Part shown: positions 1 through 64,000 of the stretch, one piece after another
How the letters are laid out: each line of letters begins with the position of its first letter
Numbering within the stretch: position 1 is the first letter of the stretch
Assembly: GCA_012517875.1 (NCBI GenBank)
Contig: JAAYUB010000095.1
Span: 787-64,786 of the forward strand
Source of the DNA: Acidobacteriota bacterium
Lineage (GTDB): Bacteria; Acidobacteriota; JAAYUB01
Direction of reading: 5' to 3'
DNA: 64,000 nucleotides
Program-made: the position numbers and the translations under genes
Notes under the pieces: generated by a model
Seen by the model: only the letters and a program-made list of their open reading frames with translations
Databases searched by the model: none
What the model was told of the DNA's origin: nothing

Positions 1-3000
1 ATGAAGTTCATCTCCGTCGATCCCCAGACGCCCAACGTCCTGTTCGCCGGCATCTCGGAAGGCAGTTTCTTCCGCAGCCGCAACTGGGGCCAGAGCTGGG
101 AGGTGATCGGCGGCTTCAATTCACCCATGGCGGCCGGCGCCGTGCATCCACTGAATCACCGGGTTGTGCTCGCCGCCAACTCGGACGGAATCCACCGGAG
201 CACGGACGGCGGTGACGGGTGGACCCGGGTGTCCACCATCGCGGACGTCCGCTGTTTCGCCTTCCATCCCACCGATGCCGCCATCATCTACGCGTCCTCC
301 TATAACCGGATCTATCGGTCCAACGACGGCGGCGGCAGTTGGGATGCCATCGCCACCCTGCCTGGCAGTCCGCAGATCGACCAGATCAAGCAGGCCCCAC
401 TGGCCCCGCTGACGCTCTACATCGCCACCTGGAATTCGGGGGTGCAGAAAAGCGTCAACGGCGGTTTGAACTGGACGGACGTCTCGCCCGGTGCGGGCAG
501 CGGTTGGCGCGTGGCCTGCCATCCCACCCTGCCCGGCGTGGTGTATGCCTCCTCGTATCAGCCCATGGCGTTTTACACCAGTACGAACAGCGGCGCATCC
601 TGGACGAAGCATCCGACGGCTGTTTCCTTCCTGGATCTGGTTGGTGATCCGGGTAATCCCAACCGGTTCTTCTTCATCAACCTGCACACCGTTTACCGAA
701 GTTCCGACGGCGGCGTCACGTTCGAGAACGTCCTGCAGCCGGGCGGCCGGTGCATCGCCATCGAGCCCGTCGATCCGAACGGGGCGCTTTACGCCGGTAC
801 CATCTCCGGCGTCCAGCGTTCGATGAACCGGGGAGTGACATGGAAAGCCGCCAGTTCCGGTCTGTTGACCAAAACCAATTGTCTGGCGGTGTCGCCCGAC
901 GAACCCGGTGTGGTGTACGCCGGCGACGACACCGGCTATCTGTTCAAAAGCACCGACGGCGGCGAATCATGGGAATACCAGAGCCACGTCGGCAGCAACC
1001 TGCCCTTTCAGAACCTGGCGATCAGCCCGGCCACCGATCCGCCGGCCATCATGGGCACCGTCAACGGCGACCTCTGGCGGACCCTGAACGAGGGCGACAC
1101 CTGGACGAAAGTGATCAGCGGCGGCGGCACGGTCAACAGCAAGGATATCTTCGACCTGGCTGTTCACCCCGCCGATCCGTCGACGGTGTACGCCACCTCG
1201 GGGTGGCCGACCTGGGATTACGACTACGACGGCCTGTACGTCTCCACCGACGCCGGCGCCACCTGGGCTCCCACCGGCCAGCTCATCGGCGTCAACATCA
1301 TCGACCTGATGTTCGATCCGTGGTCACCGTTGAAGATGTACGCCGCCGGGGACGACGGTTTCTACAAGTCCACCGACGGCGGCCTCTCCTGGGACCCGGC
1401 GATGACCGGCCTGACCGAACCGCACGTGTACAGCCTGGCATCCAACGAGGACAGTCCGCAGACACTCTTCGCCGGCACGCGCTGGGGCGTGTTCAAGAGC
1501 ACGAACGAGGGCGGTCTGTGGACGCCCGCCGGCCTGGAGTACAACTGGGTGCAGGCCCTGGTGCGCCAACCCAAGAGCGGGAACATGTTCGCCGGCACGA
1601 CGGACGGACTGTTCTACACCCGCAATGACGGCGCCAACTGGTACCCCGTTTCCAGGGCCACGACCGAAACGGATGTGCAGGCGCTGGCCACCGACGTCCG
1701 CACGCCCACGCGGATCTACGCGGCCACATCGAGCGGTGTGTTCGCCTACACGTCGATGACCTCGCCCACGGTGCCCCTGTTGAGCCGCTCCGGTCAGACC
1801 GGCAACGTGAATCAGGCGCTCGCCGCCCAGATTCTGCCGGCTTCGGCGATCACGTTCCTGCTGGCGCCCGACACCTTCCCCACCGCCGGCACCGCCAACC
1901 CGGTTATCCTGGAACTCACCCTGCCCGCCGGCGCCCTGCTGAGCCAGACTTTGGCTGATGGCAAACTGTCCCAGCTTGAAGTGTTGCCCGCCGGCGCCAC
2001 GGTGCATCCGCTGGCTGTCTCCGAATACGCCTTCGACGGCATGTCCGCCACCTACCAACCCGTCGCGAGCACTGCGGCCACCGCCGGGATCGACGACCAC
2101 GCGATCCAGCTGTTTCGCTGCGTGCAGGGCGAGAACAAGATCTGGTTGCGCCTCACCCGGAGCACCAGCGCCTGGGAACCCGACAACGACGAGAACTATC
2201 TTGGTTTCACCATCGGGATCGGCGCCGGTGTCTGGCCCATGAACGGGGCGAGCAACTGGGGCGCCGCGGGCCAGTTCACCCAGGCCAACTCCCAGTTCTT
2301 CGGGGATCTGCGGGGCTACGATTTCAACCTGACCGACGACATGTTCCCGGTGACGGTCCGGGCGTTCTACCAGAAGACGGGCGCCGCCACGACCACCACA
2401 TTCACCCCCGACACGCTGAACCTGTTCCGGCTCGATCACACCATCGCGGAGGATGTCGCCCCCGTCCGCCTCGTGGGCGCCACGATCACCGACCATGCCC
2501 AGGGCGACCTCGACGGCGACGGACGCGAGGACATTGCCTCCATCGACGGGGCAGCCAACCGGCTGTACTGGTCGCTGTCCGGGCCCGACGGCACCTACCC
2601 GTCGCTGGACTGGCGGGCCTTGGACGGCGCCGCCGCCCGCACGGTGGAAATCGGCGACGTGACCGGCGACGGCCGGCCGGACATCCTCGTCGCCGACGCC
2701 GCGGGCACTCTGCGGATCTACGCCTGGGAAACCCTGTTCGAGAAAGCCGGTCGCCCCGGCAACCGGCTGGTACCCGTGCGGACGACGGCGCTGGCCGGTG
2801 AACCCAGCGCCTCGCACGTGATCGACATCAACGGCGACAACCAGAAGGATTTCCTGTACACGGTCCCCGCCACCAATACCCTGCAGATCCTGTACGGGCA
2901 GCAATTTGCCAGCAGCACGTCGGTTTACCTGAGCGATGGGCCGGTGGCGCTCACCACCGGCGACTTCAACGGCGACGCCCGGCCGGACATCGCGGTGGCC

Positions 3001-4809
3001 AACCGCGATGGCAACTCGGTGACGGTGGTGCGCAACGACGGCGGTTCGTTCTCCGCCGTCAATTATGCCACCCTGGGCGCGCAACCGGTCGCCGTGGCGG
3101 CCGCCGACTTCGGCCGCGACGGCCGGACCGACCTGGCCGTGGCGCAGGCGGCGAACAAGTCCATCAGCATCTGGCACGCCGGCACCGGCGGCACTTTCGC
3201 GCCCGGATCCGGCCAGACCATCTATTTCGTCAATCCGCCGTCGGCCCTCCAGGCCGACAACTTCGACGGCCAGCACGGGCCGGACATCCTGGTGGGCTAC
3301 GCCGATTACTACAAGCTCGGGCTCTGCGTCTCCGACGCCGCCGGCACCATGACCTACGCTTACTCCATCAACACGCTGGGCGACATGGAGCTGGATCCCG
3401 TCAACCACGTGACGCTGGTCGAGAACGACATCCTGAGCATCGCCGGCGGCACCACGCTCGGCGGCATCTGCTCCCGGACCGGCGTGGCGGCACTGGCCGA
3501 CCGGGCGTTCAACCTGGTGCATCTGCCGCGGAGCCAGGACCTGTCGTTTTCCGTCATCAACCTCGGCACGGCGGCGGGCCTGCTCAACCTGGAGCTTTAC
3601 GACAGCGCGGGCACCCACCGGAAGGCGGTCACCGTGCCGCTGGCGCCCGGCCAGCAGTTCGCCCGCTACCTCACCGATCCGAGCGTGTTCGGCGCCGACG
3701 CCGACCAGCCCGGCCGCTGGGTGCGCGGCTTCCTGACCGAGCCGGAGACCTACGGGTTCTGGCTGGCCAACGACGGCGCGACCCTTCACTACATGGACGG
3801 GCTGTCCCTGCCCGACGCCCGCGACGCCCACACCCGGCTCTTGTTCCCCGCCGGCACGGATCCGGTGCGCACGCTGCTGGTCATCAATCCCAGCAAGGAC
3901 CAGTGCCGGCTGGTGCTGGAGCGGCTGAGCAACGGCTCCGTCCTCCAATCCAAGTCCTACACGCTGGCAGGCCGCGGCCGGCTCGAGGTGGATCTGGGGA
4001 CCGCATTCCCCGCCCTGGCGGCGCCCGATTTCATCGGGCTACGCGCCGACATCCCCGTGGTGGGCTGCCAGTTGTCCGGCAACAGCGAGAAGCTGGCGGC
4101 AATCGACGGCCTGTGCCTCCCCGAGGCGGCCGCCATTCTCTACTCGCCGCATTTCGCCTGCGGGAATCTGGGCGTCAATTACGAGACGAAATTGACCGTG
4201 CTCAACGCGACCGACACCGGCACGGCCGTGGTGATCCGCAGGTACGGCGACGCCGGCCAGCTTCTGGGCACCAGTCCGACCCTGAGTATCCCGGCGCAGA
4301 GCAAGCTCCAGCAGGATGTGGCCACCCTGTTCGGCCTCGTCGGTCCCGCCACGGGTTATTTGACCGTGGAGCCGCAGGGCGCGACGCCGCTGGTGGGCCT
4401 GGTGACATTCGGGGAGGCCGGCAACGGGCGGTTCCTGTCAAGCCTGCCCCTGGCCGTGCAGGGACAGGCCCGCAGCCTCGTGGCGCACATGGCCAACGGC
4501 AAACTGGGCAACACCTCCTTTTTCACGGGTCTCGCCGTGCTCAATCCGGACGATGTCGCCCAACAGGTCCTGCTGACAGCCCACGACCAGAATGGCATGG
4601 AGCTGGCGGCGGACACGCTCAACATCCCCGCCCGCGGCCGGAGCGTCTTCCTGCTGGACCAGCAGATGCCGGAACTGACGAGCATCTTCGGTGGTTTTCT
4701 ACTTATCGAGAGCCTGAGCGACCCGGCCCGAGACGTGATCGTCTTCGCGCTGTTCGGCGACCAGGCGCTGAACTTCCTGTCCGCCGTCAGCGCCCAGCCG
4801 CTGCCTTAG
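1..4809 (+). CDS. Large secreted repeat protein, 5'-truncated at the window edge. The N-terminal half has about 12 BNR/Asp-box repeats, followed by FG-GAP/VCBS-type Ca-binding repeats and a beta-rich C-terminal region.
   Basis: A 1602-codon ORF is open from nt 1 to the TAG at 4807-4809. It has repeated SxDGGxxW motifs (STDGGDGWTRV, SNDGGGSWDAI, STDGGESWEYQ, STDAGATWAPT, STDGGLSWDPA, TRNDGANWYPV). It also has repeated DxDGDGRxDI motifs (DLDGDGREDIA, DVTGDGRPDILVAD, DFNGDARPDIAVAN, DFGRDGRTDLAVA). Composition is protein-like throughout. Confidence 0.8.
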   Translation: MKFISVDPQTPNVLFAGISEGSFFRSRNWGQSWEVIGGFNSPMAAGAVHPLNHRVVLAANSDGIHRSTDGGDGWTRVSTIADVRCFAFHPTDAAIIYASSYNRIYRSNDGGGSWDAIATLPGSPQIDQIKQAPLAPLTLYIATWNSGVQKSVNGGLNWTDVSPGAGSGWRVACHPTLPGVVYASSYQPMAFYTSTNSGASWTKHPTAVSFLDLVGDPGNPNRFFFINLHTVYRSSDGGVTFENVLQPGGRCIAIEPVDPNGALYAGTISGVQRSMNRGVTWKAASSGLLTKTNCLAVSPDEPGVVYAGDDTGYLFKSTDGGESWEYQSHVGSNLPFQNLAISPATDPPAIMGTVNGDLWRTLNEGDTWTKVISGGGTVNSKDIFDLAVHPADPSTVYATSGWPTWDYDYDGLYVSTDAGATWAPTGQLIGVNIIDLMFDPWSPLKMYAAGDDGFYKSTDGGLSWDPAMTGLTEPHVYSLASNEDSPQTLFAGTRWGVFKSTNEGGLWTPAGLEYNWVQALVRQPKSGNMFAGTTDGLFYTRNDGANWYPVSRATTETDVQALATDVRTPTRIYAATSSGVFAYTSMTSPTVPLLSRSGQTGNVNQALAAQILPASAITFLLAPDTFPTAGTANPVILELTLPAGALLSQTLADGKLSQLEVLPAGATVHPLAVSEYAFDGMSATYQPVASTAATAGIDDHAIQLFRCVQGENKIWLRLTRSTSAWEPDNDENYLGFTIGIGAGVWPMNGASNWGAAGQFTQANSQFFGDLRGYDFNLTDDMFPVTVRAFYQKTGAATTTTFTPDTLNLFRLDHTIAEDVAPVRLVGATITDHAQGDLDGDGREDIASIDGAANRLYWSLSGPDGTYPSLDWRALDGAAARTVEIGDVTGDGRPDILVADAAGTLRIYAWETLFEKAGRPGNRLVPVRTTALAGEPSASHVIDINGDNQKDFLYTVPATNTLQILYGQQFASSTSVYLSDGPVALTTGDFNGDARPDIAVANRDGNSVTVVRNDGGSFSAVNYATLGAQPVAVAAADFGRDGRTDLAVAQAANKSISIWHAGTGGTFAPGSGQTIYFVNPPSALQADNFDGQHGPDILVGYADYYKLGLCVSDAAGTMTYAYSINTLGDMELDPVNHVTLVENDILSIAGGTTLGGICSRTGVAALADRAFNLVHLPRSQDLSFSVINLGTAAGLLNLELYDSAGTHRKAVTVPLAPGQQFARYLTDPSVFGADADQPGRWVRGFLTEPETYGFWLANDGATLHYMDGLSLPDARDAHTRLLFPAGTDPVRTLLVINPSKDQCRLVLERLSNGSVLQSKSYTLAGRGRLEVDLGTAFPALAAPDFIGLRADIPVVGCQLSGNSEKLAAIDGLCLPEAAAILYSPHFACGNLGVNYETKLTVLNATDTGTAVVIRRYGDAGQLLGTSPTLSIPAQSKLQQDVATLFGLVGPATGYLTVEPQGATPLVGLVTFGEAGNGRFLSSLPLAVQGQARSLVAHMANGKLGNTSFFTGLAVLNPDDVAQQVLLTAHDQNGMELAADTLNIPARGRSVFLLDQQMPELTSIFGGFLLIESLSDPARDVIVFALFGDQALNFLSAVSAQPLP

Positions 4810-4849
4810 GGGCACCGGCACGGAGTGGACGGGGTGGAATCATGGGAAT

Positions 4850-5050
4850 ATGGAGGGGGCCATGAACATCGAGCTGACAGCCGAGGAACTGGCCATCCTG
4901 GAGGCGATACTGCACAAGGAGCTGGGCGGGCTGCCTATCGAGATCCACCACACCCGGACCCAGGCGTACAAGGAAATGCTCAAGGAAAAACAGGTCCGGG
5001 TGGAACAGCTCCTGGAAAAAATCCGGGCGGTCCCAAACCGCCCGCGCTGA
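4850..5050 (+). CDS. Small hypothetical protein of 62-66 aa. The alternative start at 4862 (MNIELT...) sits 2-5 nt after a GGAGGGGG Shine-Dalgarno.
   Basis: Unlike surrounding off-frame ORFs it is not Arg/Gly-rich (MNIELTAEELAILEAILHKELGGLPIEIHHTRTQAYKEMLKEKQVRVEQLLEKIRAV). A strong SD overlaps the first ATG. It lies 40 nt after the stop of the giant repeat protein. Confidence 0.45.
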   Translation: MEGAMNIELTAEELAILEAILHKELGGLPIEIHHTRTQAYKEMLKEKQVRVEQLLEKIRAVPNRPR

Positions 5051-5176
5051 ATCGCCTCCTGCAGCGGGTTGTCCCAACGACGGCCCCGTGGCGGGTTTGT
5101 TGCCCGCGGGGCATGGCGTGCGTTCCGAAACAATCCGATGAAAATGGATGGAATCCCTGCGGCGGGATGAAGGAAA

Positions 5177-5207
5177 GCGGGGGGCGACGAACGTCGCCCC
5201 CCGCGCG
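5177..5207. terminator. GC-rich hairpin (13-bp stem, 2-nt loop) between the convergent small ORF (+) and hppA (-). It is a probable hppA terminator.
   Basis: The sequence gcggggggcgacg-aa-cgtcgccccccgc is a perfect inverted repeat. On the minus strand it is followed by TTTCCTTCAT, immediately 3' of the hppA stop at 5211. Confidence 0.5.
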
Positions 5208-5210
5208 CGT

Positions 5211-7700
<2,490 letters not shown>

Positions 7701-7963
7701 AACCTTATCTCCTCTGAGCCGATGAATCATCCACGTCCAGCAGACCGGCTGTCCGGCGCGTCCCCTCCGATCGTCCGTCGGACCTTGTGCACCAACCGCA
7801 GGGGCGCCGCCGGATGAGCGTCCAGAAGCGCCATTTGTCGCCGGCACATCCGGCCAAGGAACCGTCTCTGAAACTGAGCATTATTGTGAGAGAGGGCCGT
7901 GAAGTCAAGTCATTTCGGGCAACCGCCGCCGGAGCGGCCCGTCCGCGGCCGCCGGCAAGCCGG

Positions 7964-8692
7964 TCAGGATTCGGCGGGCGGATCGTCGGACGGCTTGAGC
8001 CGGCTGGCATATTCGGGGTAGAGCCGGGCGACGCAGTCGGGGCAGAGGCCGTGGCTGAACTCGGCCTGCGAGCGGGCTTCGATGTACGCCTCCACCTGGT
8101 GCCAGAACCCCTGGTCGTCGCGGACCTTCTTGCAGCCGGCGCAGATGGGTATCAGGCCGTGCAGGGTCTCGATGCGCGCCAGCGCCTCCCGCAGCTTCCC
8201 GATCAGGCGCTCGCGCTCTTCTTCCGCTTCCCGTAACGGCGTGATGTCGAGTCCGGAACAGATGATGTAGGCCGGTTCCCCGCCCTCACCCGGGCAGGCC
8301 GTGACCGTCCACTGGGTGCAGCGCCGCCGGCCCATCCGGTCCGTCCAACAGATCCGGTCGTCCACCGGGGATTCGCCGGAACGAATCCGCTCCAGCAGCG
8401 GCCGCATGCCGGCGCCGGGTTCGACGGGCGGAAAGCATTCGTCGGGGGACCGGCCGATGCCATCCGGGAAGGGGCGGCCGGCCGCCCGCTCGGCGGCGCG
8501 GTTGAAGCGCAGGACGCGGCCATCCAGATCCAGCACCACCAGCAGGGCGTTGCTGCTGTCGAGGACCGCGGTGACGAAGTTCCGCTCCGTCCGGAGCAGC
8601 CGTTCGGTCTGCTCCAGGTCGTCGCTGCTGCGGGTGTCGGGTCGCGTCTCGTCCATCGGTGCGTCCATCCGCGCCATTATACTCCCGTTCAC
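7964..8692 (-). CDS. PAS-domain sensor protein with a C-terminal four-Cys zinc-ribbon-like motif and no kinase domain.
   Basis: The N-terminal PAS-like block is RNFVTAVLDSSNALLVVLDLDGRVLRFNRAAERAAGRP. The C-terminus is LIPICAGCKKVRDDQGFWHQVEAYIEARSQAEFSHGLCPDC (CxxC...CxxC). It lies 58 nt downstream of the radical SAM gene on the same strand. The exact start is ambiguous (8692, 8677 or 8668). Confidence 0.75.
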   Translation of the reverse strand: MNGSIMARMDAPMDETRPDTRSSDDLEQTERLLRTERNFVTAVLDSSNALLVVLDLDGRVLRFNRAAERAAGRPFPDGIGRSPDECFPPVEPGAGMRPLLERIRSGESPVDDRICWTDRMGRRRCTQWTVTACPGEGGEPAYIICSGLDITPLREAEEERERLIGKLREALARIETLHGLIPICAGCKKVRDDQGFWHQVEAYIEARSQAEFSHGLCPDCVARLYPEYASRLKPSDDPPAES

Positions 8693-8750
8693 GGCGAAAC
8701 CGGCAAGCCGGACATCTCGGACGATCTGCTGGACTCCGTGTACGCGCCAA

Positions 8751-10721
8751 TCACCGGACCAGAACCCCCCGCCGCACCAGATCGTTCAGCAGCCGGTGCA
8801 GCGACCGGTTCACTTCCGCCCGCGGGGTGTCGGGATAATGCGCCGCGGCCGCCGCCTCCAGCGTCGCCACGGAGGCGCCCGGTCCGATCCACTCGAGCAC
8901 CCGGGCGACTTCCGGACCCACCGTCGCCATCTCCACCCGGTCTCCTGTCAGATACATCACCAGCCGGCGCGGCGTGTGATCCACCGCCGCAAGCGGGGCC
9001 AGTGTCTCAATGAGGGCCAGCGCGTCCGAATCGAGGTTCAGGATACTGGCGGTCCCCGCAAGACGGATTGCGCCCGCGGGCACCGGCGGGGATGGCGGCG
9101 CGGAGCAGCCCGCCAGGATCCGCAGGCGGCCCCAGTGGTGCTGCAGCCGCAGGAGATCGTCCAGCGGGCGGAGCAAGACCGGCCGACGGGCGGCCCGGGA
9201 CGCGGCGGCCAGGAACAGCCTCAGGGCGGGCAGCGCGCCAGGCTGCCCGACGGGCGACGCCAGGCGGGCCAGCTCGGAGTCGTTCAGGGGAGCGCCCCGC
9301 CAACGGCCGGCAAGGAAATCCTCCAGCACCTCCGCCGGCCGACGCTCCAGCTCGCGCGCCATCAGCCCGACGATTTCGGTCCGATAGGTGAACTGGTGGA
9401 AAATTGTGAGCGCCCGGGCCAGGCGCTCCGCCCGGGCCATGTCGCCGGCGGAAAATGTGGGGCAGCTTTCCAGGTAATACGGCGGCTCCGGCTGGTGGCG
9501 CAGGCCCAGGCGTTCCGCATCGTGGGCGAAGCGGCTCCCCGGCAGCACCTGGAGCCGGAAGCAGTTGATGAAATTCGGCTCCATGGCGAAAGCGGCGTCA
9601 AGGGTCCTGCTGAAGGCGGCGTAGTCGTCGCCGGGCAGGCCGTAGATGACATCCAGGCTGAAGGGAAGGCCGGCTTGCCGGAGCTGGCGCGTCCTGTCAC
9701 CGAACGCCTCCAGCCGCGCCGTCCGCCCGGCTTGCCGCAAGGCGCGCGGCGAGCTGGACTGGAGGCCGAAGATCAGGAAATCGCCCACCCGGCCCGCCAG
9801 TGGCGCCAGGTCCGGGGGATGCAGCGTGGCCAGGTTCAGCTCCGCCCCGACGAGCGTCAGGTTGTCCGCGGCGGCCAGGTGACGGACCAGCGCCCGGAAC
9901 CGCCGCGGCTCCTGGTTCAGGCCGGGATCGAGCAGCCAGACTTTCCCGCCCCCGGACGCGGCGAACGCGCGCAGGGCGCGGACGACACCGCCGAGCGGCC
10001 GAAGCCGTCGGCCGGGTGACTGGACGCCATATGTGCAGTAGGCGCAGCGGTGGCGGCAGCCGCGAGCCGTCTCCAGGACCAGCAGGCCGGGGTGGCGGCG
10101 GCGGAAATCGGGATCGTCCAGCGGCGCCGGCACGCGGCTCAGCGCCAGTGGTTCGGGGGGCGGGTGGGCCCGGCAGTCGTCGCCGTCCCGGACCACGAGC
10201 CCCGGCGTCTCGGTCCAGGGCGCGGCGTCGAGGTCCGCCAGCCGCCGCAGCAGCAGCCGGAACACCTCCTCCCCCTCGCCTGCGACGACGGCGGCCACCG
10301 CCGCCGGGTGCCGCGCCAGCAGCGCCCCGGCCCGGAAGGTCGCGTCGGGCCCGCCCAACAGCACAATCGCCGCCGGATCGAGCGTCCGGATCCCTTCCGC
10401 CAGGCGCAGCATCGCCGCGCTGTTCCAGGAATAGCACGACAGGCCCACCACGTTGGGACGGTCGGCGGCCACCGCCGCCAGCACCCGGTCCTCCGGCTCG
10501 GTGACCGGCAGATCGTGAACCGTCACCGCGACGCGCTTCGCCAGCTCGGGATCGCTGCACGCGTAGGCCCGCAGGTTGTACACCGCCAGGTTCGGCGCTG
10601 CGGCGCCCATCACCTCCATGGCCAGCCCCACGAGACTGACGCGCAGCGGCGGCGAACATCGACCGTCGTCGCGGCCGGGGCCGCTCCCTTCGGCAGGCGT
10701 TGTCTTCGATGGTGGCCTCAT
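8751..10721 (-). CDS. B12-binding-domain radical SAM protein (class B rSAM) with a ~250 aa C-terminal extension ending in a PqqD/RRE-like segment.
   Basis: The N-terminal cobalamin-binding-like region is VAVTVHDLPV...VVGLSCYSWNSAAMLRLAEGIRTLDPAAIVLLGGPDATF. The radical SAM motif is CRHRCAYC (CxxxCxxC). The C-terminal ~60 aa are ATVGPEVARVLEWIGPGASVATLEAAAAAHYPDTPRAEVNRSLHRLLNDLVRRGVLV. The start ATG at 10721 overlaps the TGA of the upstream membrane-protein gene (ATGA). Confidence 0.85.
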   Translation of the reverse strand: MRPPSKTTPAEGSGPGRDDGRCSPPLRVSLVGLAMEVMGAAAPNLAVYNLRAYACSDPELAKRVAVTVHDLPVTEPEDRVLAAVAADRPNVVGLSCYSWNSAAMLRLAEGIRTLDPAAIVLLGGPDATFRAGALLARHPAAVAAVVAGEGEEVFRLLLRRLADLDAAPWTETPGLVVRDGDDCRAHPPPEPLALSRVPAPLDDPDFRRRHPGLLVLETARGCRHRCAYCTYGVQSPGRRLRPLGGVVRALRAFAASGGGKVWLLDPGLNQEPRRFRALVRHLAAADNLTLVGAELNLATLHPPDLAPLAGRVGDFLIFGLQSSSPRALRQAGRTARLEAFGDRTRQLRQAGLPFSLDVIYGLPGDDYAAFSRTLDAAFAMEPNFINCFRLQVLPGSRFAHDAERLGLRHQPEPPYYLESCPTFSAGDMARAERLARALTIFHQFTYRTEIVGLMARELERRPAEVLEDFLAGRWRGAPLNDSELARLASPVGQPGALPALRLFLAAASRAARRPVLLRPLDDLLRLQHHWGRLRILAGCSAPPSPPVPAGAIRLAGTASILNLDSDALALIETLAPLAAVDHTPRRLVMYLTGDRVEMATVGPEVARVLEWIGPGASVATLEAAAAAHYPDTPRAEVNRSLHRLLNDLVRRGVLVR

Positions 10722-11201
10722 GGCCGGGTTGCGGAAGCGGAAGACGGCTCTGACTCGATCGGCTGATCCGGGCACTCCAACGCCTGGTTGAGGCAGTCGT
10801 ATTCCTGCCGCATCAGCGCCAGCCCGCCCAGGCCGAACGAGGCGACAGCCACCCCCTGAAACTCATCCCCCAGGACGACGAGCAGAACCAGCCCGAGCAG
10901 CACCGCGAAGGAAAACAGCAGGATGGAGCCTGTGACCACCCATTGGAACAGACTGACGCGGCGGGTCAGCTGCTTCCGCCGGAGGTCCACGATCCGACTG
11001 TTATCCCGCAGTCCCTCCAGGGCCATGGCGAATCCGTACAGGAGCAGGGCGAAGCACAAGTCTTTCGTGAATTCCTCCCGGCGCCCGAACACCATGGCCT
11101 GGAGCTGATAGTACACTCCCCCCACATAGAAGGCGAATTTCAGATGGCTCAATCCGTGAAACACGCGGTTGAAACGATTCCAGCCGGCAGATTTTTCCAT
11201 G
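10718..11201 (-). CDS. Small integral membrane protein (about 3 TM helices), hypothetical; first gene of the rSAM cassette.
   Basis: Start MEKSAGWNRF... has an AAGGAA SD 4 nt upstream. Hydrophobic segments are FAFYVGGVYYQLQAMVFG, LCFALLLYGFAMALEGL and VSLFQWVVTGSILLFSFAVLLGLVLLVVLG. The stop overlaps the rSAM start. The six-frame ORF extends to 11410 but its N-terminal part lacks coding character. Confidence 0.6.
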
Positions 11202-11380
11202 AGTTCCTTCCGTTGAATCCGCCTGCCACCCGGACCCCGGTCTGAGGGCGTCGCCACGTCGGGCAGGATCCAGCGATCGGCAGGAGATGGCTCTGGCACA
11301 GTATCATAGCACCTGACACCCTCGTTTTCATCAAACGGTCTTGATCGCCGCTGGGGACGGTGCGACATCCAACAAGCAGA

Positions 11381-11455
11381 CAAAAAAATGCTGCCGTGGA
11401 TCGGCAGCATTGCATCTGCATCATTCCTGTCGATGCGCGGGCGGAGCCCGCGCGC
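11381..11455 (-). terminator. Intrinsic terminator of the ECF sigma operon: two hairpins, the second followed by a T7 tract on the minus strand.
   Basis: The hairpin gcgcggg-cggagc-ccgcgcgc (11435-11455) abuts the DUF4252 stop at 11456. A second hairpin atgctgccg-tggat-cggcagcat (11388-11410) reads on the minus strand as stem-loop + TTTTTTTG. Confidence 0.7.
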
Positions 11456-11968
11456 TTATTGCGTCCGTTGGACCCGGCGGGCGATCGCGGTGGGCTCGTC
11501 CATCCACTCGAAGAACTTGTCGGGGTCCAGGCGGACGTGGAGCACGGCCGCGTCGCCGTCGTCCACCGAGACGATCATGAGCCGCACCTCGTTCTTCGCA
11601 GACTGCACCCAGATGAGCTGGGCCTCGTTGCGGGCGGGGCAGCGCTGGCAGACCATCCGGGCCCAGCCGGGCCCGAGGCACGCGCGGGCACCCGCCTCCA
11701 GCTCGCCGAACCCGGCCGCGGCTTCGCCGGGCACATCTTCAAAGACGGCGAACTGAAGCCCCTTGACTCCCTCCGGCTTGGCGAAGCGCACGGCGAGCCC
11801 CACCAGCCAGCCGCAGGGGATATCGGCCTTCGCGGTGCCGAGCTGCTGTTCCACGTGGCGGACCAGCCGGTCGAACTCCTTGCCGCCGGCCTGAACAGGC
11901 GCCGCCGCAAACAGCGCCAACCCGAGCAGCAGGAAGGTCGGCAGGAGACGTCCAACCGCGGAGCGCAT
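11456..11968 (-). CDS. Secreted hypothetical protein, DUF4252-like paralog (second copy).
   Basis: It has a signal peptide MRSAVGRLLPTFLLLGLALFAAAPVQA. It is similar in length and pattern to the upstream DUF4252-like gene (FD.L...E shared motif, C-terminal VRLMIVSVDD vs LAVINIVGPID). There is a 1-nt gap to the upstream gene. It is the last gene before the terminator. Confidence 0.65.
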   Translation of the reverse strand: MRSAVGRLLPTFLLLGLALFAAAPVQAGGKEFDRLVRHVEQQLGTAKADIPCGWLVGLAVRFAKPEGVKGLQFAVFEDVPGEAAAGFGELEAGARACLGPGWARMVCQRCPARNEAQLIWVQSAKNEVRLMIVSVDDGDAAVLHVRLDPDKFFEWMDEPTAIARRVQRTQ

Positions 11969-11969
11969 G

Positions 11970-12563
11970 TCAGTGGCTCCCGGACCGGTGGTCGTCCTTT
12001 TCCAGCTCCAGGTCGGGGATGCCGATGTGTCCCTCGAGATCCATCAGCATCTCCATGTCGATGGGACCCACGATGTTGATCACCGCCAGCTCCCTGTCCT
12101 CGAAAGCGATGATGGCCAGCCCCTCGATGGCGTCACCTTTGAGCAACATGAAGATGTCGACGTTCTCGCTCCCTTTGCGGCTGCGCACGCCCACGAGCCG
12201 GCTCCATTCCGGCGCGCGGAGCTGGCTGCGGACCGCCTCGATGTCGGCGTCGGTGAACTGGCCGTCCGCGCCGAAGGTGTAGGCCTTCACGTAGATCCCC
12301 TTGAGCGAGTGGACCAGCTTGCGGACTGCGACTTCTTCCGGGTCCTTCTTGGACAGGAACGCGCCGGCGAACCGCAGGCTGTCGCCGTCGAGGGTGACGT
12401 CCACCACCTCGTCCGCCTTGGCCTCGAGGTGCCTGAGGGCGTCGAAATTGATCTGGGCCCCCTGGCCGGCTGCGGCGGGTGAAAGGGCCGCGAGTAGGAA
12501 CAGGGCGAATGCCAGAACCGACAAACGGAACAGGTATGGTTTCATGGTCTTCCTCCGTGTCAT
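11970..12563 (-). CDS. Secreted DUF4252-family-like protein (typically found downstream of ECF sigma/anti-sigma pairs).
   Basis: It has a signal peptide MKPYLFRLSVLAFALFLLAALSPAAAG and then a soluble domain. Gene order is sigma > anti-sigma > this gene. The family assignment is from memory of the DUF4252 context and was not searched. Confidence 0.65.
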   Translation of the reverse strand: MTRRKTMKPYLFRLSVLAFALFLLAALSPAAAGQGAQINFDALRHLEAKADEVVDVTLDGDSLRFAGAFLSKKDPEEVAVRKLVHSLKGIYVKAYTFGADGQFTDADIEAVRSQLRAPEWSRLVGVRSRKGSENVDIFMLLKGDAIEGLAIIAFEDRELAVINIVGPIDMEMLMDLEGHIGIPDLELEKDDHRSGSH

Positions 12564-12608
12564 TTCAGATCAAACCGTCAGATCCGGATCTCCGATGCAT
12601 CACCGAAG

Positions 12609-13022
12609 CTATGTGCGGGCGCGCTCCACGGCCCGCTCCCGGGCGGCGTTCATCTTGCGGCTGGCCAACCGCAGCGCCCGGATCAGTTCCTCTTTCAGTC
12701 GCGCTCCGTCCTCCCGTGACATCCCCGGGGGCAACCCGGTCAGCTCCGGCACCCCGGCCGCCGGGACGACAGGCGCCGCAGGCGGCTCCCCGGCCGGCTG
12801 GCTCGGCCACAGCCCGAACCGCCACTGGGCCCAGCTCCCCGCGGCCAGCAGCAGGGCGGCCGCCGCCAGTCCGCGGACCAGGCGGCCTCGCGATGCCAGC
12901 CGGCGCGACGTGCGCCGGTCGGCGTCAAGCCGGGCCACCCGGGCCATCACCCGGCGGGTGAACTCGGGTCCCGGATCCTCGGGCGCCAGCGCCCGGCGCA
13001 GCTCGTCGTCCAACGGGGTCAT
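12609..13022 (-). CDS. Anti-sigma factor (single-pass membrane protein, RskA/ChrR-like N-terminal domain).
   Basis: The start ATG at 13022 overlaps the TGA of the sigma gene (ATGA coupling). The N-terminal cytoplasmic region is MTPLDDELRRALAPEDPGPEFTRRVMARVARL. There is one TM helix LVRGLAAAALLLAAGSWAQW. The Pro/Ala-rich periplasmic tail is composition only. Confidence 0.7.
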   Translation of the reverse strand: MTPLDDELRRALAPEDPGPEFTRRVMARVARLDADRRTSRRLASRGRLVRGLAAAALLLAAGSWAQWRFGLWPSQPAGEPPAAPVVPAAGVPELTGLPPGMSREDGARLKEELIRALRLASRKMNAARERAVERART

Positions 13023-13522
13023 GAGAGCACCTCCGGCGTATCGGCCACCCGGGCTCGGAGCCAGCGCACGGACCGATGGATCCGGCTCTTCACCGTATCG
13101 ACGGGCACTCTCAGCGTCCGGGCGATCTCCCGGGGCCGGAGGCCCTCCTGGTAGCGGAGTACCATCACCAGCCGCGACGTCGCGGGCAGCCGGCCCACCA
13201 GTTCGCGGAGTTGGCCCAGCAGCAGCGCCTCGCCCTGCTCGGGTGCCGAGGCCAGGGTCGGCACCTCGAGCTCCACGAGCTCCGGCTGGCGGCGGCGGAC
13301 CCGCCACGCGTCCACCACGCACCGCGTGGTCACCTGACGCAGCCAGTGGCGCAGGTGCGCCGCGCTCTGGATGCCTTCCCCGTGCTGGTACAATCGGATG
13401 AACACGTCCTGGGCCACCTCTTCGGCCAGTTCCCGGTCCCGCAGGAATCGGAGCGCCAGGCTGAACACCCATGCCTGGTGTTCCCGCACCACCTGTTCGA
13501 ATTCGGCCGGGCTCCACTCCAT
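13019..13522 (-). CDS. ECF (sigma-70 family, group IV) RNA polymerase sigma factor.
   Basis: Region 2 is FLRDRELAEEVAQDVFIRLYQH. The region 4 HTH is REIARTLRVPVDTVKSRIHRSVRWLR. It is ~167 aa from MEWSPAEF (ATG 13522, GGGAGAGG SD 7 nt upstream). The alternative start at 13552 lacks an SD. Confidence 0.85.
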   Translation of the reverse strand: MEWSPAEFEQVVREHQAWVFSLALRFLRDRELAEEVAQDVFIRLYQHGEGIQSAAHLRHWLRQVTTRCVVDAWRVRRRQPELVELEVPTLASAPEQGEALLLGQLRELVGRLPATSRLVMVLRYQEGLRPREIARTLRVPVDTVKSRIHRSVRWLRARVADTPEVLS

Positions 13523-13564
13523 CGGTTTGCCTCTCCCGGGCACGTCCTGCATTCTTCATACCTA

Positions 13565-13594
13565 TATACGAATGCCCGGAGGCAAACGGGTTCA
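13565..13594 (-). promoter_or_regulatory. Candidate ECF-type autoregulated promoter (TGAACC -N18- CGTATA) upstream of the sigma gene.
   Basis: The minus strand reads gTGAACCcgtttgcctccgggcattCGTATAtagg. ECF promoters usually show GGAAC-like -35 and CGT-containing -10 elements. The spacing here is 18 nt, slightly long. Confidence 0.3.
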
Positions 13595-13726
13595 CGGAGA
13601 GGTGACTTTTCAGCGGCCGGCGGATCGGCAGGGAGCCGACTTTGGGCTGGAGAAAATGTTCCGCCGGGATTATCCTGTGGCGTTCGGGGCGGGCCGGCTC
13701 CGGCACTCCAATGCATCGAGGACTCG

Positions 13727-14965
13727 ATGAAACTGCGCATCAATCCGTATCTGGACCGTCTGGTCTGTTCCGCGACGGGGCAGACCGTGCCCCACCACGA
13801 ATACCGGCACCCAGTCGGCCTGTGCCCCTGCTGCCCCCCGCCGGGCAAGCCGGTGCAGGCATTGTATCGGCTCGACGCGCTCCGCGACGACCGGGCCGGC
13901 GACTGGCAGGGACCCCGTGTCGCCGAGGGTCTCTGGCGCCACGCCGCGCTGCTGCCCGTGTGGGGCGTCGACGACGCCTATGCTGCTGACGTGGGACGGC
14001 CGGTGTTCGTCCGCCACGAGGCGCTGGCGCGCGAGCTGGAGCTCGACCTCCACCTCATGAACGAAGGCGGCCATCCGTCGGGCAGCTTCAAAGACCGCGG
14101 GCTGGCGGTGGGGATCGCCTTCGGCGTCGCCTGCGGCGCCCGCCACTTTTGCCTACCCACCCAGGGAAACGCCGGCGTGGCCGCCTGCCTCTTCTCCAGC
14201 CGGCTGGGGCTGCCGGGGTGCATCGTCTACATGCCCGAGGCGTGGCGCGGGTCCATCTACCACCGGGAGTGTGAATTCTTCGGCGGCGAGGTGCGCTTCC
14301 ACGGCGCCAACATCGCCGCCGCCGGCCGGAAGATGCGCGAGGACCTGCGCGATGAGCTCGCGGCGGGCACGCTGGTGGACATCTCCACGTTTTTCGAGCC
14401 GGGCCGGCTCGAGGGAAAGAAGACCATGGGGCTGGACATCGCCGCGCACTTCGGCCCCCGCGCCCTGCCCGACGCCGTCATCTATCCCACCGGCGGCGGC
14501 ACCGGGCTGGTGGGAATCTGGAAGGCGTTCGCGGAGCTGAATGAGTTGGACCGCCTGCCCGGCCGGCCGCCCGCCATGATCGCGGTGCAGTCGGAGCAGT
14601 GCGCTCCGGTGGTGGAGGCCTTCCGCCGCGGCCTGGCGGCAGTGGAGCCCGTGGTCTCGCGCGGGACCGTGGCCGACGGCCTGGATGTGCCCGGCGCCAT
14701 CATGGGCCACCGGATGCTCGGGGTGCTGCGCGAGTCCGGCGGGACCGCCGTGGCGGCGGCCGAAGCGGAGATCGTGGCCGCGTTCCGTCGCTACGGCGCC
14801 CTGGGCGTGGCCGCAAGCTACGAGGGCGCGGCGACGCTCGCCGCCGCCCGGCGGCTGCGCGCCGAGGGGTTCCTCAAACCCGGCATGAAGGTGCTGCTGG
14901 TGAACACCGCCAGCCATCTCGTTTCCCTCGCGCGTTCGTCGCCCCCGGCGGCCGGCGCGCGCTGA
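13727..14965 (+). CDS. thrC: Threonine synthase (PLP-dependent, fold-type II).
   Basis: The PLP-lysine motif is GSFKDRG and there is a glycine-rich loop PTGGGTGLVGIW. It is 412 aa from ATG 13727 (MKLRINPYLDRL). The longer six-frame ORF from 13076 is Arg-rich upstream and overlaps the divergent sigma gene. Confidence 0.85.
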   Translation: MKLRINPYLDRLVCSATGQTVPHHEYRHPVGLCPCCPPPGKPVQALYRLDALRDDRAGDWQGPRVAEGLWRHAALLPVWGVDDAYAADVGRPVFVRHEALARELELDLHLMNEGGHPSGSFKDRGLAVGIAFGVACGARHFCLPTQGNAGVAACLFSSRLGLPGCIVYMPEAWRGSIYHRECEFFGGEVRFHGANIAAAGRKMREDLRDELAAGTLVDISTFFEPGRLEGKKTMGLDIAAHFGPRALPDAVIYPTGGGTGLVGIWKAFAELNELDRLPGRPPAMIAVQSEQCAPVVEAFRRGLAAVEPVVSRGTVADGLDVPGAIMGHRMLGVLRESGGTAVAAAEAEIVAAFRRYGALGVAASYEGAATLAAARRLRAEGFLKPGMKVLLVNTASHLVSLARSSPPAAGAR

Positions 14966-15295
14966 TCGCGGCGCCGGCCGCGCCGCCACCACCGACCGTT
15001 AGCGCTCACCAAGGCGCGAAGCCACCACGCGGACCTCCCGATTTGGCAAGGCCGAAACGACTTGAGCTCTCAGCGCCGGGGTCTTGGACCTGGAATCTCG
15101 GTTCTGGGGCATTGTTCCCGCATCCCGTGTCCCATTCACAGCATGAACGGACTCCGATCCGACTAGCCAGTCAAATAGAAGCAGGCACTAATAACCGATC
15201 ATCCGAAATGACCAATGACTGATGATCAGTGAAAAATGATCACTGGAAATGCTCACGAGCAACGGCCCCGCACCCGTTCACCTATCCACCTTCAG

Positions 15296-16183
15296 TCACT
15301 GCCCCTCACAGTCGACCGGCGTCTCCCCCACCACCGCCTGGTCAAACGCATCGCGCTCGGGATAGAACTCGAACGCCTGGTTGAGCATGGGCACGACGTG
15401 GGGACCGAGAGCGTAGTCCGTGTAATGCACGCCGAGAAGGAACCGCTGGTCCTCGGTGATGAGCGTGGCGCACCCCTCCCAGAAGAAGCGCCGCACCCGG
15501 CCGTCGGCCACCATGGCCTCCACGGCGCGGCGGCTGACGGCGGAGCGCCCGCCGCGGGCGTCGGCCAGCCCGGCGGCGAAGATGGGGATATCCCGGTCAA
15601 TCCGCAATTCCAGCATGTCCCGCAGGTGCCCCTTGAGCATGCCGCCCGACACGATCTCGTCGAGATATAGGAGCGCGTCGAATCCGACCAGCAACGGCCG
15701 CAGGCGCGCCAGCTCCAACCGGTTGGCGTGGCGCCCCGACGCCGGTCGGCCCTGCCGGTTGCGGATGCCGAATGCCTCCGGGTAGAAGACGAAGCTGGAC
15801 GTGACCGGGAAGTAGGGGGTGAGCGTCAGGCCGGGCAGGCGGCGCCGCAGCGCGCGCCAGATGGGGAACGCGCCGCGCAGCGGCGCATACGCCAGCACCC
15901 GGGCACCGGCCAGCTCCCGGGCCAGGCGCACGGCCAGCCGGTCGCACGCGGCGGCGTAGTCGGCGTTGACCGCCGGGTCGTCCCGGTAGCCGCGCTCGTG
16001 GGGGTGAGACTTCCGCAGGTAGTCGGGCCCCTCGGGCCGAAAGCGCGGCGTCTCCGGCCAGAGCACCGAACTCACCAGCGCGGGATCGGTCACCGCCTCC
16101 CGCCACTCCGCCGGCGTGGCGACGGACACCGCGGCGTCGAACGCCAGCTCCCGGGCCTCGCGGCGGCGAATCCAGAGGCGCAT
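15296..16183 (-). CDS. Hypothetical protein with a phosphoribosyltransferase-like PRPP-binding motif.
   Basis: It starts MRLWIRRRE with GGAGG 8 nt upstream. LLYLDEIVSGGMLKG matches the type I PRTase PRPP loop pattern (hydrophobic x4 - D/E - hydrophobic - x - S/T-G-G). The rest has no recognisable family. Confidence 0.55.
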   Translation of the reverse strand: MRLWIRRREARELAFDAAVSVATPAEWREAVTDPALVSSVLWPETPRFRPEGPDYLRKSHPHERGYRDDPAVNADYAAACDRLAVRLARELAGARVLAYAPLRGAFPIWRALRRRLPGLTLTPYFPVTSSFVFYPEAFGIRNRQGRPASGRHANRLELARLRPLLVGFDALLYLDEIVSGGMLKGHLRDMLELRIDRDIPIFAAGLADARGGRSAVSRRAVEAMVADGRVRRFFWEGCATLITEDQRFLLGVHYTDYALGPHVVPMLNQAFEFYPERDAFDQAVVGETPVDCEGQ

Positions 16184-16196
16184 CCGGTCGTGCCTC

Positions 16197-16499
16197 CTAC
16201 AGCACGGCGCGGTAAAAGACACCGCCCGGCCCCAGAATGAAGATGCGGTCCTGAATCCCCGCGTCGTCCTGCCCCCCCGACGACTCCGTGGGCTGCTGCA
16301 CCTCCAGGACCATCAGCCGCCGGATCGCCGCCTCCTGCGCCATCGCCTCGATGGCGTGCGACTCGTAGAGCGGATAGAACTCGTCGGAGAAGGTGTCGTA
16401 CCCCACCAGGTGCCAACGCGCCGGGTCCAGCTCGTCCAGCCACGGCACCAGCCGCAGCAATTCCTCTCGGGGGACTGTCCTGGGATCTTCGGTCCCCAT
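16197..16499 (-). CDS. Small hypothetical protein (~100 aa), co-directional and 13 nt upstream of the PRTase-like gene.
   Basis: It starts MGTEDPRTVPREELL with a GAAGGTGG SD. Composition is protein-like (LVGYDTFSDEFYPLYESHAIEAMAQEAAIRRLMVLEV). Confidence 0.5.
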   Translation of the reverse strand: MGTEDPRTVPREELLRLVPWLDELDPARWHLVGYDTFSDEFYPLYESHAIEAMAQEAAIRRLMVLEVQQPTESSGGQDDAGIQDRIFILGPGGVFYRAVL

Positions 16500-16724
16500 G
16501 CCGCCACCTTCGCCCTCGACCATCTTTCGAATACCCCTACTGCTGCATGCGTTTGCTTTTCATTATAGTATTGAGACCGTGATCAGGCCAAGTCCATCCG
16601 CTGACATGCGATCACCGCTGGCTGTCACCCTCAACGAAAAGGAATCCACAGCCGGCGGGGGCGCATCCGGGGTTGTGCGGACGCCTGCGTTCTGCTAGAC
16701 TGCCGCTTCGACGCGTCCCCACCG

Positions 16725-17231
16725 GTGAGGAGCATGCTGAGACGGATCCGGACCCGCTGCCGACTGCTCGCCCCCGCTGCCGCCCTGGCGGCGATGCTCC
16801 TGTCCGCCTGGCCCACCGGGCTGGCCCTCTGCCTGCAGGCCGACGGCTGCCTCGACGTGGAGCTGGCGCCCCTGGCCGCCCGCTCTGCCGGCGGGCTGGA
16901 TTCCGCCGGCTGCGTCAGCGACTACTGCCACGCCGAGGAACACCAAGCCGGCCAGGCCGACCACGCGGCAGCAACCATGGGCGACGACCACGCCGCCGGA
17001 TGCCGCGACTTCACCGTGCCCTCAGTGCCGGCGTTCGTCACCCAGTCGGCCCCGGTGCGAGACACCATGCCGACGGGCTTTTCCGCCGCCGCATCTCCGA
17101 CCGGCCCGGGCGTACCGGTTGCAAGCATGCTCCCTGACTCCGCCGGCCATCTGTTACCCGGCGCATCCGGGCCGCCGCCCGGCCTCCTGCCCGCCCTGAC
17201 CACCGTCCGCAGCACCGTCCGGCTCTGCTGA
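16725..17231 (+). CDS. Secreted His/Cys-rich small protein, possibly a CzcI-like periplasmic metal-binding/regulatory protein of the czc operon.
   Basis: It has a signal peptide LLAPAAALAAMLLSAWPTGLALCLQADGC. The metal-ligand-rich stretch is DYCHAEEHQAGQADHAAATMGDDHAAGC. It lies 120 nt upstream of czcC on the same strand. The start is uncertain (GTG 16725 vs ATG 16734). Confidence 0.5.
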   Translation: MRSMLRRIRTRCRLLAPAAALAAMLLSAWPTGLALCLQADGCLDVELAPLAARSAGGLDSAGCVSDYCHAEEHQAGQADHAAATMGDDHAAGCRDFTVPSVPAFVTQSAPVRDTMPTGFSAAASPTGPGVPVASMLPDSAGHLLPGASGPPPGLLPALTTVRSTVRLC

Positions 17232-17351
17232 TCCCCTGAGTTCCGCCGCCTGAACCGCGCCGTGAGCCGTGGGCGGAGGGAACCTCCGCCCCCACTCCCC
17301 CCGGCGGGCCGGCGCCGTCCGTGCCTGCCGCCGCCTGCTGCAGGAGCTGCC

Positions 17352-18647
17352 ATGTTAAATTGCATTCTTCGAACACACCCCGGTGATGGTCCGCGCCGCC
17401 GGACGGTCCGCTTTGCGGCGCTGGCGCTCGGCCTGGCCGCAGCCGTCGGCCTCGCCGCCGCAGTGGATGCTTCCGCCGCCCCCACCCGCCTCACCCTTCG
17501 CGAGGTGTTCGAGCTGGCCGTCGCGGCGAATCCCAACCAGGCTGTCCTGGCGGCCCGCCGCGCCGAAGCTGAAGCCGAGCGGCGCCGGGCCGCCGCCTAC
17601 CCTAATCCCGAGGTGGAAATCACGGCCGGGTGGGCCGACGGACGGGATACCGGCGCCGGTTCGCGCGCTACCATGGGTGCGGAGTTCGCCCAGCCCATCG
17701 AATGGCCGGCGGTGCGTCGGGCCCGCGCAGCCGCTGCCGCTGCAGGCGTCGACGCCGCGGCATGGTACGCCGCCTTGGACCGGGCGGTGCTCGCCGCCGA
17801 GGTTCGGCGGGCGTTCGGCACGGTCCTGTTCCGCCAGCGGATGCTGGCGCTGGCTCGCGAGGACGCGGCCAACGCCGCCGAAATCGAAGCCATCGTCGAC
17901 CTCCGCGTCGCAGGCGGAGAAGCGGCGGAACTCGACCGGATCAAGGTCCGCCTGGAGCGGCTCCGGGCGGACCGGGCCGTCGGGGCGGAGGCCGGCCGGC
18001 TCGCCTCCGCCCGGACCGGGCTGGCTGCGCTGTGCGGCGACACTCTCCCTGCGGATTTCGAGGTGGCGGACGCCTGGCCGGACAATCCGGAACCCGCCGT
18101 CGTAAATCCGGCTGCGGCCTGGACGGACCATCCCGCCCTGCGCCTGCAGGAGGCGGTCCGCGCCCGCCACGAGCAGGAACTGCGGTTGGCCGAGGCCGCC
18201 GGCCGGCCTGCGCTCGCACTGGGGCTGGCCGCGGCGCGGGAATATGACGCCAACAGCCTGGGCGGCTTCCTCCGGCTGGAGTTGCCCGCCTGGGACCGGA
18301 ATGCCGGCGGTATCGCCGCCGCCGCGGCCCGCTGCGATGAGGCGGACGCGCAGCTGGTCAGGCTGCGGCGGGATATCCGCCGCGACGTGGCGCTGGCCGT
18401 CCAGGGCCTGGAACAGGCCCTGACGCGACGGGCCGCGTTCGAGGGCGGCCTGCGCCAGGCGGCCGCCGAGGCGTACCGCATCGAAACCCTGCGCTACCGC
18501 GAGGGGGAGGTGGATTTCCTCCACCTGCTGGATACCTGCCGCACCGCCCGGCAGGTCGAAGTGGAGTACCTCCTCAGCCAATTCGACGTCCAGATGGCCC
18601 GGGCCGAACTCGACCGGGCCCTGGGCAAAGGAGACGTGGAGCCATGA
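17352..18647 (+). CDS. czcC: Outer membrane efflux protein (TolC/CzcC family) of a heavy-metal RND system.
   Basis: It has a signal peptide and Ala/Arg-rich coiled-coil repeats typical of the outer membrane factor family. The GGAG SD is 7 nt before ATG 17352. The stop overlaps the next start (ATGA at 18644-18647). Confidence 0.8.
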   Translation: MLNCILRTHPGDGPRRRTVRFAALALGLAAAVGLAAAVDASAAPTRLTLREVFELAVAANPNQAVLAARRAEAEAERRRAAAYPNPEVEITAGWADGRDTGAGSRATMGAEFAQPIEWPAVRRARAAAAAAGVDAAAWYAALDRAVLAAEVRRAFGTVLFRQRMLALAREDAANAAEIEAIVDLRVAGGEAAELDRIKVRLERLRADRAVGAEAGRLASARTGLAALCGDTLPADFEVADAWPDNPEPAVVNPAAAWTDHPALRLQEAVRARHEQELRLAEAAGRPALALGLAAAREYDANSLGGFLRLELPAWDRNAGGIAAAAARCDEADAQLVRLRRDIRRDVALAVQGLEQALTRRAAFEGGLRQAAAEAYRIETLRYREGEVDFLHLLDTCRTARQVEVEYLLSQFDVQMARAELDRALGKGDVEP

Positions 18648-19900
18648 TCCGACATACTGGATTCCGATTCTTCCTGCTCTTGCTCGCCGCAGCCGCCGGC
18701 CTGGCCGCCGCCGGCTGTGGGGGCGCACCGCCGGCCGCCACGCCGACCGAGGAGCACCACCACGAGGAGGAGGCGGATGGGCCCCTGCACCTGACCCGGG
18801 AGGCGATGCAGGCCAACGGCGTCCGGGTGGAGGCAGCCCGGCCGCAGGCCCTGGACGCGGCCGTCACCTATCCCGGCCGGGTTACCTTCGATACCGAACG
18901 GATGGCCCACGTGAGCGTCCCCGTCTCCGGCCGGGTGGCCGAGGTGCGGGCGCGCCTCGGAGACTCCGTCGCCCGCGGCGACGTGCTCTTGGTGGTGGAC
19001 AGCGTCGCCCTGGGCCAGGCCCAGAGCGACTACCTCCAGCGCCGCACCCAGGTGCAGTCGGCCCGCACCGCCCTGGAGGTGGCCCGCACCGCCGCCGAGC
19101 GGGCCGAGCGCCTCCTGGCGGAGAAGGGGATTTCGGTGGGCGAGTACCAGCGCCGTGACGGCGACCGGCGCAAGGCCGAGGCCGACCTCCAGGCAACCGA
19201 GGCCGCCGAACGGGCCGCCGCCGACCAGCTCCGCCTGTGGGGCATGGCGCCGGCCGACATCGAGCGGCTCGCCCGCACCGCCCAGATCGAGCCGCAGTAC
19301 GTGGTCCGGGCGCCCGTCGCCGGAGAGGTGGTGGAGCGCCACGCCACCCTGGGCGAGGTGGTGGGGCCGGAGCGAGAGGCGGTCTTCCTGCTTGCGGACA
19401 TCCGCACCCTCTGGGTGCTGGCCGACGTCCCCGAATCCGAAATCCAGCATTTCAGAACCGGCCAGGCGGCGTCGATCACCGCCCCGGCGCTCGGCGGCAT
19501 CACCGTGGCCGGCACGGTGACCTTCATCCCGCCCGCGGTGGATCCGGCCACGCGCACCGTGCCCGTCCGCCTCGAGGTGGGCAGCAGCGGACTCTCTCTC
19601 AAGGCCGGCATGTTCGTGGAGGTGCGTTTCACCCCGGCGGGAGGCCCCGCCTCCCGACTGGCCGTGCCCGCCGACGCGATCCAGTCCGTGGACGGCCAAC
19701 CGGCTGTTTTCCTGGAATTGGCCGATGAAGCGGGTGCGTTTCGGCCCCGGTTCATCCAGCCCGGGCCGGCGACCGGCGGGCTCGTCCCCATCGCCGCCGG
19801 CTTGCAGGCCGGCGACCGGGTGGTGGTGACGGGCGCATTCGTCCTCAAGGCCCAGTACGAAAAGGCGCTGATGGAAGGCAAGACTTGTTCAGGTCATTGA
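18644..19900 (+). CDS. czcB: RND efflux periplasmic adaptor subunit (CzcB/CusB-like membrane fusion protein) with a His-rich N-terminus.
   Basis: The lipoprotein-like N-terminus is LLLLAAAAGLAAAGCGG. His/Glu-rich TEEHHHEEEADG follows. It has the MFP family architecture (beta-barrel/lipoyl/alpha-hairpin) and is translationally coupled to czcC. Confidence 0.85.
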   Translation: MIRHTGFRFFLLLLAAAAGLAAAGCGGAPPAATPTEEHHHEEEADGPLHLTREAMQANGVRVEAARPQALDAAVTYPGRVTFDTERMAHVSVPVSGRVAEVRARLGDSVARGDVLLVVDSVALGQAQSDYLQRRTQVQSARTALEVARTAAERAERLLAEKGISVGEYQRRDGDRRKAEADLQATEAAERAAADQLRLWGMAPADIERLARTAQIEPQYVVRAPVAGEVVERHATLGEVVGPEREAVFLLADIRTLWVLADVPESEIQHFRTGQAASITAPALGGITVAGTVTFIPPAVDPATRTVPVRLEVGSSGLSLKAGMFVEVRFTPAGGPASRLAVPADAIQSVDGQPAVFLELADEAGAFRPRFIQPGPATGGLVPIAAGLQAGDRVVVTGAFVLKAQYEKALMEGKTCSGH

Positions 19901-19949
19901 CGCGGCTACAGCAGAGGCCGGCCCGGCCGGCTTCGGGAGAAGTGCAGCC

Positions 19950-22900
19950 ATGTTGAACCGGATCATCGATTTCAGCATCAGCCACCGCTGGCTGGTGCTG
20001 GTGCTCACCGGGCTGGGGGCCGCCTACGGCGTTTTCGCCCTGCTCCGCCTGCCTATCGACGCGGTGCCCGACATCAGCAGCCGGATCGTCCAGATCACCA
20101 CGGTGTACCCGGCACTGGGTCCCACCGAGATGGAAAAGCAGATCGCCTTCCCCCTGGAGACCGCCCTGTCGGGCATCCCCGGGCTGACGGCCACCCGGTC
20201 GCTCTCGCGCAACGGATTCTGTCAGGTGGAGGCGGTCTTCGGCGACGATGTCGACATCTACTTCGCCCGCCAGCAGGTGCTGGAGCGGCTGGCGGAAGCC
20301 CGCCGGCGGATCCCCGCCGAGGCCGAGCCCCGCCTCGGCCCAGTCACCACCGGCTTGGGGGAGATCTACGTCTACATCATCGAATATGACCGCTCCGCCA
20401 CGCCGACGGAATCCGGCGGACCGGCCGGCTCGGGCTGGCAGTCCGACGGCACATACCTGACTCCCGAGGGGGAGCGGCTGGCGGACGAGCGGGACCAGCT
20501 CGCCTATCTCCGCACCGTCCAGGAGTGGGTGGTGAGCCCGCAGCTGCGCACCGTGCCCGGCGTGGCGGGCGTGGACACCATCGGCGGCTTCGAGCGGCAG
20601 TTCCTGGTGCAGCCGGACCCGGCGCGCCTCGTCGCCTACGGCGTCACTCTCCCCGAGATCCTGGCCGCCCTCGAGCGGAACAATGCCAGCGTGGGCGCCG
20701 GCACCATCGACCAGGGGGGCGAGTCGTACGTTGTGCGCTCCGAGGGACGGGTCACCCGGCCGGAGGAGATCGGCCACATCGTCGTCGCCGCACGCGGCGG
20801 CACCCCGGTCCACCTGCACGACGTGGCCGCCATCGGGGCGGGCCGCGAGCTCCGTCTTGGTGCGGCCAGCGAGAACGGCGGCGAGGTCGTCGTGGGCACG
20901 GTGCTCATGCTGCTGGGCGCCAACCCCCGGACGGTCACCGAGGCGGTCACCGCCCGTGTGGCGGAGATCCGGGACAGCCTGCCGCCGGGCATCCGTCTGC
21001 GGGCGGTGCTGGTACGCACCGAGCTCGTGGACAAGACCATCACCACCGTGCGGGAGAACCTGTTCCTGGGCGCGGTGCTGGTGATCGCCGTGCTCCTTCT
21101 GCTGCTCGGCAACCTGCGTGCGGCCCTCCTCACCGCCATGGCCATTCCCATTTCCATGCTGTTCACCGCCATCGGTATGGAGCGCGCCGGGCTGAGCGCC
21201 AACCTCATGAGTTTGGGCGCCATCGATTTCGGCCTCATTGTGGACGGCGCCGTGATCATCGTGGAGAACTGCCTGCGCCGTCTCGGCGAGCGGCAGCGCA
21301 AACTGGGGCGGCCGCTGACAACGCCGGAGCGGCTGGCGGTGACGGGCGCCGCCTGCCGCGAGGTGCGCGCGGCCACCGCCTTCGGCGAGGCGATCATCAT
21401 TCTGGTCTACGTCCCCATTCTGGCCCTGGCCGGCGTCGAAGGAAAAATGTTCCACCCCATGGCCCTGACGGTGATCTTCGCCCTCACCGCGGCGTTCGTC
21501 CTGTCGCTCACCGCCGTGCCGGCCCTCGTGGCCCTGGTGGTGCGCGGTCCCGTGCGGGAAACGGAGAATCGTTTGATGGCCGTCCTCAAGCGCGCCTACG
21601 CGCCGCTGCTGGACCTGGCGGTGCGCGGACGCTGGGTCGTGGTGGGCGCCGCCGCGGTCGTGTTCGCCGCCGCGGGGCTGCTGTTTGCCTCGCTGGGGCA
21701 GGAGTTCGTCCCCCAGCTCGACGAGGGGAATCTGAGCCTCCAGTCCATCCGGGTCCCCAGCATCGCCCTGAATCAATCGATGGCGCTGCAGGCCCAGGTG
21801 GAACGGGCGGTCGCCCGCCTGCCCGAGGTGGAGCTCATGTACTCGAAGACGGGCACCGCCGAGGTGGCCTTCGATCCGATGCCGCCGAACTTCTCCGACG
21901 GCTACATCATCCTCAAGCCCCGCGCCGCCTGGCCGGACCCCGGCCTCTCGAAGGCCGGCCTGATCGCGAAGATTCAGGCGGCGGTGGAGCCCGTGCCGGG
22001 CAACCTGTACGAGTTCAGCCAGCCCATCGAGCTGCGCATGAGCGAGCTGGTGGCCGGCGTGCGCGGTGACCTGGCGGTGAAGGTGTTCGGGGACGACTTC
22101 GAGACGCTGGAGGAGATCGCCCGGCGGATCCTGCAGGTCGTCCAGTCCGTGCCCGGCGCCGCCGATGCCCGGATGTCGCAGCACGAGGGCTCCCCTACCC
22201 TGAACATCGCCGTGGACCGGGCGGCGGCCGCCCGGTACGGGTTGAACGTAGCCGACGTCCAGGATCTGGTGGCCACCGCCATCGGCGGCCGCGAGGCGGG
22301 CGAACTCTACCAGGGCGATCGGCGGTTCCCCATCGTGGTCCGGCTGCCCGAGGCGCTGCGCGCCGACGTGGCGGCCATCCGCCGGCTGCCGGTGCCCCTG
22401 CCATCCGGAGAGGGAGGCGGAGCGGGCGAGGCGGCGGCTCTCCGGGGTTCAGTTCCGCTGGAGGCGGTGGCCCGGATCGAAGCCGCCTCGGGTCCCGGCC
22501 AAGTGAACCGGGAGAACGGCAAACGCCGGACGACGGTCCAAGCCAACGTCCGCGGCCGCGACCTCGGATCGTTTGTGGCCGAGGTCCGCGACCGGGTCCA
22601 CCGCGAGGTGCGCCCGGCGCCCGGCACCTGGATCGAGTGGGGCGGGCAGTACCAGAATCTGCTGGCGGCGCGGGACCGCCTGCTCGTGGTGGTGCCGGCC
22701 TGCTTCCTGCTGATCTTCCTGATGCTCTTCGCCACGTTCGGGTCCGCGCGCGACGCGGCCATGGTCTTCACGGGCGTGCCGCTGGCGCTCACCGGCGGCG
22801 TGCTGGCTCTGTGGCTCCGGGGCATCCCGTTCTCCATCTCGGCGGCCGTGGGCTTTATCGCCCTGTCGGGCGTGGCGGTGCTCAACGGCCTGGTGATGGT

Positions 22901-23201
22901 GACCCACATCAACCAGCTGCGCCGGAAGGGGATGGATCTCGCGGCGGCGATCCGCGAGGGTGCGCTCGCGCGGCTGCGGCCGGTGCTCATGACCGCGCTT
23001 GTGGCCGCCCTGGGCTTCGTGCCCATGGCGGTGGCCACGGGAACCGGCGCCGAGGTCCAGCGGCCGCTGGCCACGGTGGTGATCGGCGGAATATTGTCGT
23101 CCACCGCACTCACCCTGCTCGTGCTGCCGGCGCTGTACCGGTTGTGGCACCGGGACACGAGGCTGGAGGCTCGTTCCCGGTCCAGTGGTTCGTGCTCGTA
23201 A
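19950..23201 (+). CDS. czcA: Heavy-metal efflux RND permease (CzcA/CusA family, HME-RND).
   Basis: It is a 1083-aa protein with 12 TM helices. It has the CzcA-family pattern including the DFGLIVDGAVIIVEN region and large periplasmic loops. The GGGAGAAG SD is upstream of ATG 19950. Confidence 0.9.
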   Translation: MLNRIIDFSISHRWLVLVLTGLGAAYGVFALLRLPIDAVPDISSRIVQITTVYPALGPTEMEKQIAFPLETALSGIPGLTATRSLSRNGFCQVEAVFGDDVDIYFARQQVLERLAEARRRIPAEAEPRLGPVTTGLGEIYVYIIEYDRSATPTESGGPAGSGWQSDGTYLTPEGERLADERDQLAYLRTVQEWVVSPQLRTVPGVAGVDTIGGFERQFLVQPDPARLVAYGVTLPEILAALERNNASVGAGTIDQGGESYVVRSEGRVTRPEEIGHIVVAARGGTPVHLHDVAAIGAGRELRLGAASENGGEVVVGTVLMLLGANPRTVTEAVTARVAEIRDSLPPGIRLRAVLVRTELVDKTITTVRENLFLGAVLVIAVLLLLLGNLRAALLTAMAIPISMLFTAIGMERAGLSANLMSLGAIDFGLIVDGAVIIVENCLRRLGERQRKLGRPLTTPERLAVTGAACREVRAATAFGEAIIILVYVPILALAGVEGKMFHPMALTVIFALTAAFVLSLTAVPALVALVVRGPVRETENRLMAVLKRAYAPLLDLAVRGRWVVVGAAAVVFAAAGLLFASLGQEFVPQLDEGNLSLQSIRVPSIALNQSMALQAQVERAVARLPEVELMYSKTGTAEVAFDPMPPNFSDGYIILKPRAAWPDPGLSKAGLIAKIQAAVEPVPGNLYEFSQPIELRMSELVAGVRGDLAVKVFGDDFETLEEIARRILQVVQSVPGAADARMSQHEGSPTLNIAVDRAAAARYGLNVADVQDLVATAIGGREAGELYQGDRRFPIVVRLPEALRADVAAIRRLPVPLPSGEGGGAGEAAALRGSVPLEAVARIEAASGPGQVNRENGKRRTTVQANVRGRDLGSFVAEVRDRVHREVRPAPGTWIEWGGQYQNLLAARDRLLVVVPACFLLIFLMLFATFGSARDAAMVFTGVPLALTGGVLALWLRGIPFSISAAVGFIALSGVAVLNGLVMVTHINQLRRKGMDLAAAIREGALARLRPVLMTALVAALGFVPMAVATGTGAEVQRPLATVVIGGILSSTALTLLVLPALYRLWHRDTRLEARSRSSGSCS

Positions 23202-23240
23202 TTCGTAATCGTCATCGTAATCTTGATCGTAATCGAGATT
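23197..23240. repeat. Four TCGTAAT(C/T) direct repeats on a 6/12/12-nt spacing, overlapping and following the czcA stop codon.
   Basis: The sequence is ctcgtaat TCGTAATCgtca TCGTAATCttga TCGTAATCgaga ttcg. There are three perfect 8-mers at 23203, 23215 and 23227, plus a degenerate copy spanning the TAA stop. Confidence 0.5.
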
Positions 23241-23744
23241 CGTTCCCGCCATACGGACATCGGACTTCGGACCGCCGTAGGCCGCGCCCGCCGGGCGCGG
23301 CCCGCTCTCCCGGCACGGTTGAGCGATTCGCCCATGGCGCCGACTCGCGTCACGGTGACGACCTATCGAAACCCGCCATCTCCTGCCGAGTTTCACGGCG
23401 CCCGTCCGGCGGACGGGCGCTACGGCGCAGCGACAGGAGCTACTTGACCGCGGCCGAACCCCGGGTTGTACACGGGGCTACCCGTACTGGACCTGCTGCG
23501 CAGGTCCTCCGTACGGCTGCGTAATTGAAGAGCGGGACCGGAGCACGAGTGGGACCGGCAATCCGTCACAGGATCCCAAACAGCCAATCACGATGAAACC
23601 AGGGTCAATAACCAGAAAATGAATACTGACGAATGGAAAACGACCAATTACAGATGAAACGAACCCTTTATGATCTTTGTGGCTTTGTGGTGAACACCCC
23701 CGTCCGGGACGTCTGACGGCCGGCCCCGAGCGCGGGCGGCATCC

Positions 23745-26114
23745 CTATTCGTTTTTCCGGCGCTTCACCAAGGTCACCCGGTTGCCGTCCACGGTATCGG
23801 GCTCGTAGCGGACCTCGTCCATCACCTCGCGGACGAGGAACAGGCCGATGCCCCCCACCGGCTGGTCCGGCGTGGCTTGGCCGTCGTACTTGCGGCTGGC
23901 CGCCTCGAAATCGAACGGTTGGCCGTAGTCGGCAATGACGATCCGCAGCACGTCGCCGGCGGTGCAGAGACGCAGCTCGAACGTCTCCGCGCTCGCCGGT
24001 CCGTAGGCGTGTTCGATCACGTTGGAGACCACCTCGTCCACGGCCAGGACGATCCGCTCTGCCTCGCTGCGGGTGAAGCCCGCCTCCCTGGCCACCGACT
24101 CGGTCATCATGGCCACCCGCTCCAGCACGCCGGTGCGGGCGGGGAGCGCCATCTGGATCACCTCCTCGGGCCGACCGGCCGGAACGGCGGCTGCGGTCGC
24201 CCCGTCCCGCCGGATGAGGGTCACCAGGGTGATGTCATCGGGCTGGGGCTGGTCGCCGGCGAACGCCGACACCGCCGCCACGACAGCGTCCGCCATCTCC
24301 CGGGCCGCCGCCGCCGGCGCGGCACCGACCGCGTCGCGGAGACGAGCCATGCCGTATTCTTCCTCCCGTGCGTTCTGGGCGTCGGTCACGCCGTCGGTGT
24401 ATATGACCAAGGCGTCGCCCGGCGTCAGTGCCAGCTCCATGACCTCGTAGTGCGCGCCCGGCATCACGCCCAGCGGGATCCCCGGGTTGGGCCGGATCTC
24501 CTCGGTCCGGCCGTCGGCGCGGCGGAGCACCGGCGGATTGTGCCCGGCGCTGACCAGCCGCGTCCGGCCGGTGTCCGGATGGTACTCGGCGAAGAGAAGG
24601 GTCACGAACAGGCCCGCCTCGTTGTCTTCGAACAGCAGATGGTTGGCCCGCCGCGCGATCTCCGCCGGCGAGTAGCCGCGCCCGGCCATGGCGCGCACGA
24701 GCAGCCGGGCCATGGCCATGAAGAAGGCCGCCGGGGCCCCCTTGCCGGACACATCGGCCACGACGATGCCCACCGCGCCGCCGGGAAGGCGGAGGAAGTC
24801 GAAGTAGTCGCCGCCCACCTCCCGGGCCGGCCGGTAGTAGCCGTACACGTCGAGGCGGTCCTGAAGCTCCGGGAACGGCGGAAACTGCCGGGGCAGGATG
24901 CTGCGCTGGATGTCGGCGGCGATCATCAGCTCCTGGCGGTACCGCTCCTTCTGGGCGGTGCTGGTCTTGACGTTCTCGATCTGGTCCAGGATGGCCTGGC
25001 CGAGGCGGTTGAAGGAGCCCGCCAGGCGGCGGATCTCCAGGGGGCCCTTGTCTTCGGCCAATCGCTCGGCATAGTTGCCCTGGGAGTAGCTGTCAGTCTG
25101 ACCGAGGAACCGGGCCAGCGGTTTGGTGACCGAGTCAGACACCGCCAGCAGCAGCACCACGATCAACCCTACGATGACGATGGCGATGGGGATCACAGTG
25201 TTTTTCAGCTGGATCAGGGGCTGCAGCAAGACGTCGCGCGGCGCGATGATGGCCAGGGTCCAGCCGATGGATTCGATCCGGGCGTCGATGACCAGCGACG
25301 GCTTGCGCGTGTACGGGTCGGTCATGTCCACGAAGTTGGGCGCCGGATCCTTCAGCAGCCGGGCCAGATCCTTGAGGTGCGGGTCGGGAGACCGCTCGGC
25401 GATGTCCCAGAAGCTCTCGTTGGACATCAGCTGGCCGGAGACCTGGCGGCTTCGGCCGATGAGTCGGCCCGCCTCCGTCACCATGAAAGCCTGGCCGCCG
25501 CGCCGCGCGGCGAACCGTTCCAGCCGATCCACCAGCTCGGCCAGGGCGATATCCACCGTGGCCACGCCCACCAGTTCGCCCTTGCGCCAAACGGGGTAGG
25601 CGTAGGTGGTCATTAGGATGTCGCCGCCGCCGGTGTCCAGGTACGGCTCGGTCCAGTGCCCCCGCCCGTCGGCCAGCGGCTGCCGGAACCAGTCCCAGAC
25701 CGTGTAGTCGTAGGCGGGATCGGCCAGTGACTGGAATTTCAGGTCGCCGCCGGGGGCGCGGCAGTAATAGGGGGCGTAGCGTCCCAGCGGCGTCTTGTCC
25801 GGAACGAAGGAGATTGTGCTGCCGTAGACGCCCGGATTCCGCGAGAACGTGCCTTGAAGCAGAAGGTCAACGGCCTCGGGGGTCAGCGTCTCCATGCTGC
25901 CCACCGAGGTGGCGATCCCTTCGGCCACCTGCCGGGACGATTCGAACAGGATATCGAACTCCCGCGCGTGGGCATGGGCCAGCTCGTACGATTCCCGGTT
26001 GATCTGGGTCAGGACGGTGTGCTCGCTCTGGCGGAAGCTCAGCAGCAGCAGGGCGCCGAACAGGACCAGGATGGCGGGGATCAGGACCAGCAGCAGGCGG
26101 GCCTTGATGCTCAT
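23745..26114 (-). CDS. Transmembrane sensor phosphatase/kinase fusion: Cache-like periplasmic domain, TM, HAMP, PP2C (SpoIIE/RsbU-type) phosphatase and a C-terminal RsbW-like HATPase_c serine kinase (HsbR-like partner-switching regulator).
   Basis: The TM helices are LLLVLIPAILVLFGALLLLSF and IPIAIVIVGLIVVLLLAVS, flanking a ~270-aa extracytoplasmic domain. The HAMP-like segment is PLARFLGQ...IRRLAGSFNRLGQAI. PP2C motifs are GGDYFDF, GIVVADVSGKGAPAAFFMAMAR, LVSAGHNPP, IYTDGVTDA and DDITLV. The C-terminal HATPase N/G boxes are VDEVVSNVIEHAY and GGIGLFLVREVMDEV. Confidence 0.85.
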   Translation of the reverse strand: MSIKARLLLVLIPAILVLFGALLLLSFRQSEHTVLTQINRESYELAHAHAREFDILFESSRQVAEGIATSVGSMETLTPEAVDLLLQGTFSRNPGVYGSTISFVPDKTPLGRYAPYYCRAPGGDLKFQSLADPAYDYTVWDWFRQPLADGRGHWTEPYLDTGGGDILMTTYAYPVWRKGELVGVATVDIALAELVDRLERFAARRGGQAFMVTEAGRLIGRSRQVSGQLMSNESFWDIAERSPDPHLKDLARLLKDPAPNFVDMTDPYTRKPSLVIDARIESIGWTLAIIAPRDVLLQPLIQLKNTVIPIAIVIVGLIVVLLLAVSDSVTKPLARFLGQTDSYSQGNYAERLAEDKGPLEIRRLAGSFNRLGQAILDQIENVKTSTAQKERYRQELMIAADIQRSILPRQFPPFPELQDRLDVYGYYRPAREVGGDYFDFLRLPGGAVGIVVADVSGKGAPAAFFMAMARLLVRAMAGRGYSPAEIARRANHLLFEDNEAGLFVTLLFAEYHPDTGRTRLVSAGHNPPVLRRADGRTEEIRPNPGIPLGVMPGAHYEVMELALTPGDALVIYTDGVTDAQNAREEEYGMARLRDAVGAAPAAAAREMADAVVAAVSAFAGDQPQPDDITLVTLIRRDGATAAAVPAGRPEEVIQMALPARTGVLERVAMMTESVAREAGFTRSEAERIVLAVDEVVSNVIEHAYGPASAETFELRLCTAGDVLRIVIADYGQPFDFEAASRKYDGQATPDQPVGGIGLFLVREVMDEVRYEPDTVDGNRVTLVKRRKNE

Positions 26115-26115
26115 G

Positions 26116-26442
26116 TCAGCTCAGTCCGGCGGTATTGGCGACGATGGTGAACATCTTCAGGAAGCCGGAGATCTCGAGGATCTCCAGAACCTGCGGCTGG
26201 GGCCGCGCCAGCACCACGCCACCGTCGAGCGGCCGGACGGCCTTGAGCGCGATGAGCAGCACACGCAGCCCGGCGCTGTTCATATACGGGACGTCGGACA
26301 GGTCCATGGCCAGCCACCGCGCGCCCCCCGCCAGTTCCTTCCGGACGGCGGCTTCGAAGTCGTCGACGGTATGGGCGTCTACGCGGCCCTGCGGCGCGAG
26401 GACTGTCCACTTGTCACCAACGCTGGAGACTTCCACCTGCAT
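26116..26442 (-). CDS. STAS-domain anti-sigma factor antagonist (SpoIIAA/RsbV/HsbA-like).
   Basis: It is a 108-aa protein, MQVEVSSVGDKWTVLAPQGRVD...LSDVPYMNSAGLRVLLIALKA..., with a conserved phosphorylatable Ser in the DVPYMNSAGL context. It has a GAGGTGG SD. The stop abuts the start of the sensor fusion at 26114. Confidence 0.85.
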   Translation of the reverse strand: MQVEVSSVGDKWTVLAPQGRVDAHTVDDFEAAVRKELAGGARWLAMDLSDVPYMNSAGLRVLLIALKAVRPLDGGVVLARPQPQVLEILEISGFLKMFTIVANTAGLS

Positions 26443-26513
26443 GGCCCCACCTCGGAATACCGGGATAGTCCAATCATAGGGATTTTGCCGCTGGAAGGCA
26501 AACTGAATCGGGA

Positions 26514-27518
26514 TCAGCCGGCCGCCAGGATCGCCTTCAGTTTGTCGGCGTACCGCCGGCTCTCGGCGTCGCCGGTGACGAACTCGACGGCCTCGGGCCG
26601 GCTCACGCCCAGGCCCAGTTCCACCGCCCGGGCGATCTGCTCCTGCCGGAAGACGGGCGTTCCCATGATCGCGTCGTTGGCGCCCACTTCGCGCAGCACC
26701 GCCAGTCCCACGGCGTCGACGGCCACCCGGTCGATGCCGGCCAAAATCACGCCGGCCTCGGCCTTCTTCCCTTCCATGGGACCACCGTCGACGAAGCACT
26801 CCACGCCGTCGAGCACGACGAGCTTCGGGGTGTAGGCCAGGTTGATCTCGGCGATCATGCGGCGCATGTGTTCGGTGTTGCCGTGGAGCTGCCGCATCAG
26901 GCTGCGCGGGGTTATGCCCACCGCCAGTTTCAGCGACATGGTGAACACGCCGCCGTACTGGTGGGTTTTGAGGCAGGGCGTGATCACGATGTATTCGGCC
27001 TCCCGGACCGGCCGCGGGATGGTGAAGCCGTTCTCCCAGTGCAGACCCGGCGCGCTGAACGGCAGCCAGTCGGTGTCGGGGAGCGCCCCGAAGTCGATCA
27101 CATCGAACCGCTCCTCTTTCGCCATCTCCGGGATGCCCTTCCGGGCGAGCACCTCGGGCATCTTGGCCGGGCCGCACCGGTCGCCCACGGCGATGGCGCC
27201 CGCGTCGCGGCGGCGCAGCTCCCGCACGATGGCGAGCAGGGTGTCGTTGTGGGTGGAGCCGGGGGCCGGGTCGGCGGTGTTGAAGTTCGGCTTGACGAGC
27301 ACCCGCCGACCATGTGGCGGCTCGAACTCGAGCAGCTTCATCACCTGCTCCACGCCCGCCCGGCGGTCGGTGGTCTTGCACAGGGCGACCCGGGCGGCAC
27401 GGGGGGCGTCAGCCCGGACCGTTCCCGTCAGCGAGCCGAGCAGCGGCCAGCCCGCCAGCCCCACCACGGTTCCTTTCATGAAATCCCGCCGATTGATCCC
27501 GTCCTTCGTCCACCGCAT
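26514..27518 (-). CDS. TAT-exported DUF362-domain protein.
   Basis: The twin-arginine motif is INRRDFMKGTVVGLAGWPLLGS. The rest matches the DUF362 pattern (family recalled, not searched). Confidence 0.7.
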   Translation of the reverse strand: MRWTKDGINRRDFMKGTVVGLAGWPLLGSLTGTVRADAPRAARVALCKTTDRRAGVEQVMKLLEFEPPHGRRVLVKPNFNTADPAPGSTHNDTLLAIVRELRRRDAGAIAVGDRCGPAKMPEVLARKGIPEMAKEERFDVIDFGALPDTDWLPFSAPGLHWENGFTIPRPVREAEYIVITPCLKTHQYGGVFTMSLKLAVGITPRSLMRQLHGNTEHMRRMIAEINLAYTPKLVVLDGVECFVDGGPMEGKKAEAGVILAGIDRVAVDAVGLAVLREVGANDAIMGTPVFRQEQIARAVELGLGVSRPEAVEFVTGDAESRRYADKLKAILAAG

Positions 27519-27696
27519 CCGGCACCTCCTCGGTCTGGGGTTTCACAGACCGCTCGGCCCATTGTATTCTCCGGCGCCCGCCCTGCGCAACCACCTCGGG
27601 ACAACACCGAGACGCCGGCCGCCGGTTGCCGGATTCAACCCATCGCCCCGGATTTCATGTACAATACCGCCTGAGCATGTCCCATCCACACTTCAG

Positions 27697-28539
27697 GAGG
27701 CGATCATGAAATTTGCCGCTGCCGCGCTGGCCGTCCTGCTGCTGGCCGCCATCGCGTCCGGCGACGGGGGAAGCCCCGCCGTCGCTATCACCAAACCCGG
27801 GATGTACACGTCCGGCAAATGGACCTACACGCTGGAGGTCCGCAAGGGCGGCTATCAGACCGAGAACCGCACGGGCACGCTGACTTACGACGGCAAGCGG
27901 CTGGACCTCGACCCGGAGATCAACGACCACGTCCGCACCCCGTGGGGAACGATGTACTGGGTGGGGAAGCGGCGGATCACCTGGGGGTCCAACGGCTGGA
28001 TGCCCCAACGCCACCCCAAGGAAAGGCGCAGCGGCAAGGAATTGCAGGTGCCGGGTCTGCCGCCGGACGAGTACGACCAGTTAAAGTCAAATGAGACGGC
28101 CGCGCCCGTGCCGTCGACGGCGACCCCCGCTTCAATCCCGCCGGCCGCGCCGCCGCAGCCCCTGCCGCCGGCCGCTCCGGCCCAACCCATGGTGCCGGGA
28201 ACGGATATTGTTCTTGGGCGCGAGGCCACCGGTCACTACATCGAGGCGGTGGTGGGGCAGACGATCACCGTCCGGCTGGCCGGCAATCCCACCACCGGCT
28301 TCGGATGGGCCGCCCTACCCCCCGACGACCCGGCGGTGGCGGCCATGGGCAACAGCGAGTACCAGCAGAACCCCGCGGACGCCGGCCGCGTGGGCGCCGG
28401 CGGAACCTACATTTTCCGCTTCCGCGCCGAACGTCCGGGCGCGGCTAAGCTCGTCATCCAGTACCGCCGCCCCTGGGAACCGGGGCCCACCGAGGTCTTC
28501 CACGTCCTGGTCCGGGTGGCCCGGCCGGCGCAGCCGTAG
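27697..28539 (+). CDS. Secreted protein with a C-terminal chagasin-family (MEROPS I42) cysteine-peptidase inhibitor domain.
   Basis: It has a signal peptide MKFAAAALAVLLLAAIA and a Pro-rich linker. The C-terminal domain has the I42 hallmark GNPTTGFGW plus YIFRFRA beta-strand motifs. The CAGGAGG SD is before ATG 27697. The six-frame ORF starts far upstream (26842) in Arg-rich sequence. Confidence 0.75.
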   Translation, partial: EAIMKFAAAALAVLLLAAIASGDGGSPAVAITKPGMYTSGKWTYTLEVRKGGYQTENRTGTLTYDGKRLDLDPEINDHVRTPWGTMYWVGKRRITWGSNGWMPQRHPKERRSGKELQVPGLPPDEYDQLKSNETAAPVPSTATPASIPPAAPPQPLPPAAPAQPMVPGTDIVLGREATGHYIEAVVGQTITVRLAGNPTTGFGWAALPPDDPAVAAMGNSEYQQNPADAGRVGAGGTYIFRFRAERPGAAKLVIQYRRPWEPGPTEVFHVLVRVARPAQP

Positions 28540-28593
28540 GGTGGTCGGCTGCATCCAATCCGTCCGTCGTACGGATGCCCGGTCCCCACGGAG

Positions 28594-29004
28594 GTGAACA
28601 TGTCTGCTGTCTGGTTGAAACGCTATGGCTTGGCCCTGACCGTTTTCCTGGTGCTGGATGCCGTCTGGCTGGGCGTCGTCGCCCGCACATTCTACCGGCA
28701 GCAGATCGGCTTTCTCCTGGCGGAGTCCCCGAACTGGTACGCCGCCGGGGTGTTCTACCTGCTGTTCATCGCCGGTCTGGTCCACTTCGTCGTGTCGCCG
28801 GCGGCGCGAGAAGGCGCGCCCGGACGCGGGACGCTTCGCGGCGCGTTCTTCGGGTTGGTCACGTACGCCACCTACGACCTGACCAATATGGCCACGGTGG
28901 CCCGCTGGCCGCTGGCGGTGACGCTGGTGGACCTGGCGTGGGGCGCCGCGGTGGCGGCAGCCACGGCGTACCTCTGCATCCGCCTCGGCCCCCGGGACGG
29001 ATAA
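28594..29004 (+). CDS. Small integral membrane protein (DUF2177-like, 4 TM).
   Basis: The hydrophobic helices are LALTVFLVLDAVWLGVV, YAAGVFYLLFIAGLVHFVV and LAVTLVDLAWGAAVAAATAYLCI. The YDLTNMATVARWP motif was recalled from DUF2177. Confidence 0.55.
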   Translation: MNMSAVWLKRYGLALTVFLVLDAVWLGVVARTFYRQQIGFLLAESPNWYAAGVFYLLFIAGLVHFVVSPAAREGAPGRGTLRGAFFGLVTYATYDLTNMATVARWPLAVTLVDLAWGAAVAAATAYLCIRLGPRDG

Positions 29005-29052
29005 CACTGTCCTGGCCCCTTTCCTGAAAAGCATGAACCGGCTGAATCCGTT

Positions 29053-30471
29053 TCAATGTGCCGACGGCTCCGGCAATGTGTCGAGGATCGCGGGGCGCGC
29101 GCCGAACGGCGCGGTGATCACCCGGGCCGGTCGCAGCATCCCGGTGTGGCGGGTGATCATCTGCTCCGTCCGCCGGGCGATCTCGGCAAGCTGGCCGACG
29201 GGGAAATCCCGCAGCCGGCAGACCGGCCGGGTGATGGAGAACTCATTGTAGTACCGATAGTCGCGGTGCAGGATCTCGAGGCCGAACGCCGCCGGATCCT
29301 TCCACGGCCGCGTGCCGGGCAGCGGCACGAAGACGCCGAAATCGGCGCTGGTGATCAGGTCGTCCCGGAACAGGCCGTCCAGCTTGGTCAGCGCGTCCGC
29401 CGCCTCAACCGGGTCGTCCCCCGGATGGCCGATCATCCACTCTGCCTTGATCATGAAATCGTGGTCCCGCAGGGCCCGGCACATGGCGATGGTCCGCGAC
29501 CAGGGGCGCTTTTTGCCCATGGCCGCCAGCACCTTCTCGGACGAGTTCTCGATGCCGAGCCAGATGGTGCCGACGCCCGCCTGGCGCAGCGCCGCCAGAG
29601 TCTCCCGCTTCGCCGCGTCCAGGGGCTCCACCGTCAGGTTCATGAAGAACGCCGGCGGCAGGCACTGCCGCACGCCCCGCAGGCCGCGGATGAGCCGGGC
29701 CAGCTCCGGCGAGGCGAGCCACTGGGAGCTGTCCTCGATGCCCATCATCCGGGCGCTGTAGCGATCGGCCAGACCGGCGATCTCCCCGACGAGCCGCTCC
29801 ATCGGCAGGCTGCGCTCCCGGCCCCAGAACGCGGCCTCGGCGCAGAACGCGCACCGGTACCGGCAGCCGCGGTGGATCATGCCGTAGACCTGGCACCGCT
29901 GGATGAACTCGGCCGGGAACAGCCCGAAGTCCACGGGCGGCAGCGCGGTCAGGTCACCGGGGGGGCGCGGCGACGTGCGGACGGTGGCGCCGTCGCGCCG
30001 GAACGTGAGGCCCCGGACGCCCGCCGGGTCCCGCCCCGCCTCGCGGGCGGCCAGCCATTCGGCCATCGTCCACTCGCCTTCGCCGCGAACCACGCAGTCG
30101 ACCGCGGGATCGGCGGCGGTCTCGGCGTCGGTGAAGGTGACATGGGGACCGCCGATGACGGTGACGATGTCCTCCCGAAACGCCTTGACCAGACGGAGTA
30201 TCTCGATGCTGGTGTGGTAGCCGATGGTGTACGGGCAGCCGACGCCCACCACGTCGGGCTTGAATTCGGTCAGCACCGACTCGATGATGGAGCGAATGAC
30301 CGCCGGCGGCGTCACGTCGGCCACCGCCGCGTACGACAGGGGCAGCACCGCGACCGGCCAGCCGTTGGCCCGCAGGAACGACCCGATCTGGGCCAGCCCG
30401 CGGGGGAACACCATCCGGTTCGGCTGGCTGGCCAGTCGGGGCGGTTGGATCAGCAGGATACGCTGTTTCAT
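29053..30471 (-). CDS. B12-binding-domain radical SAM protein (class B), stand-alone.
   Basis: The N-terminal cobalamin-binding-like Rossmann region is MKQRILLIQPP...VVGVGCPYTIGYHTSIEILRLVKAFREDIVTVIGGPHVTF. The radical SAM motif is CRYRCAFC. It is 472 aa with no neighbouring same-strand gene. Confidence 0.85.
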   Translation of the reverse strand: MKQRILLIQPPRLASQPNRMVFPRGLAQIGSFLRANGWPVAVLPLSYAAVADVTPPAVIRSIIESVLTEFKPDVVGVGCPYTIGYHTSIEILRLVKAFREDIVTVIGGPHVTFTDAETAADPAVDCVVRGEGEWTMAEWLAAREAGRDPAGVRGLTFRRDGATVRTSPRPPGDLTALPPVDFGLFPAEFIQRCQVYGMIHRGCRYRCAFCAEAAFWGRERSLPMERLVGEIAGLADRYSARMMGIEDSSQWLASPELARLIRGLRGVRQCLPPAFFMNLTVEPLDAAKRETLAALRQAGVGTIWLGIENSSEKVLAAMGKKRPWSRTIAMCRALRDHDFMIKAEWMIGHPGDDPVEAADALTKLDGLFRDDLITSADFGVFVPLPGTRPWKDPAAFGLEILHRDYRYYNEFSITRPVCRLRDFPVGQLAEIARRTEQMITRHTGMLRPARVITAPFGARPAILDTLPEPSAH

Positions 30472-30670
30472 GGGGCCTCGCCGGCCATTATCCCCCCGCC
30501 CCGCAGCGCCGTCAAGGCGCCGTCCACCGTCCCGGAATCATGAGCGTCCGACAAATCCCGCCTCGCGACGCGACCGTGACGCACCGGCCAGCACCGATCC
30601 AATTTTCTTGCCAGCTCAAGAATAGACCGTATAATGCTGCTCTGATTGTCAGGAGGAGCAGGCCGCGCGC

Positions 30671-31297
30671 ATGAGCATCACCGCCTGGATCGCCGAGCAT
30701 GTCACCCGGTTCATCGACTCGACGGGCTACATCACCATTTTCATTGCCATGGTGTTGGAAAGCATGGTGTTCCCCCTGCCCAGCGAGGCGGTGATGCCGT
30801 TCGCCGGTTTCCTCATCGCCGAGGGGCGGTTCTCCTTCTTCGGTGTGATCGCGGTGAGTACTCTGGCCAGCTTCGTCGGTTCGCTGCTGTCCTACTGGAT
30901 GGGGCAATACGGCGGCCGCCCTTTCATCACCCGCTACGGCAAGTACTTCCTGCTGGATCCCCACGACCTGGCAATCACCGAGCGGTTCTTCGCGCGGCGG
31001 GGCGAGCTCGCGATCCTGATCTCCCGCTTCATCCCGGTGGTCCGCCACCTGATCTCCATCCCGGCGGGCATCGCCCGGATGAACCTCGTCAAGTTCTCCA
31101 TCTACACCGCGATCGGCGCCGGTCTCTGGAACGCCTTTCTCACGGTCGTGGGCTATTACCTGAAGCAGAACTGGCACCTGGTCATGGAGTACAGCCACGT
31201 CGTGGACATCGTGGTGGTGCTGATCCTTGTCACCTTGGCGGGTTTGTTCGTGTATCGCCACCTTGCGCGCAGGAAACCCACCGCAGCGACCCGGTAG
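30671..31297 (+). CDS. DedA/SNARE-associated (TVP38/TMEM64) family membrane protein.
   Basis: The characteristic DedA motifs are ESMVFPLPSEAVMPFAGFL and FIPVVRHLISIPAGIARMN. Confidence 0.85.
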   Translation: MSITAWIAEHVTRFIDSTGYITIFIAMVLESMVFPLPSEAVMPFAGFLIAEGRFSFFGVIAVSTLASFVGSLLSYWMGQYGGRPFITRYGKYFLLDPHDLAITERFFARRGELAILISRFIPVVRHLISIPAGIARMNLVKFSIYTAIGAGLWNAFLTVVGYYLKQNWHLVMEYSHVVDIVVVLILVTLAGLFVYRHLARRKPTAATR

Positions 31298-31415
31298 CCC
31301 GAATCGAACGGGGTGGCTCCCCGGCAACGTCGTCGCGGCGAGCTACCGGATCAAGCCCGCCTTACGTATTTTCTTGCCGGCCGCGTCGGCGATTTCTCTG
31401 ACCGGCTTTTGGATA

Positions 31416-31859
31416 TCATTCGGATCGGTCGTCTTGCACAATCCTGCCCAGACCAGGGAATCCTGCTCGATGGAGTAAACCAGCGTCTCCAGCGATACGA
31501 CGGTATTGGAATTCTGTAGCCCGGCGAGTAGACGTGGACCAGCTGTAATCCCAGTAACCCCAAAAGCCGGCACAGTAAGGCCCGGCGTACCAGGCAGTGC
31601 CCGGCATATCACGGAGTTCCTCCTCCTTCCCCGCCACGCAATCCACGCCCCGGCCACACAGCTCCGCGGCCAGCGTCTCTTCGGGACCCAGCCGCATGGA
31701 TTCGTCCGCGCTGATCACGAAGGTCGCCACCTTCTTGCCCGTCCGGTCCAGTGGATCGGCGATCGGGTTCTTCCACGTCGACACGTAACTCACGGAACCC
31801 GCCAGGGTCAGGACGGCTAGACCCAGGAAGGCGATTGTAGAACAGACCAGGTTCTTCAT
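31416..31859 (-). CDS. Secreted Trp/Tyr-rich hypothetical protein (signal peptide MKNLVCSTIAFLGLAVLTLAGS); the 3' part may be frameshifted into the ORF ending at 31343.
   Basis: The signal peptide plus WYAGPYCAGFWGYWDYSW segment is protein-like. After about nt 31530 this frame becomes Arg-rich (STSTRRATEFQYRRIAG). The +1 frame is protein-like (TVVSLETLVYSIEQDSLVWAGLCKTTDPNDIQKPVREIADAAGKKIRKAGLIR, stop 31343). Confidence 0.45.
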   Translation of the reverse strand: MKNLVCSTIAFLGLAVLTLAGSVSYVSTWKNPIADPLDRTGKKVATFVISADESMRLGPEETLAAELCGRGVDCVAGKEEELRDMPGTAWYAGPYCAGFWGYWDYSWSTSTRRATEFQYRRIAGDAGLLHRAGFPGLGRIVQDDRSE

Positions 31860-32095
31860 TGTGCACCCACTCCACTCCGACTCAGGCGCCCGTATTCGGC
31901 ACGGCCTCAGATGTCAAGGGACAACCAGTCGCTGGCAACCGTTTCAGCTTGGCATGGGTGACAAAGGATCGGAATGCTGGAACATGGACAATAGGCTCAG
32001 CGCGTGGCAAAACGTCGCCTCGGCCCGGGAGTCCGCGCCCCCGCACCTCAACTCGGCCGTGCCCGGACGCACGCGTCTGCACCGGACGCCGAAAG

Positions 32096-32126
32096 CCCGG
32101 CACCCGGCGGAAACGCCGGGTGCCGG
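32096..32126 (-). terminator. Probable terminator of the yegP-like gene: perfect 13-bp stem with a GAAA loop.
   Basis: The sequence cccggcacccggcg-gaaa-cgccgggtgccgg lies 30 nt 3' of the stop at 32157. On the minus strand it is followed by GCTTTCGG (weak U-tract). Confidence 0.5.
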
Positions 32127-32156
32127 ATCGTGCCCAAATTGTGACGGTAATCGCGT

Positions 32157-32489
32157 TCAGGAACAGTCGCTGATCTTGGCGACGGGGCCGTTCTTCTTCA
32201 CCGATGCAATGCCCTTCTCCATGGACGCGGCGGATTTGTAGAGCTCGCTCTTGCCGATGACCTGGAGGTTCGCCGCCTTCAGGACGAAGAAATGCTGCCC
32301 GTCCTTGGCCACCTTCCGCTCGTAGCGGTCGTCGTACGCCGCGTTCTTCTGGACCGAGGCGATCCCGTTCTCCGCGGCGGGCTTGGTGTTGTACAGCTCG
32401 CTGGTCAGGATGACCTGTCCGTTGGCGGCCTTCAGGTTGAATGTGAACTGTCCGCTCTTGCTCTTCTTCAGCTCAAACTTTGCAGCCAT
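32157..32489 (-). CDS. YegP/UPF0339 family protein (tandem DUF1508 repeats).
   Basis: Two ~50-aa repeats are FELKKSKSGQFTFNLKAANGQVILTSELYNTKPAAENGIASVQKNA and FVLKAANLQVIGKSELYKSAASMEKGIASVKKNG. GC is about 55% versus about 70% background. Confidence 0.85.
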   Translation of the reverse strand: MAAKFELKKSKSGQFTFNLKAANGQVILTSELYNTKPAAENGIASVQKNAAYDDRYERKVAKDGQHFFVLKAANLQVIGKSELYKSAASMEKGIASVKKNGPVAKISDCS

Positions 32490-32643
32490 GTCAATCTCCT
32501 CCTCTTGGGTGGAATGAATAAACCGTTCGAAGCGAGTGGTCGCTGCGGTGTCCGCCGCACTTCCCGGGGAGTGGAAGTCCGGCGGTCCGGAGCGCGGATC
32601 GCACCGGGCGGGCGGAGCCGCCCGGCGGATGACCGCGTGGTGT

Positions 32644-33021
32644 TCAGCGCTTGGGGATCACCAGCTTTTGGCCCACCTTGATCAGGTTCGGGTCCTTCAG
32701 GATGTCCTTGTTGGCGTTGAAAATTTCCATGTACCGCTTGGCGTCGTCCAGGTGGGTTTTGGCGATCTTGGACAGCGTGTCGCCCGGCTGGACGGTGTGA
32801 ATGCCGTGGATGTCCGACCGGTCGGCCTTGATGTCCACCGAGAGCTCTTTCTGCCAGTCGGTGTACTGCTTGATCTTGTCCCAGAACAGGTCTTTCTCCA
32901 GCTGGTAAGTGGTGGCACCCTTGATGACGAGCTTGCCGCCTTCTTCCTTGACCAGGAAGTCGCGAATTTCCAACCGCGTCGCCAAGGTCATCAATTCCTG
33001 GTACTTGTCAATCAAAGCCAT
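32644..33021 (-). CDS. LysM-domain protein (N-terminal small domain + C-terminal LysM).
   Basis: The C-terminal LysM is HTVQPGDTLSKIAKTHLDDAKRYMEIFNANKDILKDPNLIKVGQKLVIP. GC is lower (~50%) than surrounding genes. Confidence 0.8.
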   Translation of the reverse strand: MALIDKYQELMTLATRLEIRDFLVKEEGGKLVIKGATTYQLEKDLFWDKIKQYTDWQKELSVDIKADRSDIHGIHTVQPGDTLSKIAKTHLDDAKRYMEIFNANKDILKDPNLIKVGQKLVIPKR

Positions 33022-33058
33022 AATGCCTCCTTGCGGGTTGTGATGAAATAAATGTCAT

Positions 33059-33076
33059 CGGCCGCACGGGCGGCCG
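33059..33076 (-). terminator. Small hairpin between the DUF937 gene stop and the LysM gene start, followed by a T-rich stretch on the minus strand.
   Basis: The sequence cggccgc-acgg-gcggccg reads on the minus strand as hairpin + ATGACATTTATTTCATCAC. Confidence 0.4.
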
Positions 33077-33105
33077 TCCGGATGGTCGCTGATGGATTCG
33101 GCGGA

Positions 33106-33654
33106 CTAACCGCCGAAGAGCTTGCCCAGCATGCCCATCAGGCCGCCGGCGGAGCTGTCTTCGCCGCCGCCCAGAATCGAGGCCAGAATGTCCATCCCGC
33201 CGCCGGCCTGGCCGAACGGCGACTGTGGCGCGGCCGGCGCGTTGGTCTGGCGACTCAGCGAGCCCATCAACAGGCTGGCCACGATGGGCAGCATCTTTTT
33301 CAGAATGTCCGTGCCGATACCGGTCTGCTGCGATGCCTGGGCGGCGACGGCCCGGCTCACGTCCTTGCTGCCCAGGATGTGCCCCAGGATGCCGTTGCCG
33401 TCCATGATGTTTTCGGCCGAGCCCAGGATGCCCGGGTTGTCGAGGTACTGCTGGTGGCCGCCGCCGGCCAGCGCCTGGAACAGGCTGTCCATTCCGCCTT
33501 CCTGCTTGACGTTCCGGGAGAGCCCCGCCTGCAGCGCCGGCAGCAGGCTGGCCACCGCCGACTGCGCCTGATCCTCCTGCAATCCGAACTGCTGGGCGAT
33601 CTGGCTGATGGCCCCGCCGCCCCCCGTGTTGAGAAGCAATTCCATTAGGTCCAT
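33106..33654 (-). CDS. DUF937-family protein (Gly-rich, low complexity).
   Basis: The N-terminus is MDLMELLLNTGGGGAISQIAQQFGL. Repeated GGG..L motifs and ILGSKDVSRAVAAQASQQTG follow. The pattern was recalled from DUF937. Confidence 0.7.
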   Translation of the reverse strand: MDLMELLLNTGGGGAISQIAQQFGLQEDQAQSAVASLLPALQAGLSRNVKQEGGMDSLFQALAGGGHQQYLDNPGILGSAENIMDGNGILGHILGSKDVSRAVAAQASQQTGIGTDILKKMLPIVASLLMGSLSRQTNAPAAPQSPFGQAGGGMDILASILGGGEDSSAGGLMGMLGKLFGG

Positions 33655-33912
33655 AGAACCTCTCCTGATTTGATTTGCGACAGTTGTTTTTGCATGTCTA
33701 TTTTATTGTTGATTCAGCAAAGTCAATAGAAGTTTCAAAAAAGTTACGAGGTGCGAAAAATACTCCGATCCGCTCCACCGACGGCTCATCGTGATGACGG
33801 ACAAACGCTGTCCTTGCATCATGAGATATTGATCCGCGACCCGGCTGTCAGATTGCGACAGTCGATTCACACGTGAAGGAGTTGTCGGCGCGATCGACCG
33901 GAGGCGGGCCGG

Positions 33913-36396
33913 CTAAAAATCGATTTCGAACTTGCCACGGAACTGCCGGCCCACGCCGTTGTAAAAGGTGCCGAAGGCGGGGCTGTCCACGTTGTTCTGG
34001 ACGTCGCGGGGATTCCAGTGATTCGTGAGATTGTAGATCTTGATGCCGATCTGGGTGCGGTACACGCGGTTCCGGAACTTGATGTCCACCTTTTTCATCA
34101 ACGTGAAATCCAGCGAGGCGAACAGCGGGAAGCGGCCGCCGCGGTTGCGGGCGCCGACGAAGCGCTGCTCCTCGTCCACCAGAGAGTACGGGAAGCCGTC
34201 GCGGATCTCCAGCAGCGGCGCCAGAATGATTCCGAACGGCAGGTTGGCGATCCCGGTGACCAGGAACCGGTCCGGCACGTCGAACGGCTGCGGCCCCACC
34301 TCGTCCGCCCGGATGACGGGATAGTGGTAGTTGCCGAAGTACAGCTCGAAGGCGTTGAGGTTGCCCACCGCCGACGAGCGCACGTAGGAGACGGTGACTT
34401 CGTCCGCTTGGCGGAAGCGGTACCGCAGGCTGACGAGCCACTCCTTGTAACTGGAACTGCCCCGGTTGCTCAGCACCAGGGCCGGCGTCTCGCCGGCCAC
34501 CGGGTCGACCACCAGGTCGTCCCGCTGCTCGCGGTTCTGATAGCCGGCCCGCGCCCAGAGCCCGCGGGTGATCTCGCGGTCCAGCTCCAGGTTCCAGGTC
34601 AAGGAGTAGGCGTTGTCCAGCCGCCCGCCCCCCAGGACGTTGATGAACGTGACCGGCCCGCCCACCACCGTTTCACCGTCGGCGGCGTAGTTGGTCACCC
34701 GGAACTGCTGGTATTGTGTGAAGGCGCCGGCGTTGAGGGGGATCTTGTCGTAGAAGACGCCGAGGCCGCCCCGGATCACCGTGCGTGGATCCTTCGGAAA
34801 GGGCAGCCAAGCGAATCCGGCCCGGGGCGCGATGTGGAACCGATCGCCCAGCGAATCCCAGTCGAGCCGCACCCCGGCGTCCAGCGTGAGCGGCGCCCCG
34901 ATCTGCCAGCGGTCCTGGGCGAACGCGGTGCACTCGGTCACCCCCCGCGACAGCGCCCCCGCCCCGACAAACTCGAACCGCTGAAACCGCGTCCCATCGG
35001 CGCGGCGGATGACCGTCTCCCGGCTCCGGTCGGTGCCGTCGAAGGCGGAGTGCGAGACCACGTAACCGAACTTCGGGTTGTGCAGCCCGTGCCAGCGCGA
35101 CTGGTTCAGGGTGAGGGTCTGCGCCCACTCGTAGCGGCGGCTGAAGCGGTCCTGGGTGTTGTAGAACCCCCCGCGCCACGTTTCCGGAGTGATGGTCATG
35201 GGATCCAGTGATTGGCCCCAGACATGGGCGTCCAGCTGCTTGACCGACAAGGAAGATTCCATCAGCGCATTCAGGTTCAGGATCATCCGGTCGGCGAACG
35301 CGAAGAAGTATCCCCGCTGGCGGTAGTTGGGGGTCACCGCGGGCGGATGGAACGTGTCCAGATTGACATACTTCAGGTTCTGGGGATAGATGGACAGCAC
35401 CGCCGTGACGTCGTGCGTGTCGCCGGGATCCCAGTCGATGCGGGTGAAGGAGTCGAAGGTCTCAAGCCGGGTCACGTTGTTCGGCTCCGGCAGCGAGGGC
35501 ACGTCGGTCAGGATGAAGCGGTACTCGAGGTGCTGGGTGAACCAGACGCGATTGCGCGCCAGCGGCCCGGCCAGGGCCAGCCGCGGCGTGAACGATTCGA
35601 AGCCGCGGGTGCTGCCGTCCACCCAGCGCAGGCGCGGCATGAAGTTCGTCAGGAGGAACTTGAACGTGTCAGTGCCCCGCCGGGTTTCGATGGTGGTGAC
35701 GGCGCCCGTGAACTTGCCGTATTCGGCCGCGTACGGGTTGGCGTGCACCTTCACGCTTTCGATGGCCTCGATGGGCAGTTCCATGGCGTACTGGCCGGTG
35801 ACCGGATCGGTCACGTTGACCGAGTTGACCAGCAGGCCGCTCTGGCTCGCCCGCGCCCCCTTCAGGTTCAGCAAACCGTCGGGTCCGCGGACCACCCCGG
35901 GCAGCAGCGGCAGCGCGTCCTGAAACTTCTCGTTCACCAGAGGCGCCGTGCGGAGCAGCTCCTCGCGCAGCTCCGCCGGCAGCGTCGGCTGCCGGACCTG
36001 CTCCTGCTCGCTCTCGGCCACCACGTCCACGGAGGCGGCGAGCTGTGCCAGCGGCAGCGTCAGCTCCACGTCCAGCGCCTGTTCCCGGAGCACGGTGACC
36101 TTGCGGCGCGTGGTCACGAACCCGTCCATCGCCGCCTGGACGACGTACGCACCGGCCGCCACATCGGCGAACTCCACGCGGCCGTCGTCGCCGGTGAAGC
36201 TCTGCAGCGGCTGCTCCCGGGCCTCCGGCTGCAGAGTCACGGTGGCCCCGGGCAGCGGCTGCAGCTCCCCCGAGGGGAGCGCGAACCGGACCGTGATCCG
36301 CACCGGCCCCGCGGCGCCGGCCCAAACGGGGCAGGCCGCCATCAGGATCACGGCCGCCCATCCCAGCCGCAGGGCTCTGTCATGGGTACGTCGCAT
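33913..36396 (-). CDS. TonB-dependent-receptor-like outer membrane beta-barrel protein with an N-terminal carboxypeptidase-regulatory-like domain.
   Basis: It has a signal peptide MRRTHDRALRLGWAAVILMAACPVWAGAA. The Cna-B/CarbopepD_reg-like region is VRITVRF...TVTLQP...DGRVEFADVAAGAYVVQAAMDGF. A long beta-rich region ends in an aromatic residue (..FEIDF). The start is chosen at MRRTH (36396); the six-frame ORF extends to 36519. Confidence 0.8.
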   Translation of the reverse strand: MRRTHDRALRLGWAAVILMAACPVWAGAAGPVRITVRFALPSGELQPLPGATVTLQPEAREQPLQSFTGDDGRVEFADVAAGAYVVQAAMDGFVTTRRKVTVLREQALDVELTLPLAQLAASVDVVAESEQEQVRQPTLPAELREELLRTAPLVNEKFQDALPLLPGVVRGPDGLLNLKGARASQSGLLVNSVNVTDPVTGQYAMELPIEAIESVKVHANPYAAEYGKFTGAVTTIETRRGTDTFKFLLTNFMPRLRWVDGSTRGFESFTPRLALAGPLARNRVWFTQHLEYRFILTDVPSLPEPNNVTRLETFDSFTRIDWDPGDTHDVTAVLSIYPQNLKYVNLDTFHPPAVTPNYRQRGYFFAFADRMILNLNALMESSLSVKQLDAHVWGQSLDPMTITPETWRGGFYNTQDRFSRRYEWAQTLTLNQSRWHGLHNPKFGYVVSHSAFDGTDRSRETVIRRADGTRFQRFEFVGAGALSRGVTECTAFAQDRWQIGAPLTLDAGVRLDWDSLGDRFHIAPRAGFAWLPFPKDPRTVIRGGLGVFYDKIPLNAGAFTQYQQFRVTNYAADGETVVGGPVTFINVLGGGRLDNAYSLTWNLELDREITRGLWARAGYQNREQRDDLVVDPVAGETPALVLSNRGSSSYKEWLVSLRYRFRQADEVTVSYVRSSAVGNLNAFELYFGNYHYPVIRADEVGPQPFDVPDRFLVTGIANLPFGIILAPLLEIRDGFPYSLVDEEQRFVGARNRGGRFPLFASLDFTLMKKVDIKFRNRVYRTQIGIKIYNLTNHWNPRDVQNNVDSPAFGTFYNGVGRQFRGKFEIDF

Positions 36397-36502
36397 CGGT
36401 CCGCTCGCCTCGCCGGTTGGAGTGTGTCCGGCCTCCGGGCCGGGTGGGGCGCCGACCGGCGGACCAGCCGGCGCGCTCCGGATCAGACGTCGCCAGGGAC
36501 AT

Positions 36503-37531
36503 TCAGGCCGTCCCCTCACCCGCCTCCCCGCCGGCCTCGGCGCGGGGGGACGCCAGCGGATCGCCGTGGCGGATCACCTTCTCCACGGCATAGATGGTCC
36601 TCTGGCTGGACTCGAAGTAGACGCGGGTGAGCATTTCGCCCAGCAGTCCGAAGCAGACGAGCTGCACGCCCGCCAGCACCAGCAGCACGGCGAACATCAG
36701 CAGGGGCGCGTGCTGCGTGAACACGTCACCGCCCAGCAGCAGCTTCTTGGCCACCAGGAACAGCCCGGTGCCGACCCCGCCGACCAGGCACAGGAGACCC
36801 GGCCGGCCGAAGAAGTGCAGCGGCCGGGTGATGTACTTGAGCAGGAAGCGGATGGTGATCAGGTCGAACATCACCCGGAACGTGCGCATGATGGTGTAGT
36901 GCGAGCGGCCGTGCTGCCGCTTCCGGCTGTTGATGGGCACCTCTCGCACTCGGGCCCCGTACGCCAGCGCCAGTGCCGGGATGAACCGGTGCAGGTCGCC
37001 GTAGAGCCGGACCTGCGAGAGGATGTCCCTCCGGTACGCCTTGAACGTGGTCCCGAAGTCGTGGATGTCGAGCCCGGAGAAACGGGCCATGATCCAGTTG
37101 GCGATGCGCGACGGCAGCTTGCGGGACAGGAACGGATCGATCCGCTCCTTGCGCCAGCCGCTGGCGATGTCACAGGTGTCCTCCCGGACCGGTTGCAGCA
37201 GGGCCGGAATGTCGGCGGGGTCGTGCTGCAGGTCGCCGTCCATGCTGATGACGATCTCCCCGCGAGCATGGTCGAAGCCCGCCGCCAGGGCGCCGGTCTG
37301 GCCGTGGTTACGCCGCAGTTTCACGCAGACCACCCGCGGATCGCGGCGGACCAGGGCGAGGATGGCGTCCACGGAGCCGTCGGTGCTCTTGTCATCGACA
37401 AAGATCAGCTCGTACGCAGCGGTGATCCCGGCCATGGTCCGGGTGATCTCCTCGTAGAGCAGCGGGATGTTCACCTCCTCGTTATGAAACGGAACGACGA
37501 TGGAAACCGCTGGGGCTGTCGATTGGTTCAT
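36503..37531 (-). CDS. GT2-family glycosyltransferase, polyprenyl-phosphate sugar transferase type (ArnC/DPM1-like).
   Basis: The motifs are SIVVPFHNEE, IFVDDKSTDGS and DGDLQHDP (DxD region). There are two C-terminal TM helices typical of ArnC-like enzymes. The AAGGATGG SD is before ATG 37531. Confidence 0.85.
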   Translation of the reverse strand: MNQSTAPAVSIVVPFHNEEVNIPLLYEEITRTMAGITAAYELIFVDDKSTDGSVDAILALVRRDPRVVCVKLRRNHGQTGALAAGFDHARGEIVISMDGDLQHDPADIPALLQPVREDTCDIASGWRKERIDPFLSRKLPSRIANWIMARFSGLDIHDFGTTFKAYRRDILSQVRLYGDLHRFIPALALAYGARVREVPINSRKRQHGRSHYTIMRTFRVMFDLITIRFLLKYITRPLHFFGRPGLLCLVGGVGTGLFLVAKKLLLGGDVFTQHAPLLMFAVLLVLAGVQLVCFGLLGEMLTRVYFESSQRTIYAVEKVIRHGDPLASPRAEAGGEAGEGTA

Positions 37532-37588
37532 CACACCCATCCTTGTGCCGGCCGCCCCCACAGGCACGGCCGGCTGAAGTCGCGGCGA

Positions 37589-39313
37589 TCAGTCCGCCGT
37601 GAGGAAGTACATCTCCAACGGCACCTGGACGCGGGGCGGGGCCGTGTCGCGAGCCGCCACGATCTCCCCGAATTCCGTTCCGTCGAGCCGGAACACCCGC
37701 ACCATGGGCCGCCCGTCGATCCCGACGCTCAGCAGGTCATCCTCCCGGTTCCACAGCCGGGAGTGGAACGCCACGTTCTCGTAATAGATCCGGCCGGGCT
37801 GCAGGAAGACGAAGCGGGGCGCCGTCACCGGCAGGGCGAACCGGGCGTCGGACAAATTGGCCACGCGCAGGTCCCGGCGGCCGGACTGCTTGAGATAATA
37901 GCTGAAAACGGCCGGCGTTTCACCCACCAGGACGCTGCCCGGGGGCGCCTGCCGCAGGGTGCCGGCAATCGCCTCGCGCAGCTGCAGGTCGTAGCACTCG
38001 TCATGGGGGAAATAATAGGCGGCGCGATCCGCCCCGCCGCCGATCGCGTTGACGTAGAGGGCATAGAACGGGTGGGCCGCGACCAGGGCCGCCAGCGAGG
38101 CCAACACCACCAGGGCGGTCAGCGCGGTCTCGGGGATCCACCGATACACCGGGGAAGCGGCACGGAACCAGCGCGCGGCGAGCCACTCCGCCGCGGCGAA
38201 CGTCCCGTACGCCGCCGCGAGATACACCGCCGGCATGAGGCTCAACTGGTAGCGCAGGAACTTCACGCCGACAATCGAGTAGGGCACCAGCCAGAACACC
38301 AGCCAAAGCAGGACGAACATGGGGCCGGCCGCCCGCCATCGCCGCGCGCACAGCGCCGTGCCGCCGACAAACGCCAGCAGCACGAGCGGCGGCAGTTTCA
38401 CGGCCAGGGCCAGCAGGTAGAAGTACCACGGCGTGCCGCCGAACGGCGTCAGGGTGATGCTGTTGGGGAACAGGCGGTCGAACATGACGTAGCCGTGGTG
38501 CGTGACCGTGGCCTGGCCCGTGTAGGAGATGATGTGCGCCAGCACCGTCGGATGCAGGATCATGGGATTGGCCAGCAGGAACACGGCACCCATCACCGCG
38601 ACGTAGAGCAACAGCTCCCGCTTCCCGTAGCGGTCCGGCGGATACAGACCGGGGTTGCCACGGCGATGGAGGTAGAAAAACAGGAGCGTCACCGCCCAGA
38701 AGTGGGGGAAGTATTTGCTCGCCAGCATGAGGCCGAAGCACGCGGCCGACAGCAGGTAGAACATCCGCTTCCGGCGCGCGGCCTCATCCGGAGTCGTCTT
38801 CATCCGCCAGTGGAAGTAGATGCCCCACAGCAGGAAAAACACCAGCAGCGTGTCTTCCTTGGCCATCTGGTTGACGAACACCGCGTGGATGCCGACGGCC
38901 CACAGGAAGGCCGCCAGCAAACCCACCCGGCGGGAGAAAAACGCGGCGCCCACCAGGAACAGCGGGATGACCGTCAGGGTGCCCGCCAGAGCGTTGGGGA
39001 GGCGGACGGCCACCTCCTCGGTGAGCCGGCCGCCGTTCGTCCCGGCGCCCCAGCGGTTCCAGAGGTCGGCCGCGGTGACCGACACAAGGACAAGGCTTTT
39101 TAGGAGCATGGGGTGCTCGGCGTTACCGGTGAAATCGCCCTGCTGGTACTGCCGCACGGCCTGGATCTTGTTCACCTCGTCCTCGGCCAGTCCGCGCTCG
39201 GCCAGGCCCGAGAACCGGACCACGGCACCCAGCAGGACGGCCGCCAGCAGCAGGCAGACCGTCTCCCGACGGGATCCGCCCGTCGATGTGTCAGAACTTG
39301 AAATTGGCATCAT
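37589..39313 (-). CDS. GT39/GT83-type membrane glycosyltransferase (ArnT/PMT-like, GT-C fold).
   Basis: It is a ~575-aa polytopic membrane protein. The first periplasmic loop has the GT-C motif context (AEDEVNKIQAVRQYQQGDFTGNAEHPMLLK). It is co-directional with and adjacent to the ArnC-like GT2 gene. Confidence 0.75.
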   Translation of the reverse strand: MMPISSSDTSTGGSRRETVCLLLAAVLLGAVVRFSGLAERGLAEDEVNKIQAVRQYQQGDFTGNAEHPMLLKSLVLVSVTAADLWNRWGAGTNGGRLTEEVAVRLPNALAGTLTVIPLFLVGAAFFSRRVGLLAAFLWAVGIHAVFVNQMAKEDTLLVFFLLWGIYFHWRMKTTPDEAARRKRMFYLLSAACFGLMLASKYFPHFWAVTLLFFYLHRRGNPGLYPPDRYGKRELLLYVAVMGAVFLLANPMILHPTVLAHIISYTGQATVTHHGYVMFDRLFPNSITLTPFGGTPWYFYLLALAVKLPPLVLLAFVGGTALCARRWRAAGPMFVLLWLVFWLVPYSIVGVKFLRYQLSLMPAVYLAAAYGTFAAAEWLAARWFRAASPVYRWIPETALTALVVLASLAALVAAHPFYALYVNAIGGGADRAAYYFPHDECYDLQLREAIAGTLRQAPPGSVLVGETPAVFSYYLKQSGRRDLRVANLSDARFALPVTAPRFVFLQPGRIYYENVAFHSRLWNREDDLLSVGIDGRPMVRVFRLDGTEFGEIVAARDTAPPRVQVPLEMYFLTAD

Positions 39314-39355
39314 CGCTGTCGTTCCACCAGTTGATTCCGCCGGACGCACGGCGCC

Positions 39356-39883
39356 TTACGGCCCTTCCAGTTCCGGCAGGATGCGCTTTTCCCAATACGG
39401 CATCAGCAGGTCGGCGATCTGCCGGAGGTGCGCGCAGAGCCGGCGCTTGTCCTCGGACGAGACGGCCGCGAACACGTCCTGGAGAAACCGGGCGCACTTG
39501 GGGAGGAAGTCCTCCATGAGGGCGATTCCCCGGGGCGTGATCTCCGCCAGGCGCTTCCGCCGGTCCTGGGGATCCTCACGCCGTCCCACGAGGCCTTTCC
39601 GAACCAACCCCTGAACCAGACCGGTCACGTTGGCCGGGCTGACCAGCAGCAGCTCGCCGATCTCGCCCAGGGCGCACTCCTGGCCCCGCTTCATGTAGAG
39701 GAGGGTCAGCACGTCCATGGACTGGGGCGTGATCTTGTACTTGGCGAACGCCCGCTCCATGACGGACGCCAGGATGTGGTAGGTGTTGGACAGCTCCACG
39801 ACGAGTCGGATGGCCGTGTGGTCATAATCCGGGAACTGCTCGTCGAGCTTGTCGATGATGGCCTGGAGATGCTGATCGCGCAT
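39356..39883 (-). CDS. MarR-family transcriptional regulator.
   Basis: The winged-helix core is LTLLYMKRGQECALGEIGELLLVSPANVTGLVQGLVRKGLVGRREDPQDRRKRLAEITPRG. It lies immediately downstream of the RND outer membrane factor gene. Confidence 0.85.
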   Translation of the reverse strand: MRDQHLQAIIDKLDEQFPDYDHTAIRLVVELSNTYHILASVMERAFAKYKITPQSMDVLTLLYMKRGQECALGEIGELLLVSPANVTGLVQGLVRKGLVGRREDPQDRRKRLAEITPRGIALMEDFLPKCARFLQDVFAAVSSEDKRRLCAHLRQIADLLMPYWEKRILPELEGP

Positions 39884-39917
39884 GCCGTTCTCCTCGTCAC
39901 CCGCCGCCGCGCGAGGG

Positions 39918-41342
39918 TCAGGGTGCGGACGGACCCGGCTCGACGCCGCCGCCCAGCGCCTTGAAGGTCTCCACCAGATTGGCCCGGCGGGCCAGGCGGA
40001 CGTTCACCAGCCCCTGCTGGGCATTGTAGAGCGCCCGCTGCGCCACGAGGACGTTCAGGTAGCCGTCAATGCCTGCCTTGTACCTGGCCTCCGCCAGACG
40101 GCAGGTCGCCTCCAGGGTGTGGACCAGGGCCTCCTGCGCGGCCTGCTGCTCCACGAGGGTGGCCCGCAGGCTGAGCGCGTCGCTGACTTCGCGGAAAGCC
40201 GACTGGATGGCCGATTCGTACGTGGCGACGGCGATGTCCCGGTCCGCCTGCGACACCTGGTAGCTGGCCTGGCGGGTGCCCCAGTCGAAGATGGGCAGCA
40301 CCGCCTGGGGCACGAAATTCCACGAGCGGGACCCGAATTTGAACAAGTCGGCCAGGTCGCTGCTGGTCAGCCCCACGCCGGCGGTCAGGGTGATCCGCGG
40401 GAAGAACGCCGCGCGGGCCGCCTCGATGTTGGCGTAGGCGCCCCGCAGCTGGTGTTCGGCCGCCTGGATGTCGGGCCGGCGAAGCAGCACGTCGGAAGGC
40501 AGCCCGGCGGCCACCTCCCGGAAGTCGGCCACCGCATCGAGCTCGGTGGGCAGCTCGTCGGGCGGCACCGGCGCGCCCACCACCAGGTCGAGCGCGTTCC
40601 GGTCCAGGGCGATGAGGCCGTTGTAGCGGGCGATGTCCACGCGGGCGGCTTCCACCAGGGACTGCGCCTCGTGCACGTCCAGGTCGGAGGCGATGCCGAA
40701 ATCCCGGCTGCTGCGGATCAGCTCGTACGCCTTCTGCTGGGCGTCGAGGGTGGCCCTGGCCAGCCGCAGATTCTCCTGGTCCGCCGCCAGCGTCAGGTAG
40801 CTGGCGGCCACGGCGGCCACCAGCGAGATCTGGGTGGCCGAGCGGGCCTGTTCCGTGGCCAGGTACTGCTCCAGCGCCTGCTCCTTCAGGCTGCGGATGC
40901 GCCCGAAGAAATCGATCTCCCACGCGGTGGCGCCGAGGCTCAGGGTGTACTGGGCGACGGTCTCCGACTCGTCGGCACCCGACAGGTTTTTCGGCACGCG
41001 GTAGGCGTCGATGGCGGCGGCCGCGCTCACCGTGGGGTACTGCGCGGCGCGCTGGATCCGGTACAGGGCCTGGACCTTGTCGACGTTCAGCGCTGCGATC
41101 CGCAGGTCCCGGTTGTGCTCCAGCGCCCGCCCGATCACGGACTGAAGCTTCGGGTCGGTGAAGAACTCCCGCCAGCCGATCTCGGCGGCGGCGGGCGCGC
41201 CGGATCCGGTCGCGGCCGCGCCGGCGGCCGGCTCCGGCCAGGCGGCCGGCACCGGCGGGACCGGCTGTTCGTACGCCTGCCGCTTCGGGCAGCCGCAGAG
41301 GAACAGGGCCAGTCCCACCGTGAGAATGAGAATTCGGTTCAT
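39918..41342 (-). CDS. RND efflux outer membrane factor lipoprotein (NodT/OprM family).
   Basis: The lipobox is LILTVGLALFLCGC. It has the duplicated OEP-domain architecture. It is 5 nt downstream of the RND permease gene. Confidence 0.85.
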   Translation of the reverse strand: MNRILILTVGLALFLCGCPKRQAYEQPVPPVPAAWPEPAAGAAATGSGAPAAAEIGWREFFTDPKLQSVIGRALEHNRDLRIAALNVDKVQALYRIQRAAQYPTVSAAAAIDAYRVPKNLSGADESETVAQYTLSLGATAWEIDFFGRIRSLKEQALEQYLATEQARSATQISLVAAVAASYLTLAADQENLRLARATLDAQQKAYELIRSSRDFGIASDLDVHEAQSLVEAARVDIARYNGLIALDRNALDLVVGAPVPPDELPTELDAVADFREVAAGLPSDVLLRRPDIQAAEHQLRGAYANIEAARAAFFPRITLTAGVGLTSSDLADLFKFGSRSWNFVPQAVLPIFDWGTRQASYQVSQADRDIAVATYESAIQSAFREVSDALSLRATLVEQQAAQEALVHTLEATCRLAEARYKAGIDGYLNVLVAQRALYNAQQGLVNVRLARRANLVETFKALGGGVEPGPSAP

Positions 41343-41346
41343 GGTG

Positions 41347-44300
41347 CTATTCCTCCTGCGGCTGGAACTCATCCGGCGCGTGGGACGCGACCCGGCGGCT
41401 CGTTTTCCGGCCGAAGACCTGAACCACCACTACATAGAACAGGGGGATGAAGAAGATGGCCAGGAAGGTGGCGGTGATCATGCCGCCCAGCACACTCGTG
41501 CCGATGGCTTGCTGGGCGCCGGCACCCGCGCCGGCGGCCATGGCCAGGGGCAGGACCCCGAAGCCGAACGCCAGCGACGTCATCACAATGGGCCGAAGCC
41601 GAAGCCGGGCGCCCTCGAGAGTGGCCTCGATGAGACTGATCCCCTGCGCCAACCGCAGTTTGGCGAACTGGACGATCAGAATGGCGTTCTTGGTGGTGAG
41701 GCCGAGCACGGTGAGCAGGCCGATCTGGAAGTAAACGTCGTTGGGCAGGCCGCGCCAGGTGGACGCCAGCACACCGCCGATGACCCCCAGCGGCAGAGCG
41801 AACAGAATGGAGATGGGGATCGTCCAGCTCTCGTACAGGGCCGCCAGAACCAGGAAGATGGCCAGAATGGAGAACGTGTACAGCAGTCCGGTCTGGGCCT
41901 GGCCCATGCGCTCCTGGTACGACAGGCCGGTCCAGTCGTAGCCGAAACCCTGGGGCAGCTTCGCGACGATCTCCTCCATGGCCTGCATGGCCTCGCCGGA
42001 GCTCCGGCCGGGCGCCGCCTCGCCGAGGAAGTTCAGCGCCGGGAAGCCGTTGTACCGCTCCAGCCGGGGCGAGTCGTAGATCCACCGCCCCGAGGCCAGC
42101 GCGGCGACTGGCACCATCTCGCCCAGGTTGTTGCGGACGTAGAGGCGATCCAGGCCGTTGGGCAACATGCGGAAGGCGGAGTCCGCCTGGGCGTACACCC
42201 GCTTGACACGGCCGCCCTGGATGAAGTCGTTGACGTACGCGCTGCCGAAGGCTGTGGCGATGGTGGCCTGGATGGCGGTCACGCTCACCCCGAGGGTGCC
42301 GGCCTTCTCCCAGTCCGTGTCCACCTTGTACTGGGGCACGTCGGGCAGGCCGTTGGGTCGGACCGCCGCCAGCCGCGGGTCCTGCATGGCCTGCATCATG
42401 AGCAGGCCGCGGGCCTCCATCAGCTTGGCATGGCCGAGCCCGCCGCGGTCCTGCAGCATGAAGTCGAACCCCTTGGCCTGGCCGAGCTCCACCACCGCCG
42501 GCGGCGGGAACGCGAACGCCAGGGCGTTCCGGTAGCCGGCGAACACGCCCATGGCGCGGCCGGCCACCGCCTTCACTTTGAGGTCCGGCCGGTCGCGCAG
42601 CTCCCAGTCCCGCAGCTTGATGAACGACATGCCCTGGTTCTGGCCGCGGCCGGCCATGCTGAACCCGGAGATGGTCATGCAGGATTCCACGGCCTCCTTC
42701 TGCTCCACCAGGAAATGGTGCCGGAGCCTGGTCATCACCTCTTCAGTCTGCTCCAGGGTGGATCCGGGGGGGAGCTGGACCATGGCCATCATCATCCCCT
42801 GGTCCTCATCGGGCAGGTACGACGTGGGCATCCGCATGAAGTAGTAACCCATGGCCGCGACGATGAGCACAAAGAGGACGAGGTAGGGCGCCTTGACCCG
42901 CAGGATGTGCCCCACCAGCGCCTGGTACCGCTCCCGTAAAAAGTTGAAGCCGCGGTCGAACCAGAGGAAGAACGGCCGGAACAGGCGGAAGCCGGTTTCG
43001 GCCGCCTCATGCCCCTTGGCCACGGGCTTGAGGAGCGAGGCGCAGAGCACGGGCGTCAGGATCAACGCCACCACCACCGACAACATCATCGAGGAAATGA
43101 TGGTGATGGAGAACTGGCGGTAGATAACCCCGGTGGAGCCGGGGAAGAACATCATGGGGCCGAAGACGGCCGAGAGCACCAACCCGATGCCCACCAGCGC
43201 GCTGGTGATCTCGCCCATGGACTTGCGGGTGGCTTCGCGCGGCGACAGCCCCTCCTCGCTCATGACGCGCTCCACGTTCTCCACGACGACGATGGCATCG
43301 TCCACCAACAGCCCGATGGCCAGCACCATGGCGAACATGGTGAGCATGTTGATGGAGAACCCGAACAGCGCCAGCACGCCGAAGGTGCCCAGCAGCACCA
43401 CGGGCACGGCGATGGTGGGAATCAGGGTGGCCCGCAGGTTGCCCAGAAACAGGTACATGATGAGGAACACCAGAACGATCGCTTCGATGAGCGTCTTGAC
43501 CACTTCCCAGATGGCGACCTTCACGAAGGGCGTCGTGTCGTAGGGATAGACCACCTTCATGCCGGCGGGGAAGTACCGCGACAGCTCCGCCATCTTGGCC
43601 TTGACCGCGTCGGCGGTGTCCAGAGCGTTGGCGCCCGGCTCCTGGCGGACCGCCAGACCGGCCACCGGCATGCCGTCATGCTTGGAGATGACGTCGTAGA
43701 ACTCGGTCCCCAGCTCGGTGCGCGCCACGTCCCGGACCCGCACCACCGACCCGTCGGGGTTGATGCGCAGCGGGATGGCGGCGAACTCCTCGGGGGTCTT
43801 GAGCAGCGACTGCACGATGATGGACGCGTTGAGGCGCTGGCCGGGAACCGCCGGCATCCCGCCGAACTGGCCGGCGGAAACCTCCACGTTGTACGCCCGC
43901 ACCGCGAGCACCACGTCGCTCGTGGTCATGTTGTACTTGGTGAGCCGGTCCGGGTTCAGCCAGATCCGCATGGCGTACTGGGATCCGAACGCCTCCACCT
44001 CGCCCACGCCCGGCACGCGGGCCAGTGACGGCTGGATCTGGGACGCACAGTAGTCGTTCAGGTCGTGCTGGTCCAGGTCGGCGCTCTCGCTCCGGAGGCC
44101 GACGATCATCAGGTAATTGCGGGTCGATTTGCTGACCGTGACGCCCCGGCGCTGCACGTCCTCCGGCAGCATGGGCAGCGCGAGCTGGAGCTTGTTCTGC
44201 ACCTTCGCCCAGGCCAGGTCCGGATCGGTGCCCGGCGCGAAGGTCAGCGTGAGGGTGCCGGTGCCCGACGAGTCGCTGGTGGCGGACATGTACAGCATCC

Positions 44301-44523
44301 GGTCGAGGCCCGTCATCTTCTGCTCGATGATCTGGACCACGCTGTCCTCGACGGTCTTGGCCGACGCGCCGGGGAAGACCGCGGAGATGGAGATGGACGG
44401 CGGCGCAATGGGCGGATACTGGGAGATGGGCAGGTTGTAGATCGCCAGGGCGCCGCCCAGCATCATGCCGATGGCGATGACCCAGGCGAAGACCGGGCGG
44501 TCGAGGAAAAATCTGGAGAGCAT
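41347..44523 (-). CDS. Multidrug-type RND efflux permease (AcrB/MexB family, HAE1).
   Basis: It is a 1058-aa protein. The N-terminal motif is MLSRFFLDRPVFAWVIAIGMMLGGALAIYNLPISQYP. It has 12 TM helices plus two large periplasmic loops. Confidence 0.9.
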   Translation of the reverse strand: MLSRFFLDRPVFAWVIAIGMMLGGALAIYNLPISQYPPIAPPSISISAVFPGASAKTVEDSVVQIIEQKMTGLDRMLYMSATSDSSGTGTLTLTFAPGTDPDLAWAKVQNKLQLALPMLPEDVQRRGVTVSKSTRNYLMIVGLRSESADLDQHDLNDYCASQIQPSLARVPGVGEVEAFGSQYAMRIWLNPDRLTKYNMTTSDVVLAVRAYNVEVSAGQFGGMPAVPGQRLNASIIVQSLLKTPEEFAAIPLRINPDGSVVRVRDVARTELGTEFYDVISKHDGMPVAGLAVRQEPGANALDTADAVKAKMAELSRYFPAGMKVVYPYDTTPFVKVAIWEVVKTLIEAIVLVFLIMYLFLGNLRATLIPTIAVPVVLLGTFGVLALFGFSINMLTMFAMVLAIGLLVDDAIVVVENVERVMSEEGLSPREATRKSMGEITSALVGIGLVLSAVFGPMMFFPGSTGVIYRQFSITIISSMMLSVVVALILTPVLCASLLKPVAKGHEAAETGFRLFRPFFLWFDRGFNFLRERYQALVGHILRVKAPYLVLFVLIVAAMGYYFMRMPTSYLPDEDQGMMMAMVQLPPGSTLEQTEEVMTRLRHHFLVEQKEAVESCMTISGFSMAGRGQNQGMSFIKLRDWELRDRPDLKVKAVAGRAMGVFAGYRNALAFAFPPPAVVELGQAKGFDFMLQDRGGLGHAKLMEARGLLMMQAMQDPRLAAVRPNGLPDVPQYKVDTDWEKAGTLGVSVTAIQATIATAFGSAYVNDFIQGGRVKRVYAQADSAFRMLPNGLDRLYVRNNLGEMVPVAALASGRWIYDSPRLERYNGFPALNFLGEAAPGRSSGEAMQAMEEIVAKLPQGFGYDWTGLSYQERMGQAQTGLLYTFSILAIFLVLAALYESWTIPISILFALPLGVIGGVLASTWRGLPNDVYFQIGLLTVLGLTTKNAILIVQFAKLRLAQGISLIEATLEGARLRLRPIVMTSLAFGFGVLPLAMAAGAGAGAQQAIGTSVLGGMITATFLAIFFIPLFYVVVVQVFGRKTSRRVASHAPDEFQPQEE

Positions 44524-44532
44524 GGACTCCCC

Positions 44533-45771
44533 CTACTGCTTCGGCGCGGCGCCCGGCGGGTTGGCGTCGGCACCCGGCGGGCCCGCCGGCGGCGCACCGA
44601 AGGGCAGCGCCTTGACCGCCATGCCGGGCCGCACCTTCTGCAGCCCCTCGACGATTACGCGGTCGCCCGCCGCCAGTCCCGCGGCGACCAGCCACTTGTC
44701 GCCGAGCGCGCGGTCCAGCGTCAGGGCCCGCTGCTCCACCTTGCCCGCGGCGTTCACGATCCAGGCGACGGGCTTGCCCTTCGGATCGCGGGTGATTCCT
44801 TGCTGGGTCACGCAGAGCGCCTGTTCGCTGACCCCTTCCTCGACGACCGCCCGCACGAACATGCCGGGCAGCAGGATCTGCTTGGGATTGGGGAAGACCA
44901 TCCGCAGGGTCACTGAACCCGTGGTCGGGTCCACGGTCACGTCGCGGAACTGCAGGGTGCCCTCCTGCGCGTAGGTGGCGCCGTCCTCCAGGATGAGCTT
45001 CACCTTGTTCCGGGAGACGCCGTTGGAGAGGCGGCCCTCCTCGAGGTTGCGCCGTAGCCGCAGGAGATCCGCGCTGGCCTGGGTGACATCCACGTAGATA
45101 GGATCCAGCTGTTGGATGACCGCCAGGGGAACCGGCTGGTACGCCGTCACCATGGCGCCCACGGTGACGTTGGATTTGCCGATGCGCCCCGAGATGGGCG
45201 CCTTGATGGGCGTATAGGCGAGGTTGATCCGGGCGCTCTCGACGGCCGTCCGGCTGATCTCCAGGGCCGCCCGCCGCGCCGCCAGATTGGCTTCGGCCTG
45301 ACGGAGAGTGGCGCTGGCGTCGTCGTATTCCTGCTGCCCCACGGCGTGAATCGCCACGAGCCCCTGGAGGCGTTCGGCCCGGGAGCGGAGGGCCGGCAGG
45401 TTCGCCTCAGCCACGGCCAGTTCCGCCTCCGCCGCGCCGAGGGCGGCCTGGGCCTGGTCGTAGGCCGCCTGATACGGCTCGGGATCGATCTGATACAGCA
45501 ACTCGCCTTCCTGGACGTAGGCGCCCTCCCGGAAGAGGCGACTCTGGATGAGGCCGTTGACCTGCGGCCGGATCTCGGCCACCAGGTAGGCGGACGTCCG
45601 GCCGGGTAGTTCGGTGGTGAGCACCACCCGCTCGGTCTGGACCGTCACGAACGCCACCTCGGGCGGGCCCGCCGGCGGCGGCGCCGGCTGCGATCCGCAG
45701 CCCGCCAACAGGAGCCCGGCCATCATGGCCGTCGCGGCGATCACCCGATTCAGCCAGTATCGACTCGGCAT
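44533..45771 (-). CDS. RND efflux periplasmic adaptor subunit (AcrA/MexA family).
   Basis: The lipoprotein signal is MMAGLLLAGCGS. It has the MFP motif architecture. It is 9 nt upstream of the permease gene. Confidence 0.85.
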   Translation of the reverse strand: MPSRYWLNRVIAATAMMAGLLLAGCGSQPAPPPAGPPEVAFVTVQTERVVLTTELPGRTSAYLVAEIRPQVNGLIQSRLFREGAYVQEGELLYQIDPEPYQAAYDQAQAALGAAEAELAVAEANLPALRSRAERLQGLVAIHAVGQQEYDDASATLRQAEANLAARRAALEISRTAVESARINLAYTPIKAPISGRIGKSNVTVGAMVTAYQPVPLAVIQQLDPIYVDVTQASADLLRLRRNLEEGRLSNGVSRNKVKLILEDGATYAQEGTLQFRDVTVDPTTGSVTLRMVFPNPKQILLPGMFVRAVVEEGVSEQALCVTQQGITRDPKGKPVAWIVNAAGKVEQRALTLDRALGDKWLVAAGLAAGDRVIVEGLQKVRPGMAVKALPFGAPPAGPPGADANPPGAAPKQ

Positions 45772-45775
45772 ACAT

Positions 45776-45912
45776 TATCTCCTCGCTCCGCGTTCGAACG
45801 GGGCCCAGAATATCACTGATCAAAAAAATAGTCAAGTACTTAAATGTTTATTTGTGAATAAATATTATTATCAATATAATCAAATATTTAAATAATACCA
45901 TTGATGCCGTTG
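45776..45912. promoter_or_regulatory. Extremely AT-rich (~15-20% GC) ~135-bp island upstream of the acrA-like gene. It is the presumed promoter/operator region of the RND operon.
   Basis: The sequence is aatatcactgatcaaaaaaatagtcaagtacttaaatgtttatttgtgaataaatattattatcaatataatcaaatatttaaataatacc. It contains the 10-bp palindrome TATTTAAATA and several AATATT cores. It lies between the acrA start (45771) and the OmpA-family gene stop (46001). Confidence 0.5.
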
Positions 45913-46000
45913 ATTGGAACATGCTCGAACCGGACGGCTGGTTGCCGCCGTAAGCCGGCCGCGCCGGAACGCATATATTAAGATGAATGGAGCCTGGTGC

Positions 46001-46845
46001 CTAGCGCTTGACCAGCTCCACGCGGCGGTTCTTCGCACGCCCCTCGTCGGTATCGTTGGACGCCACCGGAGCCAGCGGGCCGCAGCCGAACGCGGACAGC
46101 CGCGCCGCCGCAATCCCGTGCGTTCCGGTGAGCGCCGCCACCACCGCCTTCGCCCGCGCCTCGGACAGGGCCATGTTGTGGGGGATATCCCCAGTCGAGT
46201 CGGTGTGGCCGACAACCAGCAGGGACAGCTTCGGATCCTGTTTCAGCAGCCGGGCGATCTCCTCAAGTGACTTCTCCGATCCGGGCTTGATCTCGGCCTT
46301 GTCGGTATCGAAGTGGATGCCGTAGACGGCGGCGTGGCCCGTGTCGTGGAGGTCGCCCTTCCAGATGTCTGCGCTCGCGACCACATCCTGCTGCATGCCG
46401 CCCCGCTCGACGATGACGACGTGGTAGTTGTTCCCGCTGTCGCCGATGGCCACCCGAACCCAGATCTCGTCCGTTCCCCGGACCAGCTTCAGGGTGGTGA
46501 GCCCGCCGCCGGCGGCCACGTCCTGGTACAGCACGCCGCCGCCGATCCGGGCGACGGCGTTCTGGTAGTTGCGGGCGATCTGCAGCGGCGACGGTACGCT
46601 GACGCCGTCTTTGGGCCGGTAGTCGATGCGCGTGGTGCGTCCCTCCACGGCGACGAGCCGGCCGTCCTTGCCTTCAAACTCGAAGCGGTCGAAATCCTTC
46701 TGGTCGTAGTTCTCGATGAAATATCCGGGCATGCGCGACAGCAGCGGATGGTCCTGTCCGCCGGGCGTGTCGTCCTGCGCCCGCAGCGGCGCTACGGCCG
46801 CCAGCAACACCAGCGTGCCCATCACCATCAGTCGGATTGCGTTCA
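46001..46845 (-). CDS. OmpA-family protein with an uncharacterised N-terminal domain (paralog of 52526..53368).
   Basis: It has a signal peptide MNAIRLMVMGTLVLLAAVAPLRA. The C-terminal OmpA_C-like domain is ..VVGHTDSTGDIPHNMALSEARAKAVVAAL...NDTDEGRAKNRRVELVK. Confidence 0.8.
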
Positions 46846-46984
46846 TGGTTCGTTCTCCTGGATGAGGATCGCGGATCAGCCGCCGATCCGCGAAGAGGAG
46901 CAGCATAGATAAGGTTCCACCGGAACACAAGCGGAAAGAATGGCGGGGCTCCCGGTGGCCGGAGCCCACGCACCGCAACACCGG

Positions 46985-48202
46985 CTACGGTTGAGCCGCC
47001 GGTCGGGTGCCGCGTTCGGCATACTTGTCAATCAGCTCCCGCGTGAGCACCTTCATTGCGCTGTCGCATTTCGGTGTGGCGATGTTCGTGAGGATGACCA
47101 CGGCGAAGTCGGCGGCCGGATCGAACAGGATCCGGGCGATGTTCATGCCGTTGGAGCCGCCGTGGGAGATGAGCGGGTTTGGATAGCCCTCCAGCCGCAC
47201 CTCGCCCCAGCCGAAGGCGTACCGTCCCGACGGCGGCGTGCCGATGGGGGCGTCCTTGGCCGGCGGCATCTCGGCGACCATGGTGTGGAGCTTCTTCAGG
47301 GTCTCCGGCTGCACGAGCGCAGGGCCGCGCTTCCCCTGGCCGGCGTTCCAGCCCGCCCAGCGCGCGAAATCGAGCACCGACATGTGGGCGATCCCCGCGG
47401 GGCCGATCACCGCCGGGTTATCCGCCATGGGACCGGCGAGGATCGGCTTGATCTTGCCGCCGATGACGGCGTGCGGCAGGGGAGCGTCCACCCGACCCGG
47501 GGTGCACTGCGGTCCGAGACCCGCCGAGCGGAGACCCAGCGGCAGGAAGATCCACTCGAAGATCAGCTCGTCCCAGCTGCGCCCCGCCAGTCGTTCAATC
47601 ATGGCGCCGACGATGGTGTAGTTCAGGTTGGAGTACTCGAAGCGGACGCCGGGCCGGCCGGACATGGGCAGGGCCGCCCACTGGCCCACCAGCCAGGCCC
47701 GGATGTCGTCGAGGTTGCCCGGCGGATAGCCGTCCACGTTGGTGATGAGTGCCAGGTACGGCATGGCGTCTTGCGACAGGTTGTCGCTGGGGAGCCCGCT
47801 GGTGTGCGAAAGCATGCGCTCCACCGTCAGCGCTTTGAAAACGGGGTCGGCCCCGCCGCCGAGCTCCGGGAATACCTCACCGATGGTGGAGTCCCAGCGG
47901 AGCTTGCCGCGCTCCACCAGGATCGCGGCCATGGTGGCGGTCATAGCCTTGGTGTCCGAGCCCAGGTGGAACCGATCGTCCAGGGTCACCGGGATCGCTT
48001 CGCCCCACCGGCGAGTGCCCACGGCCCCGACGGCGACCACCTGCCCGTCCTGCACCACCGCCGCGGCCAGGGCCGGAATCTCGTACGCGGCCAGGTACGG
48101 CTGGAGCAGCGGATTCAGCGACTCCTGCGCCGGGGCGAATCCCGCAGGCAGAACCAGCGCCAGAATGACAACTACCATCCGGATCCAACGCGGGGTGTCC
48201 AT
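46985..48202 (-). CDS. Secreted serine hydrolase of the beta-lactamase/penicillin-binding-protein (class C-like) family.
   Basis: It has a signal peptide and an SxxK motif in HLGSDTKAM. The GAGGAGG SD is 10 nt before ATG 48202. The start overlaps the psuG stop. Confidence 0.8.
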   Translation of the reverse strand: MDTPRWIRMVVVILALVLPAGFAPAQESLNPLLQPYLAAYEIPALAAAVVQDGQVVAVGAVGTRRWGEAIPVTLDDRFHLGSDTKAMTATMAAILVERGKLRWDSTIGEVFPELGGGADPVFKALTVERMLSHTSGLPSDNLSQDAMPYLALITNVDGYPPGNLDDIRAWLVGQWAALPMSGRPGVRFEYSNLNYTIVGAMIERLAGRSWDELIFEWIFLPLGLRSAGLGPQCTPGRVDAPLPHAVIGGKIKPILAGPMADNPAVIGPAGIAHMSVLDFARWAGWNAGQGKRGPALVQPETLKKLHTMVAEMPPAKDAPIGTPPSGRYAFGWGEVRLEGYPNPLISHGGSNGMNIARILFDPAADFAVVILTNIATPKCDSAMKVLTRELIDKYAERGTRPAAQP

Positions 48203-49146
48203 CACCGGTCATCCTCCTCGTCAAAGAGACTGTTCAGGGCTACGGCGAGGCGGCCGGCCAGCCGGGCGTTGTGGCGCAGCAGCGACCGGTTGGCCGCCAG
48301 CGACGCGCCGCCCGTGAGCGCCGCCACCCGGGCCAACAGGAAGGGCGTCAGGTCCTTGCCCCGGATCCCCCGGGTTTCCGCTTCCGCCTGGGCGCGCTCG
48401 ACGGCCGCGGCGATCACGGCGGCGTCCAGCGCGTCCGCCTCCGGGACGGGGTTGACCACCAGCACGCCCCCGCCCAGATCCAGATCCCATTTCGCCTCGA
48501 TCACCCGGACCACGTCCTCGGGTGTATCCACCCGTCCGTCCACAGCGAGACCGGAGGTGCGACTGTAGAACGCCGGGAACTCGTCGGTGCCGTAGCCCAG
48601 CACCGGCACGCCGAGGGTCTCCAGCAGCTCCCGGGTCAGCGGCAGGTCCAGGATGCTCTTGGCGCCCGCGCACACCACCATCACCGGGTAGCGGGCCAGT
48701 TCCGCCAGGTCGGCGGAGATGTCGAACGTCTGCGGAGCGCCGCGATGGACGCCGCCGATGCCGCCCGTGGCCATCACCTGGATTCCCGCCGCCCATGCTC
48801 CGATGATGGTGGCGGCCACGGTGGTGGCCCCGAGCCCACCCTGAGCTACCGCCACAGCCAGATTGCGGCGCGAGAGCTTGGCCACCGGCTCGCGGCCGCA
48901 GCCCAGACGCTCAATCTCGGCTGGCGTCAGGCCGATCCGTAACCGGCCGTCCAGCACCGCCAGGGTGGCCGGCACAGCACCCTGGGCCCGGACCGCCTCT
49001 TCCATCTCCAGCGCGGTGGCCACGTTGTCGGGGTACGGCAAGCCGTGGGCGATGACGGTGGACTCCAGCGCCACCACCGGACGGTGCGCCTGCTGCGCCT
49101 CAGCCACTTCGGCGGCGATATGGATCAGGTCCTCATTGAATTTCAC
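48202..49146 (-). CDS. psuG: Pseudouridine-5'-phosphate glycosidase.
   Basis: It has the PsuG/IndA family pattern (ESTVIAHGLPYPDNV, VMATGGIGGVHRG, MVVCAGAKSILD). The GTG start is at 49146 with GGAGGG 6 nt upstream. The long six-frame ORF to 50130 is an out-of-frame overlap with the kinase gene. Confidence 0.85.
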   Translation of the reverse strand: MKFNEDLIHIAAEVAEAQQAHRPVVALESTVIAHGLPYPDNVATALEMEEAVRAQGAVPATLAVLDGRLRIGLTPAEIERLGCGREPVAKLSRRNLAVAVAQGGLGATTVAATIIGAWAAGIQVMATGGIGGVHRGAPQTFDISADLAELARYPVMVVCAGAKSILDLPLTRELLETLGVPVLGYGTDEFPAFYSRTSGLAVDGRVDTPEDVVRVIEAKWDLDLGGGVLVVNPVPEADALDAAVIAAAVERAQAEAETRGIRGKDLTPFLLARVAALTGGASLAANRSLLRHNARLAGRLAVALNSLFDEEDDR

Positions 49147-50072
49147 GGGCGCCCTCCGTCCGTCGTCGGATTCAATCCGGCCGGATCCAGCAGCTCCGGC
49201 GTGATGGCGGGGCTCACGGCGGTGGGGCAGGCCACGGTGAGCGCGGCGGCGCGGCGCCCCGCCTCCGCCGCCAGCCGCGGCGGCAGACCCTTCAGGATCG
49301 CCGCGAAGGCGACGGCGAACAGCGCGTCCCCGGCGCCGGTGACGTCGACCACCCGGGCGGGGAGCGCGGGGATATGGCTGGAAAACTCCGGGTGCTCCAC
49401 GTGGAAGCCGTCCGCTCCCAGGCTGACAATGGCCGTGCCGGCGCCCATGGACCGGAGCCGCCGGGCGCAGGCGGCCGCCTCCGCCGGGGTGTCGCAGGGC
49501 AAGCCGGTGAGCGTGCGCGCCTCGGCGCGGTCCGGCTTGATGAGGACGCAGCCCGGGATGGCCGGCAGCGCCCGGCGGGCGCGCTCGTGGGCTACCGACT
49601 CCACCGCGTAGGGCACCTTCAGACGGCGGCACCGCTCCGCCAGCGCCGCGACGGCGGTCTCCGACAGGTTGGCGTCGATGACCGCGCCATGAAAATCCTG
49701 CAGGTCGGGCAGCGCGCCGAGCACCGCGAACGGCGAGATGGCCTCCGTGCCGGTGCCGCAGAAACCCCGGTCCAGGGCGCCATCGGGCTTGAGGAGCGCC
49801 AGGTATACACCGGTGCGCGCCCGCGCCGACAACCGCACCTCGATGCCCAGCCCGCGGATGTTCTCCAGGAGGAAACGGCCGGCGAAGTCGTCGGCCAGAT
49901 CCGTCACCAGGGTGACCCGGCAGCCGAGACGCGCCAGGTTCTCGGCCACGTTGCGCCCCGCCCCGCCGGCTCCGAGCCTGACCTCGCCCTCGTTGGACGT
50001 GTCTCCCTCCACCCGCGAGGTGGGCCGGGCGGCCACGTCCAGGATGGAGCTGCCGACGACGACGAGCCTCAT
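49143..50072 (-). CDS. psuK: PfkB-family carbohydrate kinase, probably pseudouridine kinase.
   Basis: The ribokinase-like motifs are GGAGRNVAENLARLG and the C-terminal DVTGAGDALFAV. It has a 4-nt overlap with psuG. The psuK assignment is inferred from operon context. Confidence 0.75.
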   Translation of the reverse strand: MRLVVVGSSILDVAARPTSRVEGDTSNEGEVRLGAGGAGRNVAENLARLGCRVTLVTDLADDFAGRFLLENIRGLGIEVRLSARARTGVYLALLKPDGALDRGFCGTGTEAISPFAVLGALPDLQDFHGAVIDANLSETAVAALAERCRRLKVPYAVESVAHERARRALPAIPGCVLIKPDRAEARTLTGLPCDTPAEAAACARRLRSMGAGTAIVSLGADGFHVEHPEFSSHIPALPARVVDVTGAGDALFAVAFAAILKGLPPRLAAEAGRRAAALTVACPTAVSPAITPELLDPAGLNPTTDGGRP

Positions 50073-50887
50073 CGGCCACGCTCCCGCAACGCGCGCACCC
50101 GGTCCATGAACCGGCAGACCCGGTCGACATCCACGGGCCGGTCCCAGCGACCGCCCGCCTTGAAGTGCGAACCGATGATGAGCCCGTGGGCGTGGAGGAG
50201 ATACCGGTCCATGTTGGCCTCCGTCACGCCCGATCCAACCAGGACGGGGACGCCCACCGCACCGCGCACGGCGGCCAGCTCCCCCGGGTCCGTCTCCCGG
50301 GCGGTGGCCACGCCGGTGACGACGACGCCGTCGGCGGCGAAGAATTCCGCCGCGCGGGCGGTCTCCACGATGTCGACGTCGGCGGTCACGGCGTGGGAGC
50401 TGTGCTTCTTCTTCACGTCCGCCAGGACGGCCACCGCCTCGGCACCGATGGCGCGGCGGTAGCGGAGCAGCTCGCCGGCGCAGGCATCGATGTAGCCCTC
50501 GTCGGCGATGTGGCCGAACACGAAGCCCTCGGCCCGGATGAAGGCGCACCCCGCGGCCAGCGCGGCCGCCAGCGCCTCCCGGTTCGCCCCGGCCAGGATC
50601 TGCACGCCCGTGGGCAGCCCGCCGGTGCGGGCCGCCGCCTGGGCCGCCACCGTCATGGCGGCGGTGATCTCCGGGCCCACGGCGCGGTTCAGGTAGGGGA
50701 CGTCGTGCATGTTCTCCACGAGCAGCGCGTCCACGCCCGCGTCGCGGTAGACGGCCGCCTCGGTCGCGGCCCGCTCGAGGATCGCCGCCAAACTTCCGGC
50801 GTACTGCGGCGTGCCGGGCAGGGCCCCGACGTGGATCATGGCCAGGATCCGCCCCGGCCTGTTCATGAAGGCAAGCGCAGGATGCAT
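50069..50887 (-). CDS. BtpA/SgcQ-family TIM-barrel protein.
   Basis: The N-terminus is ILAMIHVGALPGTP, and ...LLVENMHDVPY and LVGSGVT are typical of the BtpA (photosystem I biogenesis / SgcQ) family. The stop overlaps the psuK start (ATGA). Confidence 0.7.
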   Translation of the reverse strand: MHPALAFMNRPGRILAMIHVGALPGTPQYAGSLAAILERAATEAAVYRDAGVDALLVENMHDVPYLNRAVGPEITAAMTVAAQAAARTGGLPTGVQILAGANREALAAALAAGCAFIRAEGFVFGHIADEGYIDACAGELLRYRRAIGAEAVAVLADVKKKHSSHAVTADVDIVETARAAEFFAADGVVVTGVATARETDPGELAAVRGAVGVPVLVGSGVTEANMDRYLLHAHGLIIGSHFKAGGRWDRPVDVDRVCRFMDRVRALRERGR

Positions 50888-51168
50888 GGTCGCCCGCTCC
50901 TCTCGGACATAATGGCTCGCGGTCGCTCGCAGCGAGGGCGCCGCGGACGGCCGCTCGGAGACCCGGTGCTGATGCCGACAGATTACTGTACTTGGTTTAC
51001 AGAACCAAGCGCAATTCACCGTCCGAACCGACACCGGCGGGTCACCGTCCACCAGGTCGCCCGATTCCGATTCCGCATCGGCCGCCGCCCGCCTCACGAT
51101 CCGGTTCAATCCGCTCCGAGAGTGATGTACACTGAGAGTCAAACCATCTTGTTGAACAAGGAGGTTCC

Positions 51169-52350
51169 GTGGACACGCACTCAGTCGGATCACACAGGCA
51201 CGCGGCATGCCGTTTCAGTTGCCGCACGCTGCTCGCGGTGTTCGGACTGCTGCTCGGTGTCGGGATGCTGCCGGGCGCGGAGCCGGTTCCGATCCCGCCG
51301 CCCGTCCCGCTCGCGCTGACGGTGCCCGCCCCGCCGTTGCCGGTCACCTGGCGGGGAGACGACCTGCTGGCTTACGAGCTGCACATCAGCGATTTCCGGA
51401 CGCTGGGGCTGGAGCTGCTTCAGGTGGACATTTTCAGCGATGACACCGACGGCAAGCGGCTGGCATCCTTCAAAGGCGACGGTCTGGCCAAATGTCTCCG
51501 CCTGCCGGACAGGATCTCGCCCGACTACACGGTGTTCATCTGGATCACCCTGAAAACACTCCACGCGGTGCCTGCGGCGCTGTATCATCGCGTCACCTTC
51601 CGGTACGTGGATTCCGACGAGCGCCTGATCCGGGAGGGCGCCCGCACGGTGATCGACCCGGATCGGCATCGCCCGGTGCTGTCACCGCCCCTGCGCGGCA
51701 GCGGCTGGTTTGTCGGCAACGGACCCCAGAACCAGGACCACCACCACCGCTGGTCGCTGATGACGTACAACGGCAATCCGTACATCGCCCAGCGGTTCGG
51801 CATCGATTGGGTCCAGATCGGCCCCGACGGCTGGGCGTACCGCACCGACGGCAAGACCAACGAGGACTGGTACGGCTATGGGAACGATCTGCTGGCGGTC
51901 GCCGACGGGATCGTGGTGGATGCCAAGGACGGCATACCCGACAACCTGCCCAACCAACCCCCGGTGGTCACCATCAACAGCCAGACCGCCGGCGGCAACT
52001 TCGTCCTCCTTGACATCGGCGACGGGTACTTCGCGTTCTACGCGCACCTGATCCCCGGCTCGAAGACGGTGCAGATCGGCGACCGCGTGGCGCGGGGGCA
52101 GGTCCTGGGCAAGCTGGGCAACACCGGCGCGTCCACGGGGCCTCATCTGCACTTCCACCTCTACACGGGTCGGGATCCGCTGTTTTCAGAGGGTGTCCCC
52201 TACGCGTTCACCCGGTACCTGCTCCTGGGATCGGCGGTGATCGACCAGCAGTGGCACCCCTCGGGTTCGCCGGTGCTGCGGGTGGAGGAGATGCCCGCCG
52301 ACATGCAGGTGCTCGAATTCCTCGACGACGGCGTGCTGGATATCGATTGA
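51169..52350 (+). CDS. M23-family metallopeptidase (LytM-like) with a large N-terminal domain.
   Basis: It has a signal peptide CRTLLAVFGLLLGVGMLPGA. The M23 motifs are FYAHL and GNTGASTGPHLHFHL. Confidence 0.8.
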   Translation: MDTHSVGSHRHAACRFSCRTLLAVFGLLLGVGMLPGAEPVPIPPPVPLALTVPAPPLPVTWRGDDLLAYELHISDFRTLGLELLQVDIFSDDTDGKRLASFKGDGLAKCLRLPDRISPDYTVFIWITLKTLHAVPAALYHRVTFRYVDSDERLIREGARTVIDPDRHRPVLSPPLRGSGWFVGNGPQNQDHHHRWSLMTYNGNPYIAQRFGIDWVQIGPDGWAYRTDGKTNEDWYGYGNDLLAVADGIVVDAKDGIPDNLPNQPPVVTINSQTAGGNFVLLDIGDGYFAFYAHLIPGSKTVQIGDRVARGQVLGKLGNTGASTGPHLHFHLYTGRDPLFSEGVPYAFTRYLLLGSAVIDQQWHPSGSPVLRVEEMPADMQVLEFLDDGVLDID

Positions 52351-52430
52351 CGGCTTCCGACTGCGCCGTCCGGCCAGCGGGGAACCGCCGCGCCGGATGG
52401 CCGAAGACCGCCTCTGGAGCGAAAACGACA

Positions 52431-52467
52431 CCGGCCGGCGGATTACGCCGTGCAGTCCGCCGGCCGG
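52431..52467. terminator. Long inverted repeat (12-bp stem, 13-nt loop) between the convergent M23 and OmpA-family genes.
   Basis: The sequence ccggccggcgga-ttacgccgtgcag-tccgccggccgg has no clear U-tract on either strand. Confidence 0.35.
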
Positions 52468-52525
52468 ATTGGTTCAAGGAGTGATCGCACGAACACCGGG
52501 CGGAAGATCGTCCCGCCGCCGGTTG

Positions 52526-53368
52526 TCAGTTCTGTTTCACCAGCTCCACTCGCCGGTTCTTGGCCCGGCCCGCCTCGGTGGCGTTGGTGGCCACGGGGGC
52601 GAAGGGGCCGCAGCCGTGCGCCCGGAGCCGGGCGGGATCGATGCCGTGCTGGCTCACCAACGCCTGCAGCACCGCCTGGGCCCGGTCCTGGGACAGCTTC
52701 AGGTTCACTTCCACTGTGCTGACGTTGTCGGTGTGCCCCACCACGAACACCTTGAGGGCCGGATCCGACTTCAGCAGACCGGCGATCTCGCCGATGGCCT
52801 GCGCCGACTCGGGTTTGATCACCGCCTTGCCGGTGTCGAAATAGATCCCCTCCACCGCCATATGCCCATCGGCGGCCAACCCCTGGGCCAGCGCAGCCGC
52901 GTCGGCCACGATGTCCTGTACCATGGCCTGCTTCTGGACGATGGTCAGAAAGTACTTGCCGGTGAATTCGGCCCCGAGGTTCACCCAGACCTCCACGCCG
53001 TCCTTGACGAGCAGGTAGGTGTCCCGGCCCTTTTCGGTCCAGACCACCTTGCCGCCCTGCTTCTGAACCGCGTTCTGGAAGTTGCGCTGGATCTGGAGCT
53101 CGCTGGGTTTCGGATTGAGGCTGTGCTGGGGGTAGTAGTTGATTTTCCAGAACTGGCCTTCCACATGGCTGACCTTCTTGTTCGGGCCCACAATGAAGTC
53201 GAACGCGTCGAACTGCCGTTCGACGCAACTGTGGATCCAGTAGCCGGGCATCCGCGTGAACAGCGGGTGGTCCTTGCATCCCTGGGCGTCGTTCTGCTGG
53301 CCCGCGGCGGCGCCGGCAAGCACCAACAGCATCAGCGCGCCCATCCAGACGGTTGACAGTGGCTTCAT
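52526..53368 (-). CDS. OmpA-family protein with an uncharacterised N-terminal domain (paralog of 46001..46845).
   Basis: It has a signal peptide MKPLSTVWMGALMLLVLAGAAAG. The N-terminal domain has PLFTRMPGYWI...FDAFDF (compare PLLSRMPGYFI...FDRFEF in the paralog). The OmpA_C motifs are VVGHTDNVSTVEVNLKLSQDRAQAV...NATEAGRAKNRRVELV. Confidence 0.8.
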   Translation of the reverse strand: MKPLSTVWMGALMLLVLAGAAAGQQNDAQGCKDHPLFTRMPGYWIHSCVERQFDAFDFIVGPNKKVSHVEGQFWKINYYPQHSLNPKPSELQIQRNFQNAVQKQGGKVVWTEKGRDTYLLVKDGVEVWVNLGAEFTGKYFLTIVQKQAMVQDIVADAAALAQGLAADGHMAVEGIYFDTGKAVIKPESAQAIGEIAGLLKSDPALKVFVVGHTDNVSTVEVNLKLSQDRAQAVLQALVSQHGIDPARLRAHGCGPFAPVATNATEAGRAKNRRVELVKQN

Positions 53369-53504
53369 CGGTCTGCTCCTGCATGCGATTCGAAATCCGA
53401 ACACCGTAAAAATGATACATCGCAATCCGCAGGGTTTCAAACAGGAACCGCTTCGGGCATGGTAGACTGATCGGGCCACCCGTGATTCGCAGGAGGTCCC
53501 GTCC

Positions 53505-54428
53505 ATGGACGTGCTCCAGACCATCGGCCACACTTCGCTGGTCCGGCTGCGCCGGATCGTCCCCGCCAACGGCGCGGCCCTGTTCGCCAAGCTCGAGTGG
53601 GAGAACCCCACCGGCAGCATGAAGGATCGGATGGCGCAGGCGGTCATCGCCTGCGCCGAGGCGGACGGCCGCCTCGCGCCCGGCGGCACCGTGGTCGAGT
53701 ACACGGGCGGCTCCACCGGGACGTCGCTGGCGCTGGTGTGCGCCGCCCGGGGGTACCGCATCCGGATTGTCACCTCCGACGCGTTCAGCGCCGAGAAGCG
53801 CGACCACATGGCGGCGCTCGGCGCCGAGCTGACGCTCGTCCCCAGCGAGGGCGGGCTCACCACCAAGCAGTTGATCCTCGATATGATCGAAGCCGCCCGC
53901 CAAATCAGCCGGGAGCCCGGCACGTTCTGGACCGACCAGCTCAACAACCACGATGCCATCGCGGGGTACCACCCGCTGGGCGAGGAGATCTGGGTGCAGA
54001 CCGAGGGCCGGATCGACGCCTTCGTGCACAGCGTGGGCACGGCGGCCTCGCTGCGCGGAGTCGCCGCCGTGTTGAAGCGCCGCCACCCGGGCGTCCGGAT
54101 CGTCGCCGTGGAGCCGGCCGAATCGTCGGTGCTGCTGGGCGGCGCGCCGGGGCCCCACAAGATCGAGGGGGTCGGGATCGGCTACGTGCCGCCGCTCTGG
54201 GAGCCGGCGCTCGTGGACGAGATCATCGCCGTGCCGACCGAGGATGCGAAGGCGATGGCCCGCCGCCTGGCGAAGGAGGAGGCCCTCTTTGCGGGGACGT
54301 CGTCCGGCGCCAACGTCATCGCCGCGCTCCAGGTGGCCGAGCGGCTGGGTCCGCAGGCCCGCGTGGCGACGCTCCTGTGCGACTCCGGCCTCAAGTACCT
54401 GAGCACCGACGTGTACCGCCGCCGCTAG
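53505..54428 (+). CDS. PLP-dependent cysteine synthase family protein (CysK/CysM/CBS-like).
   Basis: It has the PLP-lysine motif PTGSMKDRMA, the Gly-rich loop YTGGSTGTSLA and TSSGANV. Confidence 0.85.
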   Translation: MDVLQTIGHTSLVRLRRIVPANGAALFAKLEWENPTGSMKDRMAQAVIACAEADGRLAPGGTVVEYTGGSTGTSLALVCAARGYRIRIVTSDAFSAEKRDHMAALGAELTLVPSEGGLTTKQLILDMIEAARQISREPGTFWTDQLNNHDAIAGYHPLGEEIWVQTEGRIDAFVHSVGTAASLRGVAAVLKRRHPGVRIVAVEPAESSVLLGGAPGPHKIEGVGIGYVPPLWEPALVDEIIAVPTEDAKAMARRLAKEEALFAGTSSGANVIAALQVAERLGPQARVATLLCDSGLKYLSTDVYRRR

Positions 54429-54522
54429 TCGGTGGCCGCGGCAACGGCCGCCCCGCGCCGGGCAGGGCCCGACCGCGCGCCGGACCGCCGGGGACGGATT
54501 GTTCGGCTATTCGGAGTGACGG

Positions 54523-56310
54523 ATGCGAATTCTCTGGCGCTACCTCCGGCCGCACCGCGGGCTCCTTGCGCTGATCCTGCTGCTGGCCGCCATCGCCCAG
54601 GTGCTGGCGCTCGTCGATCCGCTGATTTTCGGCCGGATCCTGGACGACTATGTGCTCCATCCCGGCGGGCGTTCGGAAGCGGAACTCGTCCGCGGGGCGC
54701 TGGGCTGGCTGGCCCTGGCGGCGGCCATCGCCCTGGCCGCCCGCGCCGCCACCGCCGCCCAGGAGTACCTGCTGCGGCTCGTGGTGGGCCGGGCCGGAAC
54801 GGAGATGTTCAACGACGGCCTCAAACAGACGCTGCGGCTGTCGTTCGTGGAGCTCGAGGCGCGCAGCAGCGGCGAGACGATGGGCCTGCTGCAGAAGGTG
54901 CGCACCGACACCGAGCGCTTCCTGGACGCGGCCGTCACCATCCTCTACTCCGCCGCCGTGGGCATCGGCTTCATCGTCTGGTACGGCGTGACCAGGAACT
55001 GGCTGCTGATCCCGGTGTTCGGGATCGGCGTCGCGCTCATGGCCGGGTTCACCGGCCTGCTCAGCCACCGGATCCGGACCGTCCAGCGCACCATCGTCCG
55101 CGAGAGCGCGCGCCAGTCCGGCCAGATCACGGAGTCGCTCCGCAACATCGAGCTGGTCAAGAGCCTGGGGCTCACCTGGCCGGAAATCCGCCGCCTGCAG
55201 GTCCTCACCCGGCGGATCTTCGACCTCGAGATGGACAAGGTCCGCAAGATCCGCGGCCTGGCCTTCCTGCAGGGCTCGCTCATCAATCTGCTGCGGCAGT
55301 CGATCCTGTTCATCCTGCTCTGGCTCATCTTCCGCCGGGCCCTGTCGGCCGGCGAGCTGGTCTCGTTCCAGCTCATCCTCAACACGATCTTCGGACCGCT
55401 CCATCAGCTCGGCCGGGTGATCCTGAGCTACCGCGAATCCGAGGCCTCGCTGCAGGCGTTCGACCGGCTCATGCAGACGCCCATCGAAAAACGGCCGGAT
55501 GATCCCGTCGAGATCGGCGCGATCGAGCGGCTGCGGTTCGACGACGTGGTCTTCCGGTACCGGGGGGCGGCCGACAACGCCATCGACCACATCTCGTTCG
55601 AGGCGCGGCTCGGCGACACCATCGCCTTCGCCGGCCCTTCGGGTTGCGGCAAGACCACGCTGGTCAAGCTGCTGCTCGGACTCTACGCCCCGAACGGCGG
55701 CGTCGTGTCGGTGGACGGGGTCCCCATCACCGAGCTGCGCTACAACCGCGTCCGCCGCCAGATCGGCTTCGTCGCCCAGGACGCCCAGCTCTTTTCGGGC
55801 ACCATCCGGGAAAACCTGCAACTGGTGAAGCCGGAGGCCACCGACGCCGAGATGCTCGACGTGCTGCGCCGCGCCTCGGCGGGCCTGTTGCTGGCGCGGT
55901 CGGACCAGGGGCTCGACACGCGCCTGGGCGAGGGCGGGCTGCGGGCCTCCGGCGGCGAACGGCAGCGCCTCGCCATCGCCCGCGCGCTGCTGCGCGCGCC
56001 CCGGCTGTTCATTTTCGACGAAGCCACCTCGTCGCTGGACTCGCTCACCGAGGGGGAGATCACCGACGCCCTGCGCGAGATCTCGCACAGCCGGCAGCAC
56101 ATGGTGATCCTGATCGCGCACCGGTTGAGCACCATCGCCCACGCCGACGCCATCCACGTGCTGGACTGGGGCCGCATCGTCGAAACCGGCCGCCACAACG
56201 AGTTGATCCACGCCGGCGGCCTCTACGCGGCCATGTGGCGCCAGCAGGTTCTCGAGCGTCGGCCGCCATCCGTGCCGCCGGCCTGCGGGCCGTCAGAACC
56301 GGTGCCGTGA
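54523..56310 (+). CDS. ABC transporter, fused permease/ATPase (type I exporter, MsbA-like).
   Basis: It has six N-terminal TM helices. Walker A is GPSGCGKTT, the signature is LSGGERQRLAIARAL, and Walker B is LFIFDEATSSLD. Confidence 0.9.
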   Translation: MRILWRYLRPHRGLLALILLLAAIAQVLALVDPLIFGRILDDYVLHPGGRSEAELVRGALGWLALAAAIALAARAATAAQEYLLRLVVGRAGTEMFNDGLKQTLRLSFVELEARSSGETMGLLQKVRTDTERFLDAAVTILYSAAVGIGFIVWYGVTRNWLLIPVFGIGVALMAGFTGLLSHRIRTVQRTIVRESARQSGQITESLRNIELVKSLGLTWPEIRRLQVLTRRIFDLEMDKVRKIRGLAFLQGSLINLLRQSILFILLWLIFRRALSAGELVSFQLILNTIFGPLHQLGRVILSYRESEASLQAFDRLMQTPIEKRPDDPVEIGAIERLRFDDVVFRYRGAADNAIDHISFEARLGDTIAFAGPSGCGKTTLVKLLLGLYAPNGGVVSVDGVPITELRYNRVRRQIGFVAQDAQLFSGTIRENLQLVKPEATDAEMLDVLRRASAGLLLARSDQGLDTRLGEGGLRASGGERQRLAIARALLRAPRLFIFDEATSSLDSLTEGEITDALREISHSRQHMVILIAHRLSTIAHADAIHVLDWGRIVETGRHNELIHAGGLYAAMWRQQVLERRPPSVPPACGPSEPVP

Positions 56311-56368
56311 GGCAGCGCTCGTACTATAATAAGGATCATTGAACCGACATTCCGTCAGGAGGTGCGCG

Positions 56369-57823
56369 ATGCGTCGTTCCATCGTTTGGCGGACCGCCGC
56401 CGTGGTCGTGGCGGCCACCCTGGTGATCTGGAGCATGTCCTGCGCGAAGAATCCGGTCACGGGCAAACGGGAGCTGATGCTCATCTCCACCGCCGACGAG
56501 ATCGCCCTGGGCAAGCAGCTCGATCCCGAGATCCTGCAAACGTACGGCAAGTACAGCAACCCGGAACTCGACGCCTACGTGGCCGCGCTGGGCCACAAGC
56601 TCGGCGCGCTGAGCCACCGGCCGGACCTGACCTACACCGTTCAGGTGGTGGACAGCGACGTCGTGAACGCCTTCGCGGTCCCCGGCGGGTACGTGTACCT
56701 GACCCGGGGAATGCTCTCCTACCTCAACGACGAGGCGGAGCTGGCCGGCGTCATGTCACACGAGATCGGCCACATCGCGGCGCGCCACAGCGTGCGCCAA
56801 TACAGCCAGGCGCAACTGGCCATGCTGGGGCTGGGCGTGGGCAGCATGTTCTCCGAAACGTTCCAGAAGTACGCCGGCATAGCCCAACTGGGCTTGAGCA
56901 TGCTGTTCCTGAAGTTCAGCCGCGACGACGAGCGCCAGGCCGACGCCCTGGGCGTCGAGTACGCCTCCCGGGCCGGGTTCGACGCCAACCACATGGCCAA
57001 CATGTTCGTCACGCTGGAGCGGCTCAACCCGGGCTCCGACCGCAGCGGCCTGCCCGGCTGGTTCTCCACCCACCCCAATCCCCCGGACCGGATCGCGGCC
57101 ATCCAGCGCGACGCCCAGGTCTGGCGAGACAAGCTGGCGGGCACCGCCTTCGTCACCAACCGCGACGGGTACCTCGGCCGCCTCGAGGGACTCGTCTTCG
57201 GCGAAGACCCCCGCCAGGGCTACGTGGAGGGGCAGACCTTTTACCATCCCCAGCTCGCGTTCCAGTTCCCGGTGCCGTCGGGCTGGAAGGTGAACAACAC
57301 CGCGGCCCAGGTGCAGCTCTATGCCGCGCAGCAGGACGCGGTGATCCTGTTTTCCATGGCCTCCGGCGCCTCGCCGGCGGCGGCAGCGGAGACGTTCCGC
57401 CAGGAGAGCCGGGCCAACGTCCTCCAGTCGGAATCCGCCCGGATCAACGGGCTGCTGGCCCAGCGGCTGGTCTCCGACGTCGCGCTGGAGCAGGGGAACA
57501 TCCGCGTCGCGTCGTCCTTCATCCAGAAGGACAAGTACATCTACGTGTTCCACAGCTACACCGACCCGTCGCTGTTCGACCGCTACTTTTCCGTGTTCAA
57601 GCAGACCATGGCCGGCTTCAACAACCTGACGGATCCGACGAAGCTCAACGTCAAGCCGAACCAGCTGACGCTCCGAAAAACCGCCACCGCCGGCACCGCC
57701 CGCCAGGCGTTCCAGCAGTGGGGCGTGGCCGCGGACAAGCTCGAGGCGGCGGCGATCCTCAACGGCGTTCAGCTCGACGACGCCCTGCCGGCCGGCACGC
57801 TGCTCAAAGTGGTGGTGAAGTGA
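56369..57823 (+). CDS. M48-family zinc metallopeptidase (BepA/YcaL-like) with a C-terminal LysM-like segment.
   Basis: The zinc motif is HEIGHIAARH with a downstream E (..RDDERQAD). There is a lipoprotein-like signal ..LVIWSMSCAK. The C-terminal segment is LRKTATAGTARQAFQQWGVAADKLEAAAILNGVQLDDALPAGTLLKVVV. Confidence 0.85.
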   Translation: MRRSIVWRTAAVVVAATLVIWSMSCAKNPVTGKRELMLISTADEIALGKQLDPEILQTYGKYSNPELDAYVAALGHKLGALSHRPDLTYTVQVVDSDVVNAFAVPGGYVYLTRGMLSYLNDEAELAGVMSHEIGHIAARHSVRQYSQAQLAMLGLGVGSMFSETFQKYAGIAQLGLSMLFLKFSRDDERQADALGVEYASRAGFDANHMANMFVTLERLNPGSDRSGLPGWFSTHPNPPDRIAAIQRDAQVWRDKLAGTAFVTNRDGYLGRLEGLVFGEDPRQGYVEGQTFYHPQLAFQFPVPSGWKVNNTAAQVQLYAAQQDAVILFSMASGASPAAAAETFRQESRANVLQSESARINGLLAQRLVSDVALEQGNIRVASSFIQKDKYIYVFHSYTDPSLFDRYFSVFKQTMAGFNNLTDPTKLNVKPNQLTLRKTATAGTARQAFQQWGVAADKLEAAAILNGVQLDDALPAGTLLKVVVK

Positions 57824-57888
57824 TCGGCGCGTGAATCAACGAGGCCGGATGGTCCGCGGCCCGGCCGGTGATCCCGACACCGGCCCGG

Positions 57889-59250
57889 TCAGGGGAGCGC
57901 GGTCCGGCTGCCGGCGAAGTAGGCGCCCAGGATCAGCAGGTCCTCCGCGTCCAGCGACCCGTCGCCCGTGAAATCGCACGCCAGCGGGCGCGCGCAAGGG
58001 AGCGTGCCGGGGGCCAGACCGCCTGCAAGCGTCACCGCCAGCACCACAGCGTCGGCCACGTCGCACCCGCCGTCGCCGTTGATGTCGCCGTCCCGCGTCA
58101 CTGCCGACGGGACCGTGATCTGGTAGACGTGCACGCGGGGCGCTTCGGCGTAGCTTTCGGTGACGTAGAGACGGCCCGTGGCCGGATCGTAGGCGGCGCC
58201 CTCCATGTCGGCGCAGGTGCCGCCGGTCATCCCCTCGAGCGCCCAGACCGCGTAAGGGCGCATGTCCCAACATGCCTTCGCGCCGCTCCGCACCTGGAGC
58301 AGTTCGGCGGCGTCGTAGGCCCACACCTGGTGACGATACGGCCAGGCGTGGGTGCCGTGGCTGTCGTCGCACGGATCGTCGCAGTCCACGCCGCCGCCCA
58401 CGCCGTAGCAGTAGGCCCCGGTCCCCTGCCGACCGAAGAAAAGAACGCTCCGGCTCCCCGGCGGGAAGGCGATGCCCGCCATGTGGGTGGCCAGGTTGAA
58501 CAGCTCGTTGGCGCTGGTCTCCGGCGCCAGCGGGTGCGCCAGCGGGTAGAAGATCAGGGTGAAGCCGGGGATCGGGCTGACGGCGCCGACGTCGTCGGGA
58601 TCGAACACCGTGGCGCACGGGCCGGCGCTGTTGTTGGAGATGATGGACAGGCATCCCTTCCCCGTCAGCGCCGGTCCGCCCAGGAGCGTCTGCCACTCGG
58701 GGGGGATCACCGTCATGTAGCCGCCCAGGGAGCGCGGGTTGGCCTCGGCGGCCATCGGGTAAAACCCCTGGAAGTCGTCGGGGTCGGCCAGGTTCAGGCT
58801 CGAGACGCCGTGGGAGTTCACCTGGCTGCCGTCCCCGTCGTAATAGCACGCGGCGCCCACGATGAGCCGCCCGTTGTACACCATCATCCCGTACACGTTG
58901 GAGCCCGACGTGGCCAGTGTCGCCAGCGCGCCGTCGGTGACGTCGCGGAACTCCTGGAGCACCGTCGCCGTCCCGCCCAAGGCCGGCACGGCCACCTGGG
59001 CCACGAACCCGGGGTACCAATCATGCCCCTGCATGAACAGGGTGGGCGTGCCGGACGGCTCCCGGTAGAAACAGAGACCCTTGCCGCCGTAGCCGAACCG
59101 CGAGCCGCCGAAGTCGCCCTCCGGCAGCGCGAACGAGCCCAGGTAGACGATGTCGGCCGCTTGCACCCGCGGCAAATTCTGCGGTTCCCCTTGGGCGGCC
59201 GCCGACACCAACCCGATGCACAGGAGTCCCACAACCAGCGGTGTTCGCAT
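57889..59250 (-). CDS. Secreted hypothetical protein with C-terminal dockerin-like Ca-binding repeats.
   Basis: It has a signal peptide MRTPLVVGLLCIGLVSAAAQG. The C-terminus has DINGDGGCDVADAVVLAVTL and DFTGDGSLDAEDLLILGAYF (type-I dockerin-like pair). It is Cys-rich. Confidence 0.65.
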   Translation of the reverse strand: MRTPLVVGLLCIGLVSAAAQGEPQNLPRVQAADIVYLGSFALPEGDFGGSRFGYGGKGLCFYREPSGTPTLFMQGHDWYPGFVAQVAVPALGGTATVLQEFRDVTDGALATLATSGSNVYGMMVYNGRLIVGAACYYDGDGSQVNSHGVSSLNLADPDDFQGFYPMAAEANPRSLGGYMTVIPPEWQTLLGGPALTGKGCLSIISNNSAGPCATVFDPDDVGAVSPIPGFTLIFYPLAHPLAPETSANELFNLATHMAGIAFPPGSRSVLFFGRQGTGAYCYGVGGGVDCDDPCDDSHGTHAWPYRHQVWAYDAAELLQVRSGAKACWDMRPYAVWALEGMTGGTCADMEGAAYDPATGRLYVTESYAEAPRVHVYQITVPSAVTRDGDINGDGGCDVADAVVLAVTLAGGLAPGTLPCARPLACDFTGDGSLDAEDLLILGAYFAGSRTALP

Positions 59251-59562
59251 CGACCACCTCTCGCACAAGGGCTACCGATATTATAACCCCGGATCGCGAG
59301 CAACCGCCCGGGAGAACGACGGGGCGCGACAGCGACAATCACTCAGTAAGCCGGGGATCCCGCCCACCTCCCGCCGGCATTTCCATAAATCCTTCCGCCG
59401 GTTGGGATCATCTATATCATTTCCCGCTCGCCGAATTGGAGCGAGTCACAATTCACGATCTCCGAGCCGGGCGGCGCTACCGCACACCGCCATGCCCGCC
59501 CGGCCGACAGGGTGGCCGCCGGAAACGGGACCGCCTCCCGCAATTTGGAAAGGAGACCACGC

Positions 59563-61188
59563 ATGAACGCATTTTTCAACGTTCCCCAACCCCTGAACGA
59601 ACCGCCTCAGAGCTACGCCCTCGGCACCCCCGAGCGGGCCGCGCTCAAGGCTGCGCTGGCCGACCTGCGCGGCCGGACCCTCGAGATTCCCCTCATCATC
59701 GGCGGCCGGGAAGTTCGCACGGGCAACTTCGGCGAATGCCGGATCCCCCACGACCACGGCCACATCCTGGCCCGCTATCACAAGGCCGGCCCCGCCGAGA
59801 TCCGGCAGGCCATCCAGGCCGCCCGCAACGCCTGGGCCGGCTGGTCCCGCTCCTCGTGGCAGGAGCGGGTGGCCATCTCGCTGAAGGCCTCGGAGCTGCT
59901 CAGCAAGCACCGGCGCTACCTCGTCAACGCCGCCACCATGTTGGGCCAGAGCAAGACCGCCCACCAGGCCGAAATCGACGCCGCCTGCGAGCTCATCGAC
60001 TTCCTCCGCTTCAACACCTACTTCATGCAGCAGATCTACCAGACGCAGCCGGAGAACTTCCAGGCCACCTGGAACCGCATGGAGTACCGCCCGCTGGAGG
60101 GCTTCGTCTTCGCCATCGCCCCGTTCAACTTCACCGCCATCGGCGGCAACCTGGCCGCCGCGCCGGCGGTGATGGGCAACGTCGTCCTCTGGAAACCCGC
60201 CTCCACCGGCGTCTACTCGGCCTACCAGGTGATGCGGGTGCTCATGGACGCCGGCCTGCCCGACGGCGTCATCAACTTCGTGCCCGGCGACGCCCGCGAC
60301 ATCGGCGACTACACCCTGAGCCAGCCGGACCTGGCCGGGGTGCACTTCACCGGCTCCAACCCCGCCTTCAACCACATCTGGCAGGTGGTGGCCGGCCAGA
60401 TCGGCCGCTACCGCTCCTACCCGCGCATCGTGGGCGAGACCGGCGGCAAGGACTTCGTTGTGGCCCACACCTCCGCCGAGATCCAGGGGCTGGCCACCTG
60501 CCTGCTGCGGGGCGCCTTCGAGTACCAGGGGCAGAAGTGCTCGGCCACCTCACGCGCCTACATCCCCCGCGGGATCTGGCCGGCGCTGCGCGACGCGCTC
60601 TGCGCCCAGCTGGACCGGGTCAAGGTGGGGCCGGTGGAGGATTTCGCCAACTTCATGGGCGCGGTGATCGACCGCCCCGCCTTCGAGCGGATCCGCGACT
60701 ACATCCGGTTCGCCCAGGACAGCCCCGAGGCCGAGGTGATCTACGGCGGCGGCGCCGACGACACCACCGGCTACTTCATCCAGCCCACGGTGGTGCTCAC
60801 CACCAATCCCCAGTTCAAGCTCATGGAGGAGGAGATCTTCGGCCCGGTCCTGACCGTCTTCCTGTACGACGACGACCGGTTCCCGGACATCCTTGACCTG
60901 TGCGACGCCACCTCTCCCTATGCTCTGACCGGGGCCGTGTTCGCCCGCGACCGCGCCGCCATCGGCCGGGCTGAGGAGCGCCTGCGCCACGCCGCCGGCA
61001 ACTTCTACATCAACGACAAGACCACCGGCGCGGTGGTGGGCCACCAACCGTTCGGCGGCGCCAGGGCCTCCGGCACCAACGACAAGGCCGGCTCCATCTA
61101 CAACCTGCTGCGCTGGATCTCGGTGCGCACCATCAAGGAGTGCTTCAACACGCCGCAGGATTTCGCTTACCCGTTCCTGGCCGAATAA
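59563..61188 (+). CDS. pruA: L-glutamate gamma-semialdehyde (1-pyrroline-5-carboxylate) dehydrogenase.
   Basis: It is an aldehyde dehydrogenase-family protein with the P5CDH-type N-terminus (ALGTPERAALKAALADL...IPLIIGGREV). It has the catalytic Cys in the FEYQGQKCSATSR context and E in GETGGKD. The GGAAAGGAG SD is before ATG 59563. Confidence 0.85.
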   Translation: MNAFFNVPQPLNEPPQSYALGTPERAALKAALADLRGRTLEIPLIIGGREVRTGNFGECRIPHDHGHILARYHKAGPAEIRQAIQAARNAWAGWSRSSWQERVAISLKASELLSKHRRYLVNAATMLGQSKTAHQAEIDAACELIDFLRFNTYFMQQIYQTQPENFQATWNRMEYRPLEGFVFAIAPFNFTAIGGNLAAAPAVMGNVVLWKPASTGVYSAYQVMRVLMDAGLPDGVINFVPGDARDIGDYTLSQPDLAGVHFTGSNPAFNHIWQVVAGQIGRYRSYPRIVGETGGKDFVVAHTSAEIQGLATCLLRGAFEYQGQKCSATSRAYIPRGIWPALRDALCAQLDRVKVGPVEDFANFMGAVIDRPAFERIRDYIRFAQDSPEAEVIYGGGADDTTGYFIQPTVVLTTNPQFKLMEEEIFGPVLTVFLYDDDRFPDILDLCDATSPYALTGAVFARDRAAIGRAEERLRHAAGNFYINDKTTGAVVGHQPFGGARASGTNDKAGSIYNLLRWISVRTIKECFNTPQDFAYPFLAE

Positions 61189-61273
61189 CCGGGACCGGCC
61201 GCGGCCCCCGGCGGGGGATCGCGGCCGGCTGTCTGAAATCGTCACGACGGATGGCGGTGATCTCACCGCCGGC

Positions 61274-61764
61274 TCAGGCGGTGGGTTCCACCACCGCCAG
61301 CACCTGGCGCATCTCCACCGACTCGCCCGGCTTGACATGGATGCTCGTGATCCGCCCCTGGACCTTGGACTGGATCTCGTTTTGCATCTTCATGGCCTCG
61401 AGCACCAGGATCGTTTCGCCGGCTGCGACGAGATCGCCTTCTTTCTTGTTGATCTTGATGATGAGGCCCGGCATGATGGCCGTGACGGCGCCCGCATCCT
61501 CGGCGGCGGCCGCCGACAGCGCGCGCTTGGCCTTGCCCGGTTTCGGCTCCTCCAGCCCCTGCGCCTCGTAGCGGTAGCTGATGCCGTCCACGGTGGCCGT
61601 CTCCGCCCGCAGCACCACGGCGTGGGGCGTTCCGCCGATGGTCACGTTCTGGTTCTCCACCGCAAAGGGGAACTCCAGGCCGTTGATCAGCAGCAGGTCG
61701 CCGCGCCGCTCGATCTCGTAGGGGACGCCTTCCAGCGTGAGCTTGAACTTGTTCACCATTTCCA
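61274..61764 (-). CDS. Biotin carboxyl carrier (biotinyl/lipoyl domain) subunit, 1.3S-like.
   Basis: The biotinylation motif is EAMKMQNEI within a C-terminal hammerhead domain. The GGAGG SD is immediately upstream; the start is 61764 or 61758. It has an 11-nt overlap with the upstream carboxyltransferase gene. Confidence 0.8.
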
Positions 61765-63252
61765 TCCTCCCCGCAGATGCTGCCGGCCCAGGACTTTCCA
61801 GTAGGAAAGCGCCACGGGCGGCGCCCCGATCCCCTCGGTTTTTTTCACCTGGCGCTCCTGCTGCTGGAAGAGCATGGCGGCGATGGCGCCGGCCACCTCC
61901 TCCTTGCCGCCCATGCCGCGCCGCCGCCGGTCCAGGAACGACCGGGCGACCTGGGGAAACAGCGCGTAGGAGAGGACGTCCTCGTCGCAGGTCGCCAGGC
62001 TGCCGATCTCCTGTTTCGCGTCCTCCCAGCCGGGGCACAGCATGTCGGCCGGGCGCACCGTGATGGGCGTCTCGTCGCCGATGGCCTTCTTCTGGATCGC
62101 GGGATCCATGGGTGCCGGCGGCCGGCCGTAGTAGCCGCGGAAGTACTGCTTGACCTCCTCGGGGATGATCTTGTACCGCTCGCCGCACATCACGTTGAGG
62201 GTGGCCTGCGTACCCACGATCTGCGAGGAGGGCGTGACCAGCGGCGGATAGCCCATGTCCTTGCGGACGCGCGGGATCTCGTCCAGCACGTCGTAGTAGC
62301 GGTCCATGGCGCCCTGCTGGCGGAGCTGGTTGACCAGATTGGAGAGCATGCCGCCGGGCACCTGGAACTGCAGCACGTTGACGTCCACGGCGGCGATGCC
62401 GGCCTCGAAGCTGGCGTACTTGGTCCGGACGTCGGTCATGGTGCGCGCCAGCTCGGCCAGCGCCGCCATGTCGAGGCCGGTGTCCCGCTCGGTGCCGCGC
62501 AGGCATGCCACCAGCGTCTCGGTGGGCGGCTGCGACGTGGACAGTGACATCGAGGACAGCGCCGTGTCGATCACGTCCACGCCCGCCTCGACGGCCTTGA
62601 GCAGCGCCGCCGTACCCATGCCGCTGGTGTAGTGCGTGTGCAGTTGCACCGGCAGGCCGGGGTCCCGCTTCAGTGCCGTGATCAGCTCGAAGGCGGCGTA
62701 GGGGGTGATGAGGCCGGCCATGTCCTTGATGCAGATGGAATCGGCGCCGCGGTCGGCCAGCTCGCGGCCCATGGCCACGAAAGACGGGATGTCGTGGACG
62801 GGGCTGATGGTGTATGAGATGGTGGCCTGCACGTGGCCGCCTTCCCGCTTGGCGATCCGCATGGAAAACTCCATGTTGCGGATGTCGTTCAGCGCGTCGA
62901 AGATGCGGAACACGTCGACGCCGTTGCGGCGGGCGCAGACGATGAACCGCTCGACGATGTCATCCGGGTAATGCTTGTAGCCCACCAGGTTCTGACCGCG
63001 CAGCAGCATCTGCAGCCGCGTGTTGGGAATCTCCTGCCGCAGCCGGCGGAGCCGCTCCCACGGATCCTCCCCCAGGAAGCGCATGGCGCTGTCGAAGGTG
63101 GCGCCGCCCCAGACCTCCAGCGACCAGTAGCCCACCCGGTCGAGCTTGGCCGCGATCTTCAGCATATCGTCGGTGCGCATGCGGGTCGCCAGCAGGGACT
63201 GGTGGGCGTCCCGGAGCACGGTTTCGGTGATCTGCACGGGATTTTTGTTCAT
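61753..63252 (-). CDS. Carboxyltransferase 5S-type subunit (HMGL-like TIM barrel) of the oxaloacetate decarboxylase alpha / pyruvate carboxylase subunit B / transcarboxylase 5S type.
   Basis: The N-terminus is ITETVLRDAHQSLLATRMRT. The metal-binding motifs are HTHYTSGMG and the DxAxxxM context. Confidence 0.85.
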   Translation of the reverse strand: MNKNPVQITETVLRDAHQSLLATRMRTDDMLKIAAKLDRVGYWSLEVWGGATFDSAMRFLGEDPWERLRRLRQEIPNTRLQMLLRGQNLVGYKHYPDDIVERFIVCARRNGVDVFRIFDALNDIRNMEFSMRIAKREGGHVQATISYTISPVHDIPSFVAMGRELADRGADSICIKDMAGLITPYAAFELITALKRDPGLPVQLHTHYTSGMGTAALLKAVEAGVDVIDTALSSMSLSTSQPPTETLVACLRGTERDTGLDMAALAELARTMTDVRTKYASFEAGIAAVDVNVLQFQVPGGMLSNLVNQLRQQGAMDRYYDVLDEIPRVRKDMGYPPLVTPSSQIVGTQATLNVMCGERYKIIPEEVKQYFRGYYGRPPAPMDPAIQKKAIGDETPITVRPADMLCPGWEDAKQEIGSLATCDEDVLSYALFPQVARSFLDRRRRGMGGKEEVAGAIAAMLFQQQERQVKKTEGIGAPPVALSYWKVLGRQHLRGGWKW

Positions 63253-63259
63253 GGCCGCC

Positions 63260-63586
63260 TCACTCGCTCGGATGCGCCGCGAACATTTCCTTCGGCTTGA
63301 TGAGGAGCACCAGGGCGTTCTCGGCGTAACACTTGTGCGTCGTGTAGGCGCGCACAACGGTGCTCTCGTTCGGCTTCAGGGTGATGGGCGGCAGGTTGAC
63401 GAACTCCAGGCGGACCTCCCCTTCCAGCACCAGGTACAGCTCGTCCTGGGTGTGGCGGTGGAAGGGAAACTCGCCGATGAACCGGATCACGTAGGCGGCG
63501 TGGTCGTTGACCTGGCCGAGCTCCAGATGCTTGTACGGCTCGGTGAGCACCGCCGCCAGTTCGCCGATGGTGGTTTTGCTGAACAT
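63260..63586 (-). CDS. Small cupin-domain protein.
   Basis: It is a 108-aa protein with His-containing cupin motifs (FPFHRHTQDELYLVLEGEVRLEF and TTHKCYAENALVL). It sits between the 12S-like and 5S-like carboxyltransferase genes. Confidence 0.65.
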   Translation of the reverse strand: MFSKTTIGELAAVLTEPYKHLELGQVNDHAAYVIRFIGEFPFHRHTQDELYLVLEGEVRLEFVNLPPITLKPNESTVVRAYTTHKCYAENALVLLIKPKEMFAAHPSE

Positions 63587-63601
63587 ATCGTCGCCTCCTG
63601 C

Positions 63602-64000
63602 CTACAGAGGGATGTTCCCGTGTTTCTTCGGGGGATTGCTGTCGCGCTTGTTCTGGTGCCAGCGCAGGGCGTCGATCAGCCGGGGCCGGGTCTCGCGCGG
63701 CTCGATCACGTCGTCAATGTAGCCCCAGCTGGCCGCCTCGTACGGGGTGGCCAGCTTGTCCCGGTAGTTCCGGATCAGCTCGGCGCGCCGGGCCTCGGGA
63801 TCGGCCGCCTCGCTGATTTCCTTGCGGAAGATGATGTTCACGGCGCCCTCCGAGCCCATGACGGCGATCTCGGCGCCGGGCCAGGCCACGTTGTAGTCGC
63901 CGCGGATGTGCTTGGAGCTCATCACATCGTACGCGCCGCCGTACGCCTTGCGGGTGATCACCGTCAGCTTGGGCACGGTGGCCTCGCAGAACGCGTAGAG
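63602..64000 (-). CDS. Acyl-CoA carboxyltransferase 12S-type subunit (propionyl-CoA carboxylase beta / methylmalonyl-CoA decarboxylase alpha family); 3' part only, continuing beyond the window.
   Basis: The C-terminal region is [35 protein letters not shown]...[18 protein letters not shown], typical of the carboxyltransferase C-terminus. The ORF is open to the window edge. Confidence 0.8.

Follow-up and report, generated by a model that had tools for sequence, protein, structure and literature searches.

A cobalamin-dependent radical SAM enzyme of an Acidobacteriota bacterium with a predicted RRE-like C-terminal domain and a proposed role in C-methylation of a peptide or protein tail

Among markers of peptide-modifying pathways, the RRE domain is the most general, and class B radical SAM enzymes put methyl groups on unactivated carbons. 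The stretch of Acidobacteriota DNA analysed here (64 kb in full length, hereafter the window) encodes a B12-binding radical SAM enzyme, the C-terminal end of which had been read in an earlier note as a winged helix of PqqD/RRE type attached to the enzyme. The locus therefore raises the question of whether this tail is such a domain and, if so, what kind of substrate it would bring to the active site. The answer proposed here is a cobalamin-dependent radical SAM enzyme with a C-terminal RRE of about 100 residues (PqqD-type winged helix), which would C-methylate a peptide or a protein tail; on the sequence profiles and predicted structures described below, this reading is considered likely, well short of certain. 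The features of the locus are collected in Table 1.

Table 1. Features of the enzyme locus, with positions counted in the window and residues in the enzyme
Feature	Position	Strand	Basis
Class B (cobalamin-dependent) radical SAM enzyme gene	8751..10721	-	Pfam, family alignment, AlphaFold model
B12-binding (Rossmann-type) domain, residues 84-175	10251..10526	-	Pfam PF02310, 60 bits vs cut-off 32.1
Radical SAM core, residues 235-393	9597..10073	-	Pfam PF04055, 44.2 bits vs cut-off 29.5
CxxxCxxC cluster motif, Cys240/244/247	10035-10058	-	Within radical SAM core
Helical C-terminal region, residues 443-556, between radical SAM core and tail	9108..9449	-	Model secondary structure
RRE/PqqD-like tail domain, residues 569-674	8754..9071	-	Sequence profiles and predicted structure
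Core winged helix of the tail	8754-8969	-	
PAS-domain protein with C-terminal four-cysteine motif, downstream of enzyme	7964..8692	-	Pfam PAS_4, 56.4 bits; synteny in L001
160-aa predicted membrane protein gene, upstream of enzyme	10718..11200	-	Weak DUF2721 match only
Promoter-like site upstream of membrane-protein gene	11303..11331	-	Consensus scan only
Terminator-like hairpin of the gene preceding the membrane-protein gene	11387-11411		Consensus scan only

The open reading frame of the enzyme (8751..10775, minus strand) gives a protein of 656-674 amino acids, the length depending on the choice of start. The ATG at 10721 is the likely start and is preferred because the same start is found in a 99%-identical protein (P0001); residue numbers are nevertheless counted from the GTG at 10775, to which the frame stays open. 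The protein terminates in ...MATVGPEVARVLEWIGPGASVATLEAAAAAHYPDTPRAEVNRSLHRLLNDLVRRGVLVR*, and the 57 residues quoted in the earlier note are residues 616-672, after which come V673, R674 and the stop codon; positions 8751-9050 correspond to residues 576-674 plus the stop codon. Cys240, Cys244 and Cys247 are invariant in a family alignment of 13 sequences. The AlphaFold model of the full-length enzyme has a mean pLDDT of 86.6, and its best matches in the PDB by Foldseek are TokK (E=1.3e-24) and CysS (E=1.5e-24), followed by MgmA, TsrM and OxsB. By its domains, its cysteines and its predicted fold, the protein is a class B radical SAM enzyme. Its parts, as derived from sequence and predicted structure, follow the order B12-binding domain, radical SAM core, helical region and RRE-like tail.

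The tail was predicted to fold as an independent domain (pLDDT 92.6). In the model, two short strands make up residues 569-598 together with a small helical insert, after which come a beta-hairpin at 603-618 (strands 603-610 and 613-618) and helices at 621-630, 636-646 and 652-668; the candidate first strand, 577-581, is parted from the hairpin by the short helical insert. On comparing the model with the PDB by Foldseek, it was found that the top eight matches were all RRE domains, including TglHI chain A, TbiB1 with its leader peptide, the lasso-peptide B1 protein 6jx3 and PqqD, and that three of the eight were structures with a bound leader peptide. The best match was TglHI chain A (PDB 8hci, presumably the TglI subunit), with E=5e-4 and a TM of 0.73 over 116 columns; normalised by target, the TM to RREs reached 0.79, with lasso B1 proteins at 0.75-0.79. 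The modelled tail thus resembles solved RREs as a winged helix-turn-helix with three helices and a sheet of three strands, the first of them putative, and the structural prediction that had been suggested as a check came out in favour of the RRE.

Sequence profiles point the same way. PqqD (PF05402) is the best Pfam match of the tail, which alone scores 19.4-19.8 bits (E=0.0010-0.0014 against the whole Pfam library); the whole protein scores 16.3 bits. Both values lie under the gathering threshold of 23.4 bits, and hence the tail goes unflagged in a threshold-based Pfam scan. The homologous tail of one relative (P0029) clears this cut-off with 26.1 bits over model positions 2-67 of 67, and in NCBIfam two further RRE models match the window tail weakly (PqqD_rel_X, E=0.002; HvfC RRE, E=0.0045). 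The tail was found in all 12 full-length homologues; among 39 family tails, six match PqqD and five match NGO1945_C, the DUF2063 C-terminal domain. When a profile of these 39 sequences was run against 177,635 PDB sequences, PqqD (5sxy) and TbiB1 (5v1u) ranked first, with E-values (0.056 and 0.13) that are non-significant taken alone. When the 39-tail alignment was used in a word-index search of proteins, there was no match at E<=10, which is ascribed to a database too large for a divergent domain of 100 residues. As judged from the profile scores, the resemblance of the tail to PqqD exceeds chance. The profile comparison with PF05402 foreseen in the earlier note was therefore borne out in part, by the E-value of about 0.001 and by P0029 but not by the score of the window tail itself; the claim of a PqqD/RRE-type winged helix at the C-terminus is supported by P0029, by the PDB profile ranking and by the eight RRE fold matches out of eight.

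The family is rare: a genome scan of 185,579 species genomes returned 80 loci, of which four carry a full-length member, and a metagenome scan with the family alignment gave only partial class B enzymes among the matches listed. By profile comparison, the family matches no curated family and is uncharacterised. No protease, transporter or other RiPP or tailoring gene is conserved nearby in any locus examined, and the conserved-neighbour analysis across the family brought out a micro-ORF as the sole common neighbour.

This micro-ORF, which in distant lineages precedes the enzyme gene, is what is new here. It encodes 18-48 amino acids, and in three to four distant family lineages its end lies 15-51 nt before the enzyme gene; the loci that share its motif are L003, L006, L010/L177-179, L014 and L176. 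The product is an acidic peptide with the motif h-E-h-x-D/E-h-D/E-E-T/Q-x-h-x-A-x-x-P (motif segment ...EIVDLDETAFAAHQP...), and the peptide beside the P0008 orthologue reads MDAYEKNEKVQEDIDLEIVDLDETAFAAHQPPQTE. Ribosome-binding sites of GGAGG type precede the micro-ORF in four loci of 32% to 63% GC. In leave-one-out profile searches, the micro-ORF was the top match in L003 (E=7e-6), L006 (E=0.01) and L010 (E=0.017). An 18-aa ORF in L008 looks like a member by eye but failed the leave-one-out search and is regarded as doubtful. In the lineages that carry the micro-ORF, its peptide is the candidate substrate, and the inference of a peptide substrate made in the earlier note gains support from it. 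The observation that no precursor gene lies close to the enzyme in the window also held, as the micro-ORF profile has no match in the six frames of the whole 64 kb. The same profile found nothing in the six frames of the P0005, P0006, P0010 and P0011 loci, and the micro-ORF is absent from the close relatives of the window (L001, L011 and L012); hence, the proposed substrate is not directly applicable to the window gene.

In the window, the enzyme gene is preceded by the gene of a predicted membrane protein with an acidic C-terminal tail (...EYDCLNQALECPDQPIESEPSSASATRP), the TGA stop of which overlaps the enzyme ATG (ATGA). This gene is kept only in the closest Acidobacteriota relatives. The PAS gene begins 58 nt past the enzyme stop and probably belongs to one operon with the enzyme gene, since a terminator scan found no terminator-like site between them. 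An Rfam scan of positions 7000-13000, for instance for a cobalamin riboswitch, gave nothing.

Several other explanations of the tail have to be weighed against these data. It is very improbable that the tail is the mere end of the usual class B C-terminal domain, of DUF4080 or DUF4070 type, and has no separate binding role. Long C-terminal extensions are common in class B enzymes (TokK, CysS), and DUF4080 matches follow the radical SAM core in distant relatives (P0036, P0139, P0051, P0085 and P0017), where they start in the last barrel strands and run into the early helical region (about residues 420-520). These matches, however, cover model positions of about 1-136 and stop roughly 50-200 residues before the C-terminus, and in P0036 the tail is covered by a PqqD match separate from the DUF4080 match. 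The window protein has no DUF4080 match, and DUF4070 gave none at E<=1 in the window protein and ten relatives, so that the DUF4070-type tail named beforehand as the refuting outcome did not appear. The independent, confidently predicted fold of the tail with its RRE matches argues in the same direction. The alternative that the tail is a generic winged helix, serving in dimerisation, in docking of the PAS protein, a carrier protein or a reductase, or in nucleic-acid binding, and that the enzyme has a small-molecule substrate, as TokK, CysS and KedN5 do, is judged unlikely. It is favoured by the small-molecule methylases being the best structural matches of the whole protein, with KedN5 as the best NCBIfam profile, by the lack of a precursor in the window and the varying neighbourhood across the family, and by weaker tail matches such as the non-RRE protein PKMT1, HTH_IclR and linker histone, the latter two among the lower-scoring sequence matches. 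Non-RRE winged helices, PKMT1 among them, score far lower against the tail model (TM 0.42) than the eight RREs, and TokK and CysS are absent from its fold matches; the sequence matches PqqD, HvfC and NGO1945_C are all peptide-recruitment domains, and the conserved micro-ORF adjoins the enzyme gene in distant lineages.

A further alternative accepts the RRE but takes the substrate in the Acidobacteriota lineage to be a protein, either the acidic C-terminal tail of the membrane protein or the PAS protein; we hold this to be distinctly unlikely. Proteins are the substrates of some members of class B, and one of these, MgmA, which methylates a glutamine of methyl-coenzyme M reductase, appears in the full-length fold matches. 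The overlap of the membrane-protein stop with the enzyme start would fit such a role, as would the appearance of the three genes as a single operon, kept in L001, L011 and L012, and by eye the membrane-protein segment ...EYDCLNQALECPDQP... is loosely like the micro-ORF motif. The micro-ORF profile nevertheless misses the membrane-protein tail even at E<100, and the motif is therefore not claimed for it. The association of membrane protein and enzyme is confined to close relatives, so that synteny alone explains the pairing, and adjacency is all that speaks for the PAS protein.

The RRE-like predicted fold of the tail and the micro-ORF upstream of the enzyme in distant relatives together indicate that the window enzyme probably modifies a peptide or a protein tail. 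According to the proposed mechanism, the C-terminal domain would bind a short stretch of the substrate as an extra beta-strand, the place of which in RREs is between beta-3 and alpha-3, and this would keep the remaining substrate in the active site; there, the 5'-deoxyadenosyl radical derived from the 4Fe-4S cluster and SAM would take a hydrogen, and methylcobalamin would give a methyl group to the unactivated carbon. Methylation is proposed because C-methylation is the commonest class B chemistry and is the chemistry of the closest structures, TokK and CysS; this leaves room for other class B chemistries, such as cyclisation or ring contraction. In lineages with the micro-ORF, the acidic peptide would be the substrate, while in the window lineage, which is without it, the substrate may be encoded elsewhere or be a protein, for example the coupled membrane protein through its cytoplasmic tail. 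A wider scenario is offered only tentatively: the micro-ORF and the enzyme would form a self-contained two-gene cassette for a new modified peptide, perhaps a cofactor or signal as in PqqA/PqqE, without a dedicated protease or exporter, and the window lineage would have lost the peptide, its enzyme having been rewired to the operon of the membrane protein and the PAS sensor, with a protein tail, or else a peptide whose gene lies at another site, as its substrate.

Once its tail is recognised, an otherwise anonymous "radical SAM protein" becomes an enzyme whose class of substrate can be tested, and for such tests the micro-ORF beside distant members supplies a definite peptide. Should the pair of micro-ORF and enzyme prove active, it would constitute a new minimal peptide-modification system.

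The architecture is of a known kind, since an RRE-containing B12-dependent radical SAM enzyme has been characterised in ApyD, a tyrosine beta-carbon methyltransferase of the aminopyruvatide pathway of Burkholderia thailandensis (PMC11117315). ApyD is likewise a class B radical SAM enzyme with an RRE and of similar length (its NCBIfam model has 645 positions), and it acts on a ribosomal peptide. In that model, the core (B12-binding and radical SAM domains) lies at about 65-445, which leaves a C-terminal extension of roughly 200 residues; from this, the RRE of ApyD is probably C-terminal, as in the window enzyme. The window enzyme is not an orthologue, however, as it scores 40.4 bits against the ApyD equivalog (NF050148, cut-off 750), in the B12 domain region only, and it also differs in its candidate peptide and in having no MNIO, P450 or methyltransferase neighbours.

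Like the window enzyme, the class B C-methyltransferases TokK, CysS and KedN5 combine a B12 domain and a radical SAM core with a helical C-terminal region; according to the PDB entry titles, the solved complexes of TokK and CysS hold pantetheinylated small molecules. The KedN5 subfamily (NF033712) is the best NCBIfam profile of the window enzyme at 87 bits, against a cut-off of 700; in the more distant relatives scanned, it gives 103-192 bits, and it extends to position about 500 in P0027.

As to the tail, the C-terminal RRE of the TglI/HvfC/NGO1945 (DUF2063) proteins is its best structural match, and the HvfC and NGO1945_C models match as well. These proteins differ in being non-catalytic partners of MNIO iron enzymes, unfused to a radical SAM enzyme, and the window enzyme has no DUF2063 sequence match. 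The full-length model was also aligned with TglHI chain A over 232 columns (rank 33), and there are hints in the models that the helical region and the RRE together may resemble whole TglI. The lasso-peptide B1 proteins (TbiB1, PDB 5v1v/5v1u; 6jx3) have the same winged-helix fold as the predicted tail and were solved with leader peptide bound, but they stand alone, with about 85 amino acids, and serve a protease/cyclase pathway.

The arrangement in the distant lineages recalls PqqA/PqqD/PqqE, in which a very short peptide gene adjoins that of a radical SAM enzyme and the peptide is held by a PqqD-type winged helix, and PqqD is both the best Pfam match and a top PDB match of the window tail. 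PqqE is of the SPASM type, works without cobalamin and forms a C-C crosslink. PqqD is a separate protein or, as in the matched PDB entry, a fusion with PqqC, whereas in the window protein the corresponding domain forms the C-terminal end of a class B enzyme.

The earlier note had read the gene as encoding a B12-binding radical SAM enzyme, and this identity is borne out by Pfam B12-binding and Radical_SAM matches above their cut-offs and by a CxxxCxxC motif (Cys240, Cys244 and Cys247) which is invariant across the family alignment. The residues that it had quoted as the C-terminus are indeed residues 616-672, followed by V-R-stop. A 99% identical protein from an Acidobacteriota MAG (P0001) begins at Met19, which corresponds to the ATG at 10721.

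Features of the enzyme gene and its surroundings in the window, and micro-ORFs preceding the genes of distant homologues (enzyme residues numbered from the GTG at 10775)
Feature	Position	Strand	Remarks
1602-aa secreted-type protein	1-4809	+	flanks operon; syntenic in L001
Membrane H+-pyrophosphatase	5211-7847	-	flanks operon; syntenic in L001
242-aa PAS protein	8692-7964	-	third of three genes, 58 nt after enzyme
Enzyme ORF	8751..10775	-	674 aa from GTG; tail at its 3' end
Enzyme, from ATG	10721-8751	-	second of three genes
B12-binding domain	residues 84-175	-	Pfam, 60 bits, above cut-off
Radical_SAM domain	residues 235-393	-	Pfam, 44.2 bits, above cut-off
160-aa predicted multi-pass membrane protein	11200-10718	-	first of three genes; its TGA overlaps the enzyme ATG (ATGA)
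Promoter-like site	11331-11303	-	after terminator-like hairpin; consensus scan
Terminator-like hairpin	11411-11387	-	closes preceding gene; terminator scan
ECF sigma factor, probable anti-sigma, DUF4252 and 170-aa genes	11456-13552	-	just upstream of operon; same order in L001
Micro-ORF, L003			enzyme P0008, 40% identical to window protein; MDAYEKNEKVQEDIDLEIVDLDETAFAAHQPPQTE
Micro-ORF, L006			enzyme P0009, 34% identical to window protein; MRRDGLEIIDIDEQALPANMPPRA
Micro-ORF, L010			enzyme P0012, 31% identical to window protein; ...MDFELLKEENFEVSELEETLLAAVQPEEM
Micro-ORF, L014			enzyme 29% identical to window protein; MNAVMNLELFTEEEFEVCELEETLLAAARPEEA

The main proposal of the note, that a PqqD/RRE-like tail (RRE, RiPP recognition element) is fused to this enzyme, stands on the tail of one relative, on profile ranks in the PDB and on Foldseek matches. 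PqqD is the top Pfam match of the window tail (residues 569-674), at 19.4-19.8 bits (E about 0.001) and below the cut-off of 23.4 bits; in NCBIfam, the protein has weak matches to PqqD_rel_X (E=0.002) and to HvfC, the latter within its RRE part (E=0.0045, model positions 163-235 of 237). This sub-threshold resemblance is suggestive, and the tails of relatives strengthen the assignment. The tail is kept in all 12 full-length homologues, and about 40 further proteins of 600-670 aa, found by a full HMMER search, align with the family profile through to its end. Among 39 aligned family tails, Pfam PqqD is matched by six and NGO1945_C, the C-terminal domain of DUF2063 proteins, by five. The tail of P0029, a clear family member matching end to end (E=1.2e-193), scores 26.1 bits on PqqD, above the cut-off, with model positions 2-67 of 67 aligned, and also touches NGO1945_C and positions 142-194 of Lant_dehydr_N, the lantibiotic dehydratase N-terminal model. 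When a profile of the 39 tails was run against all 177,635 PDB sequences, PqqD (5sxy, E=0.056) ranked first and the lasso-peptide RRE TbiB1 (5v1u, E=0.13) second; neither E-value is significant alone, but as the top two of so many sequences they are telling.

The full-length AlphaFold model is confident, with a mean pLDDT of 86.6 and 88-96 in the tail; when the tail was modelled by itself from the 39-sequence alignment, the value was 92.6. In the tail model, a pair of short strands and a small helical insert, which stands between the candidate first strand and the hairpin, are followed by a beta-hairpin (603-618) and three helices (621-630, 636-646 and 652-668). The best eight Foldseek matches in the PDB are all RRE domains: chain A of two TglHI entries (E=5e-4 and 7e-4, TM 0.73 over 116 columns), four chains of TbiB1 with leader peptide (TM 0.75-0.79 by target), the lasso B1 protein 6jx3 with leader, and PqqD. 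Winged helices other than RREs, such as PKMT1, rank after them at TM 0.42. Sequence analysis and structure prediction together show an RRE-like predicted fold and sequence affinity.

TglHI chain A is presumably the TglI subunit, since only TglI has an RRE-type domain. The whole enzyme model matches this chain (8hi7_A) at rank 33, over 232 columns at TM 0.53 by target; the chain is read as TglI because the window tail matches it as an RRE, and the alignment hints at a likeness between the helical region plus RRE and the entire TglI protein with its two domains. According to the TglHI paper (PMC10880893), the substrate peptide is bound by the C-terminal domain of TglI, its RRE.

The alternative that the tail is a DUF4070-type C-terminal domain, which the earlier note had named as contrary to its reading, was rejected. 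DUF4070 has no match in the window protein or in the ten relatives scanned. DUF4080 matches appear in P0036 (E=1.5e-10), P0139, P0051, P0085 and P0017, which are more distant relatives; they use only the first 70-136 of 188 model positions and cover the stretch just after the radical SAM core, and the last 70 residues of P0036 fall under a separate PqqD match; therefore, the tail appears to be an added domain. By sequence analysis and structure prediction, the order is B12 domain, radical SAM core, a helical region partly common to other class B enzymes and the added RRE-like domain. In P0030 (1214 aa), a full family member including the tail region is fused to a second B12-binding/radical SAM module.

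No terminator-like site was seen between the enzyme and PAS genes in the window scan, and no Rfam family matched within 7000-13000. The arrangement of membrane protein, enzyme and PAS protein recurs in close relatives (L001, L011 and L012, 72-91% identity), and the neighbourhood of more distant homologues is wholly different. The membrane protein, with DUF2721 as its only and weak family match (E=0.003), accompanies the enzyme only in the closest Acidobacteriota relatives. The PAS protein ends in a four-cysteine segment, LIPICAGCKKVRDDQGFWHQVEAYIEARSQAEFSHGLCPDC, which has no assigned Pfam or NCBIfam domain and has the look of a small output module that binds metal. In L001, the counterpart of the 1602-aa protein matches BNR and FG-GAP families, for the most part faintly.

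The earlier note had proposed a search for short ORFs co-conserved with the enzyme. Three-frame translation of the 450 nt before each homologue revealed, in several distant loci, a micro-ORF for an acidic peptide that ends 15-51 nt before the enzyme start. One Glu and one Pro are invariant among the peptides, and the alternation of hydrophobic and acidic residues, h-E-h-x-D/E-h-D/E-E, resembles an amphipathic strand. These ORFs are probably real genes, as judged from several lines of evidence: GGAGG-type ribosome-binding sites precede the ORFs of L003, L006, L008 and L014; the GC content of the loci spans 32% to 63%; where the three closest copies differ, it is most often at the third codon position; in leave-one-out profile searches, the micro-ORF is the best match in all six frames of L003 (E=7e-6), L006 (E=0.01) and L010 (E=0.017); and a database search with the peptide alignment added two members, P0174 and P0175. 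Wherever a contig is long enough to show it (L176-L179), the micro-ORF lies directly upstream of a family enzyme. An adjacent conserved micro-ORF is thus shown for part of the family; no described counterpart of this candidate peptide family was found. An 18-aa ORF in L008, which is like the motif by eye, fails the leave-one-out analysis. All four contigs of one lineage (L010, L177, L178 and L179) carry a LysR-type regulator gene about 50 nt from the micro-ORF and divergent to it.

In the six frames of the 64-kb window, the micro-ORF profile gave no match even at E<100, in agreement with the note, which had seen no precursor ORF near the gene; the micro-ORF is also absent from L001, L011, L012 and the loci of P0005, P0006, P0010 and P0011. 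A peptide gene at another site in the genome may supply the substrate of the window enzyme. The coupled membrane-protein tail or the PAS protein is less likely; the C-terminal tail of the former resembles the micro-ORF motif by eye only, and the profile gives no support. At L004:4050-9926, without micro-ORF, P0010 directly follows a 1059-aa radical SAM/SAM-methyltransferase-domain fusion and a DUF2064 gene. At L009:372-4597, the gene of the distant tailed relative P0070 forms a tandem pair with another B12-radical SAM gene (607 aa), and the tail of the latter also matches PqqD (20.4 bits). A 102-aa ORF of AAG(V/I/T)T repeats precedes this pair; it may encode a repetitive precursor, unless it is an artefact of a GC-rich frame.

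By analogy with leader-bound TbiB1 structures, the tail would capture a recognition segment of the peptide as an added beta-strand and so place the rest at the active site, where a SAM-derived 5'-deoxyadenosyl radical and methylcobalamin would most likely install a C-methyl group. This chemistry is favored by the examples of TokK, CysS, KedN5 and ApyD; a different class B chemistry is possible. The family is unannotated and falls under the Pfam PqqD threshold, and its relatives supply a concrete, testable peptide partner; the significance is tempered by the precedented architecture and by a window without peptide.

TokK and CysS are the top matches of the whole model (E about 1e-24, 625-660 aligned columns), followed by MgmA, TsrM and OxsB. 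TokK and CysS are missing among the fold matches of the tail, and therefore the RRE is seen as an addition to a TokK/CysS-type scaffold. The KedN5 family of methylcobalamin-dependent C-methyltransferases is the top NCBIfam profile, far under its cut-off, and no curated family claims the window protein or ten of its relatives. Since its scores exclude membership of ApyD, KedN5 or TIGR03975, the protein was placed in a rare, uncharacterised family of class B radical SAM enzymes that carry an RRE. ApyD is an RRE-containing B12-radical SAM enzyme that methylates the tyrosine beta-carbon in aminopyruvatide biosynthesis (PMC11117315). In ApyD too, the extension is probably C-terminal, to judge by where the NCBIfam ApyD model aligns. 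A compendium of RRE-associated radical SAM proteins includes a PoyB group (PMC10288494), and MpcC was suggested as an RRE-like partner of a B12-radical SAM enzyme (10.1101/2024.01.23.576971). RRE-associated class B enzymes are already documented, and the architecture of the window enzyme has precedent among them.

Follow-up and report, generated by a model that had tools for sequence, protein, structure and literature searches.

Gene organization of the locus

In the window, i.e., the whole 64,000-nucleotide stretch of Acidobacteriota DNA that was analyzed, two genes lie side by side on the minus strand, with a promoter-like site ahead of them:

23745..26114, minus strand, gene for a 789-aa membrane sensor with a fused PP2C phosphatase and RsbW-type kinase
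[quoted passage not shown]
26473..26501, minus strand, promoter-like site (TTGCCT, 17-nt spacer, TATGAT), a consensus pattern match to which no functional weight is given

In the ORF reading, the STAS gene runs from an ATG at position 26442 to a TGA stop codon at 26118-26116, and a single base then separates it from the ATG of the gene for the 789-aa protein. The preliminary description of this DNA had the STAS gene abutting that of the fusion protein, and both ORFs indeed lie where it placed them, the 1-nt intergenic gap suggesting that they are cotranscribed. A ribosome-binding site, GAGGTGGGG, is present 5′ of the STAS ATG, and the promoter-like site falls in the 72-bp gap upstream of this start codon; the consensus scan returned 3 sites per 4.5 kb versus 0.5 expected. 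The 789-aa protein is 100% identical to an NCBI protein from an Acidobacteria metagenome-assembled genome that is named "SpoIIE family protein phosphatase."

Domain architecture of the 789-aa protein

The order of domains in the 789-aa protein is TM1, dCache_1, TM2, HAMP, PP2C/SpoIIE phosphatase, and RsbW-type HATPase_c_2 kinase, encoded as follows:

26034..26096, minus strand, TM1, residues 7-27 (maximum of 3.15 in a Kyte-Doolittle 19-residue window)
25248..26018, minus strand, extracytoplasmic dCache_1 sensor, residues 33-289 (Pfam dCache_1, E 2.7e-12)
25137..25205, minus strand, TM2, residues 304-326 (Kyte-Doolittle maximum of 3.39)
24990..25133, minus strand, HAMP, residues 328-375 (Pfam HAMP, E 1.5e-07)
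24897..24965, minus strand, helical linker from HAMP to phosphatase, residues 384-406 (helix in the AlphaFold2 model)
24216..24785, minus strand, PP2C/SpoIIE-type serine phosphatase, residues 444-633 (Pfam SpoIIE, E 1.7e-56)
23763..24143, minus strand, RsbW/SpoIIAB-type GHKL serine kinase (HATPase_c_2), residues 658-784 (Pfam, E 1.5e-25)

All of the domains that the preliminary description had assigned to this protein and to the STAS protein were recovered by the HMM scan that it had proposed as a check, and an AlphaFold2 model of the 789-aa protein (mean pLDDT, 82.9) shows the same domain order as the Pfam scan. The Pfam matches of both proteins are far beyond chance. Exactly two hydrophobic segments are present, at about residues 7-27 and 304-326, one on either side of the Cache domain, within which residues 85-194 also match Pfam MCP-like_PDC_1 (E 1.1e-26). 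In the model, TM1 belongs to a helix spanning residues 3-72, while the TM2 region forms one unbroken helix, residues 298-343, followed by a connector and a second helix, residues 359-380, that make up the HAMP region. The helical linker beyond it carries the motif TTAQKER...EL.IA..IQ.SILP, conserved in homologue alignment A1. RsbU-type phosphatases with HAMP, PAS, GAF, and REC inputs are activated via a coiled-coil linker (PMC12143880), and by analogy with this mechanism the segment between HAMP and phosphatase may well have a signaling role here.

Catalytic motifs and predicted phospho-acceptor

The PP2C domain has its metal-binding motifs in place: GGDYFD (residues 434-439), DVSGKG (454-459), YTDGV (572-576), and PDDIT (625-629). 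Across 23 homologues aligned at 27-78% identity, D436, D454, D626, and D627 never vary, while D439 and D574 are conserved in at least 90%; the domain can be aligned with those of Rv1364c, SiaA, and RssB.

The C-terminal domain, which the preliminary description had reasoned would be a degenerate nonkinase if it lacked ATP-binding boxes, retains an N box (DEVVSNVIEHA, 693-703), a G1 box (ADYGQPF, 728-734), and a G2 box (GGIGLF, 754-759), all of which align box for box with those of RsbW (6m36, E 5.5e-15). In the same 23 homologues, E694, N698, and D729 show no variation and G731, G754, G755, and G757 reach at least 90% conservation, an argument that ATP binding has been kept.

The 108-aa protein matches Pfam STAS (PF01740, E 7.2e-19) and the NCBIfam anti-sigma factor antagonist model TIGR00377 (70.4 bits versus a cutoff of 53.45). 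Its Ser56, the predicted phospho-acceptor (codon AGC, 26277-26275), aligns with Ser58 of SpoIIAA (1auz, 1th8), and this position is a serine in 61/61 STAS ORFs linked to relatives. The conserved phosphorylatable serine on which the first reading of the locus had made its interpretation depend is thus present.

The sensor domain and its probable ligand class

Among PDB sequences, the dCache domain best matches 3lic (E 4e-23), 3lib (6e-18), and 6d8v (1.7e-12). Foldseek gave target-normalized TM-scores of 0.77-0.79 to 3li9/3li8/3lib, 0.73 to 3lic, and 0.62-0.71 to PacA, PctD, and McpX. Besides the related but uncharacterized 3lic, 3li8, and 3li9, which come first, the closest structural matches are therefore amine-binding dCache domains (dCache_1AM), 3lib followed by PacA, PctD, and McpX; the set of amine sensors compared comprised mmHK1S-Z3 of M. 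mazei (3lib), McpX (6d8v), PacA (7psg), and PctD (7prq). In PMC10589655, the 3lib domain is that of receptor R1, a methylamine binder; the dCache_1AM-SpoIIE phosphatases make up a listed receptor class, one member of which, the Ser/Thr phosphatase R3 of Desulfovibrio inopinatus, has a KD of 2.3 uM for ethanolamine.

The predicted pocket is formed by Y116, W142, F143, Y158, D160, M168, T170, and D188, which are invariant or nearly so in the 23 homologues. With the residue numbers of PMC10589655, it shares with the amine sensors an aromatic box plus Asp, the equivalents being as follows:

Y116, McpX Y139
W142/F143, PctD F188/Y189
Y158, McpX Y177
M168, PctD M215
D188, McpX D208

Six AM_motif positions (Y116, W142, F143, Y158, M168, and D188) agree in a mapping that covers the motif in part, without its R103/D133-type pair, and the domain is a candidate member of this group. 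There are also mismatches: T170 replaces the motif Ser, and the residue at the D160 position is Tyr in PctD and PacA and Ala in McpX. Single motif mismatches abolished amine binding, according to PMC10589655. An amino acid sensor of the dCache_1AA type was considered and is not favored: the Arg corresponding to PctA R126, which binds the carboxylate of the ligand, appears to be missing, the putative equivalent, placed by its spacing two residues before W142, being W140, a position that is variable among family members (W, K, Q, V, R, L).

Occurrence and conservation of the gene pair

The pair formed by the STAS gene and the fusion gene is kept in 5/5 close Acidobacteriota relatives, in which the flanking genes vary; the STAS gene lies directly upstream of the fusion gene in the window and in the related loci L001, L085, L086, and L087, with all flanking genes different. 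In a wider set of 58 Cache-PP2C loci, a STAS gene was found within 600 bp in 23 of the 35 with a fused or adjacent kinase versus 3 of the 23 without a kinase (Fisher p = 1.1e-4). The pairing is not universal, since in 6/24 fused Cache loci, including L002 and L003 from Desulfovibrio, there is no STAS gene within 8 kb (L028, L053, and L061 are further fused loci with none nearby). In other lineages, the three functions are split over separate PP2C, RsbW-like, and STAS genes (e.g., L012 and L052), which shows that the fused C-terminal domain corresponds to the kinase of the classical modules.

The TM-dCache-HAMP-PP2C-kinase architecture occurs in dozens of database clusters from at least seven phyla, labeled "SpoIIE family protein phosphatase," and we found no characterized example of it. 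Its hosts include soil Acidobacteriota, gut Bacteroidales (Prevotella, Phocaeicola, and Muribaculaceae), sulfate reducers, Verrucomicrobiota, and some Gammaproteobacteria. Cultured relatives are found in Lysobacter, Pseudoxanthomonas, and Desulfovibrio.

Comparison with known partner-switching systems

The locus shows the general features of the RsbU/RsbW/RsbV class: a PP2C domain with its metal-binding Asp residues, an RsbW-type kinase without a DHp domain, a STAS protein with its Ser, and linkage of the genes. Each component has characterized precedents, namely, SiaA, Chlamydia RsbU, Rv1364c, CrsR, and a dCache_1AM phosphatase.

Over the PP2C-kinase region, the best sequence match is Rv1364c of Mycobacterium tuberculosis (PDB 3ke6, E 2.7e-19), whose RsbU and RsbW domains are also the top Foldseek match of the whole model (E 1.5e-21, 373 columns). 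To our knowledge, 3ke6 is the only solved structure of an RsbU-type PP2C fused to an RsbW-type kinase. The two proteins share this fusion and differ in that Rv1364c has a cytoplasmic PAS input and a STAS domain within the same chain (PMC12143880), whereas here the input is extracytoplasmic and the STAS protein has a gene of its own. An all-in-one regulator of the Rv1364c type is ruled out by this separate STAS gene and the lack of a PAS domain.

In HsbR/HsbA of Pseudomonas aeruginosa and CrsR/CrsA of Shewanella oneidensis, a PP2C domain is followed by a C-terminal RsbW-type kinase/anti-sigma domain in one polypeptide, and the adjacent gene encodes the cognate single-domain STAS protein, the substrate of both activities; these systems control RpoS, which is encoded elsewhere (PMC6482189). 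The preliminary description had likened the locus to HsbR/HsbA, and as an analogy this holds, both the PP2C-then-kinase order and the adjacent STAS gene being shared. Membership in the HsbR family does not: HsbR and CrsR are soluble, with a cytoplasmic receiver phosphorylated through HptB, whereas here the receiver is replaced by a TM-dCache-TM-HAMP input and the enzymes are tethered to the membrane. The Pfam scan returned no Response_reg/receiver match in the 789-aa protein, and the NCBIfam RssB-type match covers the PP2C part only (39 bits versus a cutoff of 700).

SiaABCD of P. aeruginosa is likewise a partner switch on a small protein driven by a membrane sensor: SiaA, with two TM segments, HAMP, and PP2C, opposes the kinase SiaB on the antagonist-like SiaC (PMC7647112). 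The PP2C domain of SiaA (6k4e) superimposes on that of the 789-aa protein with a target-normalized Foldseek TM-score of 0.84. There, however, the kinase is separate, SiaC is phosphorylated on Thr68, and the diguanylate cyclase SiaD is encoded in the operon (PMC7647112), whereas here the kinase is fused, the STAS protein is canonical with Ser56, and there is no GGDEF gene near the cassette. The SiaA equivalog model of NCBIfam (NF038263) aligned over the HAMP-PP2C region only, at 63.6 bits versus a cutoff of 700, and hence the 789-aa protein is not a SiaA orthologue.

For an extracytoplasmic input to such modules, the precedent is RsbU of Chlamydia trachomatis, a PP2C phosphatase with a periplasmic sensor that drives a STAS partner switch (PMC4552016, PMC11619594, and PMC8256260, the last citing the periplasmic domain study). 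In that organism, the enzymes are unfused, RsbW is separate and soluble, and there are two RsbV paralogues, unlike here. SypE of Vibrio fischeri, in turn, combines a serine kinase and a PP2C phosphatase in one protein and controls phosphorylation of the STAS protein SypA on Ser56, but its order is kinase, receiver, phosphatase, its input is cytoplasmic, and its genes lie within a polysaccharide locus (PMC8256260, PMC10120452).

Proposed mechanism and alternative interpretations

Taken together, the two genes likely form a self-contained, ligand-gated partner-switch cassette that acts on the STAS protein and, by analogy, would work like HsbR/CrsR, Rv1364c, and SiaABC. We infer the enzyme-substrate relation (phosphotransfer, dephosphorylation, and binding), the direction of ligand control, the class of ligand, and the identity of the output as follows. 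The 789-aa protein would be an inner membrane protein, most likely dimeric, whose dCache domain lies outside the cytoplasm and whose HAMP, phosphatase, and kinase domains lie on the cytoplasmic side. Using ATP, the kinase domain would phosphorylate the cotranscribed STAS protein at Ser56, and the PP2C domain would take this phosphate off again. A ligand in the membrane-distal Cache pocket, probably a small cationic or amine-type compound, would signal to the phosphatase via TM2, HAMP, and the helical linker, so that an extracellular cue would set the ratio of phosphorylated to unphosphorylated STAS protein. As in RsbW, CrsR/HsbR, and Rv1364c, the unphosphorylated form most likely binds the kinase domain, where it would displace a partner, plausibly a sigma factor whose gene lies at another place in the genome. 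As a counterpoint, a single polypeptide that both phosphorylates and dephosphorylates the same substrate could simply run a futile cycle.

The preliminary description had found no target encoded nearby, with an ECF sigma gene more than 10 kb away, and had left the output of the switch open. That gene is confirmed at 13019-13552, 10.2 kb from the cassette, and no other sigma or partner-switch genes were detected among the scanned genes of the window; nor does any conserved sigma, FlgM-like, diguanylate cyclase, or other target gene lie beside the cassette in the window and 87 related loci. In 84 loci scanned, no sigma gene is linked, the only ECF-type ORFs being three, each 2-5 kb away, and ECF-type genes are absent from the conserved neighbor clusters. 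This pattern would also fit a version of the same core switch whose output is the STAS protein: one of its phospho-forms would leave the membrane protein to bind a nonsigma target (e.g., a diguanylate cyclase, another anti-sigma factor, or an enzyme), and the kinase domain would act purely as a kinase and sequester no sigma factor. Nonsigma outputs are common in the characterized membrane-PP2C or fused systems, including SiaABC, where SiaC acts on SiaD (PMC7647112), SypE/SypA and BtrV (PMC8256260), and HsbA, which acts on FlgM or HsbD (PMC6482189), and candidate targets can be seen in a GGDEF gene that divergently adjoins the STAS gene in L086 and in RelA_SpoT and HD_4 genes upstream in Bacteroidales loci. 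The GGDEF and RelA_SpoT candidates are, however, each limited to one locus or one lineage, and the kinase domain is most like bona fide anti-sigma factor kinases, RsbW and SpoIIAB. Moreover, the best-studied PP2C-then-kinase proteins, CrsR, HsbR, and Rv1364c, bind sigma factors encoded elsewhere, which makes the lack of a linked sigma gene uninformative. On balance, we regard the STAS protein as its own output as quite conceivable, if short of an even chance.

That the STAS protein is not the target of the HATPase_c_2 domain, which would instead have a role in cis (e.g., autophosphorylation or allosteric control of the phosphatase) or bind without kinase activity while another kinase phosphorylates the STAS protein, could be argued from the fused loci without a nearby STAS gene and from the 23 Cache-PP2C loci without a linked kinase. 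It is nonetheless improbable, given that all three ATP-binding boxes are invariant or conserved to at least 90%, that loci with a kinase, whether fused or adjacent, more often have a neighboring STAS gene, that the split loci carry the classical trio of PP2C, RsbW, and STAS genes, and that the acceptor Ser is invariant in the linked STAS proteins. It is hardly credible that the 789-aa protein belongs to the sensor histidine kinases or hybrid two-component proteins, with a chance PP2C domain and an unrelated STAS neighbor, an identity that its domain scans effectively refute. A weak Pfam HATPase_c match (25.1 bits, below the 26.4 cutoff) and NCBIfam histidine kinase matches over the HAMP region point that way, but the latter, which extend over no more than TM2 and HAMP (residues about 274-393), score far below their cutoffs, the strong matches being to HATPase_c_2 and RsbW. 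The Pfam scan found no HisKA/DHp domain before the kinase, which is parted from the PP2C domain solely by a linker of roughly 11 residues (639-649), of low confidence in the AlphaFold2 model, and the pairing with the STAS gene persists in all five close relatives despite their changed flanks.

Implications

If the partner-switch reading is right, a large receptor group links chemical signals from outside the cell directly to a serine phospho-switch, with no histidine kinase involved. Since both fused and split versions exist, nature provides an experiment on what drives the fusion of a kinase with the phosphatase that opposes it. In practical terms the gain is modest, consisting of a more informative annotation than "SpoIIE family protein phosphatase," a class of ligands to test, and cultured relatives in which to search for the output.

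A bolder and, in our estimation, unlikely extension is that the fused RsbW-type domain is a genuine anti-sigma factor anchored at the inner membrane, its sigma factor being sequestered there and freed when an extracellular amine-type ligand switches the phosphatase in cis and the STAS protein displaces the sigma factor. If true, this membrane-held anti-sigma factor would constitute a one-protein transmembrane partner switch and an extracytoplasmic route to RNA polymerase that differs both from two-component systems and from proteolysis of ECF anti-sigma factors, and this route of sigma release would be widespread in Acidobacteriota, gut Bacteroidales, Desulfobacterota, and others.

Gene pair and domain architecture

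ORF calling placed two genes on the minus strand, tightly packed with a single base between the TGA of the first and the ATG of the second. The coordinates, and the Pfam domains of the second product, are as follows.

26442 to 26116, minus strand: 108-aa STAS protein
26114 to 23745, minus strand: 789-aa sensor-phosphatase-kinase protein
Residues 33-289 of the 789-aa protein: dCache_1/MCP-like_PDC_1
Residues 328-375: HAMP
Residues 444-633: SpoIIE-type PP2C (E = 1.7e-56)
Residues 658-784: HATPase_c_2 (E = 1.5e-25)

The 108-aa protein is a STAS domain (Pfam, E = 7.2e-19) and passes the NCBIfam anti-sigma-factor-antagonist model TIGR00377. Hydropathy analysis of the 789-aa protein found exactly two membrane segments, 7-27 and 304-326, flanking the Cache domain. 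Its AlphaFold2 model, for which 23 homologues were used, reached a mean pLDDT of 82.9. The chain starts with one long helix, followed by a double-PDC fold and a helix that continues from TM2 into HAMP; a helical linker (384-406) then leads to the PP2C fold, and a disordered linker (639-649) joins this to a compact alpha/beta kinase domain. The gene pair and domains set out in the preliminary description were therefore right in every detail by Pfam, NCBIfam, hydropathy, and the structural model.

At NCBI, an entry from an Acidobacteria metagenome-assembled genome matches the 789-aa protein at 100% identity, with no annotation beyond "SpoIIE family protein phosphatase"; homologues are labelled "sigma-B regulation protein RsbU" at JGI. 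The alignment with one 79% identical homologue (P0003, on a 55.8-kb NCBI contig) drops into unrelated sequence in several stretches and then regains register. Judging from the alignment, this looks like a record with frameshift errors, not a real variant.

Integrity of the catalytic and phosphoacceptor motifs

The kinase domain carries the three ATP-binding boxes:

Residues 693-703: N box, DEVVSNVIEHA
Residues 728-734: G1 box, ADYGQPF
Residues 754-759: G2 box, GGIGLF

Across the 23 homologues aligned (27 to 78% identity), E694, N698, and D729 are invariant and G731, G754, G755, and G757 are at least 90% conserved. RsbW (PDB 6m36) aligns with the domain with all three boxes in register (E = 5.5e-15), SpoIIAB more weakly. 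The alternative that the C-terminal domain is a histidine kinase was ruled out because no HisKA or DHp domain precedes it, either in the Pfam scan or in the AlphaFold2 model. The metal-binding motifs of the phosphatase are also kept (GGDYFD, DVSGKG, YTDGV, and PDDIT). In the STAS protein, Ser56 (motif YMNSAGLRVLL) aligns with SpoIIAA Ser58 in three PDB alignments, and all 61 STAS ORFs gathered beside relatives have Ser at that position. The expectation that the kinase would possess intact N, G1, and G2 boxes and the STAS protein a conserved phosphorylatable Ser was thus borne out.

Related loci: pairing, fused and split forms

Four close Acidobacteriota-type relatives (L001, L085, L086, and L087; 39 to 64% identity), found by a search for contigs encoding homologues apart from the species-wide scan, share the window's arrangement, with a STAS gene (107 to 130 aa in these relatives) directly preceding the fused gene. 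The flanking genes all differ between these loci. With the pair kept while every flanking gene differs, STAS plus fused gene is a portable two-gene cassette.

A scan of one genome per species yielded a wider sample of at least 80 further loci, in which ORFs were called and then searched with HMMs built for this analysis. Among the matches listed, these came from Bacteroidota, Desulfobacterota, Verrucomicrobiota, Pseudomonadota, Bacillota, Spirochaetota, Synergistota, and other phyla.

Cache loci by kinase arrangement, among the matches listed
Kinase fused to PP2C: 24 loci; STAS gene within 100 bp in 13
Separate ~140-aa RsbW-like gene beside the phosphatase: 11 loci; STAS gene within 600 bp in 10
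No adjacent kinase: 23 loci; STAS gene within 600 bp in 3

Among these matches, a linked STAS gene goes with a linked kinase, whether fused or split (23/35 versus 3/23; Fisher P = 1.1e-4). The split loci, e.g., L012 and L052, have the order PP2C, RsbW-like, STAS and are classical three-gene partner-switch modules; given that they exist, the window protein is best read as the products of the first two genes of such a module joined in one chain. Both forms occur in cultured relatives: the fused one in Lysobacter sp. CA196 (L080) and the split one in Pseudoxanthomonas LjRoot125 (L078).

Other neighbors recur in particular lineages. In 13 loci among the matches listed, from Desulfovibrio and many Bacteroidales, a gene for an NMT1-like periplasmic substrate-binding protein lies directly 5' of the fused Cache-PP2C-kinase gene (6994-8004 in L002/L003; 6959-7957 in L054). 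In the Desulfovibrio loci L002/L003 it overlaps the fused gene by 4 nt, and no STAS gene is nearby. The NMT1-like protein may be a co-sensor delivering ligand to the Cache domain. Just upstream of the fused gene and STAS, and oriented like them, locus L004 has genes for a RelA_SpoT-type small alarmone synthetase, an HD_4 hydrolase, and an APH-type kinase (5499-8004). The RelA_SpoT-like neighbor recurs in six Bacteroidales loci among the matches listed, which hints at a tie to (p)ppGpp metabolism in that lineage. In L086, a relative of 45% identity, a 279-aa GGDEF protein gene (5694-6533) adjoins the STAS gene divergently, a single occurrence that recalls HsbD and SiaD.

The sensor domain and its candidate ligand class

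By sequence, the Cache domain matches soHK1S-Z6 (3lic, E = 4e-23), mmHK1S-Z3 (3lib, E = 6e-18), mmHK1S-Z2, and McpX (6d8v); structural ranking returned the same set, followed by PacA and PctD. Of these, 3lib (receptor R1), McpX, PacA, and PctD are amine-binding dCache_1AM domains, and a Desulfovibrio inopinatus Ser/Thr phosphatase with a dCache_1AM domain binds ethanolamine with a KD of 2.3 µM (PMC10589655). The pocket was mapped via the McpX residue numbers of that study, all five of which were verified on the aligned chain.

Predicted pocket residues compared with amine sensors
Y116: McpX Y139/PctD W155, agrees
W142, F143: PctD F188, Y189, agrees
Y158: McpX Y177, agrees
M168: PctD M215, agrees
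D188: McpX D208/PctD D235, agrees
T170: Ser of the amine motif, differs
D160: Tyr in PctD and PacA, Ala in McpX, differs

Across the family, every mapped position of the predicted pocket is either invariant or conserved to at least 90%. In the homologue alignment, the carboxylate-binding Arg of amino acid sensors is absent at the position that corresponds by spacing, and a dCache_1AA amino acid sensor was rejected on this ground. Since the pocket residues largely agree with those of the amine sensors and this Arg is missing, a small cationic or amine-type ligand is a reasonable lead from sequence. Membership in dCache_1AM itself is unproven, as two positions differ from a motif in which single mismatches abolish amine binding and whose exact form is given only in a figure (PMC10589655).

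Proposed mechanism and the search for a target

Cache receptors, HAMP bundles, RsbU-type PP2C domains, and RsbW all act as dimers (PMC12143880), and by analogy the 789-aa protein is probably a dimer too. We infer that the kinase domain would phosphorylate STAS Ser56 and the PP2C domain would take the phosphate off. The switch helices of the phosphatase would respond to occupancy of the Cache pocket, relayed by way of TM2, HAMP, and the conserved helical linker, so that the ligand would set the STAS-P/STAS ratio; a coiled-coil linker mechanism has been proposed for RsbU-type phosphatases with HAMP, PAS, GAF, or REC inputs (PMC12143880). Unphosphorylated STAS would then bind the kinase domain and displace a partner held there, by analogy with RsbW-RsbV, CrsR-CrsA, and Rv1364c. 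Of this scheme, the analysis shows the domain content, the intact motifs, the gene pairing, and the fold, whereas the action of the enzymes on STAS, the direction in which control runs, the ligand, and the output are inferred.

The neighborhoods were searched for that partner. Clustering of all neighboring ORFs of 56 kinase-bearing loci among the matches listed recovered STAS in 47 loci, a separate RsbW-like kinase in 20, the NMT1-like protein in 13, and a few lineage-specific genes; no sigma factor was among the conserved clusters. Across 84 loci among the matches listed, an HMM seeded from the window's ECF sigma picked up only three sigma-type ORFs, 2 to 5 kb away and none adjacent; group 3 sigma factors may escape such a model. 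That ECF sigma gene (13019-13552) is the sole sigma gene found in the window, and the earlier remark that no target sigma is encoded nearby, with the ECF sigma >10 kb away, still holds. It was rejected as a linked partner: it lies 10 kb off, has its own DUF4252 cluster, and does not accompany the cassette in relatives. The group (11456-13552, minus strand) comprises the sigma gene and, after it, a DUF4252 gene and a 170-aa ORF without a Pfam match. It appears to be an independent regulatory cluster, in which the 170-aa ORF is possibly the anti-sigma factor of that sigma.

The gene upstream of the cassette was also considered as a third component:

26514 to 27518, minus strand: DUF362 gene, same strand as and 72 bp upstream of the STAS gene

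It was discarded, there being a promoter-like site in the 72-bp gap and no such gene beside the cassette in the four close relatives. The DUF362 protein carries a twin-arginine-type signal (RRDFMK).

With no conserved or linked target in these neighborhoods, gene context does not reveal what the switch acts on. By analogy with known partner switches, a sigma factor encoded elsewhere is the favored candidate for the displaced partner. Almost as likely is that STAS itself would carry the signal to a non-sigma target, a route with precedents in SiaC, HsbA, and SypA.

Other features of the window

A 540-bp gap (23202-23744) of odd makeup separates the PP2C-kinase gene from a convergent RND efflux gene. 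Two GC-rich hairpins with perfect 11-bp stems lie at 23280-23302 and 23398-23420, short repeats of the CGTAAT type at 23190-23233, and a patch that is unusually AT-rich for a 68% GC genome at ~23570-23690. No canonical terminator was found in the gap. A CRISPR-DR9 hit at 23390-23423 was dismissed; it is below the Rfam threshold (28.5 versus 45 bits) and corresponds to the second hairpin, a single-copy palindrome with no array.

Elsewhere, the window has two complete RND efflux operons, each consisting of outer membrane factor, membrane fusion protein, and RND pump; two B12-binding radical SAM enzyme genes, the nearer one 2.6 kb from the cassette; and a protein that ends in an I42 domain (chagasin-family peptidase inhibitor), with a proline-rich region ahead of it.

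8751-10775, minus strand: B12-binding radical SAM enzyme
17262-23201, plus strand: RND efflux operon
27721-28539, plus strand: I42 domain protein
29053-30471, minus strand: B12-binding radical SAM enzyme
39356-45771, minus strand: RND efflux operon, adjoined by a MarR regulator gene

Relation to known partner switches

As in HsbR/HsbA and CrsR/CrsA, PP2C is followed by kinase in one chain with STAS encoded next door (PMC6482189). The window protein nevertheless falls outside the HsbR/CrsR family, since it lacks the receiver domain that defines that group; the proposed likeness to HsbR/HsbA hence stands for the way the system would work and not for family membership. The best match both by sequence and by fold is Rv1364c (3ke6), the only solved PP2C-RsbW fusion, which takes its input through PAS and includes STAS in the same chain, whereas the STAS protein here is a separate gene product. 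For partner switches driven by a PP2C phosphatase with a membrane sensor, SiaABC (PMC7647112) and Chlamydia RsbU offer precedents, but their kinases are separate proteins; the window protein scores 63.6 against a cutoff of 700 for the NCBIfam SiaA equivalog.

Phosphatases of the dCache-SpoIIE type are a recognized receptor class (PMC4822843, PMC10589655). In the searchable literature, outside which most subscription-journal papers fall, we found no characterized Cache-HAMP-PP2C-kinase fusion, i.e., no characterized membrane protein that unites an extracytoplasmic Cache input with the two opposing enzymes. The finding is real, and its reading as a partner switch with Cache input is supported. 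To a specialist, it will be plausible rather than surprising: the cassette is an uncharacterized variant built from well-understood modules, with an architecture that is widespread and already in public databases, though under-annotated.
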